Origin: a phage
DNA: 64,000 nucleotides
Sequence record: PZ386973.1
Reading direction: 5' to 3' (one strand)
In this document: piece by piece, positions 1 through 64,000 of the stretch
Position numbering within the stretch: position 1 is the first letter of the stretch
How the letters are laid out: every line of letters starts with the position of its first letter
The notes under the pieces: generated by a model
The model's input: only the letters and a program-made list of their open reading frames with translations
Databases searched by the model: none
Told to the model about the DNA's origin: nothing
Position numbers and translations under genes: made by a program

Positions 1-1393
1 TAGTTGTGGACATACGGTCAATAGCACCACGCTTAAAATTAAGCATATCTACAGACTTATCATATTGTCCTGCACTAAATTTCTTAGCATTTGAAGATAC
101 CAGTGCTCGAGTATTGGTAATTGCTAAGAAATTACCATTAATAACTCCTGAATCTAACCAACGCACAACCGCCGTAGTTTTACCTGTACCTAGACTTGCT
201 TTTACAAAAGTCATATAACCTTCTGGTGGTACAGTATTTAATTTCAAGAAGTTATCAGTCTCTAAAGAGTTAGTTTCTAGCTTTTTAAGTGGAATACCTT
301 TTAAAACATCCGGTATATCACGTTTAGAATTATTAACAAACGCTTTCAGAGCCTGTTTACGACCATTATTAAAGTAGTCTTGAATATTACGACTATTATC
401 TTTAGTTGCAATATATTCTGATAAGGCTGGACGAATTTCTTTTTCTAGCCATGCAAAATCAACACCATCCTCTAAAGCCCTGTGATAGAGTTTAGGAATA
501 ATACGTAGATACACTCCATCCTCAGCTTCTTCTAGTTCGCTGATAGTTTCTTCTACTTTATCAGAGGCAGCTTTTTTACCCTTAATTTGGTCGAGTAAAG
601 AGTAGAACTCTTCTTTAAACTCACCTCTAGTTGTTTCATAGTCAACCAGATTATTGGGTAAATTTACTTTAGAACCCTTAACAAATACCAGACGTGAAGC
701 ACCCTCCGCTTTAAACGGATCTACTATACCATCAGTAAATAAAGGATCTGCAAAATAATGGAGCTGTACGGAAGAGTAATAAGCTAAGTCGGCAATATCA
801 AAGCCATACTTTTGTCTACTACTTTCGTTGATAGATGTAAATAAGAATTTGATTTGACCCTGAGTTACTTTAACATTAGATTCTAGTATTAAGTGCATTC
901 GGATACCTGGTTTTAGCCCAGCCGAAGACGATGCATGAGCGATAAACCCTGCATCAAGAGGAAACATATCCTCACTAATACTATTTAACATTCTAATAAT
1001 ATGTCGAGCCATGCCAACAAGATCAAACTTGTTACAACCACCTGTATCTACAATACCATCCACGTCCATTGCAATTATATGGCTTGGATTAGATACATTA
1101 AAGTTGCCCTTCTTACGTCGCACATTATTTTTAGGTGCAAGACATCGACCTCGTACCGCAACGATATGAGGGTCAGACGTTAAACGTCTCATAAGAGGAA
1201 GCATTTCTACTAGGGTTTGAGGATCAACTTCATCAATTACATCAAACTTGAAGGGCATTGAAGCTGGTTTACCTTCAGGATGCTTTGAGGAAAATCTTTT
1301 AGCAAAAAGATAATCTTCTGCTTTAACTTCTCGCCAATTGCCTGTGGCTAAATCGCGATGAAATCCTGCATGACCTTGTAGGATTGAGAACAC
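1..1393 (-). CDS. replication-associated P-loop NTPase (N-terminal part; C-terminus lies beyond position 1)
   Basis: Stop-free minus-strand frame from a GTG at 1393 (AGGAG 7 nt upstream) to the window edge; Walker-A-like SLGTGKTT; absent from the ORF track because it runs off the window. Confidence 0.55.
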   Translation of the reverse strand, partial: MFSILQGHAGFHRDLATGNWREVKAEDYLFAKRFSSKHPEGKPASMPFKFDVIDEVDPQTLVEMLPLMRRLTSDPHIVAVRGRCLAPKNNVRRKKGNFNVSNPSHIIAMDVDGIVDTGGCNKFDLVGMARHIIRMLNSISEDMFPLDAGFIAHASSSAGLKPGIRMHLILESNVKVTQGQIKFLFTSINESSRQKYGFDIADLAYYSSVQLHYFADPLFTDGIVDPFKAEGASRLVFVKGSKVNLPNNLVDYETTRGEFKEEFYSLLDQIKGKKAASDKVEETISELEEAEDGVYLRIIPKLYHRALEDGVDFAWLEKEIRPALSEYIATKDNSRNIQDYFNNGRKQALKAFVNNSKRDIPDVLKGIPLKKLETNSLETDNFLKLNTVPPEGYMTFVKASLGTGKTTAVVRWLDSGVINGNFLAITNTRALVSSNAKKFSAGQYDKSVDMLNFKRGAIDRMSTT

Positions 1394-2016
1394 AACAATA
1401 CTCCTGTGTTGGAAATGAAATAAGTTTTCTTTAGGACTATTCAGAAAGAATAGAACAACTGTTACTGTCAATTTCTCAACAAATTAATCGCAAATACTGA
1501 AGTGGGGTGGCAACTTCCACTTTCACGCTGCGCTGCTGCCTCATTATACCGCACAAATCCTTGAGGATGGCCGCTAAGCCAGATTTGCTCACCTAATGCT
1601 TCATATACTAGCTCATACTAGATGCAATATAACTTACAGAATCACGTCTCGGTAGTTTTTCACTCCTCCCATCTCACTTCACAACCACCTCATACTAGGT
1701 TGCTTCGAGGCCTTACCAGGGTTCCTATGGGACGCAGATCGCTAAGTATTCTATTAACTATTTGTTTAAAAACTAACACGTAACAGTTAAAACAACCCTT
1801 AATGGGGCAGCCTAACTGTTCCGTATCGCGGATTGTAAACAAGAAAAATTAGCAAAATCAATTTTTACTAATGTCTCTCAATTCAATATAAATATTATAT
1901 CAAGATTTTGGGCATCCTGCAAGTAAAATTTTCCGGATGGTGCTATCATTGGTCTTGAGTACGGATAAAACCGAGCCAAAATGACTCGGTAATCAGAGTT
2001 CAGCTAATAAAAATCA

Positions 2017-2406
2017 TTAGTCATTTAGGCCAGGAACATAGATCCCAACACGGTTTAATTGTTCTTTAGCTTCTTTAAGAATATCTGGAGTGTACTCCCA
2101 AACATCATCTTCCACCTGTAAAAGATGGGGCGAACAACCATCATCCGGCACACGACATATGGCCAGACCACGTGGATGGAACAAAGAGAAATTTAGGGCA
2201 ACAATCAAGCCCATAGCAGACAATTCATTCCAATCCAATTCCCATTCCCCGGCATATCCAGACAGGAAAACACCAATGCAGGGATCATCTATTTGCTGCT
2301 CCGGAAAAGTGAAGGAGGCTTGTCTTACCCCCAACCAACGTTGTAGTAGCTTCTCCGCACGTCTCACCAAACTAGGGTCAATCTGACGCCAATATACTTG
2401 TTCCAT
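2017..2406 (-). CDS. hypothetical protein, paralog of 2416-2844
   Basis: Track ORF; shares an MGL(I/V)xALN...(I/V)PGL pattern with the adjacent ORF. Confidence 0.45.
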   Translation of the reverse strand: MEQVYWRQIDPSLVRRAEKLLQRWLGVRQASFTFPEQQIDDPCIGVFLSGYAGEWELDWNELSAMGLIVALNFSLFHPRGLAICRVPDDGCSPHLLQVEDDVWEYTPDILKEAKEQLNRVGIYVPGLND

Positions 2407-2415
2407 TCTGCCCCC

Positions 2416-2844
2416 TTAAGCAGTTAAACCTGGGATCATATACCCGAAACGTCGAAGTTTCTGAATCCCCTCATTTACTTCTTCCGGTGAGTAAGACCAA
2501 CCATAACGTTCATTAACCTGAAAACCAGGGGATTCACTAGTCTTATAGTTAACAACGAGGCGATGCTTAGCAGGCATAAACAGCTTATAGTTTAACGCAA
2601 AAACTAAGCCCATTTCATCTAACTCTTTCCAGCCAACAATTTCTTCAAGACCCTCCTCTACCTGAACAATTAAACCAATACAGAGGGCCTCATCAATATC
2701 ATCTTTAAAAGCAAAGGAGATTTCGTTATTCTCACACCATATTTTCAAGGAATTAATAGCCTCATTATACAGGCTAGCCGGGAGAGTACGCCAAAAGTTA
2801 ACCAAAATTGGGTTAGCTTCTTTAGAGAATACATTATTGAACAT
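2416..2844 (-). CDS. hypothetical protein, paralog of 2017-2406
   Basis: Track ORF; tandem duplicate-like. Confidence 0.45.
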   Translation of the reverse strand: MFNNVFSKEANPILVNFWRTLPASLYNEAINSLKIWCENNEISFAFKDDIDEALCIGLIVQVEEGLEEIVGWKELDEMGLVFALNYKLFMPAKHRLVVNYKTSESPGFQVNERYGWSYSPEEVNEGIQKLRRFGYMIPGLTA

Positions 2845-2846
2845 AC

Positions 2847-3353
2847 TTACACCTTAAATTGTTGTAAGGATTTACACATTTCAAGATCCGGGCTAAATTC
2901 TAGCATATAGCTAACAGCTTTTAAATCTTGAAGATTTATCCCAGTCCTACCGTTGACTATAACTGTTGGATACTGATACATCATAGCACCAGCATCATCA
3001 AGCACACACCAATGTTTGAGCTTATGCTTTTCAACGAAGCGAAGAACAGAATTACCCCTAGATAATCCACCACCAGTAAAATCCGTTGTACCAAGAAAAC
3101 GATCGATAAGACCTAATCCGGTCATAATTCGAACGTTCTCCATTTCATTTTTAACAGAAAACCACGAAGATACCCCAACAATCATTATTGAAGAGGGACG
3201 AATAAAATCCTGAAAAGCCTTGAGAAGTGGCTTAAAAACCCAATCACTTCCGAAGAAGATCTTTTCATCATCCGGCGCATGGTGGTGCGAGATGCTCGAA
3301 TTGAGCACCCCATCAATATCTAGAAAAATAACTGGAGTATTACTTATTTCCAT
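2847..3353 (-). CDS. HAD-superfamily phosphatase-like protein
   Basis: N-terminal FLDIDGVL (DxDG motif I). Confidence 0.55.
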   Translation of the reverse strand: MEISNTPVIFLDIDGVLNSSISHHHAPDDEKIFFGSDWVFKPLLKAFQDFIRPSSIMIVGVSSWFSVKNEMENVRIMTGLGLIDRFLGTTDFTGGGLSRGNSVLRFVEKHKLKHWCVLDDAGAMMYQYPTVIVNGRTGINLQDLKAVSYMLEFSPDLEMCKSLQQFKV

Positions 3354-3522
3354 TTTTGTTCCTTTCTAAGAACGTATCATACTCAACCGTATCAACATAT
3401 ATGACACCATAGTCATCGGATTTATAGTCCATTTCCCACAGCTCACAGCGATAACACCAACTACCATCCGCCCATACAAATATATCATCGGGATGTGTAT
3501 ATACAGATTTAACTATAGACAT
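3340..3522 (-). CDS. hypothetical small protein
   Basis: Track ORF, overlaps its neighbours in operon fashion. Confidence 0.35.
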   Translation of the reverse strand: MSIVKSVYTHPDDIFVWADGSWCYRCELWEMDYKSDDYGVIYVDTVEYDTFLERNKNGNK

Positions 3523-4337
3523 ATTTGTTTCCCTGGCATATAAGGTCTACCCTCTAAATGAGCTTCCACACGAGCAATAAAATCAGGATCACTGAAAGCA
3601 TCTACCGCACCTTTACTCCAGTAAGGGACCCCACGTTCTTCCAGCTGGTACATCTCACTACGAGTCATACCTTGATAGCCGGGCTCCGCTGCTAGAGCAC
3701 TATCATAGTAGTTAACAACCATAAGTTTCGCAGCAGTCAAATTAAGAACAGGAAATAATTCCCAGTAGAAGTTAATTACTTGGTTAGAGCAACCAACTAC
3801 AATAATCATATCTTGACTGGTAATACTGTCAAAAACATTATACATTTCTGCGTATGCAGGAGCATGCTCTCCAAAGAAGATTACATTAGGTTTAGCCCAT
3901 TTATAATCATCCGGATCGATAGAACTGTATCCTACATCAATAATCCGTTTATTGCTACTATTGTATCTATCAGCTACAACAACCTCTTTTAAATATCCGT
4001 GAATGTGCAGAATGTCACTATGTGGAACGCCAGCACGCTCAATAAGGTCATCAACGTTGGTAGTCAAGTTTACTACTTGACCAGGGTATTGTTTATGCCA
4101 TTCACCAATACGCAAATGCGCAAGATTGGGTTCGACAGTTTTTAGCTCTTCACGACGCTTGTTATAAAACATATGGGTTTTATGGTAAAAATTACCACGA
4201 AAGGCATGAATATTACATACTTCTTCTAGATCATAATCATCCCACAATGCTTTACCACTAGCAGTATCAGTACGAAAAGCTCGTACACCACTTTCAACGC
4301 TCAAACCTGCACCGCTAATAATAATTACTCTACGCAT
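3513..4337 (-). CDS. Sir2-like NAD-binding protein
   Basis: GAGLSVESGVRAFR (sirtuin GAGIS..SG motif), TTNVDDL (TQNID-like), HIHG catalytic His; no Zn-ribbon cysteines seen. Confidence 0.6.
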   Translation of the reverse strand: MRRVIIISGAGLSVESGVRAFRTDTASGKALWDDYDLEEVCNIHAFRGNFYHKTHMFYNKRREELKTVEPNLAHLRIGEWHKQYPGQVVNLTTNVDDLIERAGVPHSDILHIHGYLKEVVVADRYNSSNKRIIDVGYSSIDPDDYKWAKPNVIFFGEHAPAYAEMYNVFDSITSQDMIIVVGCSNQVINFYWELFPVLNLTAAKLMVVNYYDSALAAEPGYQGMTRSEMYQLEERGVPYWSKGAVDAFSDPDFIARVEAHLEGRPYMPGKQICL

Positions 4338-4551
4338 TTTTCACCTGTTCTCTGAAGTTTTGCCCAATGCTGTCTAATAGCTCAGCTAATTCTTTATTGC
4401 CTTTCTCCATTAAGGTATTAGCAATAACTTCTAGCATAGTAGCACAGGATTCAACACCATCCTTATAGCCAGTTTCCCACTGCTGCATTAATGCATTTTC
4501 CAAAGCGGCATTTAAACCATTATCTGGTAGCATCGGCTTCGAGAATGCCAT
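4330..4551 (-). CDS. hypothetical protein
   Basis: Track ORF. Confidence 0.4.
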   Translation of the reverse strand: MAFSKPMLPDNGLNAALENALMQQWETGYKDGVESCATMLEVIANTLMEKGNKELAELLDSIGQNFREQVKNA

Positions 4552-4723
4552 AAAGTTTCTCCTCTAGTTCCATAACACGATTTTCATAAGAGGCACGCAA
4601 CTTTTCAATTGCCAGCGCACGCACTGTAACCTCATTAGAATTAATAGCTAATTGGGCCAGGTCTTCTGTTTCCATACGTCCATTGTAAATTAAGCGATAT
4701 TTAAGATGTTTTACGTTTTTCAT
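4520..4723 (-). CDS. hypothetical protein
   Basis: Track ORF. Confidence 0.4.
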   Translation of the reverse strand: MKNVKHLKYRLIYNGRMETEDLAQLAINSNEVTVRALAIEKLRASYENRVMELEEKLYGILEADATR

Positions 4724-4732
4724 TCTTGTTCC

Positions 4733-5014
4733 TTAGTTCTGTACTGTAAATTTATTCTTATCACAGTAAGCATAATAATACCCATACATACGATAAATTT
4801 TCACAGCCTTAGTAGACCCCTTCGATTCTTCATAATCAATCCAGAGCCACTTGTCTTTACCTACATAATGTACCCGAAACTTCTTAACTTTCTTATCATT
4901 CCATGTTGCAACAACACGACGATAATCAAATCCGCCCAACCAATCTAGAGCCTTACGTTCTTCACTAGGCTCTCCAAGATGGGAGACATCTACTTTAGGA
5001 AGCAATTCGCTCAT
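4733..5014 (-). CDS. hypothetical protein
   Basis: Track ORF. Confidence 0.4.
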   Translation of the reverse strand: MSELLPKVDVSHLGEPSEERKALDWLGGFDYRRVVATWNDKKVKKFRVHYVGKDKWLWIDYEESKGSTKAVKIYRMYGYYYAYCDKNKFTVQN

Positions 5015-5113
5015 AGCTTTCTCCTCTCAAATTTATAAATCTATTATATATAAATTTTTGGCTGAAAGCAAATAAAATAAAAGCCAGGTCGACTAGCAAC
5101 CCGGCTGATTAGC

Positions 5114-6991
5114 TTATTTAGCTCGAATATCCTGATGTTTCACTCTGCCCATCACCTCGTGCTGTTTGCCGGGGTTAAATGGACGAGCACCTGGATTTCC
5201 AAGATACCCACAAACTCGACGAGTTACTTCAAGAGTTTCGGGGTCATGATTACCACAGATAGGGCACTTAAATCCATCTTCGGATGCTATTGTTTCACCT
5301 AAGAATCCACATTTACCACAAGAATCCACTGGAGTATTAATACCGAAGTAATGAACCTTACTAGCAGCATAATTAATAACCCATTCCAGTGCATCTGGGA
5401 ATCGTTTCATATCCGGTAGTTCCACATAGGAAATGCATCCACCAGAAGCAATCGGCGTAAAATTAGATTCATAGTCGAACTTCACGTTTGGAGCAACCTT
5501 ACGCTCCACATCTAGGTGGTGCGAGTTAGTGTAGTAACCTTTACTAAGAATATCTTCATGCTCCGGGAAATATTCACGATCTAAACGGCAGAAACGATCA
5601 CATAAGGATTCAGATGGTGTAGCATACAGACTATAGCCTAACTGAGTCTCTTCCTTCTTCTGATCCACTCTATCCCGCATATATTGTAGAACACGTTGTA
5701 CAAACTTAATACAGGTCTCGGACATTGTATCTACATCTTTGCCAAACATAAATTGTAGCATCTCATGGCAACCAATATATCCCAGAGATACAGAAGCACG
5801 GTTATAGAAATGATCAAATACATATTCATCAGGCCCCAAGCGTAGTCCAAAGGCTCCTGACATATAGAGGATGGGTGCGGCTTTAGCTTGAATGTATTTT
5901 AAGCGATCAACTCTCCACTCCAGTGCTTTAAGCGCGGTATCCACACGTAGCTCAAGCAAATCAAAGAATAGATCAATGTTCCCTTCAGCTTCGATAGCAA
6001 TTCTAGGCAAGTTTACAGAAACAACACCTAAGTTATTACGACCGGCAGTTTCTCCATCTTCTGCAGCAGCTAGGAACGAACGGCAGCCCATAGAAACTTT
6101 ATAGTCACCAGTAACTTCCACAACCTTATCATAGCTGATGTAATCAGGATACATACGTTCAGCAGTACATTTCATAGCTAACTTCTTGATGTCATAATTA
6201 ACATCCCCTGGTTTCATATTTACGCCATCACGAAGTACAAATACCAGTTTCGGGAAGATAGCTGTACGTTTATTGATACCTAAACCATCCATGCGTACTT
6301 TCAGTATTGCTTTCTGTACTAGACGTGCTTCCCAAGAAGTTCCTAGACCAAAACCAAAGGTAATAAATGGACTCTGACCATTAGAGTTGAACATGGTATT
6401 GATTTCATATTCTAAACCCTGACAAGCGTCATAGACTTCTTTTTCAGTCATCTCCGTAGCCATTACGGATGCTTTAGCTTCATCCTTAGTCCAACGTTTT
6501 GCAAACGCATGATTTTTGTCATAGGATTTACGAACATAAGGGGCTAATACTTCATCAAGGCGATCTACAGAAGTACCACCATACTGATGGGAGCTAACCT
6601 GAGTAATAATTTGAGCAGTAATAGCCGCCGCAGTAGTGATAGAGTTTGGAGTGCTAATTTCAGCATTACCAACTTTCATACCATTCTTCAACATATCTTC
6701 CAGAGCTACCAGACAACAGTTAGTCATGCCTAATGCAGCATAATCAGCATCATGGAAATGAATATCCCCAATCATATGAGCATTTCGAATCTGAATTGGC
6801 ATTTCTTCTAGAATTAGATACTTACTCAATTCACCTGCAAGCATATCCCTTTGTGTAGGGAAACGTTCTGAGGGTTTATTGGCATTATTAAATAGCAGTT
6901 CTTCATCTGCTGACCCTTCGATAATCTCTTTGCAGTTTCTAATTAACGCCTGCATTTCTTTATATTTTAGTTCTTCATTACGATTCATCAC
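5114..6991 (-). CDS. nrdD: anaerobic ribonucleoside-triphosphate reductase (class III)
   Basis: 625 aa; C-terminal glycyl-radical motif RRVCGYLG preceded by CGKCGF...CPICG zinc ribbon. Confidence 0.88.
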   Translation of the reverse strand: MMNRNEELKYKEMQALIRNCKEIIEGSADEELLFNNANKPSERFPTQRDMLAGELSKYLILEEMPIQIRNAHMIGDIHFHDADYAALGMTNCCLVALEDMLKNGMKVGNAEISTPNSITTAAAITAQIITQVSSHQYGGTSVDRLDEVLAPYVRKSYDKNHAFAKRWTKDEAKASVMATEMTEKEVYDACQGLEYEINTMFNSNGQSPFITFGFGLGTSWEARLVQKAILKVRMDGLGINKRTAIFPKLVFVLRDGVNMKPGDVNYDIKKLAMKCTAERMYPDYISYDKVVEVTGDYKVSMGCRSFLAAAEDGETAGRNNLGVVSVNLPRIAIEAEGNIDLFFDLLELRVDTALKALEWRVDRLKYIQAKAAPILYMSGAFGLRLGPDEYVFDHFYNRASVSLGYIGCHEMLQFMFGKDVDTMSETCIKFVQRVLQYMRDRVDQKKEETQLGYSLYATPSESLCDRFCRLDREYFPEHEDILSKGYYTNSHHLDVERKVAPNVKFDYESNFTPIASGGCISYVELPDMKRFPDALEWVINYAASKVHYFGINTPVDSCGKCGFLGETIASEDGFKCPICGNHDPETLEVTRRVCGYLGNPGARPFNPGKQHEVMGRVKHQDIRAK

Positions 6992-7097
6992 ACCCTCCTT
7001 CTCTAACTAAGACTACTATTATAACTCATTCGAGGGCGGATGTCAACAATATTTTACTATAAAGTTCTGTAACATGATCTGAGTCAAAAAATTTTAT

Positions 7098-7126
7098 TTG
7101 CCAACCTCTATTAAAAATTGTATAAT
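7098..7126 (+). promoter_or_regulatory. sigma70-type promoter (TTGCCA-N17-TATAAT)
   Basis: Hexamers with 17-nt spacer upstream of the phoH-like gene. Confidence 0.5.
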
Positions 7127-7238
7127 CACGCACTCGTGTATGCGATATAAAATGATTGTCTAGTATCACACATCTACCATTAAAAGCAAGCAAATTTTTT
7201 ATTTAAATGCAATATCATAGGCTTATTTAAAATTGTAG

Positions 7239-7267
7239 TTGCTTTTTACTGTATATATTGGTATAAT
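7239..7267 (+). promoter_or_regulatory. sigma70-type promoter (TTGCTT-N17-TATAAT)
   Basis: Second tandem promoter upstream of the phoH-like gene. Confidence 0.5.
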
Positions 7268-7340
7268 ATATTTGTAAGTTGATAAACAAGATCTTTTTGT
7301 TGATCCTCTGTTAGCGAAGTACACTATAGGAGTGTTATTT

Positions 7341-8093
7341 ATGGGAAAAGCACGTCAAAAAAGAGAGAACCGCAATGGTTCAAGAAAGCGTGGCAACAAA
7401 TATGAGAATAACGTAATTCAGGCTGATTTTTCTAATGATTACGCTAACCCAGTTGCTAAATCCCTAGTAGGTAAAAACCGCGAGCAAAAATCATATATCA
7501 ATATGATCAAGAACAACACAGTGACTGTGGGTATCGGTGAGCCAGGTACTGGTAAAACCTTTATTCCGTCTGTTCTTGCAGCTCAGGAACTCGTAGACAT
7601 TCACTCAGATATTGAGCAAGTGATTCTCGTACGTCCTAATGAACCTCTAGGTAAGTCTCTTGGTATGCTTCCTGGTGATCTAGCGGAAAAGCTAGAGCCT
7701 TGGTTGGAGCCAATAGCTGATGGTATGAAATGGGCCATCGGCGACCATGCATATAAAGGATATGTCGAACGTCAGAAAATTAAATTTTTGGCTATCGAAC
7801 ATGCTCGTGGCAGAACTTTCAACAACTCCTATGTAATTGTCGATGAAGCTCAGAATATTTCCGTTGAGGCAATGATTTGTCTCCTAACTCGTGTAGGACA
7901 AGATTGCCGTTTAATTATCTGCGGAGATATAGCTCAGAAAGACATTAAAGGTGACTCAGGTCTAGCACTACTTATGGAAGTCTATGAGAAATACGAAAAT
8001 GCCCCATTCTCAATGATCGAATTGATTGATAACGTTCGTTCTGTTGAGTCTAAAGCATTCTATGATATTTTTAAAGACATGGGGAAGGTGTAA
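7341..8093 (+). CDS. phoH: PhoH-like ATPase
   Basis: Walker A GEPGTGKT and VDEAQN; ATG at 7341 with AGGAG upstream (track start 7332 is a GTG). Confidence 0.8.
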   Translation: MGKARQKRENRNGSRKRGNKYENNVIQADFSNDYANPVAKSLVGKNREQKSYINMIKNNTVTVGIGEPGTGKTFIPSVLAAQELVDIHSDIEQVILVRPNEPLGKSLGMLPGDLAEKLEPWLEPIADGMKWAIGDHAYKGYVERQKIKFLAIEHARGRTFNNSYVIVDEAQNISVEAMICLLTRVGQDCRLIICGDIAQKDIKGDSGLALLMEVYEKYENAPFSMIELIDNVRSVESKAFYDIFKDMGKV

Positions 8094-8094
8094 T

Positions 8095-8316
8095 ATGGGA
8101 AACGTCGTTCATCTGAGCCGTAAAACTAAAATACATCGTACTTCACTGAGTGCTGCTAATATGATTACACGTAGGGAAGGGGAAGAAAGTCCTAAGACAA
8201 CCCTAGCGTGGAAAATTGTAACCTCAAATCCAAATAAACCATTCAATTATAACGAGCTGAGCACCTCCATAGATATTCTATTAAAAGAAGTAGCTAGAGC
8301 TAAAGTAATTGAATAA
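8095..8316 (+). CDS. hypothetical small protein
   Basis: In-frame ATG at 8095 directly after the phoH stop; the longer track ORF overlaps phoH. Confidence 0.4.
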   Translation: MGNVVHLSRKTKIHRTSLSAANMITRREGEESPKTTLAWKIVTSNPNKPFNYNELSTSIDILLKEVARAKVIE

Positions 8317-8458
8317 GCTAAAAAGCTAGACTGACAACACAGAAGGCCTGGGTATGAAAATACTCGGGCCTTTTCTATCAGAAAATTTTATTTGCCTAAT
8401 GACCGATAATAAAGTAGAATATTTCCTAAATCCTGATAACTATAAAAAGGAAAACCAA

Positions 8459-10789
8459 ATGAGCCATCGTATTGAAAAAGTAATTAAACGTGACGGTACT
8501 GTAGAAGACTTTGCTCCTGAAAAAATCAATGGTTGGGCAGAGTATGGTTGCAAAACAGTTGATGTAAGTTGGTCAGCCATTACTATGGCTGCTCAAAAAA
8601 CTCTGCCTAAAGGGGTTGTAGATTCCGACACTCTGATGGACGCATTAATTAAAGCTGCTGAAAGTCTTATCAAAGATAACCCAGCATACGACGTGCCGGC
8701 AAAGGAATTACGTCTTGCGCAAATGCGTAAACGCCTCTATGATTCCTTCGAACCGCCTTCTCTGCGCTTCTTCCATGACCATATGGTTAGCGTAGGTGCA
8801 TGGGAAGACATGAGTGCATGGATTACCGATGAGCAATTTGAAGCTCTGAATCAGGTTATCGACCATGATCGTGATCGTCTTTTTACTAGTGGTGGACTGA
8901 AGCAGTTCTTTGATAAGTATTCCCGTCGTAATATAGCCACTGGTGAAATTTATGAAACCCCGCAATTTGCCTACATGGGTATGGCAATGGCGATGCTATC
9001 TCAACCTAACTGGACAATTCTAGATGCAATCGACCTCTACAACGCAATGTCGCTCCACAAAATCAACGTTCCTACGCCGCCACTGGTTGGTCTGCGCTCT
9101 AGTGACCGCGGATTTGCTAGTTGCTGCCTCGTGGATTCCACTGACACATTGGATTCAATCGACACCGCCGAGCACATCGTCTTCAAAATGGTCGCAGCCA
9201 GAGCGGGAATCGGGTATCATCTTGAAAGCCGATCAATTGCTGATCCGGTGCGAAATGGGGCATTCCCGCATTCCGGAAAACTGCCATATTATCGACACAT
9301 TGATCGATCAGTAAAAGCGAACACTCAGCAAACCCGTGGTGGTTCTGCTACTGTATCTTACCCGTACTTCGATCCTGAAATCATTCAGTTGATGCAGGTT
9401 AAGCAACAACGTGCTACAGACGAGAATAAAATCGACAAGATGGATTATTCTCTGAGCTTCAATAATCTTTTGTTAAAACGTTATCTGAAAAACGAAGATA
9501 TTACGCTAATGTCGTACTTCTATGCCCCAGAAGTTCATGAAGCGTTTTATAGTGATGACGAGGCTAAATTTGAAGAAATCTATGTGGCAGCGGAGAAACG
9601 TGTGGCATCTCTTACAAAGATCGACCACGAAGGAAAAACAGTTCCAGCAGCTCCTAAAGTCTCTGCAAAAGAAATCCTAGATACCTGGCTGCGTATCCGA
9701 ATGGAAACAGGACGTATGTATGCTCATCACATTGGGGAATCTAATCGTCATGGTAACTTCCTTGATCCGATCCGTATGACAAACCTTTGTGTTGAAATTA
9801 CTCAGCCTACACGCCCGTTCCACCATATCACAGAACTGTATAAGACAAAAGAGCAGCTTGATCAAATGAAGCCAGAGGATATTGGTGAAGTATCTCTGTG
9901 TAACTTAGGCGGTGTTGTACTTGGACGCATGGAATCTCTGGCTGAGTGGGAAAAGACTTGCTATATTCTTCTGAAATTCGTTGATACCATCATTGAAATT
10001 CAGGATTATCCATTCCCAACTATGGAATATACGGCTAAGAAACGTCGTAACGTTGGTATTGGTCTGATGAACGCAGCAGGTGCAATGGCAGCGGAAGGTT
10101 TGGCTTATGAAGGCGTTGAAGCGCGTAACTGGATTCATCGTGAAGCTGAAAAACTGTCCTACTTCCTGCATAAAGCCTCTGTACGCCTAGCCAAAGAGCA
10201 AGGTGCATGTGAATGGTTTGACCGTACTAAACCGTCTAAAGGAATACTGGTAATCGACACGTACAAGAAAACTGTTGATGAACTGGTATCAGTAGGTCTA
10301 GAAATGGATTGGGAATCTCTACGTGCAGATATTCTGAAATATGGTATGCGTAACTCTGTTCTGACTGCTCAGATGCCTGGAGAAAGTTCTTCTGTACTGT
10401 TGGGTGTTACTAACTCTATCGAACCGCCTCGTAAGATTGTATCTATCAAGGGTAGTGCGGTGAATAAAGTAATTGCAATTGCTCCAGGTGCAACCGATTG
10501 GGAAACGTTAATGAGCTATAAACTGGCTTATGATGTAGATCGTATCGAGTGGATCAAATGGGTAGCAACTATGCAGAAATTCTTCAGTCAGTCTATCAGT
10601 ACGAATATGTACTATGACTACACCAAGTTTGAGAATGAAATCATTCCTGGCCCAGTAGTAGTTCGTGATTTCATGACTGCTGTTAAGTATGGGTGGAAAA
10701 CTTGGTATTATGCTAACTTCAACACTGCAAATGGTGGAGGTGCTGGAGAAGAAGCAGCCGGTTGTGCATCCGGTGGTTGTACTATTTAA
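8459..10789 (+). CDS. nrdA: ribonucleotide reductase large subunit (class Ia)
   Basis: ATP-cone-like N-terminus (VIKRDGTVEDF), CNLG active-site region, C-terminal Cys pair; ATG 8459 with AAGGA upstream. Confidence 0.88.
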   Translation: MSHRIEKVIKRDGTVEDFAPEKINGWAEYGCKTVDVSWSAITMAAQKTLPKGVVDSDTLMDALIKAAESLIKDNPAYDVPAKELRLAQMRKRLYDSFEPPSLRFFHDHMVSVGAWEDMSAWITDEQFEALNQVIDHDRDRLFTSGGLKQFFDKYSRRNIATGEIYETPQFAYMGMAMAMLSQPNWTILDAIDLYNAMSLHKINVPTPPLVGLRSSDRGFASCCLVDSTDTLDSIDTAEHIVFKMVAARAGIGYHLESRSIADPVRNGAFPHSGKLPYYRHIDRSVKANTQQTRGGSATVSYPYFDPEIIQLMQVKQQRATDENKIDKMDYSLSFNNLLLKRYLKNEDITLMSYFYAPEVHEAFYSDDEAKFEEIYVAAEKRVASLTKIDHEGKTVPAAPKVSAKEILDTWLRIRMETGRMYAHHIGESNRHGNFLDPIRMTNLCVEITQPTRPFHHITELYKTKEQLDQMKPEDIGEVSLCNLGGVVLGRMESLAEWEKTCYILLKFVDTIIEIQDYPFPTMEYTAKKRRNVGIGLMNAAGAMAAEGLAYEGVEARNWIHREAEKLSYFLHKASVRLAKEQGACEWFDRTKPSKGILVIDTYKKTVDELVSVGLEMDWESLRADILKYGMRNSVLTAQMPGESSSVLLGVTNSIEPPRKIVSIKGSAVNKVIAIAPGATDWETLMSYKLAYDVDRIEWIKWVATMQKFFSQSISTNMYYDYTKFENEIIPGPVVVRDFMTAVKYGWKTWYYANFNTANGGGAGEEAAGCASGGCTI

Positions 10790-10796
10790 TAAAAAC

Positions 10797-10826
10797 AAGG
10801 AGATCTTCGGGTCTCCTTTTTCTTTG
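10797..10826 (+). terminator. rho-independent terminator
   Basis: Hairpin AGGAGATCTTCGGGTCTCCT followed by a T-run. Confidence 0.6.
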
Positions 10827-10835
10827 AAATTTTAC

Positions 10836-10864
10836 TTGCTAATCTCTACCAGATTTGCTATAAT
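10836..10864 (+). promoter_or_regulatory. early promoter module (TTGCTA-N17-TATAAT)
   Basis: Member of the repeated promoter family upstream of nrdB. Confidence 0.55.
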
Positions 10865-10895
10865 ATTCCTGAAATAGTGAGAAAGAGGAAAATCA

Positions 10896-12041
10896 ATGAC
10901 TACTTTACTAAACCTGAATTGGGACCATACTAACGCTGACCTTTTCCTGGGAGATTCTCTCGGTGTCGCAGATTATGTACGCGTAGCACATCCAGAACTA
11001 GAACGTCTGGCACTTCTGCAACGCTCTCAATTTTGGACTGAAACTGAAATCAGTCTGGAAGCAGATAAGAAACAATGGCCTAATCTCCCACGTGAAATTC
11101 AGGAAATTACACTCCTGAACTTAGCATGGCAGACTCAAACTGATTCCTTTATCAGTCGTGCCCCTGAAGCAGCTATTATGCCGCTTGTAAGTCGTCCAGA
11201 ATTGGAAGGAATGTTAAAGCAGTGGAGCTACTTCGAAGACCTGCATAGTCGTGCTTATAGTAATATTATTCGTAATGTGTTGACTGACCCAGCAGAATTT
11301 ATTGATTCTGTAACTAAAAACCAAGAAGCATTCGCACGAATCGCTGATTCTGTTGAACTATTCGATGAACTGTACCAGTTAGGTCAGTATTTCATTGCAG
11401 TACGCGATCATCGTGGCGACAATACTTATCCAGAAACTGAGTTCCCTGAAGTTAAACGTGAAACTCAGGCTAAACTATTAGACGCTTACTTTGCTATCTA
11501 TGGTCTGGAAGCAATGCAGTTTTACGCATCATTTGCATGTACCTTTGCATTAGCAGAGAACGATATTCTGCAAGGTATTGCTAAAAATCTGCAATTAATC
11601 GCTAAAGATGAAGCTCTGCACACTCAGATGTCCAAAGCAATCATCCAGATTATGTTCCAGCAGTTTGACAAAGACCTGGTGGATGAAGCAGTGGCTAAAG
11701 CACCAGCACAGCTCCTGAAAACTCTGAAAACTGAAATTGAATGGGGTCATTTCATTTTCAAAGGTCGTAGTCTGATTGGCTTGAATGCAGAACTTCTAGA
11801 AGAATATCTGTACTTTGTGGGGCGTAATGCATTTATGCACATCGGTGTAGAATGGCCTAGTCACTTACCAGTAATCACCAAAAACCCTATTCCGTGGATC
11901 ATGAACTGGTTGGATACTACTTCTCTACAGCCTGCTCCGCAAGAAATCCAGATTGGTGCAGCTTACCGTGTAGGTCAGGTAACTGAGACCTCTACGGATA
12001 CCCTGAAAGATCTGGGTAATGAATTTGGAGATTTCTTATGA
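10896..12041 (+). CDS. nrdB: ribonucleotide reductase small subunit
   Basis: Ferritin-like di-iron protein (EALH motifs); immediately follows nrdA. Confidence 0.85.
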   Translation: MTTLLNLNWDHTNADLFLGDSLGVADYVRVAHPELERLALLQRSQFWTETEISLEADKKQWPNLPREIQEITLLNLAWQTQTDSFISRAPEAAIMPLVSRPELEGMLKQWSYFEDLHSRAYSNIIRNVLTDPAEFIDSVTKNQEAFARIADSVELFDELYQLGQYFIAVRDHRGDNTYPETEFPEVKRETQAKLLDAYFAIYGLEAMQFYASFACTFALAENDILQGIAKNLQLIAKDEALHTQMSKAIIQIMFQQFDKDLVDEAVAKAPAQLLKTLKTEIEWGHFIFKGRSLIGLNAELLEEYLYFVGRNAFMHIGVEWPSHLPVITKNPIPWIMNWLDTTSLQPAPQEIQIGAAYRVGQVTETSTDTLKDLGNEFGDFL

Positions 12042-12571
12042 TTACAGCAATGTATGCAGTTGGGCCGAATGGGGAGTTCGGCCTCCGCGGTAAACTTCCA
12101 TGGGGTTCTTTCAAAGAAGAACTAGATGCTTTCTATTCTCAACTGGACGTGTTGAATCCAGATAACATCATTATTGGTGCGGGTACTTATTTAGCTCTTC
12201 CATACGCCGTTAGGGAACGTATGATTGGAGCCTCCGACCTATTTATTCGTGCAGATCGTCCACTGCCAGACGATATTACACATGATATTTACACCCCAAT
12301 TTCTAGGATTGGGGATACATTGCCCACGTTCTTAAAAGATCAGCAAACAGTAGTTCTAGGCGGAGCTAATCTTCTTTTGGAAATGTACCAGCACGGGCAC
12401 ATAGAAAGTGCTTTTGTATCTACAATCTTTAGCGAACAGAAGCTAGAGGCAGATATACACCTAGATAGCACAATCCTGGATTATAATTATGAATCCACTA
12501 GATTAGTTTATGCAGTTGGCGCTAACAGTGATAACAGCCTGCGATTTGTACAGGAATTGGTTACTTATTAA
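12038..12571 (+). CDS. folA: dihydrofolate reductase
   Basis: N-terminal AVGPNGEFG...LPW pattern; overlaps nrdB stop and thyA start (ATGA). Confidence 0.75.
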   Translation: MITAMYAVGPNGEFGLRGKLPWGSFKEELDAFYSQLDVLNPDNIIIGAGTYLALPYAVRERMIGASDLFIRADRPLPDDITHDIYTPISRIGDTLPTFLKDQQTVVLGGANLLLEMYQHGHIESAFVSTIFSEQKLEADIHLDSTILDYNYESTRLVYAVGANSDNSLRFVQELVTY

Positions 12572-13410
12572 TGCAACAATACTTAAAAATTCTAACAGAT
12601 GTAATTTTATTGGGTGAACCACGTAACGATCGTACGGGAACAGGCACAGTTTCAATTTTCGATTCCTATGCTAAGTTCGACCTACGTGAAGGATTCCCTG
12701 CCGTAACCACTAAACGTCTAGCTTGGAAATCGGTAGTTGGGGAACTCTTATGGTTTTTATCTGGATCTACAAATCTTCATGATCTACGTGTATTCACATT
12801 TGGTCGTGACGAAGGACAGTGGACCATCTGGACTCCAAATTATGAAGACCAAGCTATAAGTATGGGGTATGATAAGGGTAATCTAGGACCAGTATATGGT
12901 AAACAGTGGCGTAACTTTGGTGGACGAGATCAGATTCTAGAACTTATTGAGGGACTCAAGAATAATCCTCATGGCCGCAGACATCTAGTTTCTGCATGGA
13001 ATGTTGCTGAACTTGATAAAATGGCATTACCACCCTGTCACTACGGCTTCCAGTGCTATGTAAGTAACGATGGATACCTAGATCTTAAATGGACACAACG
13101 TTCTGTAGATTGTTTCCTCGGTTTACCTTTCAATATTGCTAGTTATGCTTTATTAACGCATATAATAGCAAAACTGACAGGATTAAAACCTCGTTATCTT
13201 ATCTTTAGTGGCGGTGATACTCATATCTATAATGACCACATGGAACAGGTAGAAGAACAGGTAAAACGTAAACCTCGTCCTTTACCGACTCTAGTAATGC
13301 CAGAATTTGTAGATCTTTACGACTTACTAGAAAATAATACGGCAGCTTGGTCATTCCATTTAGAGGGGTACGATCCTCACCCAGCTCTTAAAGCTAAGAT
13401 GTCTTCTTAA
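12571..13410 (+). CDS. thyA: thymidylate synthase
   Basis: RTGTGT, LPPCH active-site Cys, DxHIY motifs. Confidence 0.9.
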   Translation: MQQYLKILTDVILLGEPRNDRTGTGTVSIFDSYAKFDLREGFPAVTTKRLAWKSVVGELLWFLSGSTNLHDLRVFTFGRDEGQWTIWTPNYEDQAISMGYDKGNLGPVYGKQWRNFGGRDQILELIEGLKNNPHGRRHLVSAWNVAELDKMALPPCHYGFQCYVSNDGYLDLKWTQRSVDCFLGLPFNIASYALLTHIIAKLTGLKPRYLIFSGGDTHIYNDHMEQVEEQVKRKPRPLPTLVMPEFVDLYDLLENNTAAWSFHLEGYDPHPALKAKMSS

Positions 13411-13415
13411 CTCAA

Positions 13416-13440
13416 ATAGCCCTTCGGGGCTATTATATCT
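13416..13440 (+). terminator. terminator hairpin
   Basis: ATAGCCCTTCGGGGCTAT with TTCG tetraloop, then a U-rich stretch. Confidence 0.5.
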
Positions 13441-13449
13441 AAATTTCAT

Positions 13450-13478
13450 TTGCTTACTGAGTGAAATTTAGATATAAT
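13450..13478 (+). promoter_or_regulatory. early promoter module
   Basis: TTGCTT-N17-TATAAT followed by TTTATAAATCGGAGA. Confidence 0.5.
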
Positions 13479-13502
13479 ATATTTTATAAATCGGAGACAA
13501 CT

Positions 13503-13757
13503 ATGGGACTCTTTAAAAAGAAAGTTTATTTAACACAAAGTCAAGAACGTAGGTTCTTAGCTCTGTCTCAGTATTATCACTTACCTTTCGATCATTTTGT
13601 AGAACGGGCGTTAGAACAATTCCTAGAAAAGGAATTAAAGGCAATTAGACCTGAACCGCCAAGAGTACCAAATGATGCACAGAGAGGTCATCCATGTATT
13701 CCTCCTATGCCGCCAATTCCTCCAGCGACTAGGGTAATTATAGAAGGCGAAAACTAA
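13503..13757 (+). CDS. hypothetical protein (Pro-rich C-terminus)
   Basis: ATG 13503 after GGAGA; the track start 13461 lies inside the promoter. Confidence 0.45.
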   Translation: MGLFKKKVYLTQSQERRFLALSQYYHLPFDHFVERALEQFLEKELKAIRPEPPRVPNDAQRGHPCIPPMPPIPPATRVIIEGEN

Positions 13758-14026
13758 TGTCTATTCTTTTATCTGCTTTAGAAGCAAAACAAAATACTAT
13801 TGCTGTTATTAAACAGGAAGTACTTAATCTAGAGTCACTTATTGCCGTAGAGATTGATAAAGCAATCAAAGAAAAAGAATTTAACTGCCATATTCAGGGA
13901 TTAACTGAATATTCAGAAAACGCCAGAAACAGCGTTATGCAACGACTCACTAAACTAGGCTATGTCGTAGAAGCTAAGTATGAGCAGCGTGAAGGTTTTT
14001 GGCTTGAAATTGACTGGAGCAAATAA
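13757..14026 (+). CDS. hypothetical protein
   Basis: Track ORF, ATGA overlap. Confidence 0.45.
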   Translation: MSILLSALEAKQNTIAVIKQEVLNLESLIAVEIDKAIKEKEFNCHIQGLTEYSENARNSVMQRLTKLGYVVEAKYEQREGFWLEIDWSK

Positions 14027-14502
14027 TGTCGGTTTTCCACATTTACACAGATGGTGCTTGTAAGTCTAACCCAGGTCCAGGTGCTTGGGGTTTTATTGTC
14101 TATGATGATAACGACGATCGTTTAGGTTCTAAATCGGGTTATAGTCCTAAAACTACAAATAATGAGATGGAACTCACAGCTATTGTAGAAGCTCTACGTT
14201 GGTCTGTTAAAAAAGATAATAGACCAATTGCTATCTATACTGACTCTGCTTATTGCAAAAATGGCATGGAAAGTTGGATGTTTTCTTGGCAAAGGAAAGG
14301 CTGGAAGAAAGCAGATGGTGAAGTTCCTCTTAATCTAGAACTTTGGCAGGAAGCATTTAGATTAACACAGCAGTATATTAACTTTCATAATACTAACCCT
14401 ACCTTTATTAAGGTTAAAGGACATTCTGGTATTAGTGGTAATGAAGCTGTAGATGCCTTATGTAATACAGTTATTACTGAAGCTGAAATGGCTGAGATGT
14501 AA
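14026..14502 (+). CDS. rnhA: ribonuclease H
   Basis: YTDGAC...ELTA...TDS...GH..GNE...D pattern of RNase HI. Confidence 0.8.
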   Translation: MSVFHIYTDGACKSNPGPGAWGFIVYDDNDDRLGSKSGYSPKTTNNEMELTAIVEALRWSVKKDNRPIAIYTDSAYCKNGMESWMFSWQRKGWKKADGEVPLNLELWQEAFRLTQQYINFHNTNPTFIKVKGHSGISGNEAVDALCNTVITEAEMAEM

Positions 14503-14522
14503 TAAATAAATTAAAAATTCTC

Positions 14523-14551
14523 TTGCTTAAAGCTCTCTAATTTAGTATAAT
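14523..14551 (+). promoter_or_regulatory. early promoter module
   Basis: TTGCTT-N17-TATAAT. Confidence 0.55.
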
Positions 14552-14578
14552 ATTCGTATTGAAAGTGAGGAGGGCTTT

Positions 14579-14863
14579 ATGCGGATTTATAACTCAAATT
14601 CATTAGGATTTAAACCATTGAGAAAACGTGCACAATCACCTCGTCAAATAAGAAAGGCTAATATTGGTGAGCCAGAAACACGTCTTCCACCTCCTCCAGA
14701 ACAACGTTTAGTTTATCTGGACGAAGAATTAGCTGAACGCGAAAGAAAAGCTCAAGAAGAGATTGAGCGTAAGAAAATGTGTACTGCTCCAGCCTACTCC
14801 AAGGGGGCTTATCAGTATATCTATACAGCCGAGGAGGCTAAAGATGCGGGGCGTAAAAAATGA
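14579..14863 (+). CDS. hypothetical protein
   Basis: Track ORF downstream of promoter. Confidence 0.45.
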   Translation: MRIYNSNSLGFKPLRKRAQSPRQIRKANIGEPETRLPPPPEQRLVYLDEELAERERKAQEEIERKKMCTAPAYSKGAYQYIYTAEEAKDAGRKK

Positions 14864-15309
14864 AGATTACTGAATTTAAAGGTACTTATAGTTTCTTATC
14901 TAACTTTTATTTATCACCAATTACTTTCGAATATCTAAATGAGATATGGCATGCTGATACTGTAGAACATGCCTTTCAGGCTATGAAATCCGACCAAAAA
15001 GATGATGTAGCTCATGTACTGCGCTCCCTAAGTGCAGGAGTTGCCAAACGTAGGGGACGTAAATTAACTCTGCGCTCTGACTGGGATAAGGTAAAAGATG
15101 ATGTAATGCTAGAGCTTTTACGGTTAAAGTTTGCAATCCCTGATTTGAGAGACAAACTGTTAGCAACAAAAAATGCAACTTTGGTCGAAGGAAATACCTG
15201 GGGAGATACATATTGGGGTGTTTGCCGAGGCATCGGGGATAATACTTTAGGAGTTCTTTTGATGCAGGTAAGGTCTGAAATTAAAAGAAGCTTACAGTTA
15301 ATAAATTAA
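14860..15309 (+). CDS. NADAR-domain (YbiA-like) protein
   Basis: YSFLSNFY...HAEHAFQAMK...GNTWGDTYWG pattern. Confidence 0.6.
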   Translation: MKITEFKGTYSFLSNFYLSPITFEYLNEIWHADTVEHAFQAMKSDQKDDVAHVLRSLSAGVAKRRGRKLTLRSDWDKVKDDVMLELLRLKFAIPDLRDKLLATKNATLVEGNTWGDTYWGVCRGIGDNTLGVLLMQVRSEIKRSLQLIN

Positions 15310-15317
15310 AAATTCAT

Positions 15318-15346
15318 TTGCTAAACGCTTCAAATTCTCGTATAAT
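15318..15346 (+). promoter_or_regulatory. early promoter module
   Basis: AAAAATTCATTTGCTA...TATAAT...CATAAATTGAT. Confidence 0.6.
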
Positions 15347-15384
15347 ATACTTCATAAATTGATAAACAAAAAGGAAAATAAATA

Positions 15385-15900
15385 ATGGCTAAGCAGAAAA
15401 ACGCAAAAACTCAAGCAGCTCCGGCAGTTAAAACTTTCCCTCAGACTGAGGCTAATCGCAAAGCTCGTCTGGAACGCCACCTGCGCAAGCATCCTACCGA
15501 TGCTCAGGCTGCGCAAGCACTGAATAACCCGGCTCCGATTCGCCAGAAACCTAAGGCTAAGAATACTGCTCGTTCTGTAGCCCGCCTTGTAACCTATGTG
15601 CAGGGTTATGGTCACAAATCTGTTCCAGTAACACTGAGTTTCAATGCTGGGGCTGAATTGTTCCCTCGTAATGGCATGGCTATGAAAGACTATGAGAAGG
15701 CAGTTAACCAGAAGCGTAAACCAACGGCAGATGTACTTCGTGACACTCGTGGCCAGTTTGGTTCTGTTAAACCAAATATTTTTGGCGTAGAATATAGCAA
15801 AGATAACGTTCGTGCTCTGTGCTACGGTGTAGGAATTAAGTTCACCGGCGATTCTGCTCGTAAATCTGCTAAACCAGCTCGCAAGCGTAAAGCGAAGTAA
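15385..15900 (+). CDS. basic, Lys/Arg/Ala-rich protein
   Basis: Track ORF; highly basic termini. Confidence 0.5.
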   Translation: MAKQKNAKTQAAPAVKTFPQTEANRKARLERHLRKHPTDAQAAQALNNPAPIRQKPKAKNTARSVARLVTYVQGYGHKSVPVTLSFNAGAELFPRNGMAMKDYEKAVNQKRKPTADVLRDTRGQFGSVKPNIFGVEYSKDNVRALCYGVGIKFTGDSARKSAKPARKRKAK

Positions 15901-15963
15901 TAGATAAATAGGGGCAGAAGCCCCTACAATCTACTAATTCTCTAACTAATCAAGGATATTTTT

Positions 15964-16179
15964 ATGTTCTCTAAGAAACCACGTTCCGTTACTGAAATCG
16001 TTGCTTCCTTTACCACTATCACTGATGAGCTTCAAGCTCGTATTGAGGCTGATCAAAAAATTGCTGCGGATATTCAGAAACAGCAGGAAGAACTCGCTTT
16101 AAAGTTGGCTGAAACCAACAAGAGTGAAAAATCTGCCCAAACTATTATGGAAAATATCCTTAAACTGCTGGGCAAGTAA
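15964..16179 (+). CDS. hypothetical protein
   Basis: Track ORF. Confidence 0.45.
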   Translation: MFSKKPRSVTEIVASFTTITDELQARIEADQKIAADIQKQQEELALKLAETNKSEKSAQTIMENILKLLGK

Positions 16180-16187
16180 TTTAAATC

Positions 16188-16212
16188 AGGGGGCGAAAGC
16201 CCCTCTTATTTG
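16188..16212 (+). terminator. terminator hairpin
   Basis: AGGGGGCGAAAGCCCCCT then CTTATTT. Confidence 0.5.
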
Positions 16213-16220
16213 GAGAAACT

Positions 16221-16457
16221 ATGCGTAATTTTGTAGCAAAGAATGATTTTAACCGTGCTAGCACCCATAAGTCAGCTAGGGATTATACACGACTTTCTAG
16301 TCATGAGGTAATGGATACCTGTTATGAAGAGCTGGAAGGTAGCTGGAATGAATGGCCCGACTTCTCTATGGAAGAGAACTGGGATGTCAGTGAGGATATG
16401 CTTCCTGGTTTTAAAGACCCCAAGAAGTGGGAGTCTATTAAAGAGACAGCTCTTTAA
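16221..16457 (+). CDS. hypothetical acidic protein
   Basis: Track ORF. Confidence 0.45.
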   Translation: MRNFVAKNDFNRASTHKSARDYTRLSSHEVMDTCYEELEGSWNEWPDFSMEENWDVSEDMLPGFKDPKKWESIKETAL

Positions 16458-16485
16458 TAGTTTTCTACACAATAAAGGATAAGTT

Positions 16486-17187
16486 ATGAAAGTAAAACCA
16501 TTTGGTATGCTAGATATTGAATCTCTAGGAACCCCTGGAGATTGTGGTACTACCCATATCGCAATGCCTTCATTCGCTTTTGTGGCTATGCATGGAATTG
16601 ATAAAGACCCTGATCTAGTATTTGTTACTTTAGATGTACAAGATCAACTTAATTCTGGTGCCAAAGTTACAGCATCTACTCTAGCATTCTGGATGGATCA
16701 GGCTAAACATAGCCCGTCTGCTATTCACATTATGGAAGCTATGAAGGAACGTAATCCAAAACTGATTGCCTTCCAAAATGGTAAACATCATTGCACTAAT
16801 AAATTAGGCTCAAACTATGCTGCCTTCTCTATGGCTCAAAATATTATGGAGTTGGCTCTAGGCGAAAATGCTTTGTATTATGGCAATGGCCCAGAGTTTG
16901 ATATGACTATCTACTCTGCAAACACGTTCCATGCTGGAACCAATGAAGAGGTAGTTCCGTGGAAATTCTGGAATTTGGGTAATGTTCGATCTCTTCGTAA
17001 TCTCTGGATGCAAGCTGGATACAGTTATAAAGCTCTAGAGACAGAAGGTATTAGCTGGGCAATAGCTAAAATGGAGAAGATGGACACTATTCGTTATGGG
17101 ATCTATCCGGTTAAGCATGATCCTGCATTTGATGCCTTAGTTGAAAGCTATTGTGTTGCAGCTATGATCGAAAAAATGAAAATTTGA
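16486..17187 (+). CDS. DEDDh-type 3'-5' exonuclease-like protein
   Basis: MLDIESLG (DxE), internal EFD and C-terminal HDPAFDA. Confidence 0.55.
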   Translation: MKVKPFGMLDIESLGTPGDCGTTHIAMPSFAFVAMHGIDKDPDLVFVTLDVQDQLNSGAKVTASTLAFWMDQAKHSPSAIHIMEAMKERNPKLIAFQNGKHHCTNKLGSNYAAFSMAQNIMELALGENALYYGNGPEFDMTIYSANTFHAGTNEEVVPWKFWNLGNVRSLRNLWMQAGYSYKALETEGISWAIAKMEKMDTIRYGIYPVKHDPAFDALVESYCVAAMIEKMKI

Positions 17188-17188
17188 T

Positions 17189-17217
17189 TTGCCTCCGGCT
17201 CCAAAATTCTGTATAAT
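17189..17217 (+). promoter_or_regulatory. early promoter module
   Basis: TTGCCT-N17-TATAAT. Confidence 0.5.
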
Positions 17218-17257
17218 ATATTCATAAATTTGAGAAAACAATAAAAGGAAAACAAAT

Positions 17258-17440
17258 ATGCCAGTATCTAAAAATGTTCGTAAAAATGGTAAGAAAGCTA
17301 CTCGTAATCTGGGTATCCGTCGTATGGCTGAACGTCAATCAGGTGTCCAGAAAATCTTTGATCTGCTAAATCGTGCTAATCCTAAAATTGATAACAGTAA
17401 CGATACTGTTCTACGCACTCTGCTGGCAATTGGTCTGTAA
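17258..17440 (+). CDS. hypothetical small basic protein
   Basis: Track ORF. Confidence 0.4.
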   Translation: MPVSKNVRKNGKKATRNLGIRRMAERQSGVQKIFDLLNRANPKIDNSNDTVLRTLLAIGL

Positions 17441-17493
17441 TAGACCAAATTTAAACAAATTCAAATCTCAAACCTCATATAAGGAAGCAAATA

Positions 17494-18132
17494 ATGACTA
17501 CTCGTATTTCTAAAACTCGCGCTCTGGCAACTATCAAATCTCTGGAAGCTAAAATCCGTAAAGCTACTGAACAGCAGCTTCTGATCGCTGTTGGTGAAGG
17601 TAAGGATAAAAATAAGGTTGTAGTTGGCGCTGCAATCGAAGTAGACGATCTGTCTGCTCGTATTAAGGCAGATTTCCAATCTCTCCTGGATATGATGTCC
17701 CAGCGTGACCGTATCAAAGCTGCTCTGATTAAGAGCAATGCGGAAACAGTAGTTGAGATTGGTTCTCGTAAGATGACTGTTGCGGAAGCAATTGAAGCTA
17801 AACGTTCTATGGAGCTTAAAGCTCAGCTGCTGGCTAACATGCGTAAGCAGTTCCATGCCGCAACGGTTAAGTTTAATACCCAGAAAGCACAGTTTGATGC
17901 TAAATATGAGCGTTTGCAGGATAGCATGGCTACCCGCGATAAGAAAACTTCCGAAGATGAAGTTAAAATGCAGCTCAACCTGCTGGAACTCAAGAATACC
18001 CCATTCTTGATTGATCCGCTGGAACTGGAGAAGCTGATTAAGCAGCATGACGAGGAATATCAGGACTTTGCAACAAATGTTGACTTTGTTCTGTCCGAGT
18101 CTAACGCCTCTACTTTCATTGAAGTAGAGTAA
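17494..18132 (+). CDS. hypothetical helical protein
   Basis: Track ORF with AAGGA RBS; the antisense 237-aa ORF was rejected. Confidence 0.5.
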   Translation: MTTRISKTRALATIKSLEAKIRKATEQQLLIAVGEGKDKNKVVVGAAIEVDDLSARIKADFQSLLDMMSQRDRIKAALIKSNAETVVEIGSRKMTVAEAIEAKRSMELKAQLLANMRKQFHAATVKFNTQKAQFDAKYERLQDSMATRDKKTSEDEVKMQLNLLELKNTPFLIDPLELEKLIKQHDEEYQDFATNVDFVLSESNASTFIEVE

Positions 18133-18515
18133 TGATTTGAAAGCTAGTAAATCGGTAGACGAAAGCCCAAGCATCTTACCTCGCAGCAGCGGTTGAAATA
18201 CGAGGTTAAATAAGACCGCTGACCATACTATAAAGTATAATCTATTGGAGATTATGTTTATTACACCAGCCTTTTAAGCTGACACGTAAGAACAAAGCGT
18301 CGTTGATATTACCGACACAACTTCAAAGATCAACATTTAAGTATGAAAGCTGAAAAGTTTAAAGAACTCAAACTTCTAAACTTCTAAAGCTAAAAGATGC
18401 AAAGTATTCGTTGATGATTCAAACCCTAGATCAAAGGTACATGGCTCATAAGATATGGCCTGTGGCGCCTCTAGGCTGTTTATCGGTTTACTAGTTTCAC
18501 AATTTAAAAATGTAT

Positions 18516-18544
18516 TTGCTAATTTATTAAGTTATCTGTATAAT
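18516..18544 (+). promoter_or_regulatory. early promoter module
   Basis: TTGCTA-N17-TATAAT. Confidence 0.55.
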
Positions 18545-18574
18545 ATATTTTTAAATTGATGAAACGAGGCTATT

Positions 18575-19396
18575 ATGGGTAAATTACAAAAACAAATACT
18601 ACCATATATAGATTATATTCGAGAAATTATAGAGTATAATCCTTATACCGGTAAATTATTTTATAAGCCTAATAAATACAAGAATAAAACTTGGCACACC
18701 CTATATGCTGGGAGAGAAATATGTAGTAAGAACTCTGATGGGTACATCAGGGTTAGTTTGCTATTAGATAATAAACCCACAATTATTTATGGACACCGAA
18801 TAGCGTGGTTGCTCCATTATGGTGAAGAGCCGCCTTATATGATCGACCATATAAATACCATACCGTGGGATAACAGAATTATTAATCTAAGAGAGACAAA
18901 TTTTAAGTTAAATAGGATTAATACTAGTAAAACCGTAGGTGTAGAACTCCTCCCCGAGGGTTTTGTGTATAGCATTACATTAGGTGGAAAGTTTTTCGTA
19001 TCTCCTGGCTTCACCACTTTCGAACAAGCTAAAGTAGAAAGAGAAAAACTAGTAAATGGTTTATGTAATGCAGAAATTGGGAAGCAGACCAATATTCTAA
19101 TAGACGATGTTAGAGATTTACCTGAAATGTCCATTATTTGTCGTACAGTTATAGGTGCGCTGGAACTATCAGATGTGTTTAGTTTTACAGGATCCTATTT
19201 ATTTATGGACTCAGATTTAGGAGATCCAGAGGTACAAGGAAAAGATTTATTAGATCATATACTATCATTAGGTCAAAGACCCCTAAAAGTGATTCTAGTA
19301 ACATCTAATCCTGTTGACGCAGAGTACATGAGAGGTACTCTTACGTCTTATGGATACCGAGAAAATCCCAATAGATTAGAATATGATCTATTTTAA
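18575..19396 (+). CDS. HNH homing-endonuclease-like protein with C-terminal extension
   Basis: GHRIAWLLHYG...IDHIN...NLRETN HNH-type motif in the N-terminal half. Confidence 0.65.
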   Translation: MGKLQKQILPYIDYIREIIEYNPYTGKLFYKPNKYKNKTWHTLYAGREICSKNSDGYIRVSLLLDNKPTIIYGHRIAWLLHYGEEPPYMIDHINTIPWDNRIINLRETNFKLNRINTSKTVGVELLPEGFVYSITLGGKFFVSPGFTTFEQAKVEREKLVNGLCNAEIGKQTNILIDDVRDLPEMSIICRTVIGALELSDVFSFTGSYLFMDSDLGDPEVQGKDLLDHILSLGQRPLKVILVTSNPVDAEYMRGTLTSYGYRENPNRLEYDLF

Positions 19397-19408
19397 GGAG
19401 TAAAAAGA

Positions 19409-19858
19409 ATGAAGGCAGCTTTGCTTTTAGTAGCTGCCCTTACCTTTAGCTTTAGTAGTCAGGCATCGCACGATGCAAAAGAAATAGATTGCATTGCTAA
19501 AAATATCTATTTCGAAAGTCGTGGTGAGGGCATAAAGGGAATGACGGCGATTGCACACGTTACTAAAAACCGTGTAAACTCCGGTAAATTCCCAGATTCC
19601 TACTGTAAAGTAGTATATCAGTCTAACCAGTTCTCTTGGGTATCTAAGAGACCAAAAGTTGATAAAACTGATGAGGCTTGGCAAACCGCCAAGAATTTAG
19701 CTAGAGTGATATACTACGTTGATTTACCACAAGATCCTACACATGGAGCTTTATACTTCCATAGTGGTAAAGATAAACCGTACTGGACAAAGAAGTTTAA
19801 GAAAACAACTAAGATTAAGGGACATACATTCTATAAACCTGTTGCCACTAAAACTTAA
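19409..19858 (+). CDS. secreted SleB-like cell-wall hydrolase
   Basis: Signal peptide MKAALLLVAALTFSFSSQA; NIYFESRGEG...VTKNRV...QFSW hydrolase pattern. Confidence 0.65.
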   Translation: MKAALLLVAALTFSFSSQASHDAKEIDCIAKNIYFESRGEGIKGMTAIAHVTKNRVNSGKFPDSYCKVVYQSNQFSWVSKRPKVDKTDEAWQTAKNLARVIYYVDLPQDPTHGALYFHSGKDKPYWTKKFKKTTKIKGHTFYKPVATKT

Positions 19859-19866
19859 AAATTTAC

Positions 19867-19895
19867 TTGCTTAAATACTTAAATTTCCGTATAAT
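19867..19895 (+). promoter_or_regulatory. early promoter module
   Basis: TTGCTT-N17-TATAAT. Confidence 0.55.
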
Positions 19896-19926
19896 ACTTC
19901 CATAAATTAATGAGAGGAAGCGAAAT

Positions 19927-20097
19927 ATGAAATCAGTTGTAATTATTGGTGTTAACACTCGCGGTATTCGTACTACGAAAACTGTTAAAACTTCTAACAT
20001 TGCTGAAATCACTACGAACCCTAAAAAGTTTGATTTCGCCAAAGTCTCAGCAGTTATGACAGAACAATCTTTTAACCAAGCATTGGGGATGAAATAA
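19927..20097 (+). CDS. hypothetical small protein
   Basis: ATG after GAGGAAG; about 56 codons; below the track length threshold. Confidence 0.35.
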   Translation: MKSVVIIGVNTRGIRTTKTVKTSNIAEITTNPKKFDFAKVSAVMTEQSFNQALGMK

Positions 20098-20531
20098 TGG
20101 GTACGAACATGATTCGTGTACTACGAGAGTTGATTGAAGATGCTCGTAAACGTGGAGATACTGTATCGGTTAAGCACCTAAGTACGATTCTAGGTGACTT
20201 GCAACGTATTAACAAGGATTGCATAACTAAGCTGGAATTTACTAACTGGCTGAAATCCCAGTTCAAGGCAATTGAGAATACACAGACTGCTGCTGAAAAA
20301 GCAAATGTCGAATATATTCCTGATGATGAATATCTAGATCTTTTAGCAGGTTTAGAGTATGAATACGCTTTGCAACAGCTGACTGAAACCGAAATTCGTA
20401 AATACTTTGCAGAACTAGTTAAATTAAACCCAGGTATTACCAAAGCCCTACTAATGAAAACTATTAAGGCAGAGTTCCCAGGGCGTTATGATGGTAAAAC
20501 AACTGCTTTGATTGCTAGTGAATTTTTCTAA
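20097..20531 (+). CDS. hypothetical protein
   Basis: Track ORF. Confidence 0.5.
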   Translation: MGTNMIRVLRELIEDARKRGDTVSVKHLSTILGDLQRINKDCITKLEFTNWLKSQFKAIENTQTAAEKANVEYIPDDEYLDLLAGLEYEYALQQLTETEIRKYFAELVKLNPGITKALLMKTIKAEFPGRYDGKTTALIASEFF

Positions 20532-20539
20532 AAATTCAT

Positions 20540-20568
20540 TTGCTAAATGCTTATAAATTCTGTATAAT
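20540..20568 (+). promoter_or_regulatory. early promoter module
   Basis: Reads into the 900-nt non-coding RNA region. Confidence 0.55.
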
Positions 20569-20801
20569 ATATTCATAAATTAGAGAACAGCGAGCCGATT
20601 ACGCTGAGTGCAGAATCCCAACCGGAGCGCATTGAATAGAGTCGGTGGGTTAGTTGTAAAACTAGTACACAGGGGGCGGCAATCCCGGTTAGTGGCTAGA
20701 ACGTGTAAAATGGGGCGTCTGAAACCTCTCCCTTAAACTCTTCTCTAATCTATAAATAGTGGGGTGTGGAAATCACTTATGTAGTAACACTGCCGTCCTA
20801 A

Positions 20802-20888
20802 GTTAATTGGTAGACTTCTGCACGCGGAGATTATATCTCCAGATGCGGAAAGTGCAGGTTCGAATCCTGCGGTCGGTAAGAACTGGAT
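20802..20888 (+). tRNA. tRNA-like element (isotype unresolved)
   Basis: GGTTCGAATCC T-loop; acceptor GCCGTCC/GGTCGGT has one mismatch; anticodon arm not resolved. Confidence 0.35.
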
Positions 20889-21380
20889 AACTGGTGCTTT
20901 TAACGTAAAAGCTTCCGAGGTTAGTTGCGCACTGCCTAAACCACGCGGTAGTTGGTTCCAGGCTAACCAACCCGTCTGCTGAATAGTTTTATTACGATTT
21001 AGCTATGTCCAGGCTAAAGAAGAACTTTAGAAGGTATTCTAGGATAGTGAAGTTCTTTCTCCATATCGGAGTAGTTTTTCAGGCTATCCACAAAGTGGGA
21101 AATGCTGACATGAGAGATGTCACTAATGGTGCACAATAGCACAGGTAATTCGCGATAACTCCTGTTGAGTAGCAGCAAAAGGCGGGAAGTCATGACCCCA
21201 AGCCTAACCGAGTCCTCAATATACCGCAGGACATAACCACTAAGTCACCCTGACTTAAACTGGAAAATAATAGACGTTACTGTATTTTGTCTTGAAATAC
21301 TTAATGAGTGAGACTTATGACTCTCCCGGTATCGTCTGTATTTTTAAGAATTTTTACGAGAGTTCTTAAAAATACTTAAA

Positions 21381-21452
21381 CGGGGTGTAGTCTAAGGGAG
21401 AGGCAGGAGTCTTCTAAATTCCTTTATGCAGGTTCGAATCCTGTCACCTCGG
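21381..21452 (+). tRNA. tRNA-Arg (anticodon TCT)
   Basis: 7-bp acceptor, T-arm GCAGG-TTCGAAT-CCTGT, anticodon loop CTTCTAA, encoded CCA. Confidence 0.7.
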
Positions 21453-21489
21453 CCAATTTTATTAACTGTAACTAAAACAAAGGAAATAT

Positions 21490-22437
21490 ATGTTTGCTAC
21501 TAAAAATATGAAAGAACTGACTTCTGAGCAGAAAGTAATTCGTACTATTAAACGTTGGGGTATTGGTGCTGTAGTTGGTTTAGCAGGTTTAATCCTAGCT
21601 TTTAATTCATATACTATTGTTTCTGATGGTACGGTTAAAACCCAAACATTCCTGGGTAAAGTAGACCCTAATCCAGTATTGCCAGGTTTCCATCTTGTAA
21701 ACCCGTTTGCATCTTTCGATACTTTTAGTACAAAAGATATTGCTGTAAAATTAGATAAACTTCAGGTTCCTAGTCAGGATAAGTTTAAATCCACTGTTGA
21801 CCTGACTGTTATGTTGCAGTTTGATGGTTCTAAGGCACCTATTAACCGTATTAATGCGGGTACTCAGGATCAGGCACTAGACAAGTATGTAACTGAAAAA
21901 TTACTATCTACTATTCGTGAGTTTGGTAAGTCTGTACCTAAAGCACAAGATTTGTTTGATGCTAAAATTCAGGCTCAATTGCAAACTGCAATTCAACAGG
22001 AAGTTGAAGAGTATGCACGCCCATATGGTTACACAGTTAAGCAGGTGTTCCTTCAGGATATTACTTTGCCACCGGTAATCATGGAACAGGTACAGAATAC
22101 CAAAGTTCGTGAAGAGCAAGTTAATGCTGCGAAAGCTGAACTGGCTCGTGTTGAACAGGAAGCACAGCAAAAAGTTAAACAAGCAGAAGCAGATCGTGAA
22201 GCTCGCAACAACCAAGCTATTGCTAATGAACGTGACGCAGATGCTAAACTGTACGCAGCTAAGAAAGAAGCTGAAGCTAACGCCGCATTGCAACGTACCA
22301 TTACTCCTGAGATGATTCGCTGGAAGCAACTGGAAGTTGAAATGATTCGTGCTCAGAAATACCAAGGTGGTGTACCACAGACGGTAGTTGGTACTGGTTA
22401 TGATGGCCAGATGATTATGGATATGCGTAACAAGTAA
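21490..22437 (+). CDS. SPFH/band-7 (prohibitin-like) membrane protein
   Basis: N-terminal TM helix, central SPFH-like region, Ala/Glu/Gln-rich coiled coil. Confidence 0.65.
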   Translation: MFATKNMKELTSEQKVIRTIKRWGIGAVVGLAGLILAFNSYTIVSDGTVKTQTFLGKVDPNPVLPGFHLVNPFASFDTFSTKDIAVKLDKLQVPSQDKFKSTVDLTVMLQFDGSKAPINRINAGTQDQALDKYVTEKLLSTIREFGKSVPKAQDLFDAKIQAQLQTAIQQEVEEYARPYGYTVKQVFLQDITLPPVIMEQVQNTKVREEQVNAAKAELARVEQEAQQKVKQAEADREARNNQAIANERDADAKLYAAKKEAEANAALQRTITPEMIRWKQLEVEMIRAQKYQGGVPQTVVGTGYDGQMIMDMRNK

Positions 22438-22514
22438 TAGTTACACGTAATCTTCGAACCAAGCCTGCGTTTCCCTCGAGAGCGCGGGCTTTTCTGTATT
22501 TAAGGCAAAAGAAA

Positions 22515-22549
22515 AAGCCCCTTACCTTTCGGCAGGGGCTTTTGTTTTT
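22515..22549. terminator. bidirectional terminator
   Basis: GCCCCTTACCTTTCGGCAGGGGC flanked by A-run and T-run between convergent genes. Confidence 0.6.
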
Positions 22550-22756
22550 GGTTTAGAACCACACTCTCGGTATACAGCAACCACCCATACGGGAGGCCAA
22601 TCTTGACTGAAAATCTACTCTAGGGGGCAGGATAAGAGTAGGCTTAAAGGCAAACGGATTGAACGCCGGTATTTGCGTAAACATTGCTGGAGAGCAACAA
22701 CGTGCTACAGGCATTGGGCAGCACGAAACAGATTTTCTGCAACACATAATTCCTCC

Positions 22757-23173
22757 TTAGGAGTTATTACCGCTATTTTGAGCTTTTGCAATTTGGCTTT
22801 GGCAGAAGCTATTAAACTTACCCATAAGTGATACAAGCTGCCTCCCATCCTCTGTCTTTGCGAAGTCTTCGAAAAGGGCTAGTACTGCCTGTCCTTCCGC
22901 AGAAACCTGCGGTTGTTGGGTTTGCTGCTGAACTTGCTGCTGAGGCACCTGTTGCTGCATTTGTTGAGGCATTTGCGACTGCCCGCTCATTTGCTGCATC
23001 ATTTGCATAGGACTTACACTTCCAGGGTTTTGCTGGAGTTGTTGCTGCATCTGTTGCGCTTCTGCTAAACGCTGTTGCAATTGTTGTAAGTAGGGGTTAT
23101 CCAGACCCGGAATGGGCTGCTGGGAGCCCATACTTTGATTAAGTCCGTTATTTACAAAACCATATTTACTCAT
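22757..23173 (-). CDS. Gln-rich low-complexity protein
   Basis: Track ORF; GGGGAGGAG RBS; QQLQQ repeats. Confidence 0.5.
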   Translation of the reverse strand: MSKYGFVNNGLNQSMGSQQPIPGLDNPYLQQLQQRLAEAQQMQQQLQQNPGSVSPMQMMQQMSGQSQMPQQMQQQVPQQQVQQQTQQPQVSAEGQAVLALFEDFAKTEDGRQLVSLMGKFNSFCQSQIAKAQNSGNNS

Positions 23174-23194
23174 AATGGGCTCCTCCCCTTAATA

Positions 23195-24181
23195 TTAAGC
23201 CGGCAGTTTAGCCTGCAGACCAGCCAGAGTCTGAGTGATCGCACCAAGACTTACAGCGATTTGATTAATTACCTGACCATTAGCACCGTTACCCGCAGCG
23301 ATTGCCTCACGTAGGCGACATGCATCTAACTCATCCTGAATACGCGCAGTAGTTACACCAGCGATCGCAGTCTGAAGTTCACAGCAACATTCAGAGATCT
23401 GACGTTCCAGAGAATTCTGGTTAGCACACATCTGAGCCTGAACAGCGGCAAACTGGTTATTAGTTTGTAAAGTCTGCTGGAAAGCGATCTGTGCAGAATC
23501 AAACTTATCTTGTGCACGAGCTATCTGGTTAGCTGCGAAAGATTGATCAATCTGGCGAGAAAGATCGAACTGACCCTGAATAACGTTGCGAGTTTCCTGG
23601 CAGATCTGATTAGACAGATTAGCACCTGTACCATAGATCGTAGTTAGTACAGACTGAGTATCACGGCTCTGGTTTTGGGATGTCTGGCTAAAACCATTGT
23701 TAACTGCGCTTAAAACAGCTCCAGTACCCTGGTTAGCTTCTGTACGAGTAGTGTTAATAGCTGCTAGAATACTAGCGGTATCTTGGTTCTGAAGTACTGC
23801 ATCAACTGCGGTACCATCACCAACTACACCACGTCCACCGAATCCACCGAAACCACCGAATCCGCCTGTTAATAGAGCACCGATTAGGATAGCTCCGAAT
23901 AGTCCCATACCTTCACCACCGAAAGCACCTGCGTTTGCTGGGTAACCACCCAGTAGGCCAGGGAGGCCACTAGTAAATACGTTTACTGGTTCTTGCATTT
24001 TATGTTTTCCATATTTATGACAATGTTCATCATCGTCATCTTCTTCATCATCGTGTTCACGATGCTTTTCTTCGTAGGCTCTGACCTTCTCCCACTTTTT
24101 CTTATCTGATTCCTCGTGACGGTGCAGTTCTGCTGCAACGCTAGCGACGGTCTCAGGACTCTTAGCTACTTCTTCTGTCAT
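23195..24181 (-). CDS. acidic, Gly-zipper membrane protein, Q/N/S/T-rich
   Basis: ATG at 24181 after AGGAGG; DDEEDDDDEH stretch; GLFGAILIGALLTGGFGGFGGFGG segment. Confidence 0.5.
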   Translation of the reverse strand: MTEEVAKSPETVASVAAELHRHEESDKKKWEKVRAYEEKHREHDDEEDDDDEHCHKYGKHKMQEPVNVFTSGLPGLLGGYPANAGAFGGEGMGLFGAILIGALLTGGFGGFGGFGGRGVVGDGTAVDAVLQNQDTASILAAINTTRTEANQGTGAVLSAVNNGFSQTSQNQSRDTQSVLTTIYGTGANLSNQICQETRNVIQGQFDLSRQIDQSFAANQIARAQDKFDSAQIAFQQTLQTNNQFAAVQAQMCANQNSLERQISECCCELQTAIAGVTTARIQDELDACRLREAIAAGNGANGQVINQIAVSLGAITQTLAGLQAKLPA

Positions 24182-24243
24182 TTTTTGACACCTCCTAGTA
24201 TATAGAAAATGTGTGTCTCTTTGATCACTCATCCATAACATAT

Positions 24244-24272
24244 ACTTTACACTACCCCAGCGAAAATGTCAA
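24244..24272 (-). promoter_or_regulatory. minus-strand promoter (TTGACA-N17-TAAAGT)
   Basis: Different hexamer type from the plus-strand early promoter family. Confidence 0.4.
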
Positions 24273-24388
24273 GGGGTCTTTAAAAATTGCCCCCGGATTT
24301 TTAGTGGGGTCACAAATTTTGGTCCTCACCACTTATATGCTACCCTTAAGTGCCCTATGATTTTCCTCTAAAAAGTTAAAAAATTTGA

Positions 24389-24417
24389 TTGCTTGAATGC
24401 TAAATTCTCTGTATAAT
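24389..24417 (+). promoter_or_regulatory. early promoter module
   Basis: TTGCTT-N17-TATAAT. Confidence 0.55.
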
Positions 24418-24447
24418 GTATCTATAAATTTGAGAGAGGAACCAAAT

Positions 24448-24966
24448 ATGAATGTTGACGAGCTAACACAGCACCTCTTATCTAGAGGATTTGATACAGA
24501 TAAATATCATTGCTGGTTAAGTCCGGAAGGATGGCTAACAGTCCCGTTGTATGATTTCTCTGGGATGTTGAGGGGCTATCAGACGTATAATCCTTCTGCT
24601 CCAAAAGGTCATGGTAAGTGCCCCTTTGAGGCTAAATATTTTACCTGCTCTACTACACAGTGTGTATGGGGGCTAGAAACTCTCAATGGAGATGAAAAAG
24701 TAGTATTGATCGCTGAATCTGTATTTAAGGCAGTTGCGTTACACAACGCTGGTTATCCAGCCCTGGCAATGTTGGGTTCTTCTCCAGGAAAAGCGTTATT
24801 AAAGCAACTGAAATTATTACCTTTTAAATTGGTAGCTGTCGGAGATAATGATCCTGCGGGTGAAAAATTTGCTAGAAAATTAAACGGCTTTGTTTCTCCC
24901 GTAGATGTGGATGAGATGTCTACCGAAAACTTGAAAAATTTTCTTGCTATGAAGCTAAATTTCTAA
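24448..24966 (+). CDS. Toprim-domain protein
   Basis: LIAESVFKAVAL...VAVGDNDPAGEKFA (E plus DxD Toprim signature); ATG 24448 after the promoter module. Confidence 0.5.
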   Translation: MNVDELTQHLLSRGFDTDKYHCWLSPEGWLTVPLYDFSGMLRGYQTYNPSAPKGHGKCPFEAKYFTCSTTQCVWGLETLNGDEKVVLIAESVFKAVALHNAGYPALAMLGSSPGKALLKQLKLLPFKLVAVGDNDPAGEKFARKLNGFVSPVDVDEMSTENLKNFLAMKLNF

Positions 24967-24972
24967 TATAAT
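24944..24972 (+). promoter_or_regulatory. early promoter overlapping the 3' end of the Toprim gene
   Basis: TTGCTA-N17-TATAAT; -35 lies inside the coding sequence; drives the tRNAs at 24988. Confidence 0.45.
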
Positions 24973-24987
24973 ATATCTTATAAATTC

Positions 24988-25078
24988 GGAAGATTAACCC
25001 TAAAGGTAAGGGAGCTGTTTGCTAAACAGCCAGTAACTGTGGAAACATGGTGTGCCAGTTCGAGTCTGGCATCTTCCT
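24988..25078 (+). tRNA. tRNA-Ser (anticodon GCT)
   Basis: Acceptor GGAAGAT/ATCTTCC, anticodon loop TTGCTAA, long variable arm, T-arm GCCAG-TTCGAGT-CTGGC. Confidence 0.7.
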
Positions 25079-25087
25079 CCAGATTTT

Positions 25088-25162
25088 GGTTCTCAAGCTC
25101 ATATGGTATGAGCACCCGGCTCATAACCGGAAGGTACGTAGGTTCGAATCCTCGGGGAGCCA
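25088..25162 (+). tRNA. tRNA with CAT anticodon (Met or Ile2)
   Basis: Acceptor GGTTCTC/GGGAGCC with G-U pairs, D-stem GCTC/GAGC, loop CTCATAA; T-stem pairing weak. Confidence 0.55.
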
Positions 25163-25383
25163 CCAACTTAATTAGGGGATTACAAGTGGAATTATACATA
25201 GTTTATGTTGTGTTTATTCAAGATAGAGAATACCCGGATGAATATAAAAAAGGATATAGGTTAGCCAGAGCTACCTCTGAGGCCCAAGCTATGGATAAAG
25301 TGGCAGATTATATGATTATGGTAGAAAACGTATACTATATCGACTCCCTTGAAGCCTCAAAAGTAATTGACTAAGGAGACTAT

Positions 25384-25569
25384 ATGTCTAAGTTTCAAGA
25401 ACTCAAGCAAGAGCTAGAAGAATGTGCCTGCCCTGAATGTAGGGGGATTGGTGAAAGTTCTGATGCAGAAGCAGGAGATACTTTTTGCAATATCTGGATT
25501 TGTTCAAATTGCAACGGTACAGGTATTAATCCTAACTGCGGTATTTCCCTAGATATTGAACGAGGATAA
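25384..25569 (+). CDS. small Cys-rich (zinc-ribbon-like) protein
   Basis: CACPEC...CSNCNG. Confidence 0.4.
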   Translation: MSKFQELKQELEECACPECRGIGESSDAEAGDTFCNIWICSNCNGTGINPNCGISLDIERG

Positions 25570-25671
25570 TACCTGTGAAACTAAAAGATTATTATATTGG
25601 TTGGTTTGTGGGACTAGTAGTAGGATTTTCACTAGGCTATAATATGTATCAACTAATAAACTGATTACATG

Positions 25672-25745
25672 GGGGGTGTAATCGAATTGGCATAGGTACT
25701 GGACTTAAAATTCAGGTTTTGTGGGTTCGAATCCCACCACCCCTA
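25672..25745 (+). tRNA. tRNA, anticodon read as TAA (Leu-type) on a class I body
   Basis: Acceptor GGGGGTG/CACCCCT, T-arm GTGGG-TTCGAAT-CCCAC, loop CTTAAAA, A73, short variable loop. Confidence 0.55.
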
Positions 25746-25763
25746 CCAAATTAAGGAATTAAG

Positions 25764-25931
25764 ATGTATAGACCTCCTCCGCCACCAACACGTCGTTCTA
25801 GGGAAGTCATCCTTATGGAATTGACGAAAAACTTCAAGGCGACTCTTGAGGATAGAGACTTAGGCACAGATGAAGACGTTGATTTCATTTGTAAACTATT
25901 AAAAATGAAACTGGAGAAACAACATGGCTAA
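25764..25931 (+). CDS. hypothetical small protein
   Basis: ATG after AAGGA; 55 codons. Confidence 0.4.
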   Translation: MYRPPPPPTRRSREVILMELTKNFKATLEDRDLGTDEDVDFICKLLKMKLEKQHG

Positions 25932-26130
25932 TCCTGAAATTACCATGCAACGACTCATGACTAAAGGCATGATAGCCGAGGCAGGTATTGAACAAGAAGT
26001 AAAAGGCTATTACGAACAGATTAAGACTATTATAGACTCTGCTAAAAACACCGGAGAAAAAGAACACGGTGCAGCAATTATGGCTATAACTCTTATTAGT
26101 CTAGACTTGGCCGAAGAATCTGGAGTTTAG
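25924..26130 (+). CDS. hypothetical protein
   Basis: Track ORF. Confidence 0.45.
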   Translation: MANPEITMQRLMTKGMIAEAGIEQEVKGYYEQIKTIIDSAKNTGEKEHGAAIMAITLISLDLAEESGV

Positions 26131-26160
26131 CTCCTCCAAACAGAATTTTTAAAAATGTAC

Positions 26161-26190
26161 TTGCTTTTTGTCTTAAATTTCTGATATAAT
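26161..26190 (+). promoter_or_regulatory. early promoter module
   Basis: TTGCTT-N18-TATAAT. Confidence 0.5.
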
Positions 26191-26220
26191 AGTCATATAA
26201 ATTGATGAAGGAGTTAACTA

Positions 26221-26496
26221 ATGCAAAATCGTGTTGTAGCAACTGGTATTGAAAGTGCAATCTGTAAATCCTGGGAAGGCTGGGAAGGTGAGATTGAATG
26301 GCTTTATTTCTACGATGTAGAACTCCTGCCGGAAGTTAAAGCTAAATGCGTTGAAGCTGGTATGGCTCCAGATGCAAAAGCTGATATTGATATTTCAATG
26401 TCTGAACTTAAAGGTCGTGTAGTTACCGTTAGTAATGAGGGGGAAGAAGTTTTTGAACTTCCGTTCTCCTTAGCTGTCACTCCTAAGTTCGACTAA
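26221..26496 (+). CDS. hypothetical protein
   Basis: Track ORF. Confidence 0.45.
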   Translation: MQNRVVATGIESAICKSWEGWEGEIEWLYFYDVELLPEVKAKCVEAGMAPDAKADIDISMSELKGRVVTVSNEGEEVFELPFSLAVTPKFD

Positions 26497-26532
26497 CTAA
26501 TACAGCACTGAGCAAGTTCTTCAAAATCTGAC

Positions 26533-26561
26533 TTGCTCAGTGCCCTAAAACTTGATATAAT
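26533..26561 (+). promoter_or_regulatory. early promoter module
   Basis: TTGCTC-N17-TATAAT inside a hairpin-forming region. Confidence 0.5.
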
Positions 26562-26624
26562 AGTTATCTAATTTGGAAACATATTTAAAAGTGTTTAAAC
26601 AAGTATTTGAATGCTTCTAAATAT

Positions 26625-26709
26625 GGGCGTTTATTCCGTAAGTGGTAGCGGAGGGGATTGTAAATCCCTGGTCATTGCGACTCGAGTGGTTCGACTCCAT
26701 TAACGCCCA
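26625..26709 (+). tRNA. tRNA-Tyr (anticodon GTA)
   Basis: Acceptor GGGCGTT/AACGCCC, loop TTGTAAA, long variable arm, encoded CCA. Confidence 0.75.
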
Positions 26710-26720
26710 CCAAATTTAAT

Positions 26721-26792
26721 GCACCTATCGTCTAATGGCTAGGACATCAGGATTTCAATCTGAGAATCGGAGTTCAATTCTCCGTGGGTGTA
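26721..26792 (+). tRNA. tRNA-Glu (anticodon TTC)
   Basis: Full cloverleaf traced (72 nt); loop ATTTCAA; T-arm CGGAG-TTCAATT-CTCCG. Confidence 0.7.
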
Positions 26793-26802
26793 CCAATTTC
26801 TG

Positions 26803-26877
26803 CATTCCTAGAGTGTTACTGGACAGCATGTCGGTCTCCAAAACCGTACGGTCTAGGTTCGAGTCCTAGTGGGTTTG
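26803..26877 (+). tRNA. tRNA-like element (possible Trp, CCA anticodon)
   Basis: T-arm CTAGG-TTCGAGT-CCTAG and loop CTCCAAA present; acceptor pairing not confirmed. Confidence 0.35.
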
Positions 26878-26886
26878 CCAAAATTT

Positions 26887-26958
26887 GCACCTTTAGCTGA
26901 GATGGATTAGCGCTTGCCTGAAGAGCTTGAGAGGTTCGTTCGATTCGAACAGGGTGCA
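26887..26958 (+). tRNA. tRNA-Phe (anticodon GAA)
   Basis: Acceptor GCACCTT/AGGGTGC, D-stem GCTG/TAGC, loop CTGAAGA; two anticodon-stem mismatches. Confidence 0.55.
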
Positions 26959-26978
26959 CCAATTTGAAGGAGATGCTG

Positions 26979-27251
26979 ATGCATCCTGAAAACTTCTTTA
27001 TTTACTGCGCGGATAAGTCGCTGAAACGTAGAATTAACAAAGTCTATCATTATCGTGCTAGTCAACAGCCTTATATATACGCTTTTGACGGTGATCACAT
27101 TCCACTAGAACAATTATCCTGTGATTACATGATATTGAAGAACTTTGACGAGACAAAGATCTCAAGCGTTCATAATCGACAGAATCCATTAACGTGGAAA
27201 TATAAGAAGAAAAAGAAAGGCATCAAATTCTTAAAAAATGTAGTTGCTTAG
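26979..27251 (+). CDS. hypothetical protein
   Basis: ATG with AAGGAG 6 nt upstream. Confidence 0.4.
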   Translation: MHPENFFIYCADKSLKRRINKVYHYRASQQPYIYAFDGDHIPLEQLSCDYMILKNFDETKISSVHNRQNPLTWKYKKKKKGIKFLKNVVA

Positions 27252-27272
27252 TTTCCAAAAGTTCTGTATAAT
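27244..27272 (+). promoter_or_regulatory. early promoter module
   Basis: TTGCTT-N17-TATAAT. Confidence 0.55.
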
Positions 27273-27320
27273 AATTACATAAATTGAACTGGAGAAGCAA
27301 CATGACAGAACAAGATAAAT

Positions 27321-27393
27321 CGACCGTTGGCTGAATGGCTTAGGCGAAGGATTGCAAATCCTTTTTATGTGAGTTCAAATCTCATGCGGTCGT
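27321..27393 (+). tRNA. tRNA-Cys (anticodon GCA)
   Basis: Acceptor CGACCGT/GCGGTCG, anticodon stem AAGGA/TCCTT, loop TTGCAAA. Confidence 0.7.
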
Positions 27394-27548
27394 CCAATTT
27401 GCTGAAAGAATTGTTAAATCAATTCAGGCACGCGTAGGAACACTGTCTCCGTAATTGAAAGATGAGACACGGTTTGGAGAGGTATGCCGCTACACGCTAC
27501 GGTGCTAACTCCGTCTAGGTGAAAATCCTAGTCAGCAATATAAATTTA

Positions 27549-27628
27549 GGGTCGTTAGCCAAGCGGTTTGGCGGTGGACTGTTAATCCATGTCGAAAGAC
27601 AACGTAGGTTCGAATCCTACACGGCCCG
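27549..27628 (+). tRNA. tRNA with GTT anticodon and 13-nt variable arm
   Basis: Acceptor GGGTCGT/ACGGCCC, D-stem GCCA/TGGC, anticodon stem GTGGA/TCCAT, loop CTGTTAA. Confidence 0.55.
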
Positions 27629-27733
27629 CCAAATTCTGTGTAGAGTTAAGTAAACCGGTAGCCAACCAGCTATCATTGCTGACATCGAATTCAGCCACAG
27701 ATACCATTTTCATTAATAACTGAGGAAACAAGC

Positions 27734-27919
27734 ATGTCCAAGAATGTAATTGCGCAGCTAGAAGTTCATCGTGATAGCACTATCAATAATATTGAAGTTG
27801 AGAAGAAATACATCGAAGAACTTAAACATGATATACTAGTAAGTCTCAACCGTCTTAATGTACGAAAAGAGTTTCTTAAAGAACTTAATGCAGCTATTGA
27901 AAAACTCAAAGCTGAGTAA
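27734..27919 (+). CDS. hypothetical small protein
   Basis: Track ORF. Confidence 0.4.
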   Translation: MSKNVIAQLEVHRDSTINNIEVEKKYIEELKHDILVSLNRLNVRKEFLKELNAAIEKLKAE

Positions 27920-27927
27920 ATAAATTA

Positions 27928-28001
27928 TGCGACCGGGGCTGGCTTGGTAATGGTACTCCCCTGTCACGGGAGAGAATGTGGGTTCAAATCCCATCGGTCG
28001 C
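27928..28001 (+). tRNA. tRNA-Asp (anticodon GTC)
   Basis: Acceptor GCGACCG/CGGTCGC, anticodon stem CTCCC/GGGAG, loop CTGTCAC. Confidence 0.75.
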
Positions 28002-28022
28002 GCCAAATAAGGTAGGTTAGCT

Positions 28023-28181
28023 ATGGAACGTAGGGAGTTTACTCCAGAAGAGATAGAGCAGATAAAAGAATCTGCTATGAAAAATGCTAGAATATCTCTG
28101 TCACTGGAAGGTATCATTATTAGTGACGTAAACTTTGAAAAAATCAAAGCCATAGCTGATGAACTGGAAAAAGTAATTTAA
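28023..28181 (+). CDS. hypothetical small protein
   Basis: ATG 28023; 52 codons. Confidence 0.4.
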   Translation: MERREFTPEEIEQIKESAMKNARISLSLEGIIISDVNFEKIKAIADELEKVI

Positions 28182-28182
28182 T

Positions 28183-28255
28183 ACATCCATAGCTCAATGG
28201 TTAGAGCTACCGCCTCTTAAGCGGAGGGTTCTAGGTTCAAGTCCTAGTGGGTGTA
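28183..28255 (+). tRNA. tRNA-Lys (anticodon CTT)
   Basis: Acceptor ACATCCA/TGGGTGT, D-stem GCTC/GAGC, loop CTCTTAA. Confidence 0.65.
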
Positions 28256-28284
28256 CCAAATTAAACTAGCACGAGAAATATGCT

Positions 28285-28632
28285 ATGATTAATGCTAAAG
28301 AAGAGTTGTTACTTGCCCTAAAGAATACTAAGTCTGAAGTTAAGTGTATTAAGATAGAATTCGGTTATTATGGGGATAAAGAAGTTTGGGTATTACCCGT
28401 AGGTTATACAGAAAAAGATATTGAAGATTTTCTAGATAATCTAGACTTTAAATATGATTCTGGTTTCGGCGGACAACTGCTTTATGGTAACGTATGGTTT
28501 ACTGATGGAACTTGGTTAGAACGTGGTGAATATGATGGTTCTGAATGGTGGGAATATAAGACTACACCAGCAATCCCAGAAGAATGCCGAACAATTAATG
28601 GTGAAGTAGATCGTACTTTACTATTAAATTAA
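28285..28632 (+). CDS. hypothetical protein
   Basis: Track ORF. Confidence 0.45.
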   Translation: MINAKEELLLALKNTKSEVKCIKIEFGYYGDKEVWVLPVGYTEKDIEDFLDNLDFKYDSGFGGQLLYGNVWFTDGTWLERGEYDGSEWWEYKTTPAIPEECRTINGEVDRTLLLN

Positions 28633-28640
28633 CAAAATTT

Positions 28641-28741
28641 CAGTGCAGAACACGGAGCTAGCAATTCGGAAGTGCTGACTCATGATAAGCTGCCTATGTA
28701 CTTGCGAAGCGGTCGTGTCCAAGACTCGGACTCTTGCACTG
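28641..28741 (+). ncRNA. candidate structured RNA closed by a long-range stem
   Basis: 5' CAGTGCA (28641-28647) pairs with 3' TGCACTG (28735-28741); no ORF. Confidence 0.3.
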
Positions 28742-28754
28742 AAAACAATCAAAC

Positions 28755-28875
28755 ATTCTAGCGTGGTTGATGGGGAAACCAGCTTGGCTAGGGCAGAAGC
28801 TCGTTCGATTCGAGTGGAAGAATGGTTCTCGTAAGTCCGCACAAGTGATAACAGGTTCGAGTCCTGTCTAGAATG
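28755..28875 (+). tRNA. tRNA-like element with two tandem T-arm hairpins
   Basis: ATTCTAG...CTAGAAT outer pairing; GCTCG-TTCGATT-CGAGT and ACAGG-TTCGAGT-CCTGT; too long for a canonical tRNA. Confidence 0.3.
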
Positions 28876-28884
28876 ACACTATAA

Positions 28885-29010
28885 AGTTTACTTATTGAGT
28901 AGGTTCCGATAGATCGGCGGGTCTATTCTGGCATTTAAGAGAGGTCTCGCAAACTTCTTTGTCAGCCGTGGGGTTCATAGCCTCCAGGTGGCCTACACAA
29001 TAAGTAAATT
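28885..29010 (+). ncRNA. candidate structured RNA closed by a 12-13 bp long-range stem
   Basis: AGTTTACTTATTG (28885-28897) pairs with CAATAAGTAAATT (28998-29010). Confidence 0.3.
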
Positions 29011-29024
29011 TATTAAAAATTCAT

Positions 29025-29053
29025 TTGCTATTCTGCTTAATTATCTGTATAAT
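29025..29053 (+). promoter_or_regulatory. early promoter module
   Basis: AAAAATTCATTTGCTA...TATAAT. Confidence 0.55.
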
Positions 29054-29085
29054 ATATTTTATAAAGTGAAGAGAAGGAAAGCAAA

Positions 29086-29244
29086 ATGAAACACAAGATA
29101 GCTCAAGTTTTTATGGCATTATGGTGTATGCCAATAGCTATAACAGCATTTAATCTAGATACTCTTACTATAGAAGAAAAATGTATCGGATTAGTTAGCG
29201 GCTTTAGTATGCTGGGCTTATCTTTGCTGTGGTTAAAGAAATAA
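29086..29244 (+). CDS. small hydrophobic membrane protein
   Basis: ATG after AGGAAAG; 52 codons with two hydrophobic segments; the overlapping minus-strand track ORF was rejected. Confidence 0.45.
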   Translation: MKHKIAQVFMALWCMPIAITAFNLDTLTIEEKCIGLVSGFSMLGLSLLWLKK

Positions 29245-29248
29245 TATT

Positions 29249-29323
29249 CTCCGTGTAGCTCAGTTTGGCCAGAGCGTTTCGTTTGGGGCGATAGGGTCGG
29301 GGGTTCAAATCCTCCCACGGAGA
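29249..29323 (+). tRNA. tRNA-Pro (anticodon TGG)
   Basis: Acceptor CTCCGTG/CACGGAG, D-arm GCTC...GAGC, loop TTTGGGG. Confidence 0.65.
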
Positions 29324-29333
29324 CCAAACAATT

Positions 29334-29407
29334 GCGGGTTAGATCTCTGGTAGAGATCGCTAGTCTCATAAGCTAGAAAGAGGTAGGTTCGATTCCTGCA
29401 CCCGCTT
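29334..29407 (+). tRNA. tRNA with CAT anticodon (Met, fMet or Ile2)
   Basis: T-arm GTAGG-TTCGATT-CCTGC, loop CTCATAA; acceptor end pairing ambiguous at position 1. Confidence 0.5.
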
Positions 29408-29430
29408 CCATTTTAATAGAGGATTTCGAA

Positions 29431-29598
29431 ATGAAAGTATTTCGATTAGTAGTAAGTGATAAACGTTTAGGTAAGAATACATCAAAATCCTTACTCGCTC
29501 ATTACGGTAAAAATTGGGATGAAGTAATGGTAGAGTTTAGTACTAATCACCCTTACCTGAAAGTTCACTCTATTAAAGAAGTATACAATGGTTACTAA
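29431..29598 (+). CDS. hypothetical small protein
   Basis: ATG 29431; 55 codons. Confidence 0.4.
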   Translation: MKVFRLVVSDKRLGKNTSKSLLAHYGKNWDEVMVEFSTNHPYLKVHSIKEVYNGY

Positions 29599-29599
29599 T

Positions 29600-29675
29600 A
29601 GATCGCTAGCTCAATAGGTTTAGTAGCATCCGACTTTTAATCGGAAGGTTCTGGGTTCAAGTCCCAGGCGATCTA
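29600..29675 (+). tRNA. tRNA-Lys (anticodon TTT)
   Basis: Acceptor AGATCGC/GCGATCT, anticodon stem TCCGA/TCGGA, loop CTTTTAA. Confidence 0.75.
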
Positions 29676-29696
29676 CCAATTTCAAGAAAAACGCAG

Positions 29697-29725
29697 TTGC
29701 TTGATGCTTAATTTCTTGTTATAAT
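29697..29725 (+). promoter_or_regulatory. early promoter module
   Basis: TTGCTT-N17-TATAAT followed by a GATGAGGATTTCTCCTCATC hairpin. Confidence 0.55.
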
Positions 29726-29963
29726 ATTTATATAAATTGATGAGGATTTCTCCTCATCATAGTTCACTAAGGTATTAGCTCGACCTAGGACTGGCTGCCA
29801 AAAAGCACGATCCCTACGATTCGGGAGAAGTTCTAGATTAGTCCACTAGATTCAGCGGCAACTGAATAGTGTATCGGGTTTGCGAGATGACGTAGTTCCT
29901 TCCGCTCGAAGCGAAGGTGCTGTAGTTACGCCGAGCTAATAGCCTTAGTAAATTAAAGAATTT

Positions 29964-30039
29964 GGGGGATGGGTCTGCTAGGAGTGGACACCTCGCTTGC
30001 ACCGAGGACATCAGAACGATTCGAATTCGTTATCCTCCA
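29964..30039 (+). tRNA. tRNA-Ala (anticodon TGC)
   Basis: Acceptor GGGGGAT/ATCCTCC, anticodon stem CCTCG/CGAGG, loop CTTGCAC. Confidence 0.65.
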
Positions 30040-30047
30040 CCAAATAC

Positions 30048-30121
30048 GCGTGATTGATGGAATGGGCATACATACCGTCCTTAGAAGTCGGGTTTTGAGG
30101 GTTCGAATCCCTTGTCACGCA
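30048..30121 (+). tRNA. tRNA, anticodon read as TAG (Leu-type) on a class I body
   Basis: Acceptor GCGTGAT/GTCACGC, T-arm GAGGG-TTCGAAT-CCCTT, loop CTTAGAA, A73; D-arm pairing unclear. Confidence 0.5.
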
Positions 30122-30236
30122 CCAAATTTGATGGTCAGAGTAAATTAAACCTACTATCTCGGTTGAGCTGTTTTAATGGGTTCGAATCCCAGCGAGGCGT
30201 AACTGCCTGGCGTGATAGAGGCATCATCTTATTATT

Positions 30237-30324
30237 GGAAGAGCAAATCGAATTGGCGACGAAAACCGCTTGGAAAGTGGCTGACTGGTAAAACGGCTTG
30301 AGAGTTCAAATCTCTTCTCTTCCG
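30237..30324 (+). tRNA. tRNA-Ser (anticodon GGA)
   Basis: Acceptor GGAAGAG/CTCTTCC, loop TTGGAAA, long variable arm. Confidence 0.6.
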
Positions 30325-30339
30325 CCAAACAATTTATAT

Positions 30340-30431
30340 GGTAGGTCAATCCAAAGGCTGGCGCTGGACTCCGACTTGAAATCGGTTGATCGTAGTGATA
30401 CGGTGTAAGGGTTCGATCCCCTTACCTACCT
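30340..30431 (+). tRNA. tRNA-Ser (anticodon TGA)
   Basis: Acceptor GGTAGGT/ACCTACC, anticodon stem CCGA/TCGG, loop CTTGAAA, long variable arm. Confidence 0.65.
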
Positions 30432-30439
30432 CCAAATCT

Positions 30440-30570
30440 TGGAATATGCCGGAATTAGTAGACGGGACTGCCGAATAGGTTTACTAGGAACATCCACTCC
30501 TAGAAATATACCTTAAAGGCGGTTGAGATAAATGGTCTATCTCGTGAAGGTTCAAGTCCTTCTATTCCTT
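30440..30570 (+). tRNA. tRNA-like element (Leu-type D-arm, over-length)
   Basis: GCCGGAATTAGTAGACGGG resembles a Leu D-arm; T-arm GAAGG-TTCAAGT-CCTTC; 131 nt, no clean cloverleaf. Confidence 0.3.
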
Positions 30571-30684
30571 GATACATCAATGGCTCAAAGTGTAACGGTG
30601 CTATTTGATGCTCTTGGAAAGACTTTCCCGACAGGCGTTCGGGGGTAAGCTTCTGAGGCTAGAATAGAAGAGTTTCTGAGAGCC

Positions 30685-30804
30685 GCCACAATTGAAAATT
30701 CGTACTCGTCTTGAGCTGCGTGCAATAGGAGATAACTTGATTAGTATTCTAGAACATGCTAATTGAGGATGGTTTCGCTAACCCTGCGAGTTTTCAATTG
30801 TGGC
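30685..30804 (+). ncRNA. candidate structured RNA closed by a perfect 14-bp long-range stem
   Basis: GCCACAATTGAAAA (30685-30698) is the exact reverse complement of TTTTCAATTGTGGC (30791-30804). Confidence 0.35.
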
Positions 30805-30873
30805 TATATCATAATTGGTTAATGATCCTGATTGTGAATCAGGCCTATGTGGATTCGAATTCCACTAGCCACC
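30800..30873 (+). tRNA. tRNA-His (anticodon GTG)
   Basis: Acceptor GTGGCTA/TAGCCAC, anticodon stem CCTGA/TCAGG, loop TTGTGAA, C73. Confidence 0.7.
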
Positions 30874-30901
30874 CCAAATTAACTTAAATAGGAAATAAAA
30901 T

Positions 30902-31099
30902 ATGGCTGATTTCTGCAAACAATGCTCTATTGATATGTGGGGCAGAGATACTGGTGATCTTTCTGGTTTGATTACAGAAGCCGAAGTTAAAGAAGGTTAT
31001 GGTGCAGTTGTGATTTGCGAAGGATGCGGAGTTATTCGAGTGGATCATGAAGGCAAACGTTTAGAAGAGCAGGAAAATTTAGGAGAAACAAATGAGTAA
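30902..31099 (+). CDS. small Cys-rich protein
   Basis: CKQC...CEGCG. Confidence 0.45.
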   Translation: MADFCKQCSIDMWGRDTGDLSGLITEAEVKEGYGAVVICEGCGVIRVDHEGKRLEEQENLGETNE

Positions 31100-31328
31100 T
31101 GCCTTAATTAGTGAAATTATGTTAACACGTCTTGCAGAATTACAAACTCTTCGAGATGAATCTCAGAATAACTTAGCCTACCATAAACAGATGGTAGATA
31201 CTCTTACTACTCGTATTGAAACTTACGAGCGCGATATTGCAGCATTACAAGCCCTTTTCTCTGTGTCAGCACCCGATACGTTAGAACAGCCTCCTGTGTC
31301 TCAGCCGGTAGAAACAGCATCTAGTTAA
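31092..31328 (+). CDS. hypothetical protein
   Basis: Track ORF. Confidence 0.45.
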   Translation: MSNALISEIMLTRLAELQTLRDESQNNLAYHKQMVDTLTTRIETYERDIAALQALFSVSAPDTLEQPPVSQPVETASS

Positions 31329-31337
31329 TAGCATTCT

Positions 31338-31410
31338 TGGAGTGTAGATCAATTGGCAGATCGTCGGCCTCTGACTCCGAAGGTTCCTGGTTCGATCCCA
31401 GGCACTCCAG
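31338..31410 (+). tRNA. tRNA-Gln (anticodon CTG, tentative)
   Basis: Acceptor TGGAGTG/CACTCCA, T-arm CCTGG-TTCGATC-CCAGG, loop CTCTGAC. Confidence 0.6.
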
Positions 31411-31419
31411 CCAAACAAT

Positions 31420-31492
31420 TGGAGAGTAGTGTAACGGTTAGCACAACGGCCTTTGACTCCGTTAATGGTAGGTTCGATTCCTCCTTCTCCAG
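31420..31492 (+). tRNA. tRNA-Gln (anticodon TTG)
   Basis: Acceptor TGGAGAG/TTCTCCA, D-stem GTGT/GCAC, loop CTTTGAC. Confidence 0.6.
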
Positions 31493-31503
31493 CCAAATAA
31501 TAG

Positions 31504-31576
31504 GCGGTTAAGCACACGGGTTGTGTCGCAGGCCTTCCAAGCCTCGCTGAGTAGGGTTCGATTCCCTCTAGCCGCT
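31504..31576 (+). tRNA. tRNA-Gly (anticodon TCC)
   Basis: Acceptor GCGGTTA/TAGCCGC, loop CTTCCAA. Confidence 0.6.
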
Positions 31577-31595
31577 CCAACTTTAAGGAAACGTT

Positions 31596-31847
31596 ATGCA
31601 CGTTTTTGAGTTTCGTAATAAAAGTACCGATAAACGAGTTATTGTTATTGGAGAAACATACCGAGCATACGAACAAACTGACGGCTCTGTTATCCTGAAT
31701 GATGAGAAAGGAGGTTTTAGCTTTTATCCAGAAGAACCTTATGAAGAGTTTCGAAAACAATTTAACCTAGACTGGAGAAAGCATTTAAACACTGTTGCTT
31801 CATCTGTAGTATTGCCAACTACCAGTACTGTACCCCCTAATGGCTGA
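31596..31847 (+). CDS. hypothetical protein
   Basis: Track ORF; the minus-strand track ORF 31281-31760 across the tRNAs was rejected. Confidence 0.45.
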   Translation: MHVFEFRNKSTDKRVIVIGETYRAYEQTDGSVILNDEKGGFSFYPEEPYEEFRKQFNLDWRKHLNTVASSVVLPTTSTVPPNG

Positions 31848-32004
31848 CAACCTAAAAGTAAAGATCGATAAACAAAAGAAACGTGTAGAAGTAGAGATTG
31901 GTGAAGAACGTGTAGCCTTCACCTTTGAATTTCTTCAGCAGTTGGCAATGACAGTTATGACTGATAAGTCTCCTGTTATTGAAAAAGAAATCCCGTTGAA
32001 ATAA
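31840..32004 (+). CDS. hypothetical small protein
   Basis: ATG 31840 overlapping the upstream stop; 54 codons. Confidence 0.4.
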   Translation: MADNLKVKIDKQKKRVEVEIGEERVAFTFEFLQQLAMTVMTDKSPVIEKEIPLK

Positions 32005-32012
32005 CGGGTTTT

Positions 32013-32084
32013 GCTCCTAAAGCATTGCTGGCGATGCAGTTGCCTTGTAAGCATCTGAACCGGGTTCGATTCCTGGTGGGAGCA
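32013..32084 (+). tRNA. tRNA-Thr (anticodon TGT)
   Basis: Acceptor GCTCCTA/TGGGAGC, D-stem GCAT/ATGC, loop CTTGTAA. Confidence 0.65.
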
Positions 32085-32102
32085 CCAAATTTAAAAATTC
32101 AT

Positions 32103-32131
32103 TTGCCTTCTCTCTTATTTATTGTTATAAT
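32103..32131 (+). promoter_or_regulatory. early promoter module
   Basis: TTGCCT-N17-TATAAT. Confidence 0.55.
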
Positions 32132-32161
32132 ATTTATATAAATTAATGAGAGGGAAACCAA

Positions 32162-32455
32162 ATGAAACGTTATCTTTCTGTATTATTCCAAGCTGGTGGT
32201 CAACGCTATACTTACGAATTTCCTAGCTCTTGGAAAATAAAAGAAGGTGATCAAGTAGTAGTGTTAACACCACGTGAAGGGTATAAAGTAGTAACGGTTA
32301 AACAAGTATTTCCAAAAGATCATGAACCGGCTAAAGGCATTCGCTATAAGATGATTCATGGTGTGGTTCGTCAAGTACCACGAGCGGAAGTAGAAATCAG
32401 AGTAGATAAAGATGGTAAACTTAAGTATACTTCTTGCTTAGATGAGTTACTATAA
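32162..32455 (+). CDS. hypothetical protein
   Basis: Track ORF. Confidence 0.45.
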   Translation: MKRYLSVLFQAGGQRYTYEFPSSWKIKEGDQVVVLTPREGYKVVTVKQVFPKDHEPAKGIRYKMIHGVVRQVPRAEVEIRVDKDGKLKYTSCLDELL

Positions 32456-32661
32456 TGAGGATTACTTTCACAGAAAAGATCATGAGTAATGGTGTTATGA
32501 TCATTACCGCATGGGATGGTAATCAGTGGTGTAGTGTTTCAGGTATTAAGCCCGAAGAACAAACACTAGAAAATATCTCAAAGATTAAGCGAAGAATGGC
32601 AGAACGTGCACGACTTCCAGGTGCGCCTAGAAATGGTAAACGTTCTGCAATTAAATGTTAA
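32455..32661 (+). CDS. hypothetical protein
   Basis: Track ORF, ATGA overlap. Confidence 0.4.
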   Translation: MRITFTEKIMSNGVMIITAWDGNQWCSVSGIKPEEQTLENISKIKRRMAERARLPGAPRNGKRSAIKC

Positions 32662-32662
32662 T

Positions 32663-32736
32663 GCTTCGGTAGCTTAGCGATCTAAAGCACTCGGCTGATA
32701 ACCGAGAGATCGGGGGTTTAAATCCCTCCCGGAGTA
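32663..32736 (+). tRNA. tRNA-Ile (anticodon GAT)
   Basis: Acceptor GCTTCGG/CCGGAGT, anticodon stem CTCGG/CCGAG, loop CTGATAA; unusual T-loop TTTAAAT. Confidence 0.6.
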
Positions 32737-32835
32737 CCAAATTTAGGAATTAAGACTATGCGTCCAGGAAAGTTTAAAAAAGCTAATTGGTCTAAAGAGT
32801 ATAAAGAATACTTACTTAGTCTAATAAAACATAAT

Positions 32836-32908
32836 AGTTAGTTGGCAGAGTGGTTATGCACCTCCTTCATACGGAGCGACTACAGTGGTTCAAATCCACT
32901 ACTAACTA
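32836..32908 (+). tRNA. tRNA with CAT anticodon (Met or Ile2)
   Basis: Acceptor AGTTAGT/ACTAACT, loop TTCATAC. Confidence 0.6.
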
Positions 32909-32934
32909 CCAAATTCTAACATCGGGGAGATCTA

Positions 32935-33303
32935 ATGAAAGCATATCAAAATCTTAAATCTGGCGTAATTAACCTTGTTCATGAAAATCAGATTATTCAG
33001 CTATACTCCGACAACGGTGAACTTAAACAGAAAGTTCTAGTTGAAGATCTAGAAGGTATCACCCCACAATTCGATCCTGAAGCCTTCCGTGAAGTCAAAG
33101 TGGAAGTCGCCCCTCAAATCGAAGGTGGTCAGCACCTAAATGTCAATGTGTTAAGCCGTGATCAGCTTTTGGATGCGCAGAAACATCCTGAAAAATATCC
33201 TCAGTTGACCATCCGTGTCTCTGGCTACGCTGTTCGATTTAACGCACTGACTCGTGAACAACAGAACGACGTTATTAGTCGTACATTTACTCAGGCGATG
33301 TAA
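32935..33303 (+). CDS. grcA: autonomous glycyl-radical cofactor (GrcA/YfiD-like)
   Basis: C-terminal [27 protein letters not shown] matches the glycyl-radical signature RVSGYAV. Confidence 0.7.
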
Positions 33304-33384
33304 TGGGGTTTGGATACGATTTCTCCGAGCTACATGAGGTAGTCGAGCAAACTCCATTTATCTCCCAAGTTTTAGGAGAAATGT

Positions 33385-33690
33385 GTGGATCGAGCATTAA
33401 GACGCCATCACCGGCAACGTGTGAAGAACAACCGTAAGAAGTATTGGACAGTCTTTCCACATGAAGAAAGCCCTAAGCGGTTAGGTATTATCACTACTAC
33501 TCCTTGCATCTGTTCTTGTTGGATGTGTGGGAACCCTCGCAAATATTATAAGAATAGTAAAGCAGGTATGAAAACCTCGGAGATCAGGAAAATGGAAGCG
33601 ATGATTGCGGACATCACCTATACTGGTGGTATTTCAAATGATGAATTTGATGGCTTCGTAGCGTTCGAAGATGAACGCCCCGATCTGTAA
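33385..33690 (+). CDS. hypothetical basic, Cys-containing protein
   Basis: Track ORF. Confidence 0.45.
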   Translation: MDRALRRHHRQRVKNNRKKYWTVFPHEESPKRLGIITTTPCICSCWMCGNPRKYYKNSKAGMKTSEIRKMEAMIADITYTGGISNDEFDGFVAFEDERPDL

Positions 33691-33699
33691 TTAATAACA

Positions 33700-33736
33700 A
33701 ACCCCAGCTATTGAATAAGTAGTCTGGGGTTTTTCT
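33700..33736 (+). terminator. rho-independent terminator
   Basis: CCCCAG...CTGGGG stem followed by TTTTT. Confidence 0.6.
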
Positions 33737-33811
33737 GTATAAAGGTACATAATATATGTATAATAAAATTCATCCACATTAGGTTAATTTAAAAGACTTA
33801 ATGGAGGTAAT

Positions 33812-34159
33812 ATGAGCCGTACTTATCGTAAACAATCTGGTGATCAGTGGTGGAAGTCTAAAGAACAATTCTCTCAAGAATATTCTTTCCTCAAAGAAAA
33901 TGGCTACTGGATTCGTGTTATTTATGCCAAATCCTGGGACGACATCAAAAAAGAAATGAAGGAAGCAACCATTCGTAATGAGAAAAAGGATGGTTATAAC
34001 TGGAATTCTATTAGTAAGAATGTTAAGTGGCATTCTAATAAAATGGTTCGTCAAGGGAATCGTCAAGAACTCCACCGCGTGATGAAAGATCCAGAAAATT
34101 ATGATTATAATCGCGATCATGACATGCGTAAACGTGGGTTATGGTGGTGCTATGACTAA
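33812..34159 (+). CDS. hypothetical protein
   Basis: Track ORF after GGAGG. Confidence 0.45.
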   Translation: MSRTYRKQSGDQWWKSKEQFSQEYSFLKENGYWIRVIYAKSWDDIKKEMKEATIRNEKKDGYNWNSISKNVKWHSNKMVRQGNRQELHRVMKDPENYDYNRDHDMRKRGLWWCYD

Positions 34160-34176
34160 ATTCTGAAATAATTCAT

Positions 34177-34205
34177 TTGCTAAACCTCTCTTTTCTTGTT
34201 ATAAT
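34177..34205 (+). promoter_or_regulatory. early promoter module
   Basis: TTGCTA-N17-TATAAT. Confidence 0.55.
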
Positions 34206-34235
34206 ATGTTTATAAATTGATGAGAGAGGTTTGAA

Positions 34236-34517
34236 ATGAAAACTCGTCTAGACTGTGCTGTTCATGTTCTTGAACATGATGTTGCGGGAACCTGTATGTC
34301 TTACCACGAAGCAGGTCGTTTAATTAAAGAACGTGTGGCAGATGTGTGCGGATTGAAGATTACTGCTGAGGAAGCTGATGATCTTTTAGGTCAAGCACTG
34401 GAGAAAACCGAAATGTTTCTCTGTGATTCTTGTTCTTGGTGGTGTGAAGCCCACGAACGTTCTTTCAACGATTATGATGTATGTCGTGATTGTAGTGGGG
34501 AGGATGAAGATGAATAA
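34236..34517 (+). CDS. Cys-rich hypothetical protein
   Basis: Track ORF; CDSCSWWC...CRDC. Confidence 0.45.
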   Translation: MKTRLDCAVHVLEHDVAGTCMSYHEAGRLIKERVADVCGLKITAEEADDLLGQALEKTEMFLCDSCSWWCEAHERSFNDYDVCRDCSGEDEDE

Positions 34518-34809
34518 GTTTATTATTGCACTGATGATCTCCGCAGTTAGTTTCGGTTCTCTGGCGTCTACCAAAGTTTCTATGAAAAATGGTAATGTTA
34601 AAGTCCAACAGAACGGCATTATTACCGAGTATGGTAAAGTTCGTGATGTTAAGGAACGTAATGGTAAAGTAGAAATATATACTAATAAAAACTTCTCTAC
34701 TCCAGCCGTTACTATTAGCAAACGCGGTGAAATAACCACTCAACGTACTAATAGCTCCAGTTCTTTTACTTGTCGTTATGATTGCGACTTTGAAGGTGAA
34801 GATGAATAA
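34510..34809 (+). CDS. secreted small protein
   Basis: ATG 34510; signal-peptide-like MNKFIIALMISAVSFGSLAS. Confidence 0.45.
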   Translation: MNKFIIALMISAVSFGSLASTKVSMKNGNVKVQQNGIITEYGKVRDVKERNGKVEIYTNKNFSTPAVTISKRGEITTQRTNSSSSFTCRYDCDFEGEDE

Positions 34810-35221
34810 TTTAGACCCTAGAATTAAATTTGCAATTACAGAAATCCAAGATCAAATTGATGAGGACTTCACCGTTTGGTCAAGGTCTGGTAATGGAGAA
34901 TATTGCCAGCTTTATAGCCTGAAAATGGGTATCTCAATTGAGCTTAATATCAACTCTGAAGGTAGAGTAGAGGCCCAACCCATGTTCAGTGTTCCAGGCT
35001 TCTCTGGATTTGTTGCAGGTATAAAATTGTGTCTACCAAATAACCATCTTCATCGAGTTATTTGTCAGTTAGAGACTATTAAGCATTTCTTGCCAGAAGG
35101 TAATATTAATGACTACTACCATGAAGTTGTAGCAGCTCATATGATGAAAGAAAGTAAACGTCGGAGAGAAGAACGTGAAAAGACTAAACATCAACAGCAC
35201 AGTGCAGATTCCAGCAACTAA
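34802..35221 (+). CDS. hypothetical protein
   Basis: In-frame ATG 34802. Confidence 0.45.
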   Translation: MNNLDPRIKFAITEIQDQIDEDFTVWSRSGNGEYCQLYSLKMGISIELNINSEGRVEAQPMFSVPGFSGFVAGIKLCLPNNHLHRVICQLETIKHFLPEGNINDYYHEVVAAHMMKESKRRREEREKTKHQQHSADSSN

Positions 35222-35471
35222 GGATGTTCTAACATTCCTACGTAGTGAGAATACCCAGTTTTGGCATGACTATATTCAGGAAAATAAAAATAATCCAGAT
35301 GTAGTTGCTTTTGCCAAAAAACGTATTGGTGAATATAAAGATCCAGAGATTAAAGATGGGATGATTACCATGCAATTATGGATAGCTATGAAAACCTTTG
35401 GACCCACTATGAGTCTAGGATTTACTCCACTGTTTACTAATATTCTAGTTAATGAAAAGGATCTGAAATGA
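35175..35471 (+). CDS. hypothetical protein
   Basis: Track ORF. Confidence 0.4.
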   Translation: MKRLNINSTVQIPATKDVLTFLRSENTQFWHDYIQENKNNPDVVAFAKKRIGEYKDPEIKDGMITMQLWIAMKTFGPTMSLGFTPLFTNILVNEKDLK

Positions 35472-35752
35472 TTATCTCTCCATTTGCTCTTTGGTTCGTC
35501 ATTGGATCTGTGGTTGCTATTTACAGCTTGATTGATGATCTGTATATTTCTAAGAATAAAGATGTAATATTATACGTTATACATAAAACTCGACCGTTAG
35601 ATCTGCCACCTCTTGATGATAAAACATTACTCAGATGTGCTAGATCTATGATATTTATTGTGGATATTCTTCTAGGCCCAACATCTGTGTTTTTCTTTTA
35701 TAGAAAAACTCGTAATATGAAAAAATTTAAAGCTGAAATGCAGAATACCTAA
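35468..35752 (+). CDS. hypothetical membrane protein
   Basis: Track ORF with hydrophobic N-terminus. Confidence 0.45.
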   Translation: MIISPFALWFVIGSVVAIYSLIDDLYISKNKDVILYVIHKTRPLDLPPLDDKTLLRCARSMIFIVDILLGPTSVFFFYRKTRNMKKFKAEMQNT

Positions 35753-35862
35753 AGAACTCGCGTAGGACCGAGTTGCGTCACCTGCAACTGTTACGGATAA
35801 GGGAGTCGTGCCCCTTAGTGCGGTAAGTGGTGAGGTGGCTGCTAGCCCTAACTGGAGATAAT

Positions 35863-36207
35863 ATGACTATATTACTAATTCTTGTTACAACTTGGTTTTT
35901 AATTGGTGCTGGATATGCGATAGCTATTATTAGACATTTGGACGAATACTCTGCTGAATGGTTTGTTAAGTATCTACGTATTGATGATCAAGAGCAGAAG
36001 TTTAAAGATGAAAAGCAGAAAAAAGCAGTAAATAATATGACAGCCAAAGAATGCTTGTTCTACATGCGTATTGTAGGGTTCTTTGGACTATTAGTTGCTG
36101 GCCCAATTGGTTCTACCATTGCCCCATATAAAGAAACAGTTGCTGACATCAAATTGTGGAGAAATGCAGGGGTACTACGCAAAGCTAGAGAAACTAATAT
36201 TACATAA
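35863..36207 (+). CDS. hypothetical membrane protein
   Basis: ATG 35863 after GGAGA; two predicted TM helices. Confidence 0.45.
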   Translation: MTILLILVTTWFLIGAGYAIAIIRHLDEYSAEWFVKYLRIDDQEQKFKDEKQKKAVNNMTAKECLFYMRIVGFFGLLVAGPIGSTIAPYKETVADIKLWRNAGVLRKARETNIT

Positions 36208-36250
36208 GATTGATGCTAAATCAACTTACTAGCAAAAGCAAATAATGACA

Positions 36251-36288
36251 AAGCCCAGCCTGCACTTTTGCGACTGGGCTATTTTTAT
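36251..36288 (+). terminator. rho-independent terminator
   Basis: AGCCCAG...CTGGGCT stem followed by ATTTTT. Confidence 0.55.
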
Positions 36289-36301
36289 AATAAAATTTTA
36301 G

Positions 36302-36330
36302 TTGCTTAGATGCCCAAACTTTTGTATAAT
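36302..36330 (+). promoter_or_regulatory. early promoter module
   Basis: TTGCTT-N17-TATAAT. Confidence 0.55.
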
Positions 36331-36361
36331 ATGTTTATAGATTGAGGCAAGAGGATTAAAT

Positions 36362-37060
36362 ATGAGGATTATTTCTAAGTTCGCCGATGTGTATGATTTG
36401 CAGAACAGTTTGTTCGACCCAGATCGTGTGTGGGAACGTAAAACTGAGGAGTTGCTGGTTAAAGTAACCGATGACGCAGAAAAGAACATTGTGCATACTC
36501 GCCAGGTATTTCGTGATGGTTCGCTATCTTTCCGTGGTGATTTCGAATATTTTGTAAACCCACTATTTGTTGCAGGTGAGGTTTACTGGTTACACGAGCT
36601 GTACTGCTGGCATCCAGCATTTAGCTTCAAAACGTTTAATCTCGACACTATGTTTGATAAAATGGAAGAGATGGGATTACATGCTCGCTCTTACTTAATG
36701 GATAAGAGTCGCGGAGATGTTCGTGAAACAATGCGTGATTTGCTCGCTGAAGCAAAACCTAAAGCAGAACGTATCTTATCCGAACTGCGTGTACCGATTG
36801 CATATGTGAAAGGTATTAAAAAGAACGATAACGATGATGTTCGTAACTTCGTAATTCAGACTAACATTCGTTTCCATCAGTCCGGTATTCCGTGGCAGGA
36901 AATTGAAAGTAACTTATACCGTTTACACCAAGTTCTCGAACAGTATATCTTCGGTGTACTAGGAACTGGTGAGCCTGATATGATTAAAGTATCAGATAAA
37001 GACAGGTTAGCAGCGCATGGATTTGATACAAAAACTTCTTTCAGGAATATGGCACGGTAA
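36362..37060 (+). CDS. hypothetical protein
   Basis: Track ORF. Confidence 0.5.
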   Translation: MRIISKFADVYDLQNSLFDPDRVWERKTEELLVKVTDDAEKNIVHTRQVFRDGSLSFRGDFEYFVNPLFVAGEVYWLHELYCWHPAFSFKTFNLDTMFDKMEEMGLHARSYLMDKSRGDVRETMRDLLAEAKPKAERILSELRVPIAYVKGIKKNDNDDVRNFVIQTNIRFHQSGIPWQEIESNLYRLHQVLEQYIFGVLGTGEPDMIKVSDKDRLAAHGFDTKTSFRNMAR

Positions 37061-37466
37061 GTGGTATATCCTGGGAGCAGGTCTAGCGATAGGCATCGGA
37101 TTCGGTGCTTATCACTTAGTAGATAAAGTGGAGACTTTAGCCGGAGATCTTGCGGTAGCTACTAAAAAGATCTCTTCTCTAGAAACTTCCCTTAATAAGG
37201 TGAAAGCTGAGAGCGAACTTCGTGAGACTAGAATGAATCAGTATTTCACAATGAATAATATTTCGCAAGCAGATCTAGACAAAAAGATTAAGCAGTTAGA
37301 TAAAGCGCTTAGTCGCCAAGATATTATAGCTGCAAAGCCTGGATTGGTAACATTAATTGCTAAAAAGCAGAGTAAAGAGTTCGAGGAAAGATTAGCGTGT
37401 TTAACTGGAAACTTGGAATACTGCTCGCAGCCGCAATCACAATCACAGGCTGTGCAGAAGAAATAA
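37017..37466 (+). CDS. hypothetical membrane-anchored coiled-coil protein
   Basis: Track ORF; start uncertain. Confidence 0.4.
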   Translation: MDLIQKLLSGIWHGKWYILGAGLAIGIGFGAYHLVDKVETLAGDLAVATKKISSLETSLNKVKAESELRETRMNQYFTMNNISQADLDKKIKQLDKALSRQDIIAAKPGLVTLIAKKQSKEFEERLACLTGNLEYCSQPQSQSQAVQKK

Positions 37467-37750
37467 AACCAGAGCCATCTCATGAGTTAAAGCAAGCTCA
37501 TGTAGACTGGCCTAAAGGACTTCAACCTTGTAGCTTTAACTTTAGGTTTGAAAAGAAATTAGCTACAAATGGAGAAGATGGCGTAGTAGTTGTTATACCA
37601 TACAAAGATTGGAATGCAAAAGCAAAATGTGAGGAAGCAGTTTACTCTTACATTTCACGACTGACTGGTATGGTCTGCTTCTATCGTCAAGATTTACAAG
37701 AAAAACGTTGCTTAGTTTACTATCCACCCATTACAAATAGGAAAGATTAA
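37397..37750 (+). CDS. putative lipoprotein
   Basis: Lipobox-like LAAAITITGC near the N-terminus. Confidence 0.45.
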   Translation: MFNWKLGILLAAAITITGCAEEIKPEPSHELKQAHVDWPKGLQPCSFNFRFEKKLATNGEDGVVVVIPYKDWNAKAKCEEAVYSYISRLTGMVCFYRQDLQEKRCLVYYPPITNRKD

Positions 37751-38502
37751 TGTCAGTATTAGTCGGTTTACATGGTGAAGCTGGTTCGGGAAAAGATACC
37801 GTTGCAAAATTAATTATCGATTGGTGTAGTGACACGTATCCAACGTGTTTATCCCGTCGTTACAGTTTTGCTAAGCCCGTTTATGAACTTGCATCCGTAA
37901 TCCTCGGTGTAACTCCAGAGTTTCTAGGAGAGCGCAGGGGAAAAGAGATTGATCAATGGTTTACGGTCACACAATCTCAATTGGAGCGAGCCAGAGATGT
38001 GTGGTTTAAGTACGGTATCGATAAGTTTGAAGACTTCTCGTACGTTTGGCCTATTTTTGAGGAAAAATATCTTAATCCTCAACAACTTATCTCAGAGAGT
38101 AAAGAAGACGGACTTTATAGTTTATTTATTTCTCCGAGAAAAATGTTACAGCTCGTAGGAACAGAGCTAGGAAGGCAGCTGGTGCATGAACGCATTTGGC
38201 TCATAATTCTGGAGCAATCCATCGCTAAAGACGACCCAGACGTCGCCATAATAACAGATGTTAGATTCCCCAATGAAGGAGAGCTACTCAGAGAAACAAA
38301 CCATTTAGATATGGATTCTTTGATAGTAAATGTAGTACCCGCTGAGCAGAAGTTCACTATTAAATCAGATCATCCATCTGAAAGTGGTATTCCTGCAAAA
38401 TATATTACTCACGAATTAGTTAATAAATTCGATGGTATCAATAACCTTAAACTAGAAGTTTATAACTTCTGTGACTTAGAGCTAGAACCACTAGTTGGAT
38501 AA
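37750..38502 (+). CDS. deoxynucleoside monophosphate kinase-like P-loop kinase
   Basis: N-terminal GLHGEAGSGKDT P-loop; about 250 aa. Confidence 0.6.
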   Translation: MSVLVGLHGEAGSGKDTVAKLIIDWCSDTYPTCLSRRYSFAKPVYELASVILGVTPEFLGERRGKEIDQWFTVTQSQLERARDVWFKYGIDKFEDFSYVWPIFEEKYLNPQQLISESKEDGLYSLFISPRKMLQLVGTELGRQLVHERIWLIILEQSIAKDDPDVAIITDVRFPNEGELLRETNHLDMDSLIVNVVPAEQKFTIKSDHPSESGIPAKYITHELVNKFDGINNLKLEVYNFCDLELEPLVG

Positions 38503-38514
38503 TCAAGGATCGCT

Positions 38515-39114
38515 ATGACTAATAAAAAAGAAGAAAAGACTAACCTGTTTCACTCCATTCGCCAATCTAACGAGTATACCTTTTTCTTTGATGAAGAGTT
38601 AGGCCCGCCGGATGAATACCGTGATTTATCAATGGTACTTATGCAGGCACATGAGGACGACGAAATTAATCTGATGATTAATGGCCCGGGTGGTTATGTT
38701 GATACTGCTGCACAGTTATCTAACTTAATTGCTAATTGCCGTGGAACAGTTATAGGACACCTGATTGGTCCTAGTGCTTCTGCTTACTGCACAATTTTCC
38801 TATCCTGTCATGGATGGGTAGTACATCCACATGCTACGCTAATGGGACACACGTTCTCTGGCGGATTCTGTGAGAAGGGTCAAGAAATCAAGAAAGCCTA
38901 TGAATCTTACAACAAGTTCGTAGAAGATATGATGCTAGATGTCTACTATCCGTTCTTCTCAATAGACGAAATCGACGAGATGGTAAAAGACAACAAAAAT
39001 ATCTATCTAGATAGCAAAGAAATCCATAAGCGTATTGAAATCTTGGCAAAATATCGATCTGAGCAATATAATAAAGCCCAGTTACCTCAATCAGAGGAGC
39101 ATAACGAAGAGTAA
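38515..39114 (+). CDS. ClpP/S49-like serine peptidase-like protein
   Basis: INGPGG and GPSASAY motifs. Confidence 0.45.
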   Translation: MTNKKEEKTNLFHSIRQSNEYTFFFDEELGPPDEYRDLSMVLMQAHEDDEINLMINGPGGYVDTAAQLSNLIANCRGTVIGHLIGPSASAYCTIFLSCHGWVVHPHATLMGHTFSGGFCEKGQEIKKAYESYNKFVEDMMLDVYYPFFSIDEIDEMVKDNKNIYLDSKEIHKRIEILAKYRSEQYNKAQLPQSEEHNEE

Positions 39115-39123
39115 GTAATTTTA

Positions 39124-39156
39124 AGCCAGGGTTTAACGACCCTGGCTTTTCTTTTA
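39124..39156 (+). terminator. rho-independent terminator
   Basis: GCCAGGGT...ACCCTGGC stem followed by TTTTCTTTT. Confidence 0.6.
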
Positions 39157-39217
39157 TCTAAAATTCTTCTTGACAACGACAAAATTTTATGCTCCAGAAG
39201 TGATCTTTAAAAACACA

Positions 39218-39246
39218 TTGTAATTTTCCTCCAAAATTAGTATAAT
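39218..39246 (+). promoter_or_regulatory. sigma70-type promoter (TTGTAA-N17-TATAAT)
   Basis: Upstream of the holin and endolysin pair; an additional TTGACA lies at 39170. Confidence 0.45.
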
Positions 39247-39270
39247 GGTACTGGTTAGAGGAGGTTACAA

Positions 39271-39927
39271 TTGGAAAAGTTCTTACAATTATTAACGGTA
39301 CTGCTCCAAGAAGCGAAAGATCCAGCATCGCTTCTTAAACGTCTGCTAACTATCTTAGTTGCTGTCATTATTTTCTTATTTGTTAGTAATACTAGCGAGG
39401 TGATGTCATTCTTAAAGACTTTCTCCACGTCTGCGGTTCTACAGGATGTTCAAACTCAAAGGATAGATAACTTTCCTAATGTAGCTAGAGAAAAGAGCAT
39501 GGTACTTTTTTCTCAAACGGGTGCGGATGCTGTTTTTGTCGTCAAGTATAAACCAGATGCTATTAATGATTATTCTAACATTATTGCATGGGAAAGCAAT
39601 GCGCAATTAGATAGGGCTGACTTGGCCGATAAAGCGGTAAATAAAACGTCTGAGCTATATAGACGTCACTTGGAGGGCTTTAACTACGCATCGGATTTAA
39701 GTGTAAAAGTAAATAAATACATGGGGTTAAATATACCTGCGTTTAAGAACGTTACTTTTAATTACATATACACTTGTCCGTATTTCAATCTAAACAATAT
39801 CTATGCTGGATATATTGGTATTGCTTGGAAAGATAACCCTGTAGATGCAGCCGATTCTGAGAAATTTAAGGAATATTTAACAAAGCTCTGTTCACCACAA
39901 CAGAGATCTTTAGGTAGATCAATATGA
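39271..39927 (+). CDS. holin-like membrane protein
   Basis: TTG start after GAGGAGG; 218 aa with a TM segment; directly precedes the endolysin. Confidence 0.55.
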   Translation: MEKFLQLLTVLLQEAKDPASLLKRLLTILVAVIIFLFVSNTSEVMSFLKTFSTSAVLQDVQTQRIDNFPNVAREKSMVLFSQTGADAVFVVKYKPDAINDYSNIIAWESNAQLDRADLADKAVNKTSELYRRHLEGFNYASDLSVKVNKYMGLNIPAFKNVTFNYIYTCPYFNLNNIYAGYIGIAWKDNPVDAADSEKFKEYLTKLCSPQQRSLGRSI

Positions 39928-40337
39928 GTTTTAAATTTGGTAAAAATAGCGAAAAACAATTAGCTACCGTTAAGCCAGAGCTACAAAAAGTAGCTCGTAG
40001 AGCTTTAGAATTATCTCCATATGATTTCACGATCGTACAGGGTATTCGTACAGTAGCACAAAGTGCCCAGAATATTGCTAATGGTACTTCATTTTTAAAA
40101 GATCCTAGTAAAAGCAAGCATATTACTGGGGATGCCCTTGATTTTGCTCCATACATTAATGGCAAAATTGATTGGAATGATTTAGAAGCATTTTGGGCAG
40201 TTAAAAAGGCTTTTGAACAAGCTGGTAAAGAACTGGGCATTAAACTTCGCTTTGGTGCTGATTGGAATGCTTCGGGGGATTATCACGATGAAATAAAACG
40301 TGGTACCTATGATGGCGGTCATGTCGAACTAGTTTAA
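39924..40337 (+). CDS. endolysin (L-alanyl-D-glutamate peptidase-like)
   Basis: 137 aa; size and position match the T5-type endolysin as recalled; HITGDALD and GGHVE suggest metallopeptidase ligands. Confidence 0.6.
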   Translation: MSFKFGKNSEKQLATVKPELQKVARRALELSPYDFTIVQGIRTVAQSAQNIANGTSFLKDPSKSKHITGDALDFAPYINGKIDWNDLEAFWAVKKAFEQAGKELGIKLRFGADWNASGDYHDEIKRGTYDGGHVELV

Positions 40338-40348
40338 TTAATAACTTA

Positions 40349-40371
40349 GGCGGGAATATTCCCGCCTTTTT
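40349..40371 (+). terminator. rho-independent terminator
   Basis: GGCGGGAATATTCCCGCC followed by TTTTT. Confidence 0.65.
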
Positions 40372-40414
40372 AGGCAAAGGGGGCTTTAATAATTTTTGAA
40401 GATAGGAGAAAGCC

Positions 40415-40831
40415 ATGTTTGCAGAACTATTCACTATGATGCTGCTAGGTATCTGGAAAATAAGTCTAGTAGTATTCATTTTAATGATAGTCTTTACTAT
40501 CATTGCATTAACTACCCGAAATAGCTTATTAATAAAGGTTATTCACGGACTAGAGTATATAATTATGGGTTCATTCGGCGTTTGTAAATGCAATTGCCAT
40601 AGAGATACGAAATATTGTTGGTTATGGATGGAACTAGAGAATCCTATATCCATAGCTTTGGCTGTTTCATTCGGCATGATTCTTATGGCCCTTACTCTAG
40701 CATTAATACCTTTGATGTTAGCTGGGGGAGTTACAGCGTATTTCACCCTTTTCTCCCCGATACTTATGTACTCAATTTACCCAATAACTATGTATCTAGT
40801 TAGGAAAAGATTTATACATGCAGTAGATTAA
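40415..40831 (+). CDS. polytopic membrane protein
   Basis: Track ORF; several hydrophobic helices. Confidence 0.45.
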   Translation: MFAELFTMMLLGIWKISLVVFILMIVFTIIALTTRNSLLIKVIHGLEYIIMGSFGVCKCNCHRDTKYCWLWMELENPISIALAVSFGMILMALTLALIPLMLAGGVTAYFTLFSPILMYSIYPITMYLVRKRFIHAVD

Positions 40832-40844
40832 GATAAAAAAGTAG

Positions 40845-40873
40845 TTGACTTTTAGCCCTAGTTATTATATAAT
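40845..40873 (+). promoter_or_regulatory. early promoter module (TTGACT-N17-TATAAT)
   Basis: Followed by CATAAATTAGTTAAGAGAGG. Confidence 0.5.
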
Positions 40874-40906
40874 ATATACATAAATTAGTTAAGAGAGGTA
40901 TATATT

Positions 40907-41338
40907 ATGTCTGATCGTTTCTATACTCAAATGGCGGAACATTTTCGTATACCACATTACGAGCTAAACATTGCACTCCGTGATCATGACTCTCCTGAGT
41001 ACAAAAAGCTCGAAAAGAAAGCGGAAAAATCTATTGATACAAAGGTAGGTGCATCTATGTCTAAGGGCAAAAAGTTAACTCGTCTTGATCTTAATAAAAT
41101 TTTAACTGAACTTTTGGGTACTGATATTGAAGGTGCTAAATTACCGCTTCTTGTACTAGAGACTATGATTAAAAAGGTCAAAAATAAAGAATATAAGAAA
41201 GTAGAAGTCCCAGAAGGCAGATTAAAGGCTCCTTATCAGGAAGCATTAACCGAGTGTTTGGGTGTAAATCTTGATCTGAGCACCGCAACCGTAAAAACTA
41301 TGAAAAACTTCTTAGAGGCCATTAATAACTATGAGTAA
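40907..41338 (+). CDS. hypothetical protein
   Basis: Track ORF. Confidence 0.45.
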   Translation: MSDRFYTQMAEHFRIPHYELNIALRDHDSPEYKKLEKKAEKSIDTKVGASMSKGKKLTRLDLNKILTELLGTDIEGAKLPLLVLETMIKKVKNKEYKKVEVPEGRLKAPYQEALTECLGVNLDLSTATVKTMKNFLEAINNYE

Positions 41339-41621
41339 ACTAGTATATCTATTGAAAGGTTCCACTTGCAACCCTTGCAAAATGTTTGAGCCAGTATTTG
41401 ATAAAGTAGTCAGTGACTATAATTTGGAAATCCATAAAGAGACTGATAATACAGAATTAATGCAGAAATTTGGTGTACGCCAAGTTCCTGTAGTAGTTCT
41501 GGCGGATCGCTTACCTAATGGTCGAGTAGAAGCTAATCATATTCTGATTGGACGTCAGCTTCGTAAAGAAACTATGCACGAAGCTATTAAAAATTTCCTG
41601 GATGATAATCCAGAGGATTAA
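41331..41621 (+). CDS. thioredoxin/glutaredoxin-like protein
   Basis: CNPC redox motif near the N-terminus; about 96 aa. Confidence 0.5.
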   Translation: MSKLVYLLKGSTCNPCKMFEPVFDKVVSDYNLEIHKETDNTELMQKFGVRQVPVVVLADRLPNGRVEANHILIGRQLRKETMHEAIKNFLDDNPED

Positions 41622-41627
41622 TAAACC

Positions 41628-41660
41628 AAGCCTGATCTTAGCTGATCAGGCTTTTATTTT
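41628..41660 (+). terminator. rho-independent terminator
   Basis: AAGCCTGATC...GATCAGGCTT stem followed by a T-run. Confidence 0.6.
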
Positions 41661-41662
41661 AC

Positions 41663-41691
41663 TTGCTTTTTGCTAAAAATTTTGGTATAAT
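41663..41691 (+). promoter_or_regulatory. early promoter module
   Basis: TTGCTT-N17-TATAAT. Confidence 0.55.
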
Positions 41692-41718
41692 ATTTATATA
41701 AATTGATTGGAGGATTAA

Positions 41719-41964
41719 ATGTTAGCGGAACAAGCAAAACGTTTAGCTAGGATAAATAGAGCTGCTCTTCTCAAGAGCAGAAAGAAGCCGTATAGATACG
41801 TTAAAAGGCGGATTCTAGCTTCTGTAGAGGCTGGGGGTTCTTTTATACAATTTAATCGTGATGAAATTAGTTATGAAGCTATAAAAGCTCTTAATAAAGA
41901 GGGTTATACTCTAAAACTATCAAATAATTATGGTACAACTATTTTAAATGTTATTTGGGAATAA
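41719..41964 (+). CDS. hypothetical protein
   Basis: Track ORF. Confidence 0.4.
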   Translation: MLAEQAKRLARINRAALLKSRKKPYRYVKRRILASVEAGGSFIQFNRDEISYEAIKALNKEGYTLKLSNNYGTTILNVIWE

Positions 41965-41966
41965 TT

Positions 41967-42830
41967 ATGAAAAAAGAATTTAATGTACATAAAACACTAG
42001 TAGTACCTGATGATGTTAACCTATTCTTTGTTGGTGATATTCATGGATGCAACGATTTACTAGAAGATGCACTACAATTAGCTGCTTATAACGGCAAGAA
42101 AGATTGTGTTGTATGTGTGGGGGACTTAATTGACCGAGGCACACAAAACTTACAAGTTTTAGCCAAATTCTTATATAACCCACGCTTTATCAGTGTCCGT
42201 GGAAACCATGACCAGTTTATGATTGTAGGGGATTGGGCTAACTGGATGTATAACGGTGGTATGTGGGCTATGAATGAGCTAGATTCTGATACCATTACTA
42301 ATATAGCTAAGGATATGGCTGAAAAACTTCCAGTATTCCTGACCGTACTACATCGTGGTAAGAAATATGGTGTTGTTCATGGTGGTGTACCTTTTACATA
42401 CAAAGAATGTGGTAATGAAGTAGAAACCCCAGTATGGGATAATCTTATTGCACAAGTAGAAGCAGCCAAGGAAGACCCACGTGACCATCCTGGATACCAT
42501 ATTGAACCTTATTTATGGGATCGAGATGTAATCCAAGAAATAGGCTTCTACTTATCCAAAAATGGCGAGGAACATCCGTATTTCCAGCGTTATGCAGGAT
42601 TTAAGGAAAAATATATGGTAGAAGTGCCAGAAGTTAAAGGGGTAGATTATGTGTTTCATGGGCATACTGGAGTACCTTACCCGATTTTATACCAGAACCG
42701 TGTTTATCTTGATACTGGCGGTGTTTTCAACGGGCAGTTGACGGTTGCGCAAGTTAATGATGAAACTGGCAAAATCACCACATTTACCACGCTTCGAGAA
42801 GATAGCTGTGGTGTACAGAGGATTCTTTAA
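41967..42830 (+). CDS. Ser/Thr protein phosphatase (PPP-family metallophosphatase)
   Basis: GDIHG, GDLIDRG and GNHD motifs. Confidence 0.8.
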   Translation: MKKEFNVHKTLVVPDDVNLFFVGDIHGCNDLLEDALQLAAYNGKKDCVVCVGDLIDRGTQNLQVLAKFLYNPRFISVRGNHDQFMIVGDWANWMYNGGMWAMNELDSDTITNIAKDMAEKLPVFLTVLHRGKKYGVVHGGVPFTYKECGNEVETPVWDNLIAQVEAAKEDPRDHPGYHIEPYLWDRDVIQEIGFYLSKNGEEHPYFQRYAGFKEKYMVEVPEVKGVDYVFHGHTGVPYPILYQNRVYLDTGGVFNGQLTVAQVNDETGKITTFTTLREDSCGVQRIL

Positions 42831-43117
42831 TGAATGATAGAATGAAAGAAGTACAAGAAGAATTACGAGCAATGCGTATTGATGCCCTTCGTTGGAGGGC
42901 ATTAGTTAATGCTTTCGTCAAAGGAGATACCGGAGTAATATATTCTGGAATAGCAGTCAATTTTTGTTTTAATTCTCCTGCTGAAATAGAGATAGAAACA
43001 AGGCTTACTACCTACCTTAGTGAGGTAGACCTTAAGGAAGGAGAGACTTCCGAGGAGTTTAAAACTAGAGTATTAACTACCTGGGTTGATAATTTAATAC
43101 AAAAAAGGAGTAAGTGA
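42830..43117 (+). CDS. hypothetical protein
   Basis: Track ORF. Confidence 0.45.
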   Translation: MNDRMKEVQEELRAMRIDALRWRALVNAFVKGDTGVIYSGIAVNFCFNSPAEIEIETRLTTYLSEVDLKEGETSEEFKTRVLTTWVDNLIQKRSK

Positions 43118-43707
43118 TGAAGGTTAAATTCTGGTCAGACTTGCACTTAGACCACCCTGGAGCACTACGTTTCCGTCCGTGGTTTAAGAACATGAAAGAG
43201 CACGATGAGTATATTCTAGATACTTTATCCAAGCATATTGGTAAACGAACAAAACTTATTTTGCTAGGAGATATTGCAGTAGGTCGTGAAGGTCTGGCCA
43301 AATTAAAGTCGGTTATCCACAATGTCCCTAATCAACTCATTATGGGTAATCATGATGCGGAGCGTCAAGGACTGAGTATCAGGGACTTAGCGGAAGTTTA
43401 TGACGATATTCAAGCTCTAGGCAAACAGACTGGAGGTGGCAAAAAGTTTTGGCTATCTCACTGCCCTTTGCACCCTAATGAACTTCGTGGCAAACTAAAT
43501 ATTCACGGACATGTACATACTACTTCTTTACGTGATCCACGTTATATTAATGTCTCATTTGAAATGAGTAGAACTCCAATTCCACTAGAGGATATTGTGT
43601 CTGGTAAGTTTACTAGTTACGATAGAGTGGTTAATTGTACTACCGGCGAGGTATTACAAATAGGAGAAGACGTAGCTGCTGTATTGCGTGGCGATATAAA
43701 TGTCTAA
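43114..43707 (+). CDS. calcineurin-like metallophosphoesterase
   Basis: SDLHLDHP, LLGDIAVG, GNHD and HGHVH motifs. Confidence 0.6.
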   Translation: MMKVKFWSDLHLDHPGALRFRPWFKNMKEHDEYILDTLSKHIGKRTKLILLGDIAVGREGLAKLKSVIHNVPNQLIMGNHDAERQGLSIRDLAEVYDDIQALGKQTGGGKKFWLSHCPLHPNELRGKLNIHGHVHTTSLRDPRYINVSFEMSRTPIPLEDIVSGKFTSYDRVVNCTTGEVLQIGEDVAAVLRGDINV

Positions 43708-43815
43708 GTATATAGCTGAGGTTATTATTAAACGAATCATACAGGCGATAGCAATACTTATAATCATTTGTATTGCTATTGGCACAGGATTAGGCATTTT
43801 AATTGAAAGTTTTAT

Positions 43816-43844
43816 TTGCTAAAATGCTTAAGTTTCTGTATAAT
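43816..43844 (+). promoter_or_regulatory. early promoter module
   Basis: TTGCTA-N17-TATAAT. Confidence 0.55.
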
Positions 43845-43874
43845 TACTTTATAAATTGATGAGAAGGAATCAAA

Positions 43875-44306
43875 ATGAACAAAGTTGATAAAGCTCTAGT
43901 TTTCGCAGCAGCAGATAAGTTTGAACAAGTTAAGGCAACTTTCCAAACCTTGTTCCAGTCTTACGTTCAAGATAAGTCTAATCCTATTTCTGAACGCTTA
44001 ATGGTTTGGGAATGTCATGCTTGCAATGCCCTGCTAATTGCGGATTATCGTAGTGATATAGATAAAGATCTCTGTGAAATCCTCATCCCTGAGGAAGCAG
44101 AACGTTATCAGCTAATCTCTTTTCAAGATTTGGCAGAGCATATTATTCCTGATGATCTTTGGGACAAGTATTACGGAGACCCTGAGGATGAGGGGATGAC
44201 TCCAGAAGCATGTATTGAGTTAATCTGTAAGGATCATCCTGAAATTGCAGAAAAATTTGAAAAAGTTTTTGCTTCTGAGTTCTCTGGTGTTGTTAACGAT
44301 TGGTAA
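43875..44306 (+). CDS. hypothetical acidic protein
   Basis: Track ORF. Confidence 0.45.
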   Translation: MNKVDKALVFAAADKFEQVKATFQTLFQSYVQDKSNPISERLMVWECHACNALLIADYRSDIDKDLCEILIPEEAERYQLISFQDLAEHIIPDDLWDKYYGDPEDEGMTPEACIELICKDHPEIAEKFEKVFASEFSGVVNDW

Positions 44307-44324
44307 GTAATTAAAAAAATTCAG

Positions 44325-44353
44325 TTGCTTTAAGCCTTAAAATTCTGTATAAT
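44325..44353 (+). promoter_or_regulatory. early promoter module
   Basis: TTGCTT-N17-TATAAT. Confidence 0.55.
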
Positions 44354-44385
44354 AAGTTCATAAATTAATGAGAGAGGAAATTCTA

Positions 44386-44637
44386 ATGGAAAACATGACT
44401 AAAAATGAAATGGCTAACGTTCTGGCAATTCTCCTCGACATGCAGGGTTTTGAGGGTCAGCTCATGAAGATGTCTATTCCGGCAATGAAAAAGATGTATG
44501 ATTCTCTGAATAAGAATGCTATGGCATTCAACCTTGCAAAACAGGAAGCACGTTTTGCTAAAGAGCATCAAGCGACTGCCGAGCGTCGTGCAGCATCTTT
44601 TGAGCGTGAAGTTAAGCAACTGAAAGGTAAGAAATAA
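44386..44637 (+). CDS. hypothetical protein
   Basis: ATG 44386 after GAGAGAGG; the track ATG 44368 lies inside the promoter module. Confidence 0.45.
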   Translation: MENMTKNEMANVLAILLDMQGFEGQLMKMSIPAMKKMYDSLNKNAMAFNLAKQEARFAKEHQATAERRAASFEREVKQLKGKK

Positions 44638-44659
44638 GGACTAAGGGAGTATATAATTA

Positions 44660-44941
44660 ATGTTAATTGAAATTCTCATTGGGTTGCTAGTGCTTATGAC
44701 ACTAGTAGCGATTGGTGGGGTTATTGGTATTGTAAGCATGCGAAAAAATATAGAGAGTATGCTTACTACTAATAGTGGACTTCACTGCCGATTAATAGAA
44801 CAAGAACAAGATATTGAACTAGCACAGAGACGCTCAGATATTCTAAAAGAAAAACTAAACAATATTGAAGCAATAGTTGGGAATAATAAATTACCTGCTA
44901 AAGTAATGCGTACACAGATAATCACGGAGATTAAAAAATGA
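44660..44941 (+). CDS. membrane protein
   Basis: Track ORF with N-terminal TM helix. Confidence 0.45.
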   Translation: MLIEILIGLLVLMTLVAIGGVIGIVSMRKNIESMLTTNSGLHCRLIEQEQDIELAQRRSDILKEKLNNIEAIVGNNKLPAKVMRTQIITEIKK

Positions 44942-45183
44942 TGATGTTTATTCTAGCGTTTTATCTAATTGTGGTTGGTGTACTGGTTACTAAGTATCAC
45001 ACATGGGCACCAAAGAATGTAGGTAAGGTAGCACTGTTTGTTATCCCAGTTCCGCTTATTATCTTTTCTATGTTACTGGTGATGTTAATTGGTAAAGTAA
45101 CAAAAACTGATATTAAACGTATTGCTGATGAATTGCAACAGTCTTGTGATATGGTAGAGGATATTATTAAAGATGAAGCTTAA
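44938..45183 (+). CDS. membrane protein
   Basis: Track ORF with two TM helices. Confidence 0.45.
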   Translation: MMMFILAFYLIVVGVLVTKYHTWAPKNVGKVALFVIPVPLIIFSMLLVMLIGKVTKTDIKRIADELQQSCDMVEDIIKDEA

Positions 45184-45499
45184 TTTTAATGAATTAAATA
45201 CCTTACATGAGATATTACAATTTGTGAATAATAATATTAGTATTCCAGATGATACTCTAGAAGTTCTCATGTTAATCGAGAAAAAGGTAGGAATTGAAAT
45301 TGAGGACTCTTGGAAACCACTTTCTGTATTAACACCTCTTAATATGAAAGTGATTGTTAAAAATATTGATACTGGTGAAGAGTGTGAAATGATTCGTAAA
45401 GAACTAGCTAATAGCTATTCACCAAAGTCTGTAGTAATGTACCATGATGATACCGCTAAGACTCTACAGACAGCTAATTACGTATGGCGTCTTCCATGA
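45173..45499 (+). CDS. hypothetical protein
   Basis: Track ORF. Confidence 0.45.
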   Translation: MKLNFNELNTLHEILQFVNNNISIPDDTLEVLMLIEKKVGIEIEDSWKPLSVLTPLNMKVIVKNIDTGEECEMIRKELANSYSPKSVVMYHDDTAKTLQTANYVWRLP

Positions 45500-45598
45500 T
45501 TGATTTAGTACCAATTACTGCGGGGCTAATAGCACTATTAGTGCTTGCAGTTTTTATTATTGTGGAGCAGGCCAAAGTAATAAGGAGACTTAAAAACA

Positions 45599-45799
45599 AT
45601 GATAAAACGTCTTGTTTATCAAGCACCAAAGATTGTAACTGAGTATTTTGTATTACTGCCTCAGATTGTATTTCTAACAGCATTATTTAATATACTTTTC
45701 CGACATCTAGGAGTAACAGAAAACGTATTTTACACTTCTGAATTACTTCCTTTTATGTACGAAGGCATTATCACGGCGTTTAATGGGGTTCGTAAATGA
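45599..45799 (+). CDS. hypothetical small membrane protein
   Basis: Track ORF. Confidence 0.4.
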   Translation: MIKRLVYQAPKIVTEYFVLLPQIVFLTALFNILFRHLGVTENVFYTSELLPFMYEGIITAFNGVRK

Positions 45800-46257
45800 C
45801 AGCACTACAACAACTACAGAATTACTGGTTTGATAACCAATTTAATGATCTCTTCATCCAGTTGTTTGTCGAAACGAACGGGCGTTTTAACTACCGATTC
45901 TTTAATAAGTTTCATGAAACAAAATTCTCGCATACAGAAATTAACGCTGCAATTCAGGACTTAACAGGTTCTAAGGTAGTTCAGTATCGTGAAGTAGACT
46001 TTACACCAGATTGTTTTGGATTTGAATTGTTTAAGAAAGCGTATAAATTTGGCAAGTTTGAGGATGCTCGTCAATGGGTTCATGATTTCTGGTATAATAC
46101 TGATATTGTTCCTAGTCGTGTGCTGATTCTTAACTGGATTGCTAAACAACACCCACCTAAAGCTCAATCGTCCTTCTTACCAACTGACACAGGAAACCTT
46201 TACCATGACAGAAAAGAAAAATCCATTGCTGGAGCAGATGAAGGAATGGGAGAGTAA
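45796..46257 (+). CDS. hypothetical protein
   Basis: Track ORF. Confidence 0.45.
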   Translation: MTALQQLQNYWFDNQFNDLFIQLFVETNGRFNYRFFNKFHETKFSHTEINAAIQDLTGSKVVQYREVDFTPDCFGFELFKKAYKFGKFEDARQWVHDFWYNTDIVPSRVLILNWIAKQHPPKAQSSFLPTDTGNLYHDRKEKSIAGADEGMGE

Positions 46258-46576
46258 TATTGAATCTGGTCTAGTAGACGGAGAAGATATTGTTAACTCT
46301 ATGCTAGAAGTAACAGTGGATAATATTAACCCTATTTTGGCCGGAGAAACTTCAGATCTTATAGGACTTTCTAGTACCTTCGATTCTTTGGCTAAATTAG
46401 CTTTAGACGATGAAGAGATAACCAAAGAAGATCTCGCTACAGCTATGAATATGGCTATTAACGCTTACATTGGCAAACGTACCGATGAACTCGACAAACA
46501 AATCAAAAAGCGGGATACAACGTTAAATCTTATGGAAATGGCCACTATGTTAAGAAGTGGTAAACAACTTCATTAA
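46205..46576 (+). CDS. hypothetical protein
   Basis: Internal ATG of track ORF 46139-46576. Confidence 0.4.
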   Translation: MTEKKNPLLEQMKEWESNIESGLVDGEDIVNSMLEVTVDNINPILAGETSDLIGLSSTFDSLAKLALDDEEITKEDLATAMNMAINAYIGKRTDELDKQIKKRDTTLNLMEMATMLRSGKQLH

Positions 46577-46583
46577 TTTTAGA

Positions 46584-46612
46584 GGCCAGGACTTAATTGT
46601 TCTGGCCTTTTG
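46584..46612 (+). terminator. rho-independent terminator
   Basis: GGCCAG...CTGGCC stem followed by TTTTG. Confidence 0.55.
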
Positions 46613-46620
46613 TGTATATT

Positions 46621-47067
46621 ATGAGAGAAAAAGTAAATGAATTATTAATCGAGGAAGCTAACAACTTCCCAGTAAATAGATTCATCAAATCAGATGGATC
46701 TATTAATAGAACTAAGATTAAGCAGCTACATCCCGACTTTCAACAAGAAGCGCTAAACCTTATATTTATCAAGAAAGCTGTTGCAGCTCATGGGGCTTTC
46801 TTTGGGTATGAGCGTGTAAATTATAAAACAATGCAACAGCAGGTTGAGATCTATTGTCCAGACCACGATGGTTATTACTGGCAAACTGCTAGATCTCATT
46901 TAGAAGGGCATGGTTGTCGACTGTGCGCACACAAGGTTGTGCAGCGTGTCACGGATTATGGAACTTATACCGTACCAGCATGTTATCATAAATTTGTAAT
47001 TGACGATAATCATATAATTTGGTATAATAAGTTTTCAAAGTTAAGAATGGAGATAAATAGTGAGTAG
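46621..47067 (+). CDS. hypothetical Cys/His-containing protein
   Basis: ATG 46621 after the terminator; the track start 46597 lies inside the hairpin. Confidence 0.45.
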   Translation: MREKVNELLIEEANNFPVNRFIKSDGSINRTKIKQLHPDFQQEALNLIFIKKAVAAHGAFFGYERVNYKTMQQQVEIYCPDHDGYYWQTARSHLEGHGCRLCAHKVVQRVTDYGTYTVPACYHKFVIDDNHIIWYNKFSKLRMEINSE

Positions 47068-47353
47068 CTATATTGTATGGTCAAATCCATTAGCCGCACT
47101 TAGTAATAAACTATTTAAAACAGAATGGGGTAAAAACGAAATAGACTTAAGTAGTCGTCCAATACCAAACAAGCACCCATTAGTCCCTGAGCTATATAGG
47201 GTGGTTATAAATGACACAGAGTATTTGGTCGATAAATTTGATAGAAAACGTTTACTAGAGGGTATCTATGATAATTCTACATCAATGGATGAATTAATAG
47301 AGCATGCCCAAATATATGATAAAAGCTGGATGTTAATATGGAGATCATACTAA
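47060..47353 (+). CDS. hypothetical protein
   Basis: Track ORF. Confidence 0.45.
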   Translation: MSSYIVWSNPLAALSNKLFKTEWGKNEIDLSSRPIPNKHPLVPELYRVVINDTEYLVDKFDRKRLLEGIYDNSTSMDELIEHAQIYDKSWMLIWRSY

Positions 47354-47571
47354 TTATTTTAGGAGTTATGCTATTTATTGTAGCATTTGTATATTTTGCT
47401 ATTATGAGTAGAGCCAGAGAGTTAGAAAAAGATCTAACAAAATTACGAGGTGAGTTGGCAGCCCTTAAATTACAGCGTGAGGCTTTAAAGTTGTTTGTGG
47501 TTCAAGGTAGTGTAGAACATACACCAGAAGACTTCATTGCGTGTCTCAAACGTTATATGGGAATTAAATAA
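47338..47571 (+). CDS. membrane-anchored small protein
   Basis: Track ORF. Confidence 0.4.
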   Translation: MEIILIILGVMLFIVAFVYFAIMSRARELEKDLTKLRGELAALKLQREALKLFVVQGSVEHTPEDFIACLKRYMGIK

Positions 47572-47756
47572 TGGAAACACTTTTTCTTTTAATGCTCGTA
47601 GGTTCGTTAGTAGTTATATTAGCACTCCTATTAATCTGTAATATTCTTAATAATAAGAATTTAGGACTAAAGTGTGAAAACCAAATCCTCAACCGTGAAC
47701 TTAAACAATATAATCTAGCAGCACATAAGCTGCTAGACAAACTGGAGAATAAGTAA
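47571..47756 (+). CDS. membrane-anchored small protein
   Basis: Track ORF. Confidence 0.4.
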   Translation: METLFLLMLVGSLVVILALLLICNILNNKNLGLKCENQILNRELKQYNLAAHKLLDKLENK

Positions 47757-48361
47757 TGACTTTATATGCACAACAACCTGTTCAAGTAGTACCAGACCAT
47801 GAGTTAAATACTTGGGATTATAGCTTCAAAGATTTAACTGCTACTGTACAGTTCAAATCTATGAAATTAACCTTTGCACATACTGATATTAAAGCATGTA
47901 AAGATTTTGAAGGTAAACTAAAAGAAGCTCGTAAGATTTTTGGCAGGGCTCGCATCCCAGCTGATAATCTAATTAATACACTAATCGATGCTGGCTATAA
48001 ACTCGTGAAGACCGAGGTGAACCGTCCTGATACTCCTATAACTGTTGGAGGTTACTGGGCTAAAAGTGGTATAGCATTTAATCCTAAAATAACGTCGGAA
48101 ATGCACAATGTTCCATGCGGTGGCAATATAGAAAATAGTTCCTCATATCGAGTTGGTGAAGATTACGGCCCATCTGTACAGTTGAAACATACTCAAGAGG
48201 CTTTTGAATCTGACATGAAAAGCGTAGCACCTGCGGATACTAAAGGTTTTAGAAGTCCCATCTATGTTACTCACTTTAATAATCTTAGGCCTGGGAGTAT
48301 AAATGATACTATCCTTGAAGCGTTGGGAGCTGCTCTTAATGAAGATAAGAGAGGTAGTTAA
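47756..48361 (+). CDS. hypothetical protein
   Basis: Track ORF. Confidence 0.45.
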   Translation: MTLYAQQPVQVVPDHELNTWDYSFKDLTATVQFKSMKLTFAHTDIKACKDFEGKLKEARKIFGRARIPADNLINTLIDAGYKLVKTEVNRPDTPITVGGYWAKSGIAFNPKITSEMHNVPCGGNIENSSSYRVGEDYGPSVQLKHTQEAFESDMKSVAPADTKGFRSPIYVTHFNNLRPGSINDTILEALGAALNEDKRGS

Positions 48362-49092
48362 TGAAAGATTTGGCTGTAAAGTTTAAGAATATTCTAGCCC
48401 TCGCTAAGGGGGCTGATCATCGCTGTTTCTCTGATTTAACCACTGAAGAGAAACATGCAGTAATGTTTGTTTGCGAAATGTTCCCAGCTAGATGGGAGGG
48501 TGGTAAGATTAAGTATGATAACAAAGCAGCAAAAGCTGACCTTGCTTATTCTTACGTTGATATGAATAAACTCCTAAAGTCTTTAGACCCCACTGCTAAA
48601 GGTCACATGGGAAACTATATTCATGTTATCATTGATGAACCTCTCCCGGCTTATAGAGAAACATCCGCTAGAGAAGCATTAGAAGCATATCCAGAACAAT
48701 TATACATTCCGCCTAAGAAATGTAAGTTCGATCATCTTCCAGCGTTAGCATTTGAAACTAGTATCACGTTTGAAGATATTTATAGAACGATTGGAGCTGT
48801 AGTAGCACGGATTGCAGTGGCACATCATCGTGGCATAGAACTTACTACAGCGGAAGATTATATTCTATACGCTATCCATGATGAAAAGGACTCCTTCAAA
48901 CGTCTAATGGATGCTCTAGGATTAGGCAGTCTCACAGCGCTTGTGCTTAACCAGGCTCCTAGAACCAAGCGTTATGCAAAAGGATCTATTACTCTTGAAG
49001 AAACAGGGTCTACATCTTCATTCCTTGCTACATATATTTATTTAGCATCTAAAGGAATCTATCTAAAGGCTAGAAAGAATGTCACTATATAA
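48361..49092 (+). CDS. hypothetical protein
   Basis: Track ORF. Confidence 0.45.
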   Translation: MKDLAVKFKNILALAKGADHRCFSDLTTEEKHAVMFVCEMFPARWEGGKIKYDNKAAKADLAYSYVDMNKLLKSLDPTAKGHMGNYIHVIIDEPLPAYRETSAREALEAYPEQLYIPPKKCKFDHLPALAFETSITFEDIYRTIGAVVARIAVAHHRGIELTTAEDYILYAIHDEKDSFKRLMDALGLGSLTALVLNQAPRTKRYAKGSITLEETGSTSSFLATYIYLASKGIYLKARKNVTI

Positions 49093-49435
49093 AGTATATA
49101 TTCTTGCAAACAGGGATCTGACAAAGATCCCTAAGAGAACAAAGATCGGTATTAGCATGAATCCACATAATAGGATTCAAACACTAAACTTAGATAAGAT
49201 AGTCTATCGAGGTTTTGACGATTTATACGTGTATGGGGTCTATGAAACCCATAATCCTAGAGATCTAGAAGCCGCTGCTCATATCTACTTTAAGAAATAC
49301 CGTTGTAATTTAAAGGGATTCGAAGGATGTACAGAGTTCTTTGATATTCACCCACAACTTGCAGAACGATTCCTATTAAATACAGGAGCCAAGAAGATTT
49401 ACGATCCCAATACCAATCTCGAAGGAGATGTATAA
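49079..49435 (+). CDS. T5orf172/GIY-YIG-like domain protein
   Basis: YKVYILANRD...KIGISMNPHNRIQTL resembles the T5orf172 pattern as recalled. Confidence 0.45.
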   Translation: MSLYKVYILANRDLTKIPKRTKIGISMNPHNRIQTLNLDKIVYRGFDDLYVYGVYETHNPRDLEAAAHIYFKKYRCNLKGFEGCTEFFDIHPQLAERFLLNTGAKKIYDPNTNLEGDV

Positions 49436-49452
49436 ACATTAACAAAATCTTC

Positions 49453-49482
49453 TTGACAACTCATTGCGGCACATGTTATAAT
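49453..49482 (+). promoter_or_regulatory. consensus sigma70 promoter (TTGACA-N18-TATAAT) reading into the repeat field
   Basis: Canonical hexamers; no ORF downstream for about 1.4 kb. Confidence 0.5.
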
Positions 49483-49835
49483 AATCTCATAGATTAAAAA
49501 CAACTCTTGTTTTGAACTCTAGGGGCGATGATTATTACACTTAGTATTACGTCTATACGTTGCGACAGCACGAGTATAGATCTAATTACTAAGTCTTCCG
49601 TAATACTCACGCGCCCCACGAGTAAGCTCTCATGAAATGGGGGGACTATTTACTTTTAAAATATATGAAAATATTTAAAGGCAATATCTGTGTTCAAGAT
49701 GGTACACCTGTTGCCGCTCTTCTGCTAGGATGGCACAACACTTTCTTCTAGACTCCTAAGTTTATCACGAAATACCACACTTCTAGTGGGCGGTTCTCCT
49801 AAGTTTCTAGGAACATATACTAGGCGGTTAATACA

Positions 49836-49880
49836 GGGCGGTTATAGGGAGGGCGGTTATAGGGAGGGCGGTTATTTCTA
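49836..49880. repeat. tandem repeat, 3 copies of GGGCGGTTAT(A)GGGA
   Basis: Three adjacent copies read directly. Confidence 0.8.
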
Positions 49881-49917
49881 GAAGACATTTTTTGAAAACA
49901 CATTTCCAGAAATTACT

Positions 49918-50517
49918 GTCGGATTTGCACACTGCATTTCTAGAAATTTATGGTCGGATTTGCACAAACGCCTAAGTTTTTAGGAACATATAATCTCTTG
50001 AAAATAGCAGCATTATTTCGGGCCGAAGGCCCATGATTGCCTGAGTTTTTAGAGCCACAGAAATTTTCCCTTGTCAAGCTATTTTGCCACATTTAGCTAA
50101 TAAAATTTTACTTTTTCTGCACCTATCTCAAATCTTCTCCAATTATCTCAACTCTTCCCCAAAATCCCGGCAAATCTGGTGCTCCGCACCAACCATGCGC
50201 CCACATCCCTCTAGTCCCCAAAATTTCTTCGTTCTCTCAACTTCTCTCCAAACCTATACAATCACACACCCTCTAATCGAAGTCATAAAAATCTTGTCGG
50301 ATTCGCACATCTTAATCCTAGAAAAACCGTGTCGGATTTGCACATACCCCACAGGATTCGAACGCAGTTCGTGATTGCTGGAGTTTTTGGGAAAATTCAT
50401 TGTCGGATTCGCACACTATAAAAATTTTTAGGGTCGGATTTGCACACTACCAAAAATTGTCGGATTCGCACATACACGCCAGCACGTAACCCGTGGAGCA
50501 AATGTCGGATTTGCACA
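49918..50517. repeat. iteron array: 8 direct copies of GTCGGATT(T/C)GCACA
   Basis: Copies at 49918, 49963, 50296, 50331, 50402, 50433, 50459, 50504, all same orientation. Confidence 0.85.
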
Positions 50518-50522
50518 AAAGC

Positions 50523-50700
50523 GCAGGGCAATTGCCCTGCTAGTTTGAATGCGAATAAAAATGAGAATCATTATCATTTAAAAAGCGGAATGCGAATGAG
50601 AATCATTATCATTTACGAAAGGGAATGAGAACTATTCAGGAAGTGAAACGATTCTCATTTAGATAGTGAAATGCGAATGATAATGATTCGCATTTAAAAA
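50523..50700. repeat. 18-bp palindrome GCAGGGCAATTGCCCTGC plus direct and inverted copies of a GAATGCGAATGAGAATCATTATCATTTA unit
   Basis: Palindrome 50523-50540; repeat copies around 50547-50615 and inverted or palindromic copies 50646-50696. Confidence 0.75.
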
Positions 50701-50727
50701 CGGAAGTGAGAAACACTGTTATTTAAG

Positions 50728-50819
50728 TTATCCACAGACTTATCAACAGCACGATTTGACTTGACAAAATCCTAGCCATTTTGAGGCGTTATTAACAGAC
50801 TTATCCACAGCTTATCCTA
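50728..50819. promoter_or_regulatory. cluster of DnaA-box-like 9-mers (TTATCCACA and variants)
   Basis: TTATCCACA at 50728 and 50801; variants TTATCAACA, TTATTAACA, TTATCCTAC. Confidence 0.6.
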
Positions 50820-50835
50820 CTGTATAAATATACAG
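50796..50835. repeat. left arm of a 40-bp inverted repeat (partner 54682-54721)
   Basis: CAGACTTATCCACAGCTTATCCTACTGTATAAATATACAG; reverse complement matches the right arm at 39 of 40. Confidence 0.8.
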
Positions 50836-50986
50836 TATTCCTACGCAGTGAATAGTTCTAATATAGCGTTAAAACGTCCTAGATCGCATTCTAACGCGTT
50901 TAATTTTGGTGGGGATACTAAAACAAGGGGGTATTTATCTGGAGGGAGAAAAACGGGGATCAGATCCCCGTCGATTATTAGAAAAG

Positions 50987-51100
50987 AGGGCAATTATCCC
51001 GCTTTGCCATTTCGCGCCACTCATCCTGATGCCTAGACTTGCGACGGCGTACTAAAAACCGTTTATACCAGTGATTAAACCATCGTTTCATAAATCCTCC
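50987..51100 (-). CDS. small basic protein
   Basis: ATG after GAGGAGG; 37 codons; below track threshold. Confidence 0.3.
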
Positions 51101-51291
51101 TCAGGTAGTCGATGCGTGATCTTCTCCTCTTCCCCATAGGAATCGACCAAATGTTGATAATAACCATCGGCATCATAAATCACTTTATCATATTCGCCAC
51201 GCTCGACCGCTTGCCGATTCTCAGGTGTATCCGGCACATAGAAAACATCAACCATTGTGGTAGTTTTGGTCACAATAATTTTATTGCTCAT
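51088..51291 (-). CDS. hypothetical acidic protein
   Basis: Track ORF. Confidence 0.4.
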   Translation of the reverse strand: MSNKIIVTKTTTMVDVFYVPDTPENRQAVERGEYDKVIYDADGYYQHLVDSYGEEEKITHRLPEEDL

Positions 51292-51514
51292 AATAACGCT
51301 CCGTTATTAAAAATCCCCATATATTCCCGGCCAAATTTTACTAGTAACATAAGTTACTATCCCGGCAACAATTACGCTATAAACTATTAATAAGGTAAAC
51401 ATTAAACCAGACATAATAACTCCTAGTAAATATATTTTTGCCAATAGTGGCGAACGTTATCGCCACCAGCGGAATCATTAGCTGCCTCAGCATTACCAAC
51501 GAAAATATATAATC

Positions 51515-51874
51515 TCATTGTGCCACCTTTCGGAATGCTGTTTCAATACTATCCGCAGTGGATTGAATATATGCGCCTTTCATTATCAGGCGCTCAGTGC
51601 ACACCTTACGGAAGATATTAATAAAATCATCTTCATTTTCTGCGATTAATGCCTCCCCCATGACCTGAATATCACAAGATGCGAAAGTCAAAAATTGAAA
51701 CGCTAGTTCACGGGCAACGACCGCATTGATTTTATAATGCGCCTTGCCCTCATAAATATTAATAACGCCCTTGTAAGCCGGGGAAAGCTGATTTAAGTAG
51801 TTTGCTAACACTGCCGGACGGCAATTAGTAACAAAGCGATTGCCTTCATAAATTATCATTTGCATAGCTCCCAA
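51515..51874 (-). CDS. hypothetical protein
   Basis: Track ORF. Confidence 0.45.
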   Translation of the reverse strand: MGAMQMIIYEGNRFVTNCRPAVLANYLNQLSPAYKGVINIYEGKAHYKINAVVARELAFQFLTFASCDIQVMGEALIAENEDDFINIFRKVCTERLIMKGAYIQSTADSIETAFRKVAQ

Positions 51875-52101
51875 ATAGTTCCGCCGATAATCATTAGCTG
51901 ACTAATGATTATCAGAATAAAACCGATTGAAGGCAGGACGCCCCAATATTGGAACGCCCTTTTAATTTGTTGAATCATTTGTTAGCCTCCCAATTAGATA
52001 GCCAGATAATAACATAAAGATCCCCAGTAAAAGGGGATCATTTTTAAATAAGGTGGCGGTAAAACCGCCAACCATTGCAAGGGTAATAATAATAACGCTT
52101 T

Positions 52102-52314
52102 TCATAGTACCCCACGAAAGGCCGCGTAAAAGGTGGCAAAGTGTTTAACCGTTTCAGCGATCACGTTGCCGCGCTTATCAAATTTCTTTTCGGTAACACG
52201 AAAGGCATTTTTGTTACGTGCTACATATTCGATTTTACAATCAGGACGCTCAAACGTGTTTACATCCACCAGCTTAAAGCCTTTCGAACGTGCAAGAGAA
52301 ACGTTGCGAATCAT
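52102..52314 (-). CDS. hypothetical basic protein
   Basis: Track ORF. Confidence 0.4.
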   Translation of the reverse strand: MIRNVSLARSKGFKLVDVNTFERPDCKIEYVARNKNAFRVTEKKFDKRGNVIAETVKHFATFYAAFRGVL

Positions 52315-52317
52315 TTT

Positions 52318-52470
52318 TTATTCTCCTTTACTAGTCATGCAGCCCAGCAGATAAGAAAATGCAGCGATACCCGCGCCAATAATAACCGCGTGGACACCGA
52401 AAGCTATTGCAAAAAGGGATAAAATAGCGCCCAAGATACCTGCTAGAATAGCTCGAAAAATAACCATTTT
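52318..52470 (-). CDS. small hydrophobic membrane peptide
   Basis: 50 codons, two hydrophobic segments; one of several sub-threshold TM mini-ORFs between 51303 and 52470. Confidence 0.35.
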   Translation of the reverse strand, partial: KMVIFRAILAGILGAILSLFAIAFGVHAVIIGAGIAAFSYLLGCMTSKGE

Positions 52471-52513
52471 CATTCTCCTAGTTAGTGGGGCGAAAGTAAC
52501 GCCCCATTATTAA

Positions 52514-52746
52514 TTACATTAAAACAATTTTAGCGGCTTGTTTTTTGGTGCAATGTTCCGCTTTCAGGGTATCCAGCAAAAAGCCAGCCGTTTGCTGATC
52601 GATTTTATCGGCATTATATAGTTCCTGAATGGTGTTATAGGTTTTAGCAATGCCGAACTCCTGCACCATTTCATGAATGATGACGCGATTAGATACCCAA
52701 CCTTGCGCGGTGAACAGATGACTAGCAGAAGAATATGCAACCATTT
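52514..52746 (-). CDS. hypothetical protein
   Basis: Internal ATG with GGAGG RBS. Confidence 0.4.
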
Positions 52747-52811
52747 TAAGCCTCCAAATTTTTGGGAAAATTTTCAACCGTCCTCAAACGGTGTAAAGGC
52801 ATTATAACAAA

Positions 52812-52838
52812 AAAGGCCGCCATAATAGGCGGCCTTTA
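52812..52838 (-). terminator. intra-operon terminator/attenuator hairpin
   Basis: AAAGGCCGCCATAATAGGCGGCCTTT with a T-run on the minus strand. Confidence 0.45.
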
Positions 52839-52850
52839 CAAAACTTTACA

Positions 52851-53345
52851 TTAAACTACTTGTAAGGATTCAACATTGAAACATCGTTTTAATTCGTCAT
52901 GCAAAACAGCGTATTCCTCCCATCGGGTACTATCAGGAATATAAACAAGCTGTTTTAATCGGTTTGCATATATTACCGCTTTGTTATCAATTATCTCGAC
53001 GCCACCATATTTAATAACTAATTTCATGACGGAATTAATAGGATCGCCGCCGTTTACATATGTGCCGGACTTACTCAATTGATAATGATAAAGGCTTGCA
53101 TACACGTTGTCATTTTCAACCCATTCGCCAGTATCCTCATCTTCATACCCATCGCTACCAAAACGAGAAGCATTATCAATAGCCATTTCCTGAGCGAAAG
53201 CGTCGAGATCTGTACCAGCAGGAACAAAATATTCTTCGGTGTTCCCTTCCCCGCAGTACCCAGTATGGCAATCGACCAAAATGATCATATCGTGTTTTGC
53301 CGTGCTCACTTCTCCCAGTGAGAAGCCATATTTTTCCTCAGCCAT
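52851..53345 (-). CDS. hypothetical acidic protein
   Basis: Track ORF. Confidence 0.5.
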   Translation of the reverse strand: MAEEKYGFSLGEVSTAKHDMIILVDCHTGYCGEGNTEEYFVPAGTDLDAFAQEMAIDNASRFGSDGYEDEDTGEWVENDNVYASLYHYQLSKSGTYVNGGDPINSVMKLVIKYGGVEIIDNKAVIYANRLKQLVYIPDSTRWEEYAVLHDELKRCFNVESLQVV

Positions 53346-53410
53346 TTATTATCCTCCTATTAATTAATCAGGGAATAGTAAAGCGGGGAAACAATCCCCG
53401 CTAGATATTA

Positions 53411-54415
53411 TTATTCGCTTTCGGTGCTAGTGGTGAAGGTAGAAATATCGATACCTTTTACCATTTCATCAATCATTTCAGCGATGTTAAAACTTTGCAC
53501 CATTTCCAACATTGCCGCTTCCATAGCTGCCCCTGCTACCGCTTTCGCTTTCTGATTGCTTGGGGCATACTGGTCAACCGCTACGCTCAGCAGGTTGGCA
53601 ATTACTACTCGACCAATCGGCGTATCAATATAACCTTTAATCATGAACGGTGCTTTTTTAGCCGCTACTTTCGTAATTTGAGTCAGTGCAATTTTACCCG
53701 CTTCCAGTTTTGCAGCGTTTACAACAGCGGATTTATTAGCGGCAACAATATTAGCGATCTTGGTCATAGTATTTTTTCCTTTGTTTTCAGTAGTTTGAGT
53801 ATTAACGCTTTGAGTGTTAGAATTTACAACATGGTTTTCTGTATTGTCAACTGGTTTTAGCGTAAATCCAGCATTTGCAACATTTGATTCATTCCCATAC
53901 TCTAAATAATCGCTAGGGATCAACATGTTACCCGTTGACTTTTCAAAACACAAAACACCAGTTGTTTCTATTGCGTAACTATCCGCACCTTTATAGTTTG
54001 ATGATAGTTCACGCCAGATACTATTTAGTAACGATTCGACACTATCAAGCCTGATATTATTTATTTTTGTTGCTATTACCTGCTCTTTTTCTTGCACGTT
54101 ATATAATCGCGCAATGTAACCATTATTCGGCTCACTGTAACCAACAATGATAAAATCAATATCAGTTCCCCGACTGTTACGGAAAACGTGATAATCACGG
54201 TTGAAAATTACTAGTACCCTTGTCTGGTCTAGTAGTAATATGAAATCATTGACTGAATAATGAGTATCATTACTGTCTAAAATTTCATCATGAATCTTTT
54301 CAACCATGCTAGCGGTATGTTGTACACTTGCCGCGCTACTACCATCTAGCAGGTTGCGCAAACTACCCTTTACAATAGTTGCGTTTGCTGGTACTGCAAT
54401 TCTAGTAAAAGACAT
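53411..54415 (-). CDS. hypothetical two-domain protein with low-complexity linker
   Basis: Track ORF; first gene of the minus-strand cassette. Confidence 0.5.
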   Translation of the reverse strand: MSFTRIAVPANATIVKGSLRNLLDGSSAASVQHTASMVEKIHDEILDSNDTHYSVNDFILLLDQTRVLVIFNRDYHVFRNSRGTDIDFIIVGYSEPNNGYIARLYNVQEKEQVIATKINNIRLDSVESLLNSIWRELSSNYKGADSYAIETTGVLCFEKSTGNMLIPSDYLEYGNESNVANAGFTLKPVDNTENHVVNSNTQSVNTQTTENKGKNTMTKIANIVAANKSAVVNAAKLEAGKIALTQITKVAAKKAPFMIKGYIDTPIGRVVIANLLSVAVDQYAPSNQKAKAVAGAAMEAAMLEMVQSFNIAEMIDEMVKGIDISTFTTSTESE

Positions 54416-54681
54416 TCTCTTGTCTCCCTCGTTAATCGGTGAGTGAATGATAAAGGTATTTTCTTTCTAGGGGCAAATATTATTTTACCTTTTTATTTTC
54501 CTTGCCTAACGCCTAGTTTTATGCTAACCGCGCAGCGGTGCAATAAAGAGCAAACCACGGCGAAGCCACCAGGCCGACGCATCGAGGCTTTACTTTAATA
54601 TTACCCCACCGCATTTAGCTCGTTAGAAAGCGTTTTAGGCGGCCTAAAATTGATTGCAGTTGTTAACACTACCTTTTTACC

Positions 54682-54721
54682 CTGTATATTTATACAGTAG
54701 GATAACCTGTGGATAAGTCTG
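54682..54721. repeat. right arm of the 40-bp inverted repeat (partner 50796-50835)
   Basis: CTGTATATTTATACAGTAGGATAACCTGTGGATAAGTCTG. Confidence 0.8.
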
Positions 54722-54789
54722 TGTAAAACTCCTTATATCGCCGCCTATCGTGTCAAATTATTTTGTGCTGTGGATAACGTTGTGGATAA
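54699..54789. promoter_or_regulatory. cluster of DnaA-box-like 9-mers (TGTGGATAA orientation)
   Basis: TGTGGATAA at 54708, 54769, 54781; TAGGATAAC at 54699. Confidence 0.6.
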
Positions 54790-55150
54790 CTTAAATGATA
54801 GTGGTTCTCACTTAGGCCGATAGTTTCTTATAGTTATTATTTCTATCGGTTACGATTTCTTATAATTATTATTTCTCACTAATTTATATGTATATTATAT
54901 ATTATAGAATAGTTAGTTGGCTAATGAGATTTTCCGTGATTAATAGTCTGCTAATAGTTTAAGCCGTTACAATCCACCAGCATGATTATCATCCTAGCAA
55001 TTATTAGTCTGCTATCTTTCCGATGCATACTAACAAATAAAAGTCAATTAATTTAGTTCATAAAATAAGTAGTTATCCACTGGAAAATAAAAGTCAAGTG
55101 GATAACTAGGAAAATTTCATTTTTGCTTTTGGGGATAAGTTATCAACAAG
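54790..55150. promoter_or_regulatory. AT-rich region with an inverted DnaA-box pair (origin-like)
   Basis: Long A/T-rich tracts; TTATCCACT at 55073 and AGTGGATAA at 55097; no ORF. Confidence 0.4.
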
Positions 55151-55493
55151 GCTAGAATGCGCCTAAAACGCCCTAGAATGCGATGAAAGTTTTAGTCATG
55201 CCATTGCATTGCCTACCCTCGTTTATCTCTACCACGAGCTTTTTAGGTTTTGTCAAGTAGGGCAAAGCAAATATAAATGAAAAAATTACTTGCCTATCTG
55301 CTATGTTTTGTGGTATTCGCGCGCCCGTTTCTTTTAATTTTAGTGCGCCGCGCCCAGGTCGCCGCACGCCGTCCGGTGAATCGTGTCTTTACATTTCTTT
55401 ACAAAAATAAGGTTGCGCCATTTTCGGGAATCCCCTATTATTTATCACGTAGGGCGGCAATGACGAACTACACGGCGGGAAGTTTACCGCCAC

Positions 55494-55532
55494 GCTCTTT
55501 AAAAATTGGGTACATCTTAAAGCCTATCGGCG
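55494..55532. repeat. left arm of an imperfect inverted repeat flanking ORF 55564-55767
   Basis: TGGGTACATCTTAAAGCCTATCGGC core; partner 55773-55813. Confidence 0.65.
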
Positions 55533-55563
55533 GTAAACTTATACATTATAAGGAATCGACGAT

Positions 55564-55767
55564 ATGAAACAAACTTTATTGATCACTGGCAAGCCTAGCA
55601 AGGCACTAGATAGCAAAACAAAAAATTTGTTGACAGTAGCGCAAAGATCGGTAAAATACCGATTCAAGCAATACAAGAAAGGCCGCCAGCAAGGTCTAGA
55701 AATGATCTGGCGAAATATTATGATTGACTTGAAAGAAAATCATAAAAAATCTCAAAAAATTGTTTGA
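55564..55767 (+). CDS. small basic protein flanked by inverted repeats
   Basis: Track ORF; AAGGA RBS; Lys/Arg-rich. Confidence 0.4.
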   Translation: MKQTLLITGKPSKALDSKTKNLLTVAQRSVKYRFKQYKKGRQQGLEMIWRNIMIDLKENHKKSQKIV

Positions 55768-55772
55768 CAACC

Positions 55773-55813
55773 TAGCCGATAGGTTTTAAGATGTACCCAG
55801 TTCGATAAGAGCG
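55773..55813. repeat. right arm of the inverted repeat flanking ORF 55564-55767
   Basis: GCCGATAGGTTTTAAGATGTACCCAG core. Confidence 0.65.
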
Positions 55814-55997
55814 ATAACTTGATAAAATTTGACGGTCGGTGCTTACCATAATGCATCCCGCCCCCTAACTGGGATATAGCGGCCTACGTGGAGTTCTTTA
55901 AATTGATTTAACTGGCGAGCGGATTGTTACTTATTACCTGCTACTGTTTTCTAGCAGGTAATGCGGAACAATCCTCAAATAACTAGGAGTTTATATT

Positions 55998-56249
55998 ATG
56001 CAAAACGTTATCACCGCGCCGAAAGTTGGTCAGTCTGTTTTTATTCCTTTCGTTACCAAAACGGATGAATTAACCGGAAAGGCCGAACGTATTAAAGGTG
56101 CGGCGCTTATGCCGTTTGATACAATCGACGCGGTATATGCTGAAAATGAACGCAGTAACAACGGCAAACCCGTTTTTAACGTTCGTGTTAAATCCGGCGA
56201 CGTTGTAAAGGTTGTTCAACGCAACGAAAAATGGGAAGCTGTATTATAA
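55998..56249 (+). CDS. hypothetical protein
   Basis: Track ORF after AGGAG. Confidence 0.45.
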   Translation: MQNVITAPKVGQSVFIPFVTKTDELTGKAERIKGAALMPFDTIDAVYAENERSNNGKPVFNVRVKSGDVVKVVQRNEKWEAVL

Positions 56250-56350
56250 TCTAGTGTTAACTTTATATTCCCCTGAAATATGGGGAATATAACGATTAAC
56301 ATTAAGTTAATCATTAAATCCCTTAAATTAAACAAATAGGAGTTTTTACC

Positions 56351-56758
56351 ATGACTAACGTTAAAACCGCAAAATTCGCTTGGAATGAAGAAAACACTCA
56401 GAAAGCTGTTTCTATGTACCAGCAGTTAATCAATGAAAACGGTTTAGATTTCGCAAATAGTGACGGCCTGAAAGAAATTGCAAAAGCAGTTGGCGCGGCT
56501 TCTCCCGTATCCGTTCGGTCAAAATTGACCAGCGCGAAAGCGTATCAGAAAAGCGATAAGCCGCGCAAAGTTGGCGGTGGTAGCTCAATCCGCAAAGCGC
56601 ATTATGTACGCGTTATTGCTAAACATGCTATTGATTCCGGCATTATCAAAGACGCCGATGATCTGGCAAGCCTTGAAAGTGCTAAACTTGAAACGCTGGA
56701 CGCCGTGGCGCAACTGTTAGGCGTTGCCGATGAAGTGAAACAAGCCGCAGGAGAATAA
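56351..56758 (+). CDS. pre-early-region protein, possible A2 counterpart
   Basis: Track ORF after AGGAG; sits immediately upstream of the A1-like gene; assignment by position and size only. Confidence 0.4.
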   Translation: MTNVKTAKFAWNEENTQKAVSMYQQLINENGLDFANSDGLKEIAKAVGAASPVSVRSKLTSAKAYQKSDKPRKVGGGSSIRKAHYVRVIAKHAIDSGIIKDADDLASLESAKLETLDAVAQLLGVADEVKQAAGE

Positions 56759-56846
56759 TTATATACATTGCCCTTCCTAGTGGGAGGGCAATAATATAAC
56801 TGTTTAGCGATAGTTATTTTCTTCCCTTAAATCAGGAGTTTTAAAA

Positions 56847-57044
56847 ATGATTTTCTTTCCTACTGAGTCATTAATTTTAGGCTTGTTTATTATGGCGGCC
56901 TCGTTATTACTCGCTTATTTTCAAAATGATTTAGATTCATATTATTTTAAACGTAAATCTAAGTTAGCAAAGCGTTTAGGTCTGATTTGTTTTATTGCCG
57001 CCGTTGCTTGTGGTGTTAGTTCTAGCCTTATGCCTTTAAATTAA
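56847..57044 (+). CDS. small membrane protein
   Basis: Track ORF with hydrophobic helices. Confidence 0.3.
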   Translation: MIFFPTESLILGLFIMAASLLLAYFQNDLDSYYFKRKSKLAKRLGLICFIAAVACGVSSSLMPLN

Positions 57045-57118
57045 TGTTGCAAATTATAACGCCTATTATTCAAGGCGTTATATTTGGCAATATTGCCGTT
57101 ATTAACTTAATCCCTTTA

Positions 57119-58798
57119 ATGGAGTTTATTACTATGATTATTTCCGCAGAAAAACAAACCGTTATCCTGAAAATGGCCGCTGACTTTAATTTCTATGGTA
57201 AACGTCTGCGCGCCACTAAACTGGAGGTCTGCGACGATATATCAAAAGCGGTCTACGATACAACAAAACACTCGACCGCTATCTGCGACTGGCTGGAAGC
57301 AAATAAACCAGTTAAACCGAAAGCGGCGAAAGTAGCAAAAGCCATTAAAAACGATGAGCGTCCAGAAGCGGCGGGGATTGTTTCTAGCACGGTTGAACAG
57401 TGGGAAGTAAAACAAGGCAAACGCTTTATTATTACGTCGATTCAGAATAATACTTTCCCGCATAAAAACTTTTTAGCCTCATTGGAAAAATTCGCTGAAT
57501 ATATCGGTGCTGATTTGCTTGTTTCTAAGTATATTTATAATAAAAACGGCTTCCAAAATGGCGAGGGTGCGGATGGAATCAAATATGATTCCGCGTTCGA
57601 TAAATATATTTGCAGCAAAAACGTGTTTTTAAATAACCGCCGTTTTGCTTTCATGGCTGAAATTAATGTTTTGCCAACAGCAGACTATCCGCTTTCTGGA
57701 TTCGCTGAAACTGCAACGGCGCTTAATCTGGAAGGTCTGGCAATCGGTCATGCTAAAATCACCGCTGAAAGCGTGCCAGCTCTCAAAGGTGAAGTAGTAC
57801 GCCGCATGTATTCAACCGGAACGGCAACGCTCAAAAACTACATTCAGCAGAAAGCAGGGCAAAAAGCGGAAGCGCTTCATAACTTTGGTGCGCTGATTGT
57901 CGAGTTCGACGAGGACGGGGAGTTTTTTGTTCGCCAGCTTGAAACTATGGATGAAAGCGGGGTGTTTTATGATCTGAATGTTTGCGCTACTCCCGCCGGA
58001 TGCTATGAAACAACGGGGCATGTTTTAGGCTTGCAATATGGTGACATACACGCCGAAAAATTGGATGATGATTGTGCCGTTGCGTCATGGGCTGGCGAAA
58101 ATAGCTTGCTTGATATTCTTAAACCAAAATATCAGTTTGTGCATGATGTGCATGATTTTACATCGCGCAACCATCACAACCGCGCTTCGGGTGTATTCCT
58201 AGCAAAACAATATGCCGCCGGACGTGATAAAGTTCTGGATGATCTTATCGATACGGGGCGCGTGCTGGAATCGATGGAACGAGATTTTAGCCAAACAATC
58301 ATTGTTGAATCTAATCACGATCTGGCGCTATCCCGCTGGCTTGATGATCGTAATGCTAACATTAAAGACGATCCAGCAAACGCGGAACTATATCACCGCC
58401 TGAATGCCGAGATTTATGGAGCTATTGCAGAAAAAGACGATACTTTCAACGTGCTAGATTATGCATTGCGCAAGGTTGCAGGTTGTGAGTTTAACGCCAT
58501 TTTCCTAACAACTGACCAATCATTTAAAATTGCAGGCATCGAGTGTGGCGTACACGGTCACAACGGCATTAACGGCAGCCGTGGCAATCCTAAACAATTT
58601 AAGAAATTGGGCAAATTGAACACCGGACACACTCACACCGCCAGCATTTACGGCGGGGTATATACCGCTGGCGTTGCTGGTAGTCTCGATATGGGTTACA
58701 ACGTTGGCGCGTCAAGCTGGACGCAAACGCATTTAATTACCTATGCAAACGGGCAGCGCACTTTGATCGATTTTAAGAATGGTAAATTCTTTGCGTAA
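57119..58798 (+). CDS. A1: A1-like pre-early protein with metallophosphoesterase domain
   Basis: GDIHA, GHNG and GHTHT metallophosphatase motifs; about 555 aa from the internal ATG; matches T5 A1 as recalled. Confidence 0.6.
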   Translation: MEFITMIISAEKQTVILKMAADFNFYGKRLRATKLEVCDDISKAVYDTTKHSTAICDWLEANKPVKPKAAKVAKAIKNDERPEAAGIVSSTVEQWEVKQGKRFIITSIQNNTFPHKNFLASLEKFAEYIGADLLVSKYIYNKNGFQNGEGADGIKYDSAFDKYICSKNVFLNNRRFAFMAEINVLPTADYPLSGFAETATALNLEGLAIGHAKITAESVPALKGEVVRRMYSTGTATLKNYIQQKAGQKAEALHNFGALIVEFDEDGEFFVRQLETMDESGVFYDLNVCATPAGCYETTGHVLGLQYGDIHAEKLDDDCAVASWAGENSLLDILKPKYQFVHDVHDFTSRNHHNRASGVFLAKQYAAGRDKVLDDLIDTGRVLESMERDFSQTIIVESNHDLALSRWLDDRNANIKDDPANAELYHRLNAEIYGAIAEKDDTFNVLDYALRKVAGCEFNAIFLTTDQSFKIAGIECGVHGHNGINGSRGNPKQFKKLGKLNTGHTHTASIYGGVYTAGVAGSLDMGYNVGASSWTQTHLITYANGQRTLIDFKNGKFFA

Positions 58799-58851
58799 TT
58801 AAATTATTCCCTAGCGGCTTGAAATATAGCCGCTATTACAGGAGTCAAAAA

Positions 58852-59109
58852 ATGAAAGTTACATTACCCAAAACATTGGACGAAAAAGTATTCATTTCAC
58901 CGGATGAAATGGAATCTGATAAAGTTTACAGCTTCGGGCCTATCCTAGCCGCCAAAACTAATACGGATGGAATTATTACAGTCGATTATCGTGATAATGA
59001 TGTTGTCCCCTTTGACGATGATGACGCTTTTTATGAATGGTTGAGCGATAATAATTTACCCGTAAATGGTGAATTAACGCCGTATCAAATGCAAATTATT
59101 ATTAAATAA
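58852..59109 (+). CDS. hypothetical acidic protein
   Basis: ATG 58852 after CAGGAG. Confidence 0.4.
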   Translation: MKVTLPKTLDEKVFISPDEMESDKVYSFGPILAAKTNTDGIITVDYRDNDVVPFDDDDAFYEWLSDNNLPVNGELTPYQMQIIIK

Positions 59110-59147
59110 ATTAAATCCCCTATTAAACTAATTGGAGTTTTATAAAT

Positions 59148-59540
59148 ATGAAAAAGCAAAATATCCCATTCGATCGCGCTCAGTCCTCAATTGTTCTGGT
59201 TTATTCTAATGGCGAACGTTACCACGTCGAGGCGGGGCATGTTATTGATGACCTATTAGATTTCAATGACGCTGTGCAGGTTACTACCTTTGCCTATACA
59301 CAAGGCAAACTAACCAGCCATATTAAGGCAAAAGGCGTTTATGTTGACACGGTGAAACAAGAAACGATTATCATCGATGCCGTAAAATCCGGCCTAGCCT
59401 TTGCAGTTGTCGCGCCTTGCCTCGCTTGCCTTGATGATCAATTGATTAGTGCAAAGGTCTACACATGTGCGGGGATTCGTTCTAGCGTATCCGGTGAGGA
59501 TGTTAGTTTTATCGCTGATGCGTTGGCTTATGGTCTTTAA
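59148..59540 (+). CDS. hypothetical protein
   Basis: Track ORF. Confidence 0.45.
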   Translation: MKKQNIPFDRAQSSIVLVYSNGERYHVEAGHVIDDLLDFNDAVQVTTFAYTQGKLTSHIKAKGVYVDTVKQETIIIDAVKSGLAFAVVAPCLACLDDQLISAKVYTCAGIRSSVSGEDVSFIADALAYGL

Positions 59541-59627
59541 TAGTTGATTGAACACAGCCCGCTGATAAAGTATCATTAGTGGGCTGGATTGAATTAACTT
59601 AATCCCTTAAATGGAGAATGCAACAAA

Positions 59628-60362
59628 ATGAATCAAGTTAAAACGAATATTACCCGTAATTTCCCGCATATTTCCCGCGTTATGATTTGGGATCTGGACG
59701 GCACTATCATTAATTCTTTCCATCGTGTAGCGCCTTGTTTTGATAGCGAGGGCAATTTAGATTTAAATAAGTATAAAAATGAAGCCTGCAAACATCATTT
59801 AATAATGCAGGATTCATTATTGCCATTAGTTGAATATATGCGCCAGTGCATGAATGACGCTAACACGCTAAACATTATTTGCACCGCTCGACTAATGAGC
59901 AAATCAGATTATTATTTCTTGCGTAAACAAGGATTGCGAGGGCGTGGAAATAGTAATATCCGCGTGTTTTCCCGCGATACCCTGCACAAATACTTTAAAG
60001 CTGATAAGGTTAGCGAAATATACCACAGCAAGGACGCAGTATATAAAAGCCATTATTTTGAATTATTTAAACAATTATATCCGAACGCTGATTTTACAAT
60101 GATTGATGATCATAAAGGCGTGTTAGCGGCGGCGGCATCATACGGATTTAAAACGCTAGACGCGCAAGCCGTTAATGATATTCTATCAATCGGTGTTACA
60201 TTGATTGGTGAAACCTTTATTGATGAATCGCTCGACGATGATAATGATTATCAGTTCCTGGCCGACCGCCTGCAATTATGTTGGGAAGGTATGACCGAGG
60301 AAGAACGCGCAGAATATAGTTGCAGCCCGCAACAATATATTGAGAAATTAAAAGTTGCGTAA
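59628..60362 (+). CDS. dmp: HAD-family 5'-deoxyribonucleotidase-like protein
   Basis: MIWDLDGTIINS (DxDGT motif I); 244 aa; matches T5 dmp as recalled. Confidence 0.6.
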   Translation: MNQVKTNITRNFPHISRVMIWDLDGTIINSFHRVAPCFDSEGNLDLNKYKNEACKHHLIMQDSLLPLVEYMRQCMNDANTLNIICTARLMSKSDYYFLRKQGLRGRGNSNIRVFSRDTLHKYFKADKVSEIYHSKDAVYKSHYFELFKQLYPNADFTMIDDHKGVLAAAASYGFKTLDAQAVNDILSIGVTLIGETFIDESLDDDNDYQFLADRLQLCWEGMTEEERAEYSCSPQQYIEKLKVA

Positions 60363-60380
60363 TAATTAAAGTTGAAATAG

Positions 60381-60417
60381 TTTCATCCTGCAATTAAAAT
60401 GGTTGCAGGATGAAACA
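60381..60417. terminator. bidirectional terminator hairpin
   Basis: GTTTCATCCTGCAA...TTGCAGGATGAAAC 14-bp stem between convergent genes. Confidence 0.55.
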
Positions 60418-60527
60418 ATTACCCTGCTAATAGTAACGGGGTGTGGCGGTTAGCAGACTAAGTATTTTCCCCCAACCCACTGGACACACCTCCATGTGTA
60501 ATCTTATGAAATTTGGCAAAAGGTTAA

Positions 60528-60773
60528 TTAGCGCATAGAAGGGTCATCAAACCGATGTTCGGGTCTAAACTCACGAAATCTCTTCCGCGACGCCCGAGAA
60601 CCGTCCGCCCACTCCCGTTCAAACTCCGCACGTTTTTCATCAAACCTCTGCTCCCTTTCCGCAATCTCCCGCGATACTTCCGCAATATATTTGCGATGCT
60701 TGTTAATGGCCGCAGTCATTCCGAAAACTCCCGCGATTATTCCGATAATAAAAGCAATTACAATACTAAACAT
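60528..60773 (-). CDS. small membrane protein
   Basis: Track ORF with N-terminal TM helix. Confidence 0.4.
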   Translation of the reverse strand: MFSIVIAFIIGIIAGVFGMTAAINKHRKYIAEVSREIAEREQRFDEKRAEFEREWADGSRASRKRFREFRPEHRFDDPSMR

Positions 60774-60960
60774 CTAGTTCTCTCTCAATTTGCAGAATAC
60801 GAGTGCTATCACAACGTTGCAGTTTTACTGATTTTTCTATAGCTAATTGTTGTTGTTTTACTCTGGCTTCTAGAGTTTTTAGGCGAACATACTCGGTATA
60901 AGAAACAAGGAAAATTGCCCGGACTAATATTACTATTAGTGTAGCTGCCAATTCCATCAT
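60766..60960 (-). CDS. small membrane protein
   Basis: Track ORF; followed by two more sub-threshold TM mini-ORFs around 60960-61207. Confidence 0.4.
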   Translation of the reverse strand: MMELAATLIVILVRAIFLVSYTEYVRLKTLEARVKQQQLAIEKSVKLQRCDSTRILQIERELDV

Positions 60961-61368
60961 TTACGTTTCTCCGTTAATAACGTTTCAATTCTAGCCAGGT
61001 GGTTATCTAAAATACATTGCCCAATAATCACAATCCCTAGTAGTGCAATAATTACCCATTCCATTAAATCCACCCCGCCATAGCTGCTAACCAAAAACCT
61101 ACGAAAATAAAGAATAGGATAGTCCCAAGTCCAAAACTATTAATCCAGCTATCATACACCTCTCCGCGTCTGCTCTTTCTTTTGTTTGACATATCTTTCA
61201 TGCTCCTATAAGTGTGGTATTTAAAATAGTCTATAATTTGTACACAACCAACCGTGCTTATAGACTCCTAGAAGGACTTCTACTTTTCCTACCTAGTGGT
61301 TTCTGCCAGTACACCATCCAAGAAATAAAAAATTTAGTTTACTTGGATGTCTTTTTGTTTTATACTAA

Positions 61369-61635
61369 TTACAAGTAATTAGATTGTTCTAGTTTAAATT
61401 TACAGTCACCATATTTAAGGTCAAACTGACTGAGATCCCACCACCCAAACTTAGTACGGAGCTGTACTACTGGAAAGCGATCTCCCTTAATACGAACTTT
61501 TTGAACCTTGAGGCCGTAATGTTCTTCTCCCGCACCCCCAAAAGATTTTACAAATCCCGTACAAAATGGTTTAGGAGCAGGTGCACAACCAGATAACATA
61601 ACTGCGGCAACTAGTGCAATCACAAACTTTTTCAT
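61369..61635 (-). CDS. llp: small lipoprotein, Llp-like (candidate receptor-blocking protein)
   Basis: Lipobox MKKFVIALVAAVMLSGC; divergent from and adjacent to the receptor-binding-like gene. Confidence 0.55.
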   Translation of the reverse strand: MKKFVIALVAAVMLSGCAPAPKPFCTGFVKSFGGAGEEHYGLKVQKVRIKGDRFPVVQLRTKFGWWDLSQFDLKYGDCKFKLEQSNYL

Positions 61636-61720
61636 ATTTATCTCTCCATTTCTAATTTATGAATCTATTATAGCAAAATAGAGAGATAAAAGCAAATACA
61701 TTTTTATAATAGGAGATTAT

Positions 61721-63508
61721 ATGGGTTTTTTCGCTGGAAAATATAGTGATGGTAAAACTGTATTATCACTAAACAAAGTGAATGGTGGGGATATTAATGC
61801 CCACAAAACTCCTAATGCCAATACTATATTTCACTCTGATATGCCATTTGTTCTAGTTGAGAGTACTTATGAAAGTGCACTTTCTAATGCTGGAAATGGC
61901 TTTTTTGTATGTCAGATGCCTTCTGTGATAGCTAACCTAAAAAGTAATGATCCTGGTAGGGTTATACTAACCGCTGTTGAGATAAATGGTACACATAGAG
62001 CTTTTCTTAACGGTACTCAATCCCAGGTTGGGCAATTTCTTGCATTTTTTGAAGATCCCCCTATTGGTAGGGCTGGTGCTGAACTAGGCCTTACGTCAGC
62101 TTTTGCATCTGGTAATAGTTTGGCACATGGTACTTACACTTATAACTCCAGTCTAGGCCATGAAGAGTCAATAGCTAGACAAGGTACTGGTGGTACTATA
62201 TCACAGGCTTCTGGATTTAACTTATACAGACCTGGAGGGGCATATGCCGGTGAAGCTATCGGTAGAGCATGGACTTTAGCAGGATTTCCAGCTGGAGCAT
62301 CTAAAGTATCGATAAATAGTGGTAATGTTGACTTCTGGCACCCTAATTGGCAAGCTCCTATAGGGGCTGGGAAAAGGGGTCATAATTGGTTTTATGTTTG
62401 TAATTCCAATATACGTGGGTATGCAGGTAAAAAAGGTACTACGCCAAGTAATGTTAGTGTCCTATATAATTCTTCAACCTATCCAAATAAGGTTTATGTA
62501 TGCAGAGGCTCGACATCTAACTTAGCATCACAAGCAGCAAAGAAGATGTATGTGCAGGATAGTTATAATGTTACTCCTACCAAAGTTATTTGGTATGTGC
62601 TGAATCTTAGATACTCTAATGGTAGTATGAGCGTTGCTAGTAATCCCTTTACTGGATCCGATATTCTTATAAGCCCCTCTAATTTTACTATAAAAGGTGT
62701 TAGTCTTCCAAATACTAGTTACAAATTCATTAATCAGAATGCTTTTGGTAACTTATCGTCTAGACCTGATATGGAGTACATTGGTAATAACGTTGCTTAT
62801 ACCGGAGTCTTTGGAGACACTACAGCAAGATGCGAGATTGTAGGTTCTAACAAAGGCTCTTTATGGTCTCCGGTAAATTATGGGGGCTCTAAATCTCAGA
62901 TAAGTATTTACAAATTTTCTGCTGGTAAACAATGGTATGTTAATTCCAATAATAATACTATAGGTAATGAGCATGGGGTTGTTTGGGGACCTTCTTCAGT
63001 ACCTTTACGATTACTGCCAAATAACGTAGCTAGTACTTACATAGGTGATGATATAAACCCCTCTTATCCAGGTACAGGAAATAAGTACGTAGGGCTATCT
63101 ACCGTAGGCCTTGGATTACCTAATGCAAACTCTACAGTAATCCTAACTACTGAGGTAGTTGCCGGAAATCTTAATACAGCAGGAGGTCCTATACGAACAT
63201 ATGGTGGCACTGCGTGGCAGGTGCAAGGTAGAAGACAACAAAGTTATACAGGTGGTGATGGGGTATTCCATCAAATATTAACTTTACCACCTAATCAGTT
63301 GGTGCCCTTCCATACTACAGCTTCTTATAGCTATACACAGCAGTGGGCTAGTCGACCTGATGATTTAACATTTACTAGAAGTGGATTTATTTATACTATT
63401 AAAAATTTGGGTAACGGTAACGCTGAGTTAGGTGTAGTTATACATGCAAATGAATCCGCCGCAGTTTTCTTACCGAGATTACGAGTAACAGTTCAACGCC
63501 TTACCTAA
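61721..63508 (+). CDS. receptor-binding tail protein-like (pb5/oad-like)
   Basis: 595 aa, Gly/Asn/Ser/Thr-rich; position next to the lipoprotein gene. Confidence 0.5.
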
Positions 63509-63528
63509 AGGAGGAAATATGGCAAATG

Positions 63529-64000
63529 ATGTATTAGTACCAGATCTTATGTCCCCTGAAGGGATGGATGTGATTGAAGCTTATTTACAGTGTGGCAGTG
63601 ATGTGCCTTCTGCCGCACGTAGCCTTGGAATGTCCGAAATTGCTTTCCGAGATATTATGAATCGTAGTGAAGTTAAGAACTACTTAAACGATATTTTTAT
63701 GGAGAGTGGATTCCGTAATAGGGATCGTTTGTTCGGTGTTCTAGATGAAGTTATTAAACGTAAACTAGAGGAGCTAGAAGAAACTGGCATGGGTTCTGAC
63801 CAGGATATTATGGATATTCTATGGAAGGCACACAAAATGAAGATGGAAGAAATGAAAATGATGGTAGAGTTAGAAAAAGCTAAAGCTGCTGTCCGTGCTC
63901 CTGCTAATCAGACCAATATCCAGAATAACATTATTGCTGGAGCTGGGGATCAAAACTACATGGACTTAATTACTTCCCTAGCTACTGGAGGTAAGAAGTA
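63529..64000 (+). CDS. hypothetical DNA-binding-like protein (possibly terminase small subunit; 3' end beyond window)
   Basis: ATG after AGGAGG; helical protein; no stop before the window edge. Confidence 0.4.

What the first reader, a model, noticed from the sequence alone, without database searches (positions are those of the whole stretch)
60528..61207. String of small membrane proteins on the minus strand
At least four ORFs of 35-81 codons, each with one hydrophobic helix, are packed between the dmp-like gene and the lipoprotein gene. Similar hydrophobic mini-ORFs occur at 51303-52470.
Basis: seen in the sequence. Interest (0 to 1): 0.35.

Follow-up and report, generated by a model that had tools for sequence, protein, structure and literature searches.

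The report
T5-type small membrane-protein gene cassette
The four tiny minus-strand ORFs are real, conserved genes for single-pass inner-membrane proteins, the counterparts of phage T5 genes T5.159 to T5.162; they were already annotated as such in T5, nobody has tested what they do, and here that remains an inference.

Summary
The window is a T5/BF23-like Tequintavirus. Between llp (61369-61635, -) and the terminal-repeat/dmp boundary lie four overlapping minus-strand genes: sm1 61064-61192 (42 aa, not 45), sm2 60957-61064 (35 aa), sm3 60766-60960 (64 aa) and sm4 60528-60773 (81 aa). Each has one strongly hydrophobic helix.

They are orthologues of T5.159-T5.162, which RefSeq already annotates as "contains single transmembrane domain". 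They match PHROGs 8596, 6369, 5851 and 6447.

They are genuine genes:
- Synteny holds in all 34 loci compared, and about 445 phage records carry sm1 and sm4.
- dN/dS is 0.16-0.46 in frame, against 0.64-2.5 with stops in the other frames.
- They are transcribed in the related phage Bas33 only after second-step DNA transfer.

sm1 and sm4 are universal in Markadamsvirinae. sm2 and sm3 come and go. No homologue exists outside T5-like phages, even by a profile search of 1.8 billion proteins.

The predicted soluble parts all face the cytoplasm; sm4 models as one long helix. Function is untested. My best guess, at low confidence, is an early inner-membrane accessory complex for superinfection exclusion, envelope conditioning or holin timing. 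It is independent of receptor type and not needed for Llp action.

The mini-ORFs at 51303-52470 are unrelated pre-early genes. Verdict: ordinary and already known as annotation. Interest is low to moderate.

The parts
61064..61192 (-). sm1: 42-aa tail-anchored membrane protein, orthologue of T5.159. It has a basic cytoplasmic N-terminus with the conserved motif RRGEVYxSWINSFG and a C-terminal TM helix.
   Evidence: ORF and hydropathy. Matches phrog_8596 at 4.9e-32, starting at residue 4. 100% identical to T5.159. Start codon correction. dN/dS 0.16. Present in 448 phage records.
60957..61064 (-). sm2: 35-aa protein, orthologue of T5.160. N-terminal TM helix plus a short amphipathic tail (LDNHLARIE). 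Its start overlaps the sm1 stop (TAATG).
   Evidence: phrog_6369 at 2.8e-26. 97% identical to T5.160. dN/dS 0.19. A 51-aa paralogue sits next to it in Bas33, L011 and L016. Absent in phiR2-01 and TrudiGerster.
60766..60960 (-). sm3: 64-aa protein, orthologue of T5.161. N-terminal TM helix plus a heptad-like C-terminal helix ending in the invariant ERELDV. Its start overlaps the sm2 stop (ATGA). This window's copy carries Arg14 inside the TM where relatives have Trp.
   Evidence: phrog_5851 at 3.2e-29. dN/dS 0.46, the least constrained of the four. Missing in several lineages. Found in 310 records. Weak profile similarity to sm2: hhalign probability 76%.
60528..60773 (-). sm4: 81-aa protein, orthologue of T5.162. 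N-terminal TM helix with a small-residue face (G11, G15, G18, A22), continuing into a long charged E/R/K-rich helix and a basic tail. Its start overlaps the sm3 stop by 8 nt.
   Evidence: phrog_6447 'membrane protein' at 1.2e-45. AlphaFold2 gives a single helix over residues 2-69, pLDDT 75. dN/dS 0.35. Natural variants carry 7-residue in-frame deletions. Found in 444 phage records. The profile search found no homologue outside T5-like phages.
61193..61368 (-). llp-sm1 spacer. It is a decayed remnant of a 104-aa acidic ORF (phrog_16810) that is intact in Epseptimaviruses and there overlaps the sm1 start. It holds the sm1 Shine-Dalgarno sequence, and no strong conserved sigma-70 promoter was found.
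   Evidence: tblastn of the Epseptimavirus ORF against Tequintavirus spacers: L007 8e-12, T5 4e-9, window 0.06. Alignment and promoter scoring. PHROG match.
61369..61635 (-). llp: receptor-blocking (superinfection exclusion) lipoprotein of the BtuB/BF23 type. It is the first gene of the same-strand unit.
   Evidence: 100% identical to BF23 Llp. Pfam LPAM_1 and phrog_1119 Cor. BF23 and DT57C annotation.
60376..60420 (.). Hairpin with an 18-nt inverted repeat between the convergent sm4 and dmp genes. It is probably a bidirectional terminator and lies inside the terminal repeat; the repeat boundary is at about 60486 by homology.
   Evidence: the repeat finder pair I1, 94% complementary. The RNA fold shows a 14-bp stem. 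The repeat boundary is placed from the BF23, DT57C and T5 annotations.

Best explanation
**Shown.**
- The region encodes a translationally coupled cassette of four small bitopic inner-membrane proteins, sm1-sm4, the orthologues of phage T5 genes T5.159-T5.162.
- It lies on the same strand as, and downstream of, the superinfection-exclusion lipoprotein gene llp. These are the last genes of the unique genome before the right terminal repeat.
- The ORFs are real protein-coding genes under purifying selection and conserved in synteny.
- They are transcribed in a close relative only after second-step DNA transfer, so they are not pre-early.
- sm1 and sm4 are universal in Markadamsvirinae. sm2 and sm3 are gained, lost and duplicated.

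**Inferred from sequence.**
- sm1 is tail-anchored, with its N-terminus in the cytoplasm.
- sm2, sm3 and sm4 insert with the N-terminus out and the C-terminus in. All soluble parts would therefore be cytoplasmic helices.
- sm4 is one continuous helix that projects about 45 residues from the membrane.
- Small-residue faces in the TM helices, heptad-like cytoplasmic helices and coupled translation suggest the proteins assemble into a hetero-oligomeric membrane complex.

**Inferred function (about 0.3 confidence).** The complex is an accessory module that acts on the infected cell's inner membrane in the early phase. The most plausible role is a second, receptor-independent layer of superinfection exclusion or envelope conditioning alongside Llp. 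It is not a helper of Llp itself.

The confidence below refers to the identity and anatomy claims, not the function.
For: **Identity and anatomy.**
- ORFs, overlaps and hydropathy.
- T5 RefSeq annotates T5.159-162 (42, 35, 64 and 81 aa) as single-TM proteins between llp and the right terminal repeat. The same genes are annotated in BF23, DT57C and Bas33.
- PHROG matches run from 1e-26 to 1e-45.
- Synteny holds in all 34 loci compared.
- tblastn record counts: sm1 448, sm4 444, sm3 310, sm2 191.

**Coding evidence.**
- dN/dS is 0.16, 0.19, 0.46 and 0.35 in frame with zero stops. The alternative frames give 0.64-2.5 with 2.5-12 stops.
- Bas33 RNA-seq at 20 min shows TPM up to about 460 for the cassette and 0 when second-step transfer is blocked.

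**Structure.**
- AlphaFold2 models sm4 as a single helix over residues 2-69.
- Natural variants carry heptad-sized in-frame deletions.

**Independence from receptor and Llp.**
- T5 (FhuA receptor, unrelated Llp) has sm1 100% and sm2 97% identical to this BtuB-type phage.
- The two llp module types converge only about 45-50 nt upstream of sm1.
- Llp alone gives exclusion (PMC9586334).

**Operon continuity.** In Epseptimaviruses, llp, orf104 and sm1-sm4 form a run with overlapping genes.
Against: - There is no direct translation or protein evidence. No Ribo-seq or mass-spectrometry detection was found.
- Bas33 TPM values are very uneven: sm1 and sm2 are about 1, sm3 about 430, sm4 about 18. This may be a read-assignment artefact for 108-129-nt overlapping features, but it could also mean the genes are not expressed as one unit.
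- Topology rests only on the positive-inside rule.
- The proposed function rests on adjacency to llp and on architecture. With essentially no periplasmic exposure, it is unclear how the proteins could block an incoming phage.
- sm1 and sm4 are core to the subfamily and tightly conserved. That fits a role in the phage's own cycle at least as well as an accessory exclusion role.
- No homology to any known exclusion protein was found.
Confidence: 0.85

Rival explanations
1. **Lysis-timing regulators.** The membrane-anchored cytoplasmic helices bind the cytoplasmic N-terminus or the TM helix of the phage's T-type holin and tune when it triggers. This would be functionally analogous to T4 RIII or RI antiholins, though not homologous to them.
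For: - The window encodes a T4-type holin (PF11031, E = 8e-114, 39271-39927) next to the endolysin.
- In T4 (established knowledge) this holin class is controlled by small dedicated partners.
- None of the T5-like records inspected annotates an antiholin.
- Whether T5 shows lysis inhibition is described as ambiguous (PMC12737510).
- The cassette sits beside the superinfection-exclusion gene, and in T4 exclusion and lysis inhibition are linked.
Against: - The cassette is about 20 kb from the lysis genes and in another transcription unit.
- No match to any holin or antiholin family reaches threshold. The only lysis-family hit is MS2 lysis protein at E = 0.034, which is noise.
- RI acts in the periplasm, whereas these proteins have almost nothing there.
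- I did not test the window for RI or RIII homologues elsewhere.
Confidence: 0.15
2. **Membrane scaffold for a phage DNA transaction.** The proteins would anchor replication, recombination or packaging of the T5 genome to the inner membrane. This would work like Bacillus phage phi29 p16.7 (N-terminal TM, coiled coil and DNA-binding tail) and p1 (membrane-associated through a C-terminal hydrophobic region).
For: - sm4 has an N-terminal TM helix, a long helix and a basic tail (GSRASRKRFREFR). sm1 has a basic N-terminus (MSNKRKSRR) and a C-terminal anchor.
- Both are universal and tightly conserved in the subfamily, as expected of genes used in the phage's own cycle.
- They are made in the early phase, after second-step transfer.
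Against: - No DNA-binding domain or any homology was detected.
- The last 14 residues of sm4, including part of the basic tail, are replaced wherever a homing endonuclease has inserted, so that part is dispensable.
- The comparison with phi29 rests on my recollection of those proteins and was not tested here.
Confidence: 0.12
3. **Host-takeover or anti-defence membrane effectors.** The small bitopic proteins would bind and inhibit a host inner-membrane protein. Candidates are a division or envelope-biogenesis factor of the FtsL, ZapG or LapA type, or a membrane-acting abortive-infection effector.
For: - sm4 gives sub-threshold matches to LapA_dom (8.7e-5, 22.8 bits against a cut-off of 28), ZapG-like and FtsL models.
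- PHROGs files sm4 under 'moron, auxiliary metabolic gene and host takeover'.
- The locus is a hot spot where genes and homing endonucleases come and go.
- Positional analogues with the same architecture but no detectable homology occur in Klebsiella Sugarland-type phages.
Against: - All family matches are below curated cut-offs. They cover only the TM helix plus charged helix, so they probably reflect composition.
- There are no PADLOC-related or other informative hits.
- A core, strongly conserved pair (sm1 and sm4) is atypical for counter-defence genes, which usually vary between close relatives.
Confidence: 0.13
4. **Not genes at all.** The ORFs would be chance open frames in AT-rich DNA whose T-rich codons mimic hydrophobic helices.
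For: - About 11% of small ORFs in the six frames of this window pass the same hydropathy threshold.
- Two of the four have near-zero read counts in the Bas33 RNA-seq table.
- sm1 is left unannotated in many GenBank records.
Against: - In-frame dN/dS is 0.16-0.46 with third-position excess and no stops in 25-32 distinct sequences. Both other frames behave neutrally and are full of stops.
- Start codons, Shine-Dalgarno sequences and start/stop overlaps are conserved.
- Indels are multiples of three.
- The genes are conserved down to about 70% nucleotide identity across two genera.
Confidence: 0.02

Closest known systems
Phage T5 genes T5.159, T5.160, T5.161 and T5.162 (older names ORF150 and ORF151 = T5p157 and T5p158 for the last two); BF23_00172-175; bas33_0187-0191; PHROGs 8596, 6369, 5851 and 6447
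   Same: - Same four genes in the same order, on the same strand as llp, immediately before the right terminal repeat.
- Identity to T5: sm1 100%, sm2 97%, sm3 77%, sm4 88%.
- Same single-TM prediction.
   Different: - The window's sm3 carries Arg instead of Trp in the TM helix.
- BF23's record annotates a 63-aa sm1 from an upstream ATG that is not conserved.
- Some relatives carry an extra 51-aa sm2 paralogue, lack sm2 and/or sm3, or have a homing endonuclease fused onto the end of sm4.
Superinfection-exclusion membrane proteins of other phages (T4 Imm and Sp, P22 SieA, HK97 gp15) and the neighbouring Llp/Cor lipoprotein
   Same: - Small phage-encoded envelope proteins, made before late genes.
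- Here they are physically linked to a proven exclusion gene, llp.
   Different: - No sequence or family relationship.
- Predicted to expose almost nothing to the periplasm.
- Not receptor-specific.
- Llp works without them.
- Exclusion activity is untested.
T4 antiholins RI and RIII, which control the T-type holin
   Same: - The phage has a T-type holin.
- The cassette proteins are of antiholin size, and like RIII their soluble parts are predicted to be cytoplasmic and helical.
   Different: - No homology.
- Membrane-anchored, unlike RIII.
- No periplasmic domain, unlike RI.
- Not located next to the lysis genes.
- Lysis inhibition in T5 is not established.
Bacterial bitopic inner-membrane proteins with a TM helix and a coiled coil (LapA/YciS domain, ZapG/YhcB, FtsL)
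   Same: Same architecture: an N-terminal TM helix followed directly by a long charged helix. sm4 gives weak profile matches to these families.
   Different: - All matches are below the curated thresholds.
- FtsL's coiled coil is periplasmic.
- No conserved family motifs are shared.
Klebsiella Sugarland-type T5-like phages: two ORFs (74 aa, phrog_37669; and 151 aa) between the receptor-binding protein gene and dmp
   Same: Same genomic position and strand, and the same architecture of an N-terminal TM helix plus coiled coil.
   Different: No detectable homology (hhalign probability 11% and 0.7%). There are two genes rather than four, and no llp-type lipoprotein is annotated there.

Membership tests
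T5.159-T5.162 orthologous groups (PHROGs 8596, 6369, 5851, 6447) | Significant full-length sequence match to each family profile | tested here: met
   E-values of 4.9e-32, 2.8e-26, 3.2e-29 and 1.2e-45, each covering the whole profile. tblastn identity to T5 is 100, 97, 77 and 88%.
T5.159-T5.162 orthologous groups | Position: same strand as llp, between llp and the right terminal repeat/dmp, with overlapping starts and stops | tested here: met
   Same order in T5, BF23, DT57C, Bas33 and 30 other loci.
T5.159-T5.162 orthologous groups | One predicted transmembrane helix per protein | tested here: met
   KD19 maxima of 2.17-2.59 in the window; hydrophobic maxima are retained in the orthologues (KD17). 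No dedicated TM predictor was available.
Holins (any class) | Match to a holin family profile | tested here: not met
   No Pfam, PHROG or NCBIfam holin hit for any of the four. The phage's holin is the T-type protein at 39271-39927.
Holins (any class) | Location in the lysis cassette next to the endolysin | tested here: not met
   Holin and endolysin are at 39271-40337, about 20 kb away. BF23 annotates holin, endolysin and both spanins elsewhere.
Spanins (i-spanin with o-spanin lipoprotein) | i-spanin: N-in/C-out TM helix with a periplasmic coiled-coil domain of roughly 100 or more residues, paired with an adjacent or embedded o-spanin lipoprotein | tested here: not met
   - Positive residues follow the TM helices, which predicts the C-terminus in the cytoplasm.
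- The proteins are 35-81 aa.
- The neighbouring lipoprotein is the receptor-blocking Llp.
- Dedicated i- and o-spanins are annotated in BF23 at another locus.
- Topology was not tested experimentally.
Known superinfection-exclusion families (Cor/Llp, Imm, Sp, SieA) | Sequence membership in one of these families | tested here: not met
   Only llp itself matches Cor (phrog_1119). The four small proteins match nothing of this kind.
Known superinfection-exclusion families | Expression protects cells against infection | not testable with these tools
   This needs plating or DNA-entry assays. No report was found in the literature searched.
LapA domain (PF06305), ZapG-like (PF06295), FtsL (NF049847) | Score above the curated family cut-off | tested here: not met
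   sm4 scores 22.8 bits against 28, 18.1 against 33.5, and 18.5 against 50.
T4 antiholins RI and RIII | Sequence homology to RI or RIII | tested here: not met
   No Pfam or PHROG hit of that kind for sm1-sm4. Interaction with the T-type holin was not testable.
Type I toxin-antitoxin small hydrophobic toxins (Hok, Ldr, TisB type) | Toxin family match and an antisense RNA partner | tested here: not met
   No protein family hit. No Rfam family reaches threshold in 60200-61800; the only match is an archaeal snoRNA at E = 0.46.

The most novel reading that the evidence does not exclude
sm1 and sm4, with sm2 and sm3 as exchangeable subunits, form a Markadamsvirinae-specific inner-membrane complex with no relatives anywhere else. 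It would perform a defined, so far unassigned step of T5-type biology.

One possibility is a new class of membrane-anchored cytoplasmic antiholin for the T-type holin. Another is a receptor-independent block to DNA entry that works at the inner membrane through TM-TM contacts with the incoming tape-measure channel.
Probability: 0.2. Interest if true: 0.55.

Novelty: already known. Interest (0 to 1): 0.22.

Why it matters
T5 is a classic model phage, and T5-like phages are widely used in biocontrol. Yet the genes beside its well-studied receptor-binding and receptor-blocking module have never been characterised.

This analysis shows that two of the four small membrane proteins (sm1 and sm4) are universal in the subfamily. 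They are under purifying selection as strong as that on Llp and have no homologue among 1.8 billion representative proteins. They are therefore good candidates for a subfamily-specific membrane function such as exclusion, lysis timing or DNA handling.

It also fixes practical annotation points:
- the true start of sm1;
- the frequent omission of sm1 and sm2 from GenBank records;
- the decayed ORF in the llp-sm1 spacer.

As a discovery it is modest. The ORFs and their single-TM nature have been in the T5 reference annotation for years.

Tried and rejected
- **Protein family searches.** Pfam, NCBIfam, PADLOC and Rfam scans of the four proteins and the region gave nothing above threshold.
- **Large-scale homology searches for sm4 and sm1.** These returned only T5-like phage proteins.
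- **Profile search with an sm4 alignment.** Across 1.84 billion representatives it returned five clusters, all from the same family.
- **Structure.** The AlphaFold2 model of sm4 is a single helix, so I did not run a fold search; it would be meaningless.
- **Literature.** No paper names T5.159-162 or T5p157/158. Papers on BF23, Llp structure, T5 mutagenesis, two-step injection and phiR2-01 say nothing about these genes. No T5 ribosome-profiling study was found. The phiR2-01 proteomics table is not held.
- **'Llp helper' idea rejected.** The cassette is nearly identical in phages with unrelated Llp and receptor, and Llp alone blocks FhuA.
- **Spanin or holin identity rejected.** See the membership tests.
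- **Internal promoter upstream of sm1.** I found no conserved strong sigma-70 match. BF23's record predicts one, noted there as 'absent in T5'.
- **Homology to other small hydrophobic ORFs in the window.** Only sm2 and its 51-aa paralogue are clearly related.
- **Positional analogues in more distant T5-like phages.** Klebsiella phages have two analogues of the same architecture without detectable homology. The Proteus and Vibrio relatives checked have none.
Full report
**What the window is.** Megablast of 60300-61700 finds 266 phage records, all T5-like. The best is Escherichia phage BF23 at 93% identity. Over 12 kb the closest records are only about 90-91% identical. The window is therefore a Tequintavirus related to BF23 and T5, but not a deposited isolate.

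Relative to GenBank orientation the window is reverse-complemented. The gene order is:
- A1 at 57044-58798 (+);
- two small pre-early genes;
- dmp at 59628-60362 (+);
- four small minus-strand ORFs;
- llp at 61369-61635 (-);
- the receptor-binding protein gene at 61721-63508 (+).

By homology to the BF23, DT57C and T5 annotations, the right terminal repeat begins about 42 nt beyond the stop of the last small ORF, near window position 60486. The window continues from the repeat into early genes. From this I infer that the assembly carries a single, collapsed copy of the repeat.

**Checking the observation.**
- 61064-61201, 45 codons from the first ATG;
- 60957-61064, 35 codons;
- 60766-60960, 64 codons;
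- 60528-60773, 81 codons.

Neighbouring genes overlap by 1, 4 and 8 nt (TAATG, ATGA, ATGTTTAG), the usual signature of translational coupling. Each ORF is preceded by a purine-rich stretch.

Each protein has one segment with a 19-residue Kyte-Doolittle mean of 2.17-2.59. In the whole window only 20 of 186 ATG-ORFs of 35-90 codons, counted in all six frames, reach 2.1. Four adjacent ones by chance would be roughly 1.4e-4.

One correction applies to the first gene. Its first ATG is ACG or ATT in some relatives. The second ATG (61192) is invariant and has AGGAG 10 nt upstream. T5.159 and the PHROG profile also begin there. The gene is therefore 42 codons, 61064-61192.

**They are known, annotated genes.** The T5 reference record lists T5.159 (42 aa), T5.160 (35 aa), T5.161 (64 aa) and T5.162 (81 aa). 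They lie between the llp gene (T5.158) and the right terminal repeat.
- The BF23, DT57C and Bas33 records annotate the same genes.
- The four window proteins match PHROGs 8596, 6369, 5851 and 6447 at E = 1e-26 to 1e-45. The first three are 'unknown function'; the last is 'membrane protein'.
- No paper in the searchable library names these genes.
- The BF23 genome paper, the Llp structure paper, the T5 mutagenesis paper, the two-step-injection preprint and the phiR2-01 paper say nothing about them.

**They are real genes.** I collected 34 homologous loci from Tequintavirus and Epseptimavirus phages, including the window.

The cassette always sits between llp and dmp, on llp's strand, with overlapping starts and stops.

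| Gene | Pooled Nei-Gojobori dN/dS |
|---|---|
| sm1 | 0.16 |
| sm2 | 0.19 |
| sm3 | 0.46 |
| sm4 | 0.35 |
| llp | 0.21 |
| dmp | 0.10 |

Variable sites concentrate at third codon positions. In the two alternative frames of the same DNA the ratios are 0.64-2.5, with 2.5-12 stops per sequence. Length variants are in frame. Several sm4 variants lack exactly seven residues, which keeps a helix in register.

Across 50,697 phage records, tblastn finds sm1 in 448, sm4 in 444, sm3 in 310 and sm2 in 191. The last two counts are lower bounds because the queries are short. All hits are in T5-like phages of enterobacteria.

**Expression.** A 2026 study of the Tequintavirus Bas33 (HildyBeyeler, about 92% identical here) provides RNA-seq at 20 min after infection (PMC13250531).

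| Gene | TPM, replicate 1 / replicate 2 |
|---|---|
| llp | 219 / 127 |
| sm1 | 0.8 / 1.0 |
| extra 51-aa ORF | 162 / 137 |
| sm2 | 0.5 / 1.2 |
| sm3 | 462 / 408 |
| sm4 | 22 / 13 |

All are essentially zero when daunorubicin blocks second-step DNA transfer. The region is therefore transcribed and is not pre-early, which fits its position outside the first-step-transfer DNA.

The near-zero values for the 108- and 129-nt genes probably reflect how reads are assigned to tiny overlapping features. That is my inference and remains a caveat. I found no translation-level data.

**Anatomy and variation.**
- **Core and variable genes.** sm1 and sm4 are present in every locus. The middle of the cassette varies:
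  - sm2 plus sm3 is the usual form, as here.
  - A shorter sm2 occurs alone in six loci.
  - sm3 occurs alone in phiR2-01.
  - Neither is present in TrudiGerster.
  - An extra 51-aa sm2 paralogue is present in Bas33, L011 and L016 (it matches the sm2 PHROG at 1e-15).
- **sm2 and sm3.** Their profiles resemble each other weakly (hhalign probability 76%).
- **Homing endonucleases.** These have often inserted just after sm4 and replace its last 14 or so residues.
- **Topology.** sm1 has a basic N-terminus with the conserved motif RRGEVYxSWINSFG and a C-terminal TM helix, so it is tail-anchored. sm2, sm3 and sm4 start directly with the TM helix and have lysines and arginines just after it. By the positive-inside rule the C-termini are then cytoplasmic.
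- **sm4 structure.** AlphaFold2 models sm4 as one helix from residue 2 to 69 with a disordered tail (pLDDT 75). From the sequence, its TM part carries small residues at positions 11, 15, 18 and 22. Its cytoplasmic part is E/R/K-rich, with hydrophobic residues every seven positions (I23, I30, I37, F44, F51).

**Relation to llp.**
- T5 uses FhuA and has an unrelated Llp, yet its sm1 and sm2 are 100% and 97% identical to those of this BtuB-type phage.
- Aligning the upstream regions shows that the T5-type and BF23-type sequences converge only about 45-50 nt before sm1. The cassette therefore lies just outside the exchangeable receptor-binding/receptor-blocking module.
- Llp expressed alone blocks FhuA (PMC9586334).
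- The small proteins are thus neither receptor-specific nor required for Llp action.
- In Epseptimaviruses a 104-aa acidic ORF (phrog_16810) fills the gap between llp and sm1 and overlaps the sm1 start, making a continuous gene run. In Tequintaviruses, including this window (61193-61368), the 'spacer' is a decayed copy of that ORF: tblastn gives 8e-12 for L007, 4e-9 for T5 and 0.06 for the window.
- I found no conserved strong sigma-70 promoter in the spacer. BF23's record predicts one there.
- An 18-nt inverted repeat at 60376-60420, inside the terminal repeat, lies between the convergent sm4 and dmp genes. It is the likely terminator for both.

**Searching for relatives and function.**
- Pfam, NCBIfam, PADLOC and Rfam give nothing above threshold.
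- sm4 has sub-threshold matches to LapA-domain, ZapG-like and FtsL models. These share only the 'TM helix plus charged helix' architecture.
- Word-indexed searches of 5.8 billion proteins with sm4 and sm1 return only T5-like phage proteins.
- A full HMMER profile search of 1.84 billion representatives with an sm4 alignment returns five clusters, all from the same family.
- The canonical lysis genes are elsewhere. A T4-type holin (PF11031, 8e-114) and the endolysin are at 39271-40337. BF23 annotates both spanins at another locus.
- In Klebsiella Sugarland-type relatives the same position holds two ORFs of the same architecture with no detectable homology. The Proteus and Vibrio relatives checked have nothing comparable.

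**What it most likely does.** The shown facts establish a conserved, co-translated set of small inner-membrane proteins made after second-step transfer. Function is inference. I rank the possibilities as follows:
1. An inner-membrane accessory complex for receptor-independent superinfection exclusion or envelope conditioning. Adjacency to llp, early timing and membrane location support it. The lack of periplasmic exposure and the core status of sm1 and sm4 count against it. About 0.3.
2. Regulators of the T-type holin. The holin class normally has small partners, and T5's lysis-inhibition status is called ambiguous in PMC12737510. About 0.15.
3. Host-takeover or anti-defence effectors acting on a host membrane protein. 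About 0.13.
4. A membrane scaffold for phage DNA transactions, by analogy with phi29 p16.7 and p1 as I recall them. About 0.12.

That these are not genes at all is effectively excluded.

**The secondary remark.** The hydrophobic mini-ORFs at 51303-52470 are 52318-52473, 51962-52105, 51856-51978 and 51307-51414, all on the minus strand. They lie in the second pre-early operon of the terminal repeat, the T5.011-T5.017 region. They match other PHROGs (5607, 19184) or none. By inspection some have two hydrophobic segments, as T5.013 is annotated. They show no similarity to the cassette. They resemble it only in being small and hydrophobic.

**Verdict.** The feature is already in the reference annotation of T5 and has no assigned function. 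It is ordinary as a finding. It has modest residual interest because sm1 and sm4 are universal, constrained and orphan.

Noticed in passing
window 61193-61368 (-): The llp-sm1 intergenic 'spacer' is a decayed remnant of a 104-aa acidic ORF (phrog_16810, unknown function). That ORF is intact in Epseptimaviruses and there overlaps the sm1 start. tblastn gives T5 4e-9, L007 8e-12 and the window 0.06.
   Followed up: partly
about 45-50 nt upstream of the sm1 start (window ~61240); alignment of WIN, L001, L026, L007, L017: Upstream sequences of T5-type (FhuA) and BF23-type (BtuB) phages are unrelated up to this point and nearly identical after it. This marks the right-hand recombination boundary of the exchangeable receptor-binding/llp module.
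   Followed up: partly
relatives L012, L016-L019, L022-L025, L027, L033 (immediately 3' of sm4); absent in the window: HNH homing endonuclease genes (157-179 aa) are repeatedly inserted right after sm4 and replace its last 14 or so codons with unrelated sequence. The C-terminal tail of sm4 is therefore dispensable, and the site is an insertion hot spot.
   Followed up: partly
window 60766-60960 (-), codon 14: This phage's sm3 has Arg in the middle of its TM helix (LVRAIF) where most of the relatives compared have Trp. Salmonella phage Kenya-K15 has a 98% identical copy. sm3 is also the least constrained gene (dN/dS 0.46) and is lost in several lineages.
   Followed up: no
window 47338-47571 (+) and 47571-47756 (+); also 44938-45183, 45484-45642, 43700-43822, 24002-24109 (+): There are further small early-region ORFs with an N-terminal TM helix followed by a coiled coil. 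The first pair matches DUF7237/phrog_6021 and phrog_5799, with the two ORFs sharing one base at their junction. Small hydrophobic-helix ORFs recur in this genome, and none is detectably homologous to the cassette.
   Followed up: partly
window 51307-52473 (-) and 56847-57044 (+): These are pre-early hydrophobic mini-ORFs. 52318-52473 matches phrog_5607, 51962-52105 matches phrog_19184 and 56847-57044 matches phrog_4820 'membrane protein' (the T5.005 equivalent). 51856-51978 and 51307-51414 match no PHROG, and I did not check whether they are conserved.
   Followed up: partly
window 61637-61690: A 15-nt inverted repeat (93% complementary, 24 nt apart) lies in the divergent llp / receptor-binding-protein intergenic region. 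Each arm carries a GGAGAGA-type purine-rich stretch (one per strand), probably the Shine-Dalgarno of llp and of the receptor-binding-protein gene. It may couple the regulation of the two genes.
   Followed up: no
window 60376-60420: A strong hairpin (18-nt arms) lies between the convergent dmp and sm4 genes, inside the terminal repeat about 66 nt from its inferred boundary (about 60486). It would therefore also sit at the extreme left end of the packaged genome.
   Followed up: partly
window 39271-39927 (+): The holin is of the T4 'T' type (PF11031, E = 8e-114) and appears to start with TTG. No RI- or RIII-like antiholin is annotated in the T5-like records inspected. One review calls T5's lysis-inhibition status ambiguous.
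   Followed up: partly
Bas33 RNA-seq (PMC13250531 Dataset S1), genes bas33_0187-0192: TPM is very uneven across overlapping genes of one apparent operon: sm1 and sm2 about 1, sm3 about 430, sm4 about 18, llp about 170. This is either a read-assignment artefact for features of about 110-130 nt or evidence of internal processing or promoters.
   Followed up: no
GenBank records of T5-like phages (table): In many deposited genomes sm1 has no annotated feature under the tblastn match ('none'). In BF23 it is annotated with a non-conserved 21-codon N-terminal extension. In several records neighbouring small genes are mislabelled 'tail fiber protein' or 'tail assembly protein'.
   Followed up: no
whole window: The terminal repeat occurs once and is flanked on one side by the right-end unique genes (llp, the receptor-binding protein gene) and on the other by left-end early genes. 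The source assembly therefore appears to be circularly collapsed rather than the true linear genome with two repeats.
   Followed up: no

Follow-up and report, generated by a model that had tools for sequence, protein, structure and literature searches.

A BF23-type hrs/llp gene pair in a T5-like phage genome, with BtuB as the expected receptor

The window analysed here, a 64,000-nt stretch of the phage sequence record PZ386973.1, carries a divergent gene pair that is almost certainly the BF23 allele of a host-recognition module, in which the receptor-binding tail protein (Hrs) would bind BtuB and a small lipoprotein (Llp) would block it. The module itself is already known and ordinary: its BF23 version was sequenced and functionally characterised in 2006, and annotations of T5-like phage genomes, hundreds of them, routinely include hrs/llp. 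The practical value of the present assignment is one of annotation. Mildly new is only that profile matches, conserved cysteines and, more tentatively, the fold suggest that Llp of the FhuA and BtuB types may share a common ancestry.

The gene pair and its genomic setting

The open reading frame listing of the window contained two ORFs exactly at the positions given by the first-pass annotation, which had described a lipobox lipoprotein transcribed away from a 595-aa Gly/Asn/Ser/Thr-rich protein. That description holds in each part: the lipoprotein gene (88 codons for amino acids) lies on the minus strand and the receptor-binding protein (RBP) gene on the plus strand, they are separated by 85 bp, and the four residues make up 38.5% of the RBP (G, 11.6%; S, 10.1%; N, 9.2%; T, 7.6%). 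The likeness to the T5 llp/oad arrangement, also put forward in the first reading, proved to be homology (pb5, E = 2e-49; gene order colinear with T5). The surroundings match those in T5 and BF23: terS lies downstream of the RBP gene and llp, divergent, 85 bp upstream; in BF23 (OR083247) terS follows oad after 10 nt. This is the position expected for the pb5 family, directly upstream of terS/terL, divergent to llp and near the right terminal repeat. The features are collected in Table 1.

Table 1. Features of the hrs/llp locus and neighbouring genes in the window
Feature	Position	Strand	Remarks
A1 DNA-transfer protein	57044-58798		Terminal-repeat gene
dmp phosphatase	59628-60362		Terminal-repeat gene
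Small membrane-protein ORF	60528-60773	-	Downstream of llp, same strand
Small membrane-protein ORF	60766-60960	-	Downstream of llp, same strand
Small membrane-protein ORF	60957-61094	-	Downstream of llp, same strand
Small membrane-protein ORF	61064-61201	-	Downstream of llp, same strand
llp	61369-61635	-	Precursor of receptor-blocking (superinfection-exclusion) lipoprotein, 88 aa, BF23 type
Lipobox codons L14-S15-G16-C17	61585-61596	-	Pfam LPAM_1, residues 1-18
Divergent intergenic region	61636-61720	.	85 bp; llp promoter and both ribosome-binding sites
llp Shine-Dalgarno GGAGAG	61642-61647	-	Sequence reading
llp -10 TATAAT	61667-61672	-	17-nt spacer to -35
llp -35 TTGCTT	61690-61695	-	Sequence reading and BF23 DQ097178 annotation
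RBP Shine-Dalgarno AGGAG	61711-61715	+	Sequence reading
hrs/oad	61721-63508	+	Tail-tip RBP of the pb5 family (BF23/BtuB type), 595 aa
terS (terminase small subunit)	63520-64000	+	Start of the gene, truncated at the window end; colinear with BF23 OR083247 and T5 NC_005859

A megablast search with the 2140-bp region of the pair matched 186 phage records, all T5-like (Demerecviridae), from phages of Salmonella, Escherichia, Shigella and their relatives. The best match was Salmonella phage Kenya-K15 (96.5%), and both BF23 records, including the original hrs/llp submission DQ097178, matched over the full region at 91.6%. Homologous llp/RBP pairs in the same arrangement were found in well over 100 phage records, and by sequence similarity the window is assigned to a T5-like phage (Tequintavirus, Demerecviridae).

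The module differs from that of BF23 by about 8% at the nucleotide level, and nearly all of these differences are synonymous. For llp there are nine synonymous and no non-synonymous differences, and for the RBP gene dN is 0.022 and dS 0.44 (dN/dS, about 0.05); both ORFs are therefore real genes under purifying selection and not chance ORFs. The intergenic region differs from that of BF23 at one of its 85 nucleotides, and the llp promoter lies where the DQ097178 record has its minus_35 and minus_10 signals of llp. A generic promoter/terminator scan of 61150-63700 gave fewer promoter-like sites than shuffled controls and missed the llp promoter, because its -35 hexamer has only three of six matches.

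The four membrane-protein ORFs downstream of llp match phrog_6447, phrog_5851, phrog_6369 and phrog_8596 and are the counterparts of T5.159-T5.162 and of BF23 Orf1-4 in the annotations of those phages. Compared with the BF23 annotation, in which A1 begins at about 57134, the ORF of A1 is extended by 30 codons on its upstream side; a small PHROG of its own, phrog_33010, is matched by the first 28 residues, and a 22-nt hairpin (57043-57094) overlaps this N-terminal extension. Directly 3' of the stop codon of dmp, at 60376-60420, lies an 18-bp near-perfect hairpin that is probably the dmp terminator; the inferred proximal boundary of the terminal repeat (at about 60486) follows about 65 nt later. 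The terminal-repeat genes A1 and dmp are present in a single copy, with early genes and a tRNA cluster directly upstream and with llp, the RBP gene and terS downstream. Such a junction is absent from the linear virion genome of T5-type phages, so that the source record is probably a permuted assembly with a collapsed repeat; the Lindwurm and LmqsSP1 records stop where the window stops, at terS.

The tRNA cluster (20792-32911) lies on the plus strand throughout. ARAGORN called 22 genes, of which Tyr (26625-26712) and Ala (29964-30042) were without an Rfam listing, and Rfam gave two extra tRNA-like matches without an ARAGORN call (20792-20878, 42 bits; 25088-25162, 40 bits). Short direct repeats are dense at 49900-50835 and 54682-54813, with TGTCGGATT(T/C)GCACA in about eight copies and ATGAGAATCATTATCATTT in three. 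A 132-nt inverted repeat (50704-50835 against 54682-54813; 79% complementary) bears DnaA-box-like TTATCCACA motifs. Should the window be colinear with BF23, this repeat-dense zone is the far end of the terminal repeat of about 9.7 kb, and it is probably the counterpart of the first-step-transfer (injection stop) region of T5, which has been described as rich in repeats. Over 40000-64000 the closest relatives differ, the module being nearest to Kenya-K15 (96.5%) and the surrounding 24 kb to E. coli phage OSYSP (91.5%), which fits the modular exchange of hrs/llp cassettes reported for T5-like phages.

The two proteins

The RBP is identical to BF23 Hrs (AAZ03642) at 573 of 595 residues (96%), and in the alignment its identity is 99% to the protein of Salmonella phage Kenya-K15, 84% to that of SPC35 and 72% to that of DT57C. 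The BLASTP comparison with pb5 that the first reading had proposed found a full-length homologue (T5 pb5/Oad; 31%, E = 4e-58; 35% in the multi-phage alignment), and the pb5 chains 8b14_B and 8a8c_B in PDB were matched at E = 2e-49, residues 1-595 against 1-640. The profile phrog_4815, 'receptor binding tail protein', was matched at E = 5e-268, and Pfam gave no family for this protein. The N-terminus is the part most like pb5 (50% identity, residues 1-50), and the part least like it (20%) is residues 101-150, which align with the FhuA-inserting loop L1 of pb5 (Gln115; pb5 loops described in PMC9586334). This pattern fits a common scaffold with a different receptor-contact surface.

The 22 amino acid differences from BF23 Hrs are spread over the protein, and four of them (G173R, G177A, E178K, and I180M; residues 173-180, nucleotides 62237-62260) make up a single cluster. 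The cluster comes just after F166, which aligns with Phe170 of T5 pb5, the tip of the FhuA-contacting loop L2. Because the proteins of Kenya-K15, NR01, and SPC35 have the version of the window at these residues, BF23 is the outlier there. That the cluster tunes the recognition of E. coli against Salmonella BtuB seems to us less likely than the retargeting of the lipoprotein scaffold considered below.

The 88-aa ORF of llp begins with MKKFVIALVAAVMLSGC; a basic n-region and a hydrophobic h-region precede the lipobox L14-S15-G16-C17, and Pfam LPAM_1 is matched above its cut-off of 20 (23.9 bits, E = 5e-5); apart from this lipid-attachment site, Pfam found no domain. The predicted mature protein has 72 aa with Cys17 as its lipidated first residue, so that the type II signal peptide with lipobox and the small mature protein agree with the features of the family (about 60-75 aa). 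Residue +2 of the mature protein is Ala; as the +2 rule governs lipoprotein sorting in E. coli, sorting to the outer membrane is expected. All 88 residues are identical to those of BF23 Llp (AAZ03643), and the protein is present in 76 phage records at an identity of at least 99% and in 105 at 95-99%.

Receptor, proposed mechanism and alternative readings

BF23 uses BtuB and T5 uses FhuA, pb5 can be replaced by BF23 Hrs, and BtuB is blocked after infection by BF23 Llp (Mondigler et al. 2006, as cited in PMC4728585 and PMC10644984). Golomidova et al. cloned llp of DT57C, the product of which is one residue off BF23 Llp; with it, DT57C-type phages and BF23 plated more than 100-fold less well and T5 was unaffected, and resistant mutants had lesions in btuB (PMC4728585). 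T5-like phages that depend on BtuB have RBPs of a single clade, and the RBP clades track the receptor (PMC12980165). The RBP of the window is 72-96% identical to the aligned members of the BtuB clade (BF23, SPC35, and DT57C), and by this similarity it would belong to the BtuB-specific (BF23) subtype and not to the FhuA (T5) or FepA (H8) subtype. Since the hrs/llp allele is that of BF23, the two proteins are expected to form a matched BF23-type pair with BtuB, not FhuA, as the receptor.

The claim that the lipoprotein blocks the receptor used by the tail protein thus gained support, from the complete identity with BF23 Llp and from the PHROG family shared with T5 Llp, with BtuB as the expected receptor. 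The further claim that the large protein determines the host range stood in part. The RBP fixes the terminal receptor; on hosts that produce O-antigen the range is decided largely by the L-shaped lateral tail fibres (PMC4728585), and on such strains the RBP does not set the host range alone. In the main text of the BASEL paper, consulted for the receptors of phages HildyBeyeler and SelmaRatti, these names were not found.

In the proposed mechanism, Hrs would sit at the tip of the straight tail fibre and bind BtuB, the outer-membrane TonB-dependent transporter of vitamin B12, irreversibly, which would commit the virion to DNA ejection. After export and lipidation at Cys17, Llp would be anchored in the outer membrane's periplasmic leaflet, where its binding would make BtuB unusable by Hrs; this would prevent superinfection and would spare progeny virions from inactivation on the debris of lysed cells. 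Lipidated T5 Llp is located in the periplasm and binds a non-native conformation of the FhuA plug, which makes EL7 and EL8, two extracellular loops, fold inwards across the site of pb5, and the same mechanism was proposed for other TonB-dependent transporters (PMC9586334). By analogy, it is a reasonable, though unproven, inference that Llp binds the plug of BtuB from the periplasm and by such 'reverse allostery' folds the extracellular loops over the RBP site. In the set of papers searched, no structure of BtuB with Llp or with Hrs was found. The sequence analysis establishes the identity of the genes, their family membership and arrangement, the purifying selection on them and the lipobox; the dependence on BtuB and the blocking by cloned llp come from the literature on identical or near-identical proteins.

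With BtuB as the receptor, resistance to the phage of the window would be expected to arise through btuB mutations, and immunity of infected cells to other phages that depend on BtuB is predicted. To judge from the FhuA phenotypes that T5 Llp causes, such cells would probably also be defective in the BtuB-dependent uptake of vitamin B12 and E colicins.

Among the other readings of the pair, a drift of the RBP to another or a narrowed receptor (a different TonB-dependent transporter, for example FepA, or BtuB of Salmonella only), which would leave Llp mismatched, might be suspected from the 22 substitutions against BF23 Hrs with their cluster at 173-180, from the Salmonella phages that are the closest relatives of the module (Kenya-K15, 99% at the amino acid level), from the hrs/llp recombination reported in DT57C (PMC4728585) and from the mismatched pair suggested for Cit2 (PMC12980165). 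We consider it very improbable, as far more divergent RBPs keep BtuB (DT57C, 72%; SPC35, 84%) and the dN/dS of 0.05 indicates conservation and not adaptive change. Moreover, the FepA-type RBPs, at about 28% identity to the T5-type RBP of Cit2, form a clade apart from the BtuB binders (PMC12980165).

Even less probable is a module working as in T5 itself, with the tail protein binding to FhuA, the transporter of ferrichrome, and with the same transporter blocked by the lipoprotein. The full-length homology to pb5 and the T5-identical gene arrangement are compatible with this, but the RBP is only 31-35% identical to T5 pb5 against 96% to the BtuB-specific BF23 Hrs, its lowest identity to pb5 (20%, residues 101-150) falls at loop L1 (Gln115), and Llp is identical to BF23 Llp, a type that gave no block of T5 (PMC4728585). 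This reading was rejected. Least probable of all, and likewise rejected, is that the small ORF encodes a generic phage lipoprotein or moron next to the RBP gene by coincidence. The missing Pfam domain beyond the lipid-attachment site and the lack of a significant match among PDB sequences would agree with it, but they are outweighed by the identity with the experimentally characterised BF23 Llp, by the adjacency, which T5, BF23, DT57C, SPC35 and Stitch share with over 100 further records, and by the purifying selection seen in the nine synonymous against zero non-synonymous changes.

Probable distant kinship with T5 Llp and Cor, and comparison with known systems

The comparison with Llp suggested in the first reading was clear for BF23 (100%), whereas BLASTP against T5 Llp was marginal (30% over 67 aa, much of which is the signal peptide), and on its own it would therefore have been nearly negative. 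A phmmer search of PDB sequences with Llp gave only chance-level matches (ovomucoid and a cellulase CBM), with T5 Llp not found among them. With profiles, Llp matched phrog_1119, 'Cor superinfection exclusion protein', at E = 1.8e-26 over positions 1-78 of 78, and T5 Llp matched the same profile over its full length at E = 1.1e-19; a tblastn search also linked Llp to a Cor protein from Drexlerviridae, that of phage grams (33.8% over 80 aa; E = 7e-4). The lipid-bearing cysteine, C25 and C78 of Llp align with cysteines of T5 Llp (C26 and C73 for the latter two), as does a KGD-F-V motif, and G16, C17, C25, and C78 are invariant in an alignment of 12 sequences. T5 Llp has an intramolecular disulphide between Cys11 and Cys58 of the mature protein. 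Llp carries the two further conserved cysteines of the Llp/Cor family at mature positions 9 and 62, and a disulphide may join them. AlphaFold modelled Llp at a pLDDT of 47 from the single sequence, which was unusable, and of 83 with the 12-sequence alignment. Foldseek found no significant match in PDB, and the second-best match in a BFVD fold search was the superinfection-exclusion protein of Escherichia phage CEC_Kaz_2018. The search for homologue clusters of Llp gave only 11, all at least 58% identical and none forming a bridge to T5 Llp or Cor, so that no deeper profile could be built from them.

In the literature the BF23-type Llp is termed 'non-homologous' to T5 Llp; on balance, distant homology with T5 Llp and Cor is the likelier case. 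We lean slightly towards the view that the BF23-type Llp is a diverged member of the Llp/Cor family that would jam the BtuB plug from the periplasm by a reverse allostery like that of T5 Llp, one ancestral scaffold having been retargeted between TonB-dependent transporters alongside its partner RBP. If the FhuA-blocking and BtuB-blocking Llp do share ancestry, the T5 Llp-FhuA structure would be a usable template for the shutting of BtuB.

The closest known system is the pair of BF23 itself, hrs (receptor-binding) and llp (receptor-blocking lipoprotein) (DQ097178 and OR083247; Mondigler, Ayoub & Heller 2006, J Basic Microbiol 46:116, as cited in the papers named above). The window has the same genes with the same lengths (88 and 595 aa), the same flanking genes and the same 85-bp intergenic region but for one nucleotide, with Llp at 100% and Hrs at 96%; it differs in the 22 substitutions in Hrs and in the remaining genome, which is not that of BF23 (best match over 24 kb, OSYSP, 91.5%). 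In the more distant oad (pb5)/llp pair of T5 (NC_005859; T5.157/T5.158) the architecture is the same, an RBP gene beside terS with a divergent lipoprotein gene, and so is the logic, in which a small lipoprotein inactivates the receptor of the phage's own RBP. The two RBPs are homologous end to end, and both Llp proteins belong to phrog_1119, with a common pattern of a lipid-bearing cysteine plus two cysteines. Of the T5 structures, 8a8c and 8b14 show FhuA-pb5, 8a60 shows FhuA-Llp and 7qjf shows Llp.

Among the BtuB-dependent T5-like phages DT57C, SPC35, phiR2-01, and Epseptimavirus (for example, Stitch), the arrangement is the same and the RBP is homologous at 72-84%, with Llp identities of about 50% for phiR2-01, 68% for Stitch and 99% for SPC35 and DT57C. 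Their alleles are more divergent; the divergence of the DT57C RBP is mosaic and concerns the N-terminal residues up to about 200 (PMC4728585). The Cor lipoproteins of T1-like phages, phi80 and N15 are likewise small outer-membrane proteins of phrog_1119, by which the phage makes its own TonB-dependent receptor inactive. The target of the Cor proteins is FhuA, and their genes lie downstream of a gpJ-type tail-tip locus and not beside a pb5-type RBP gene.
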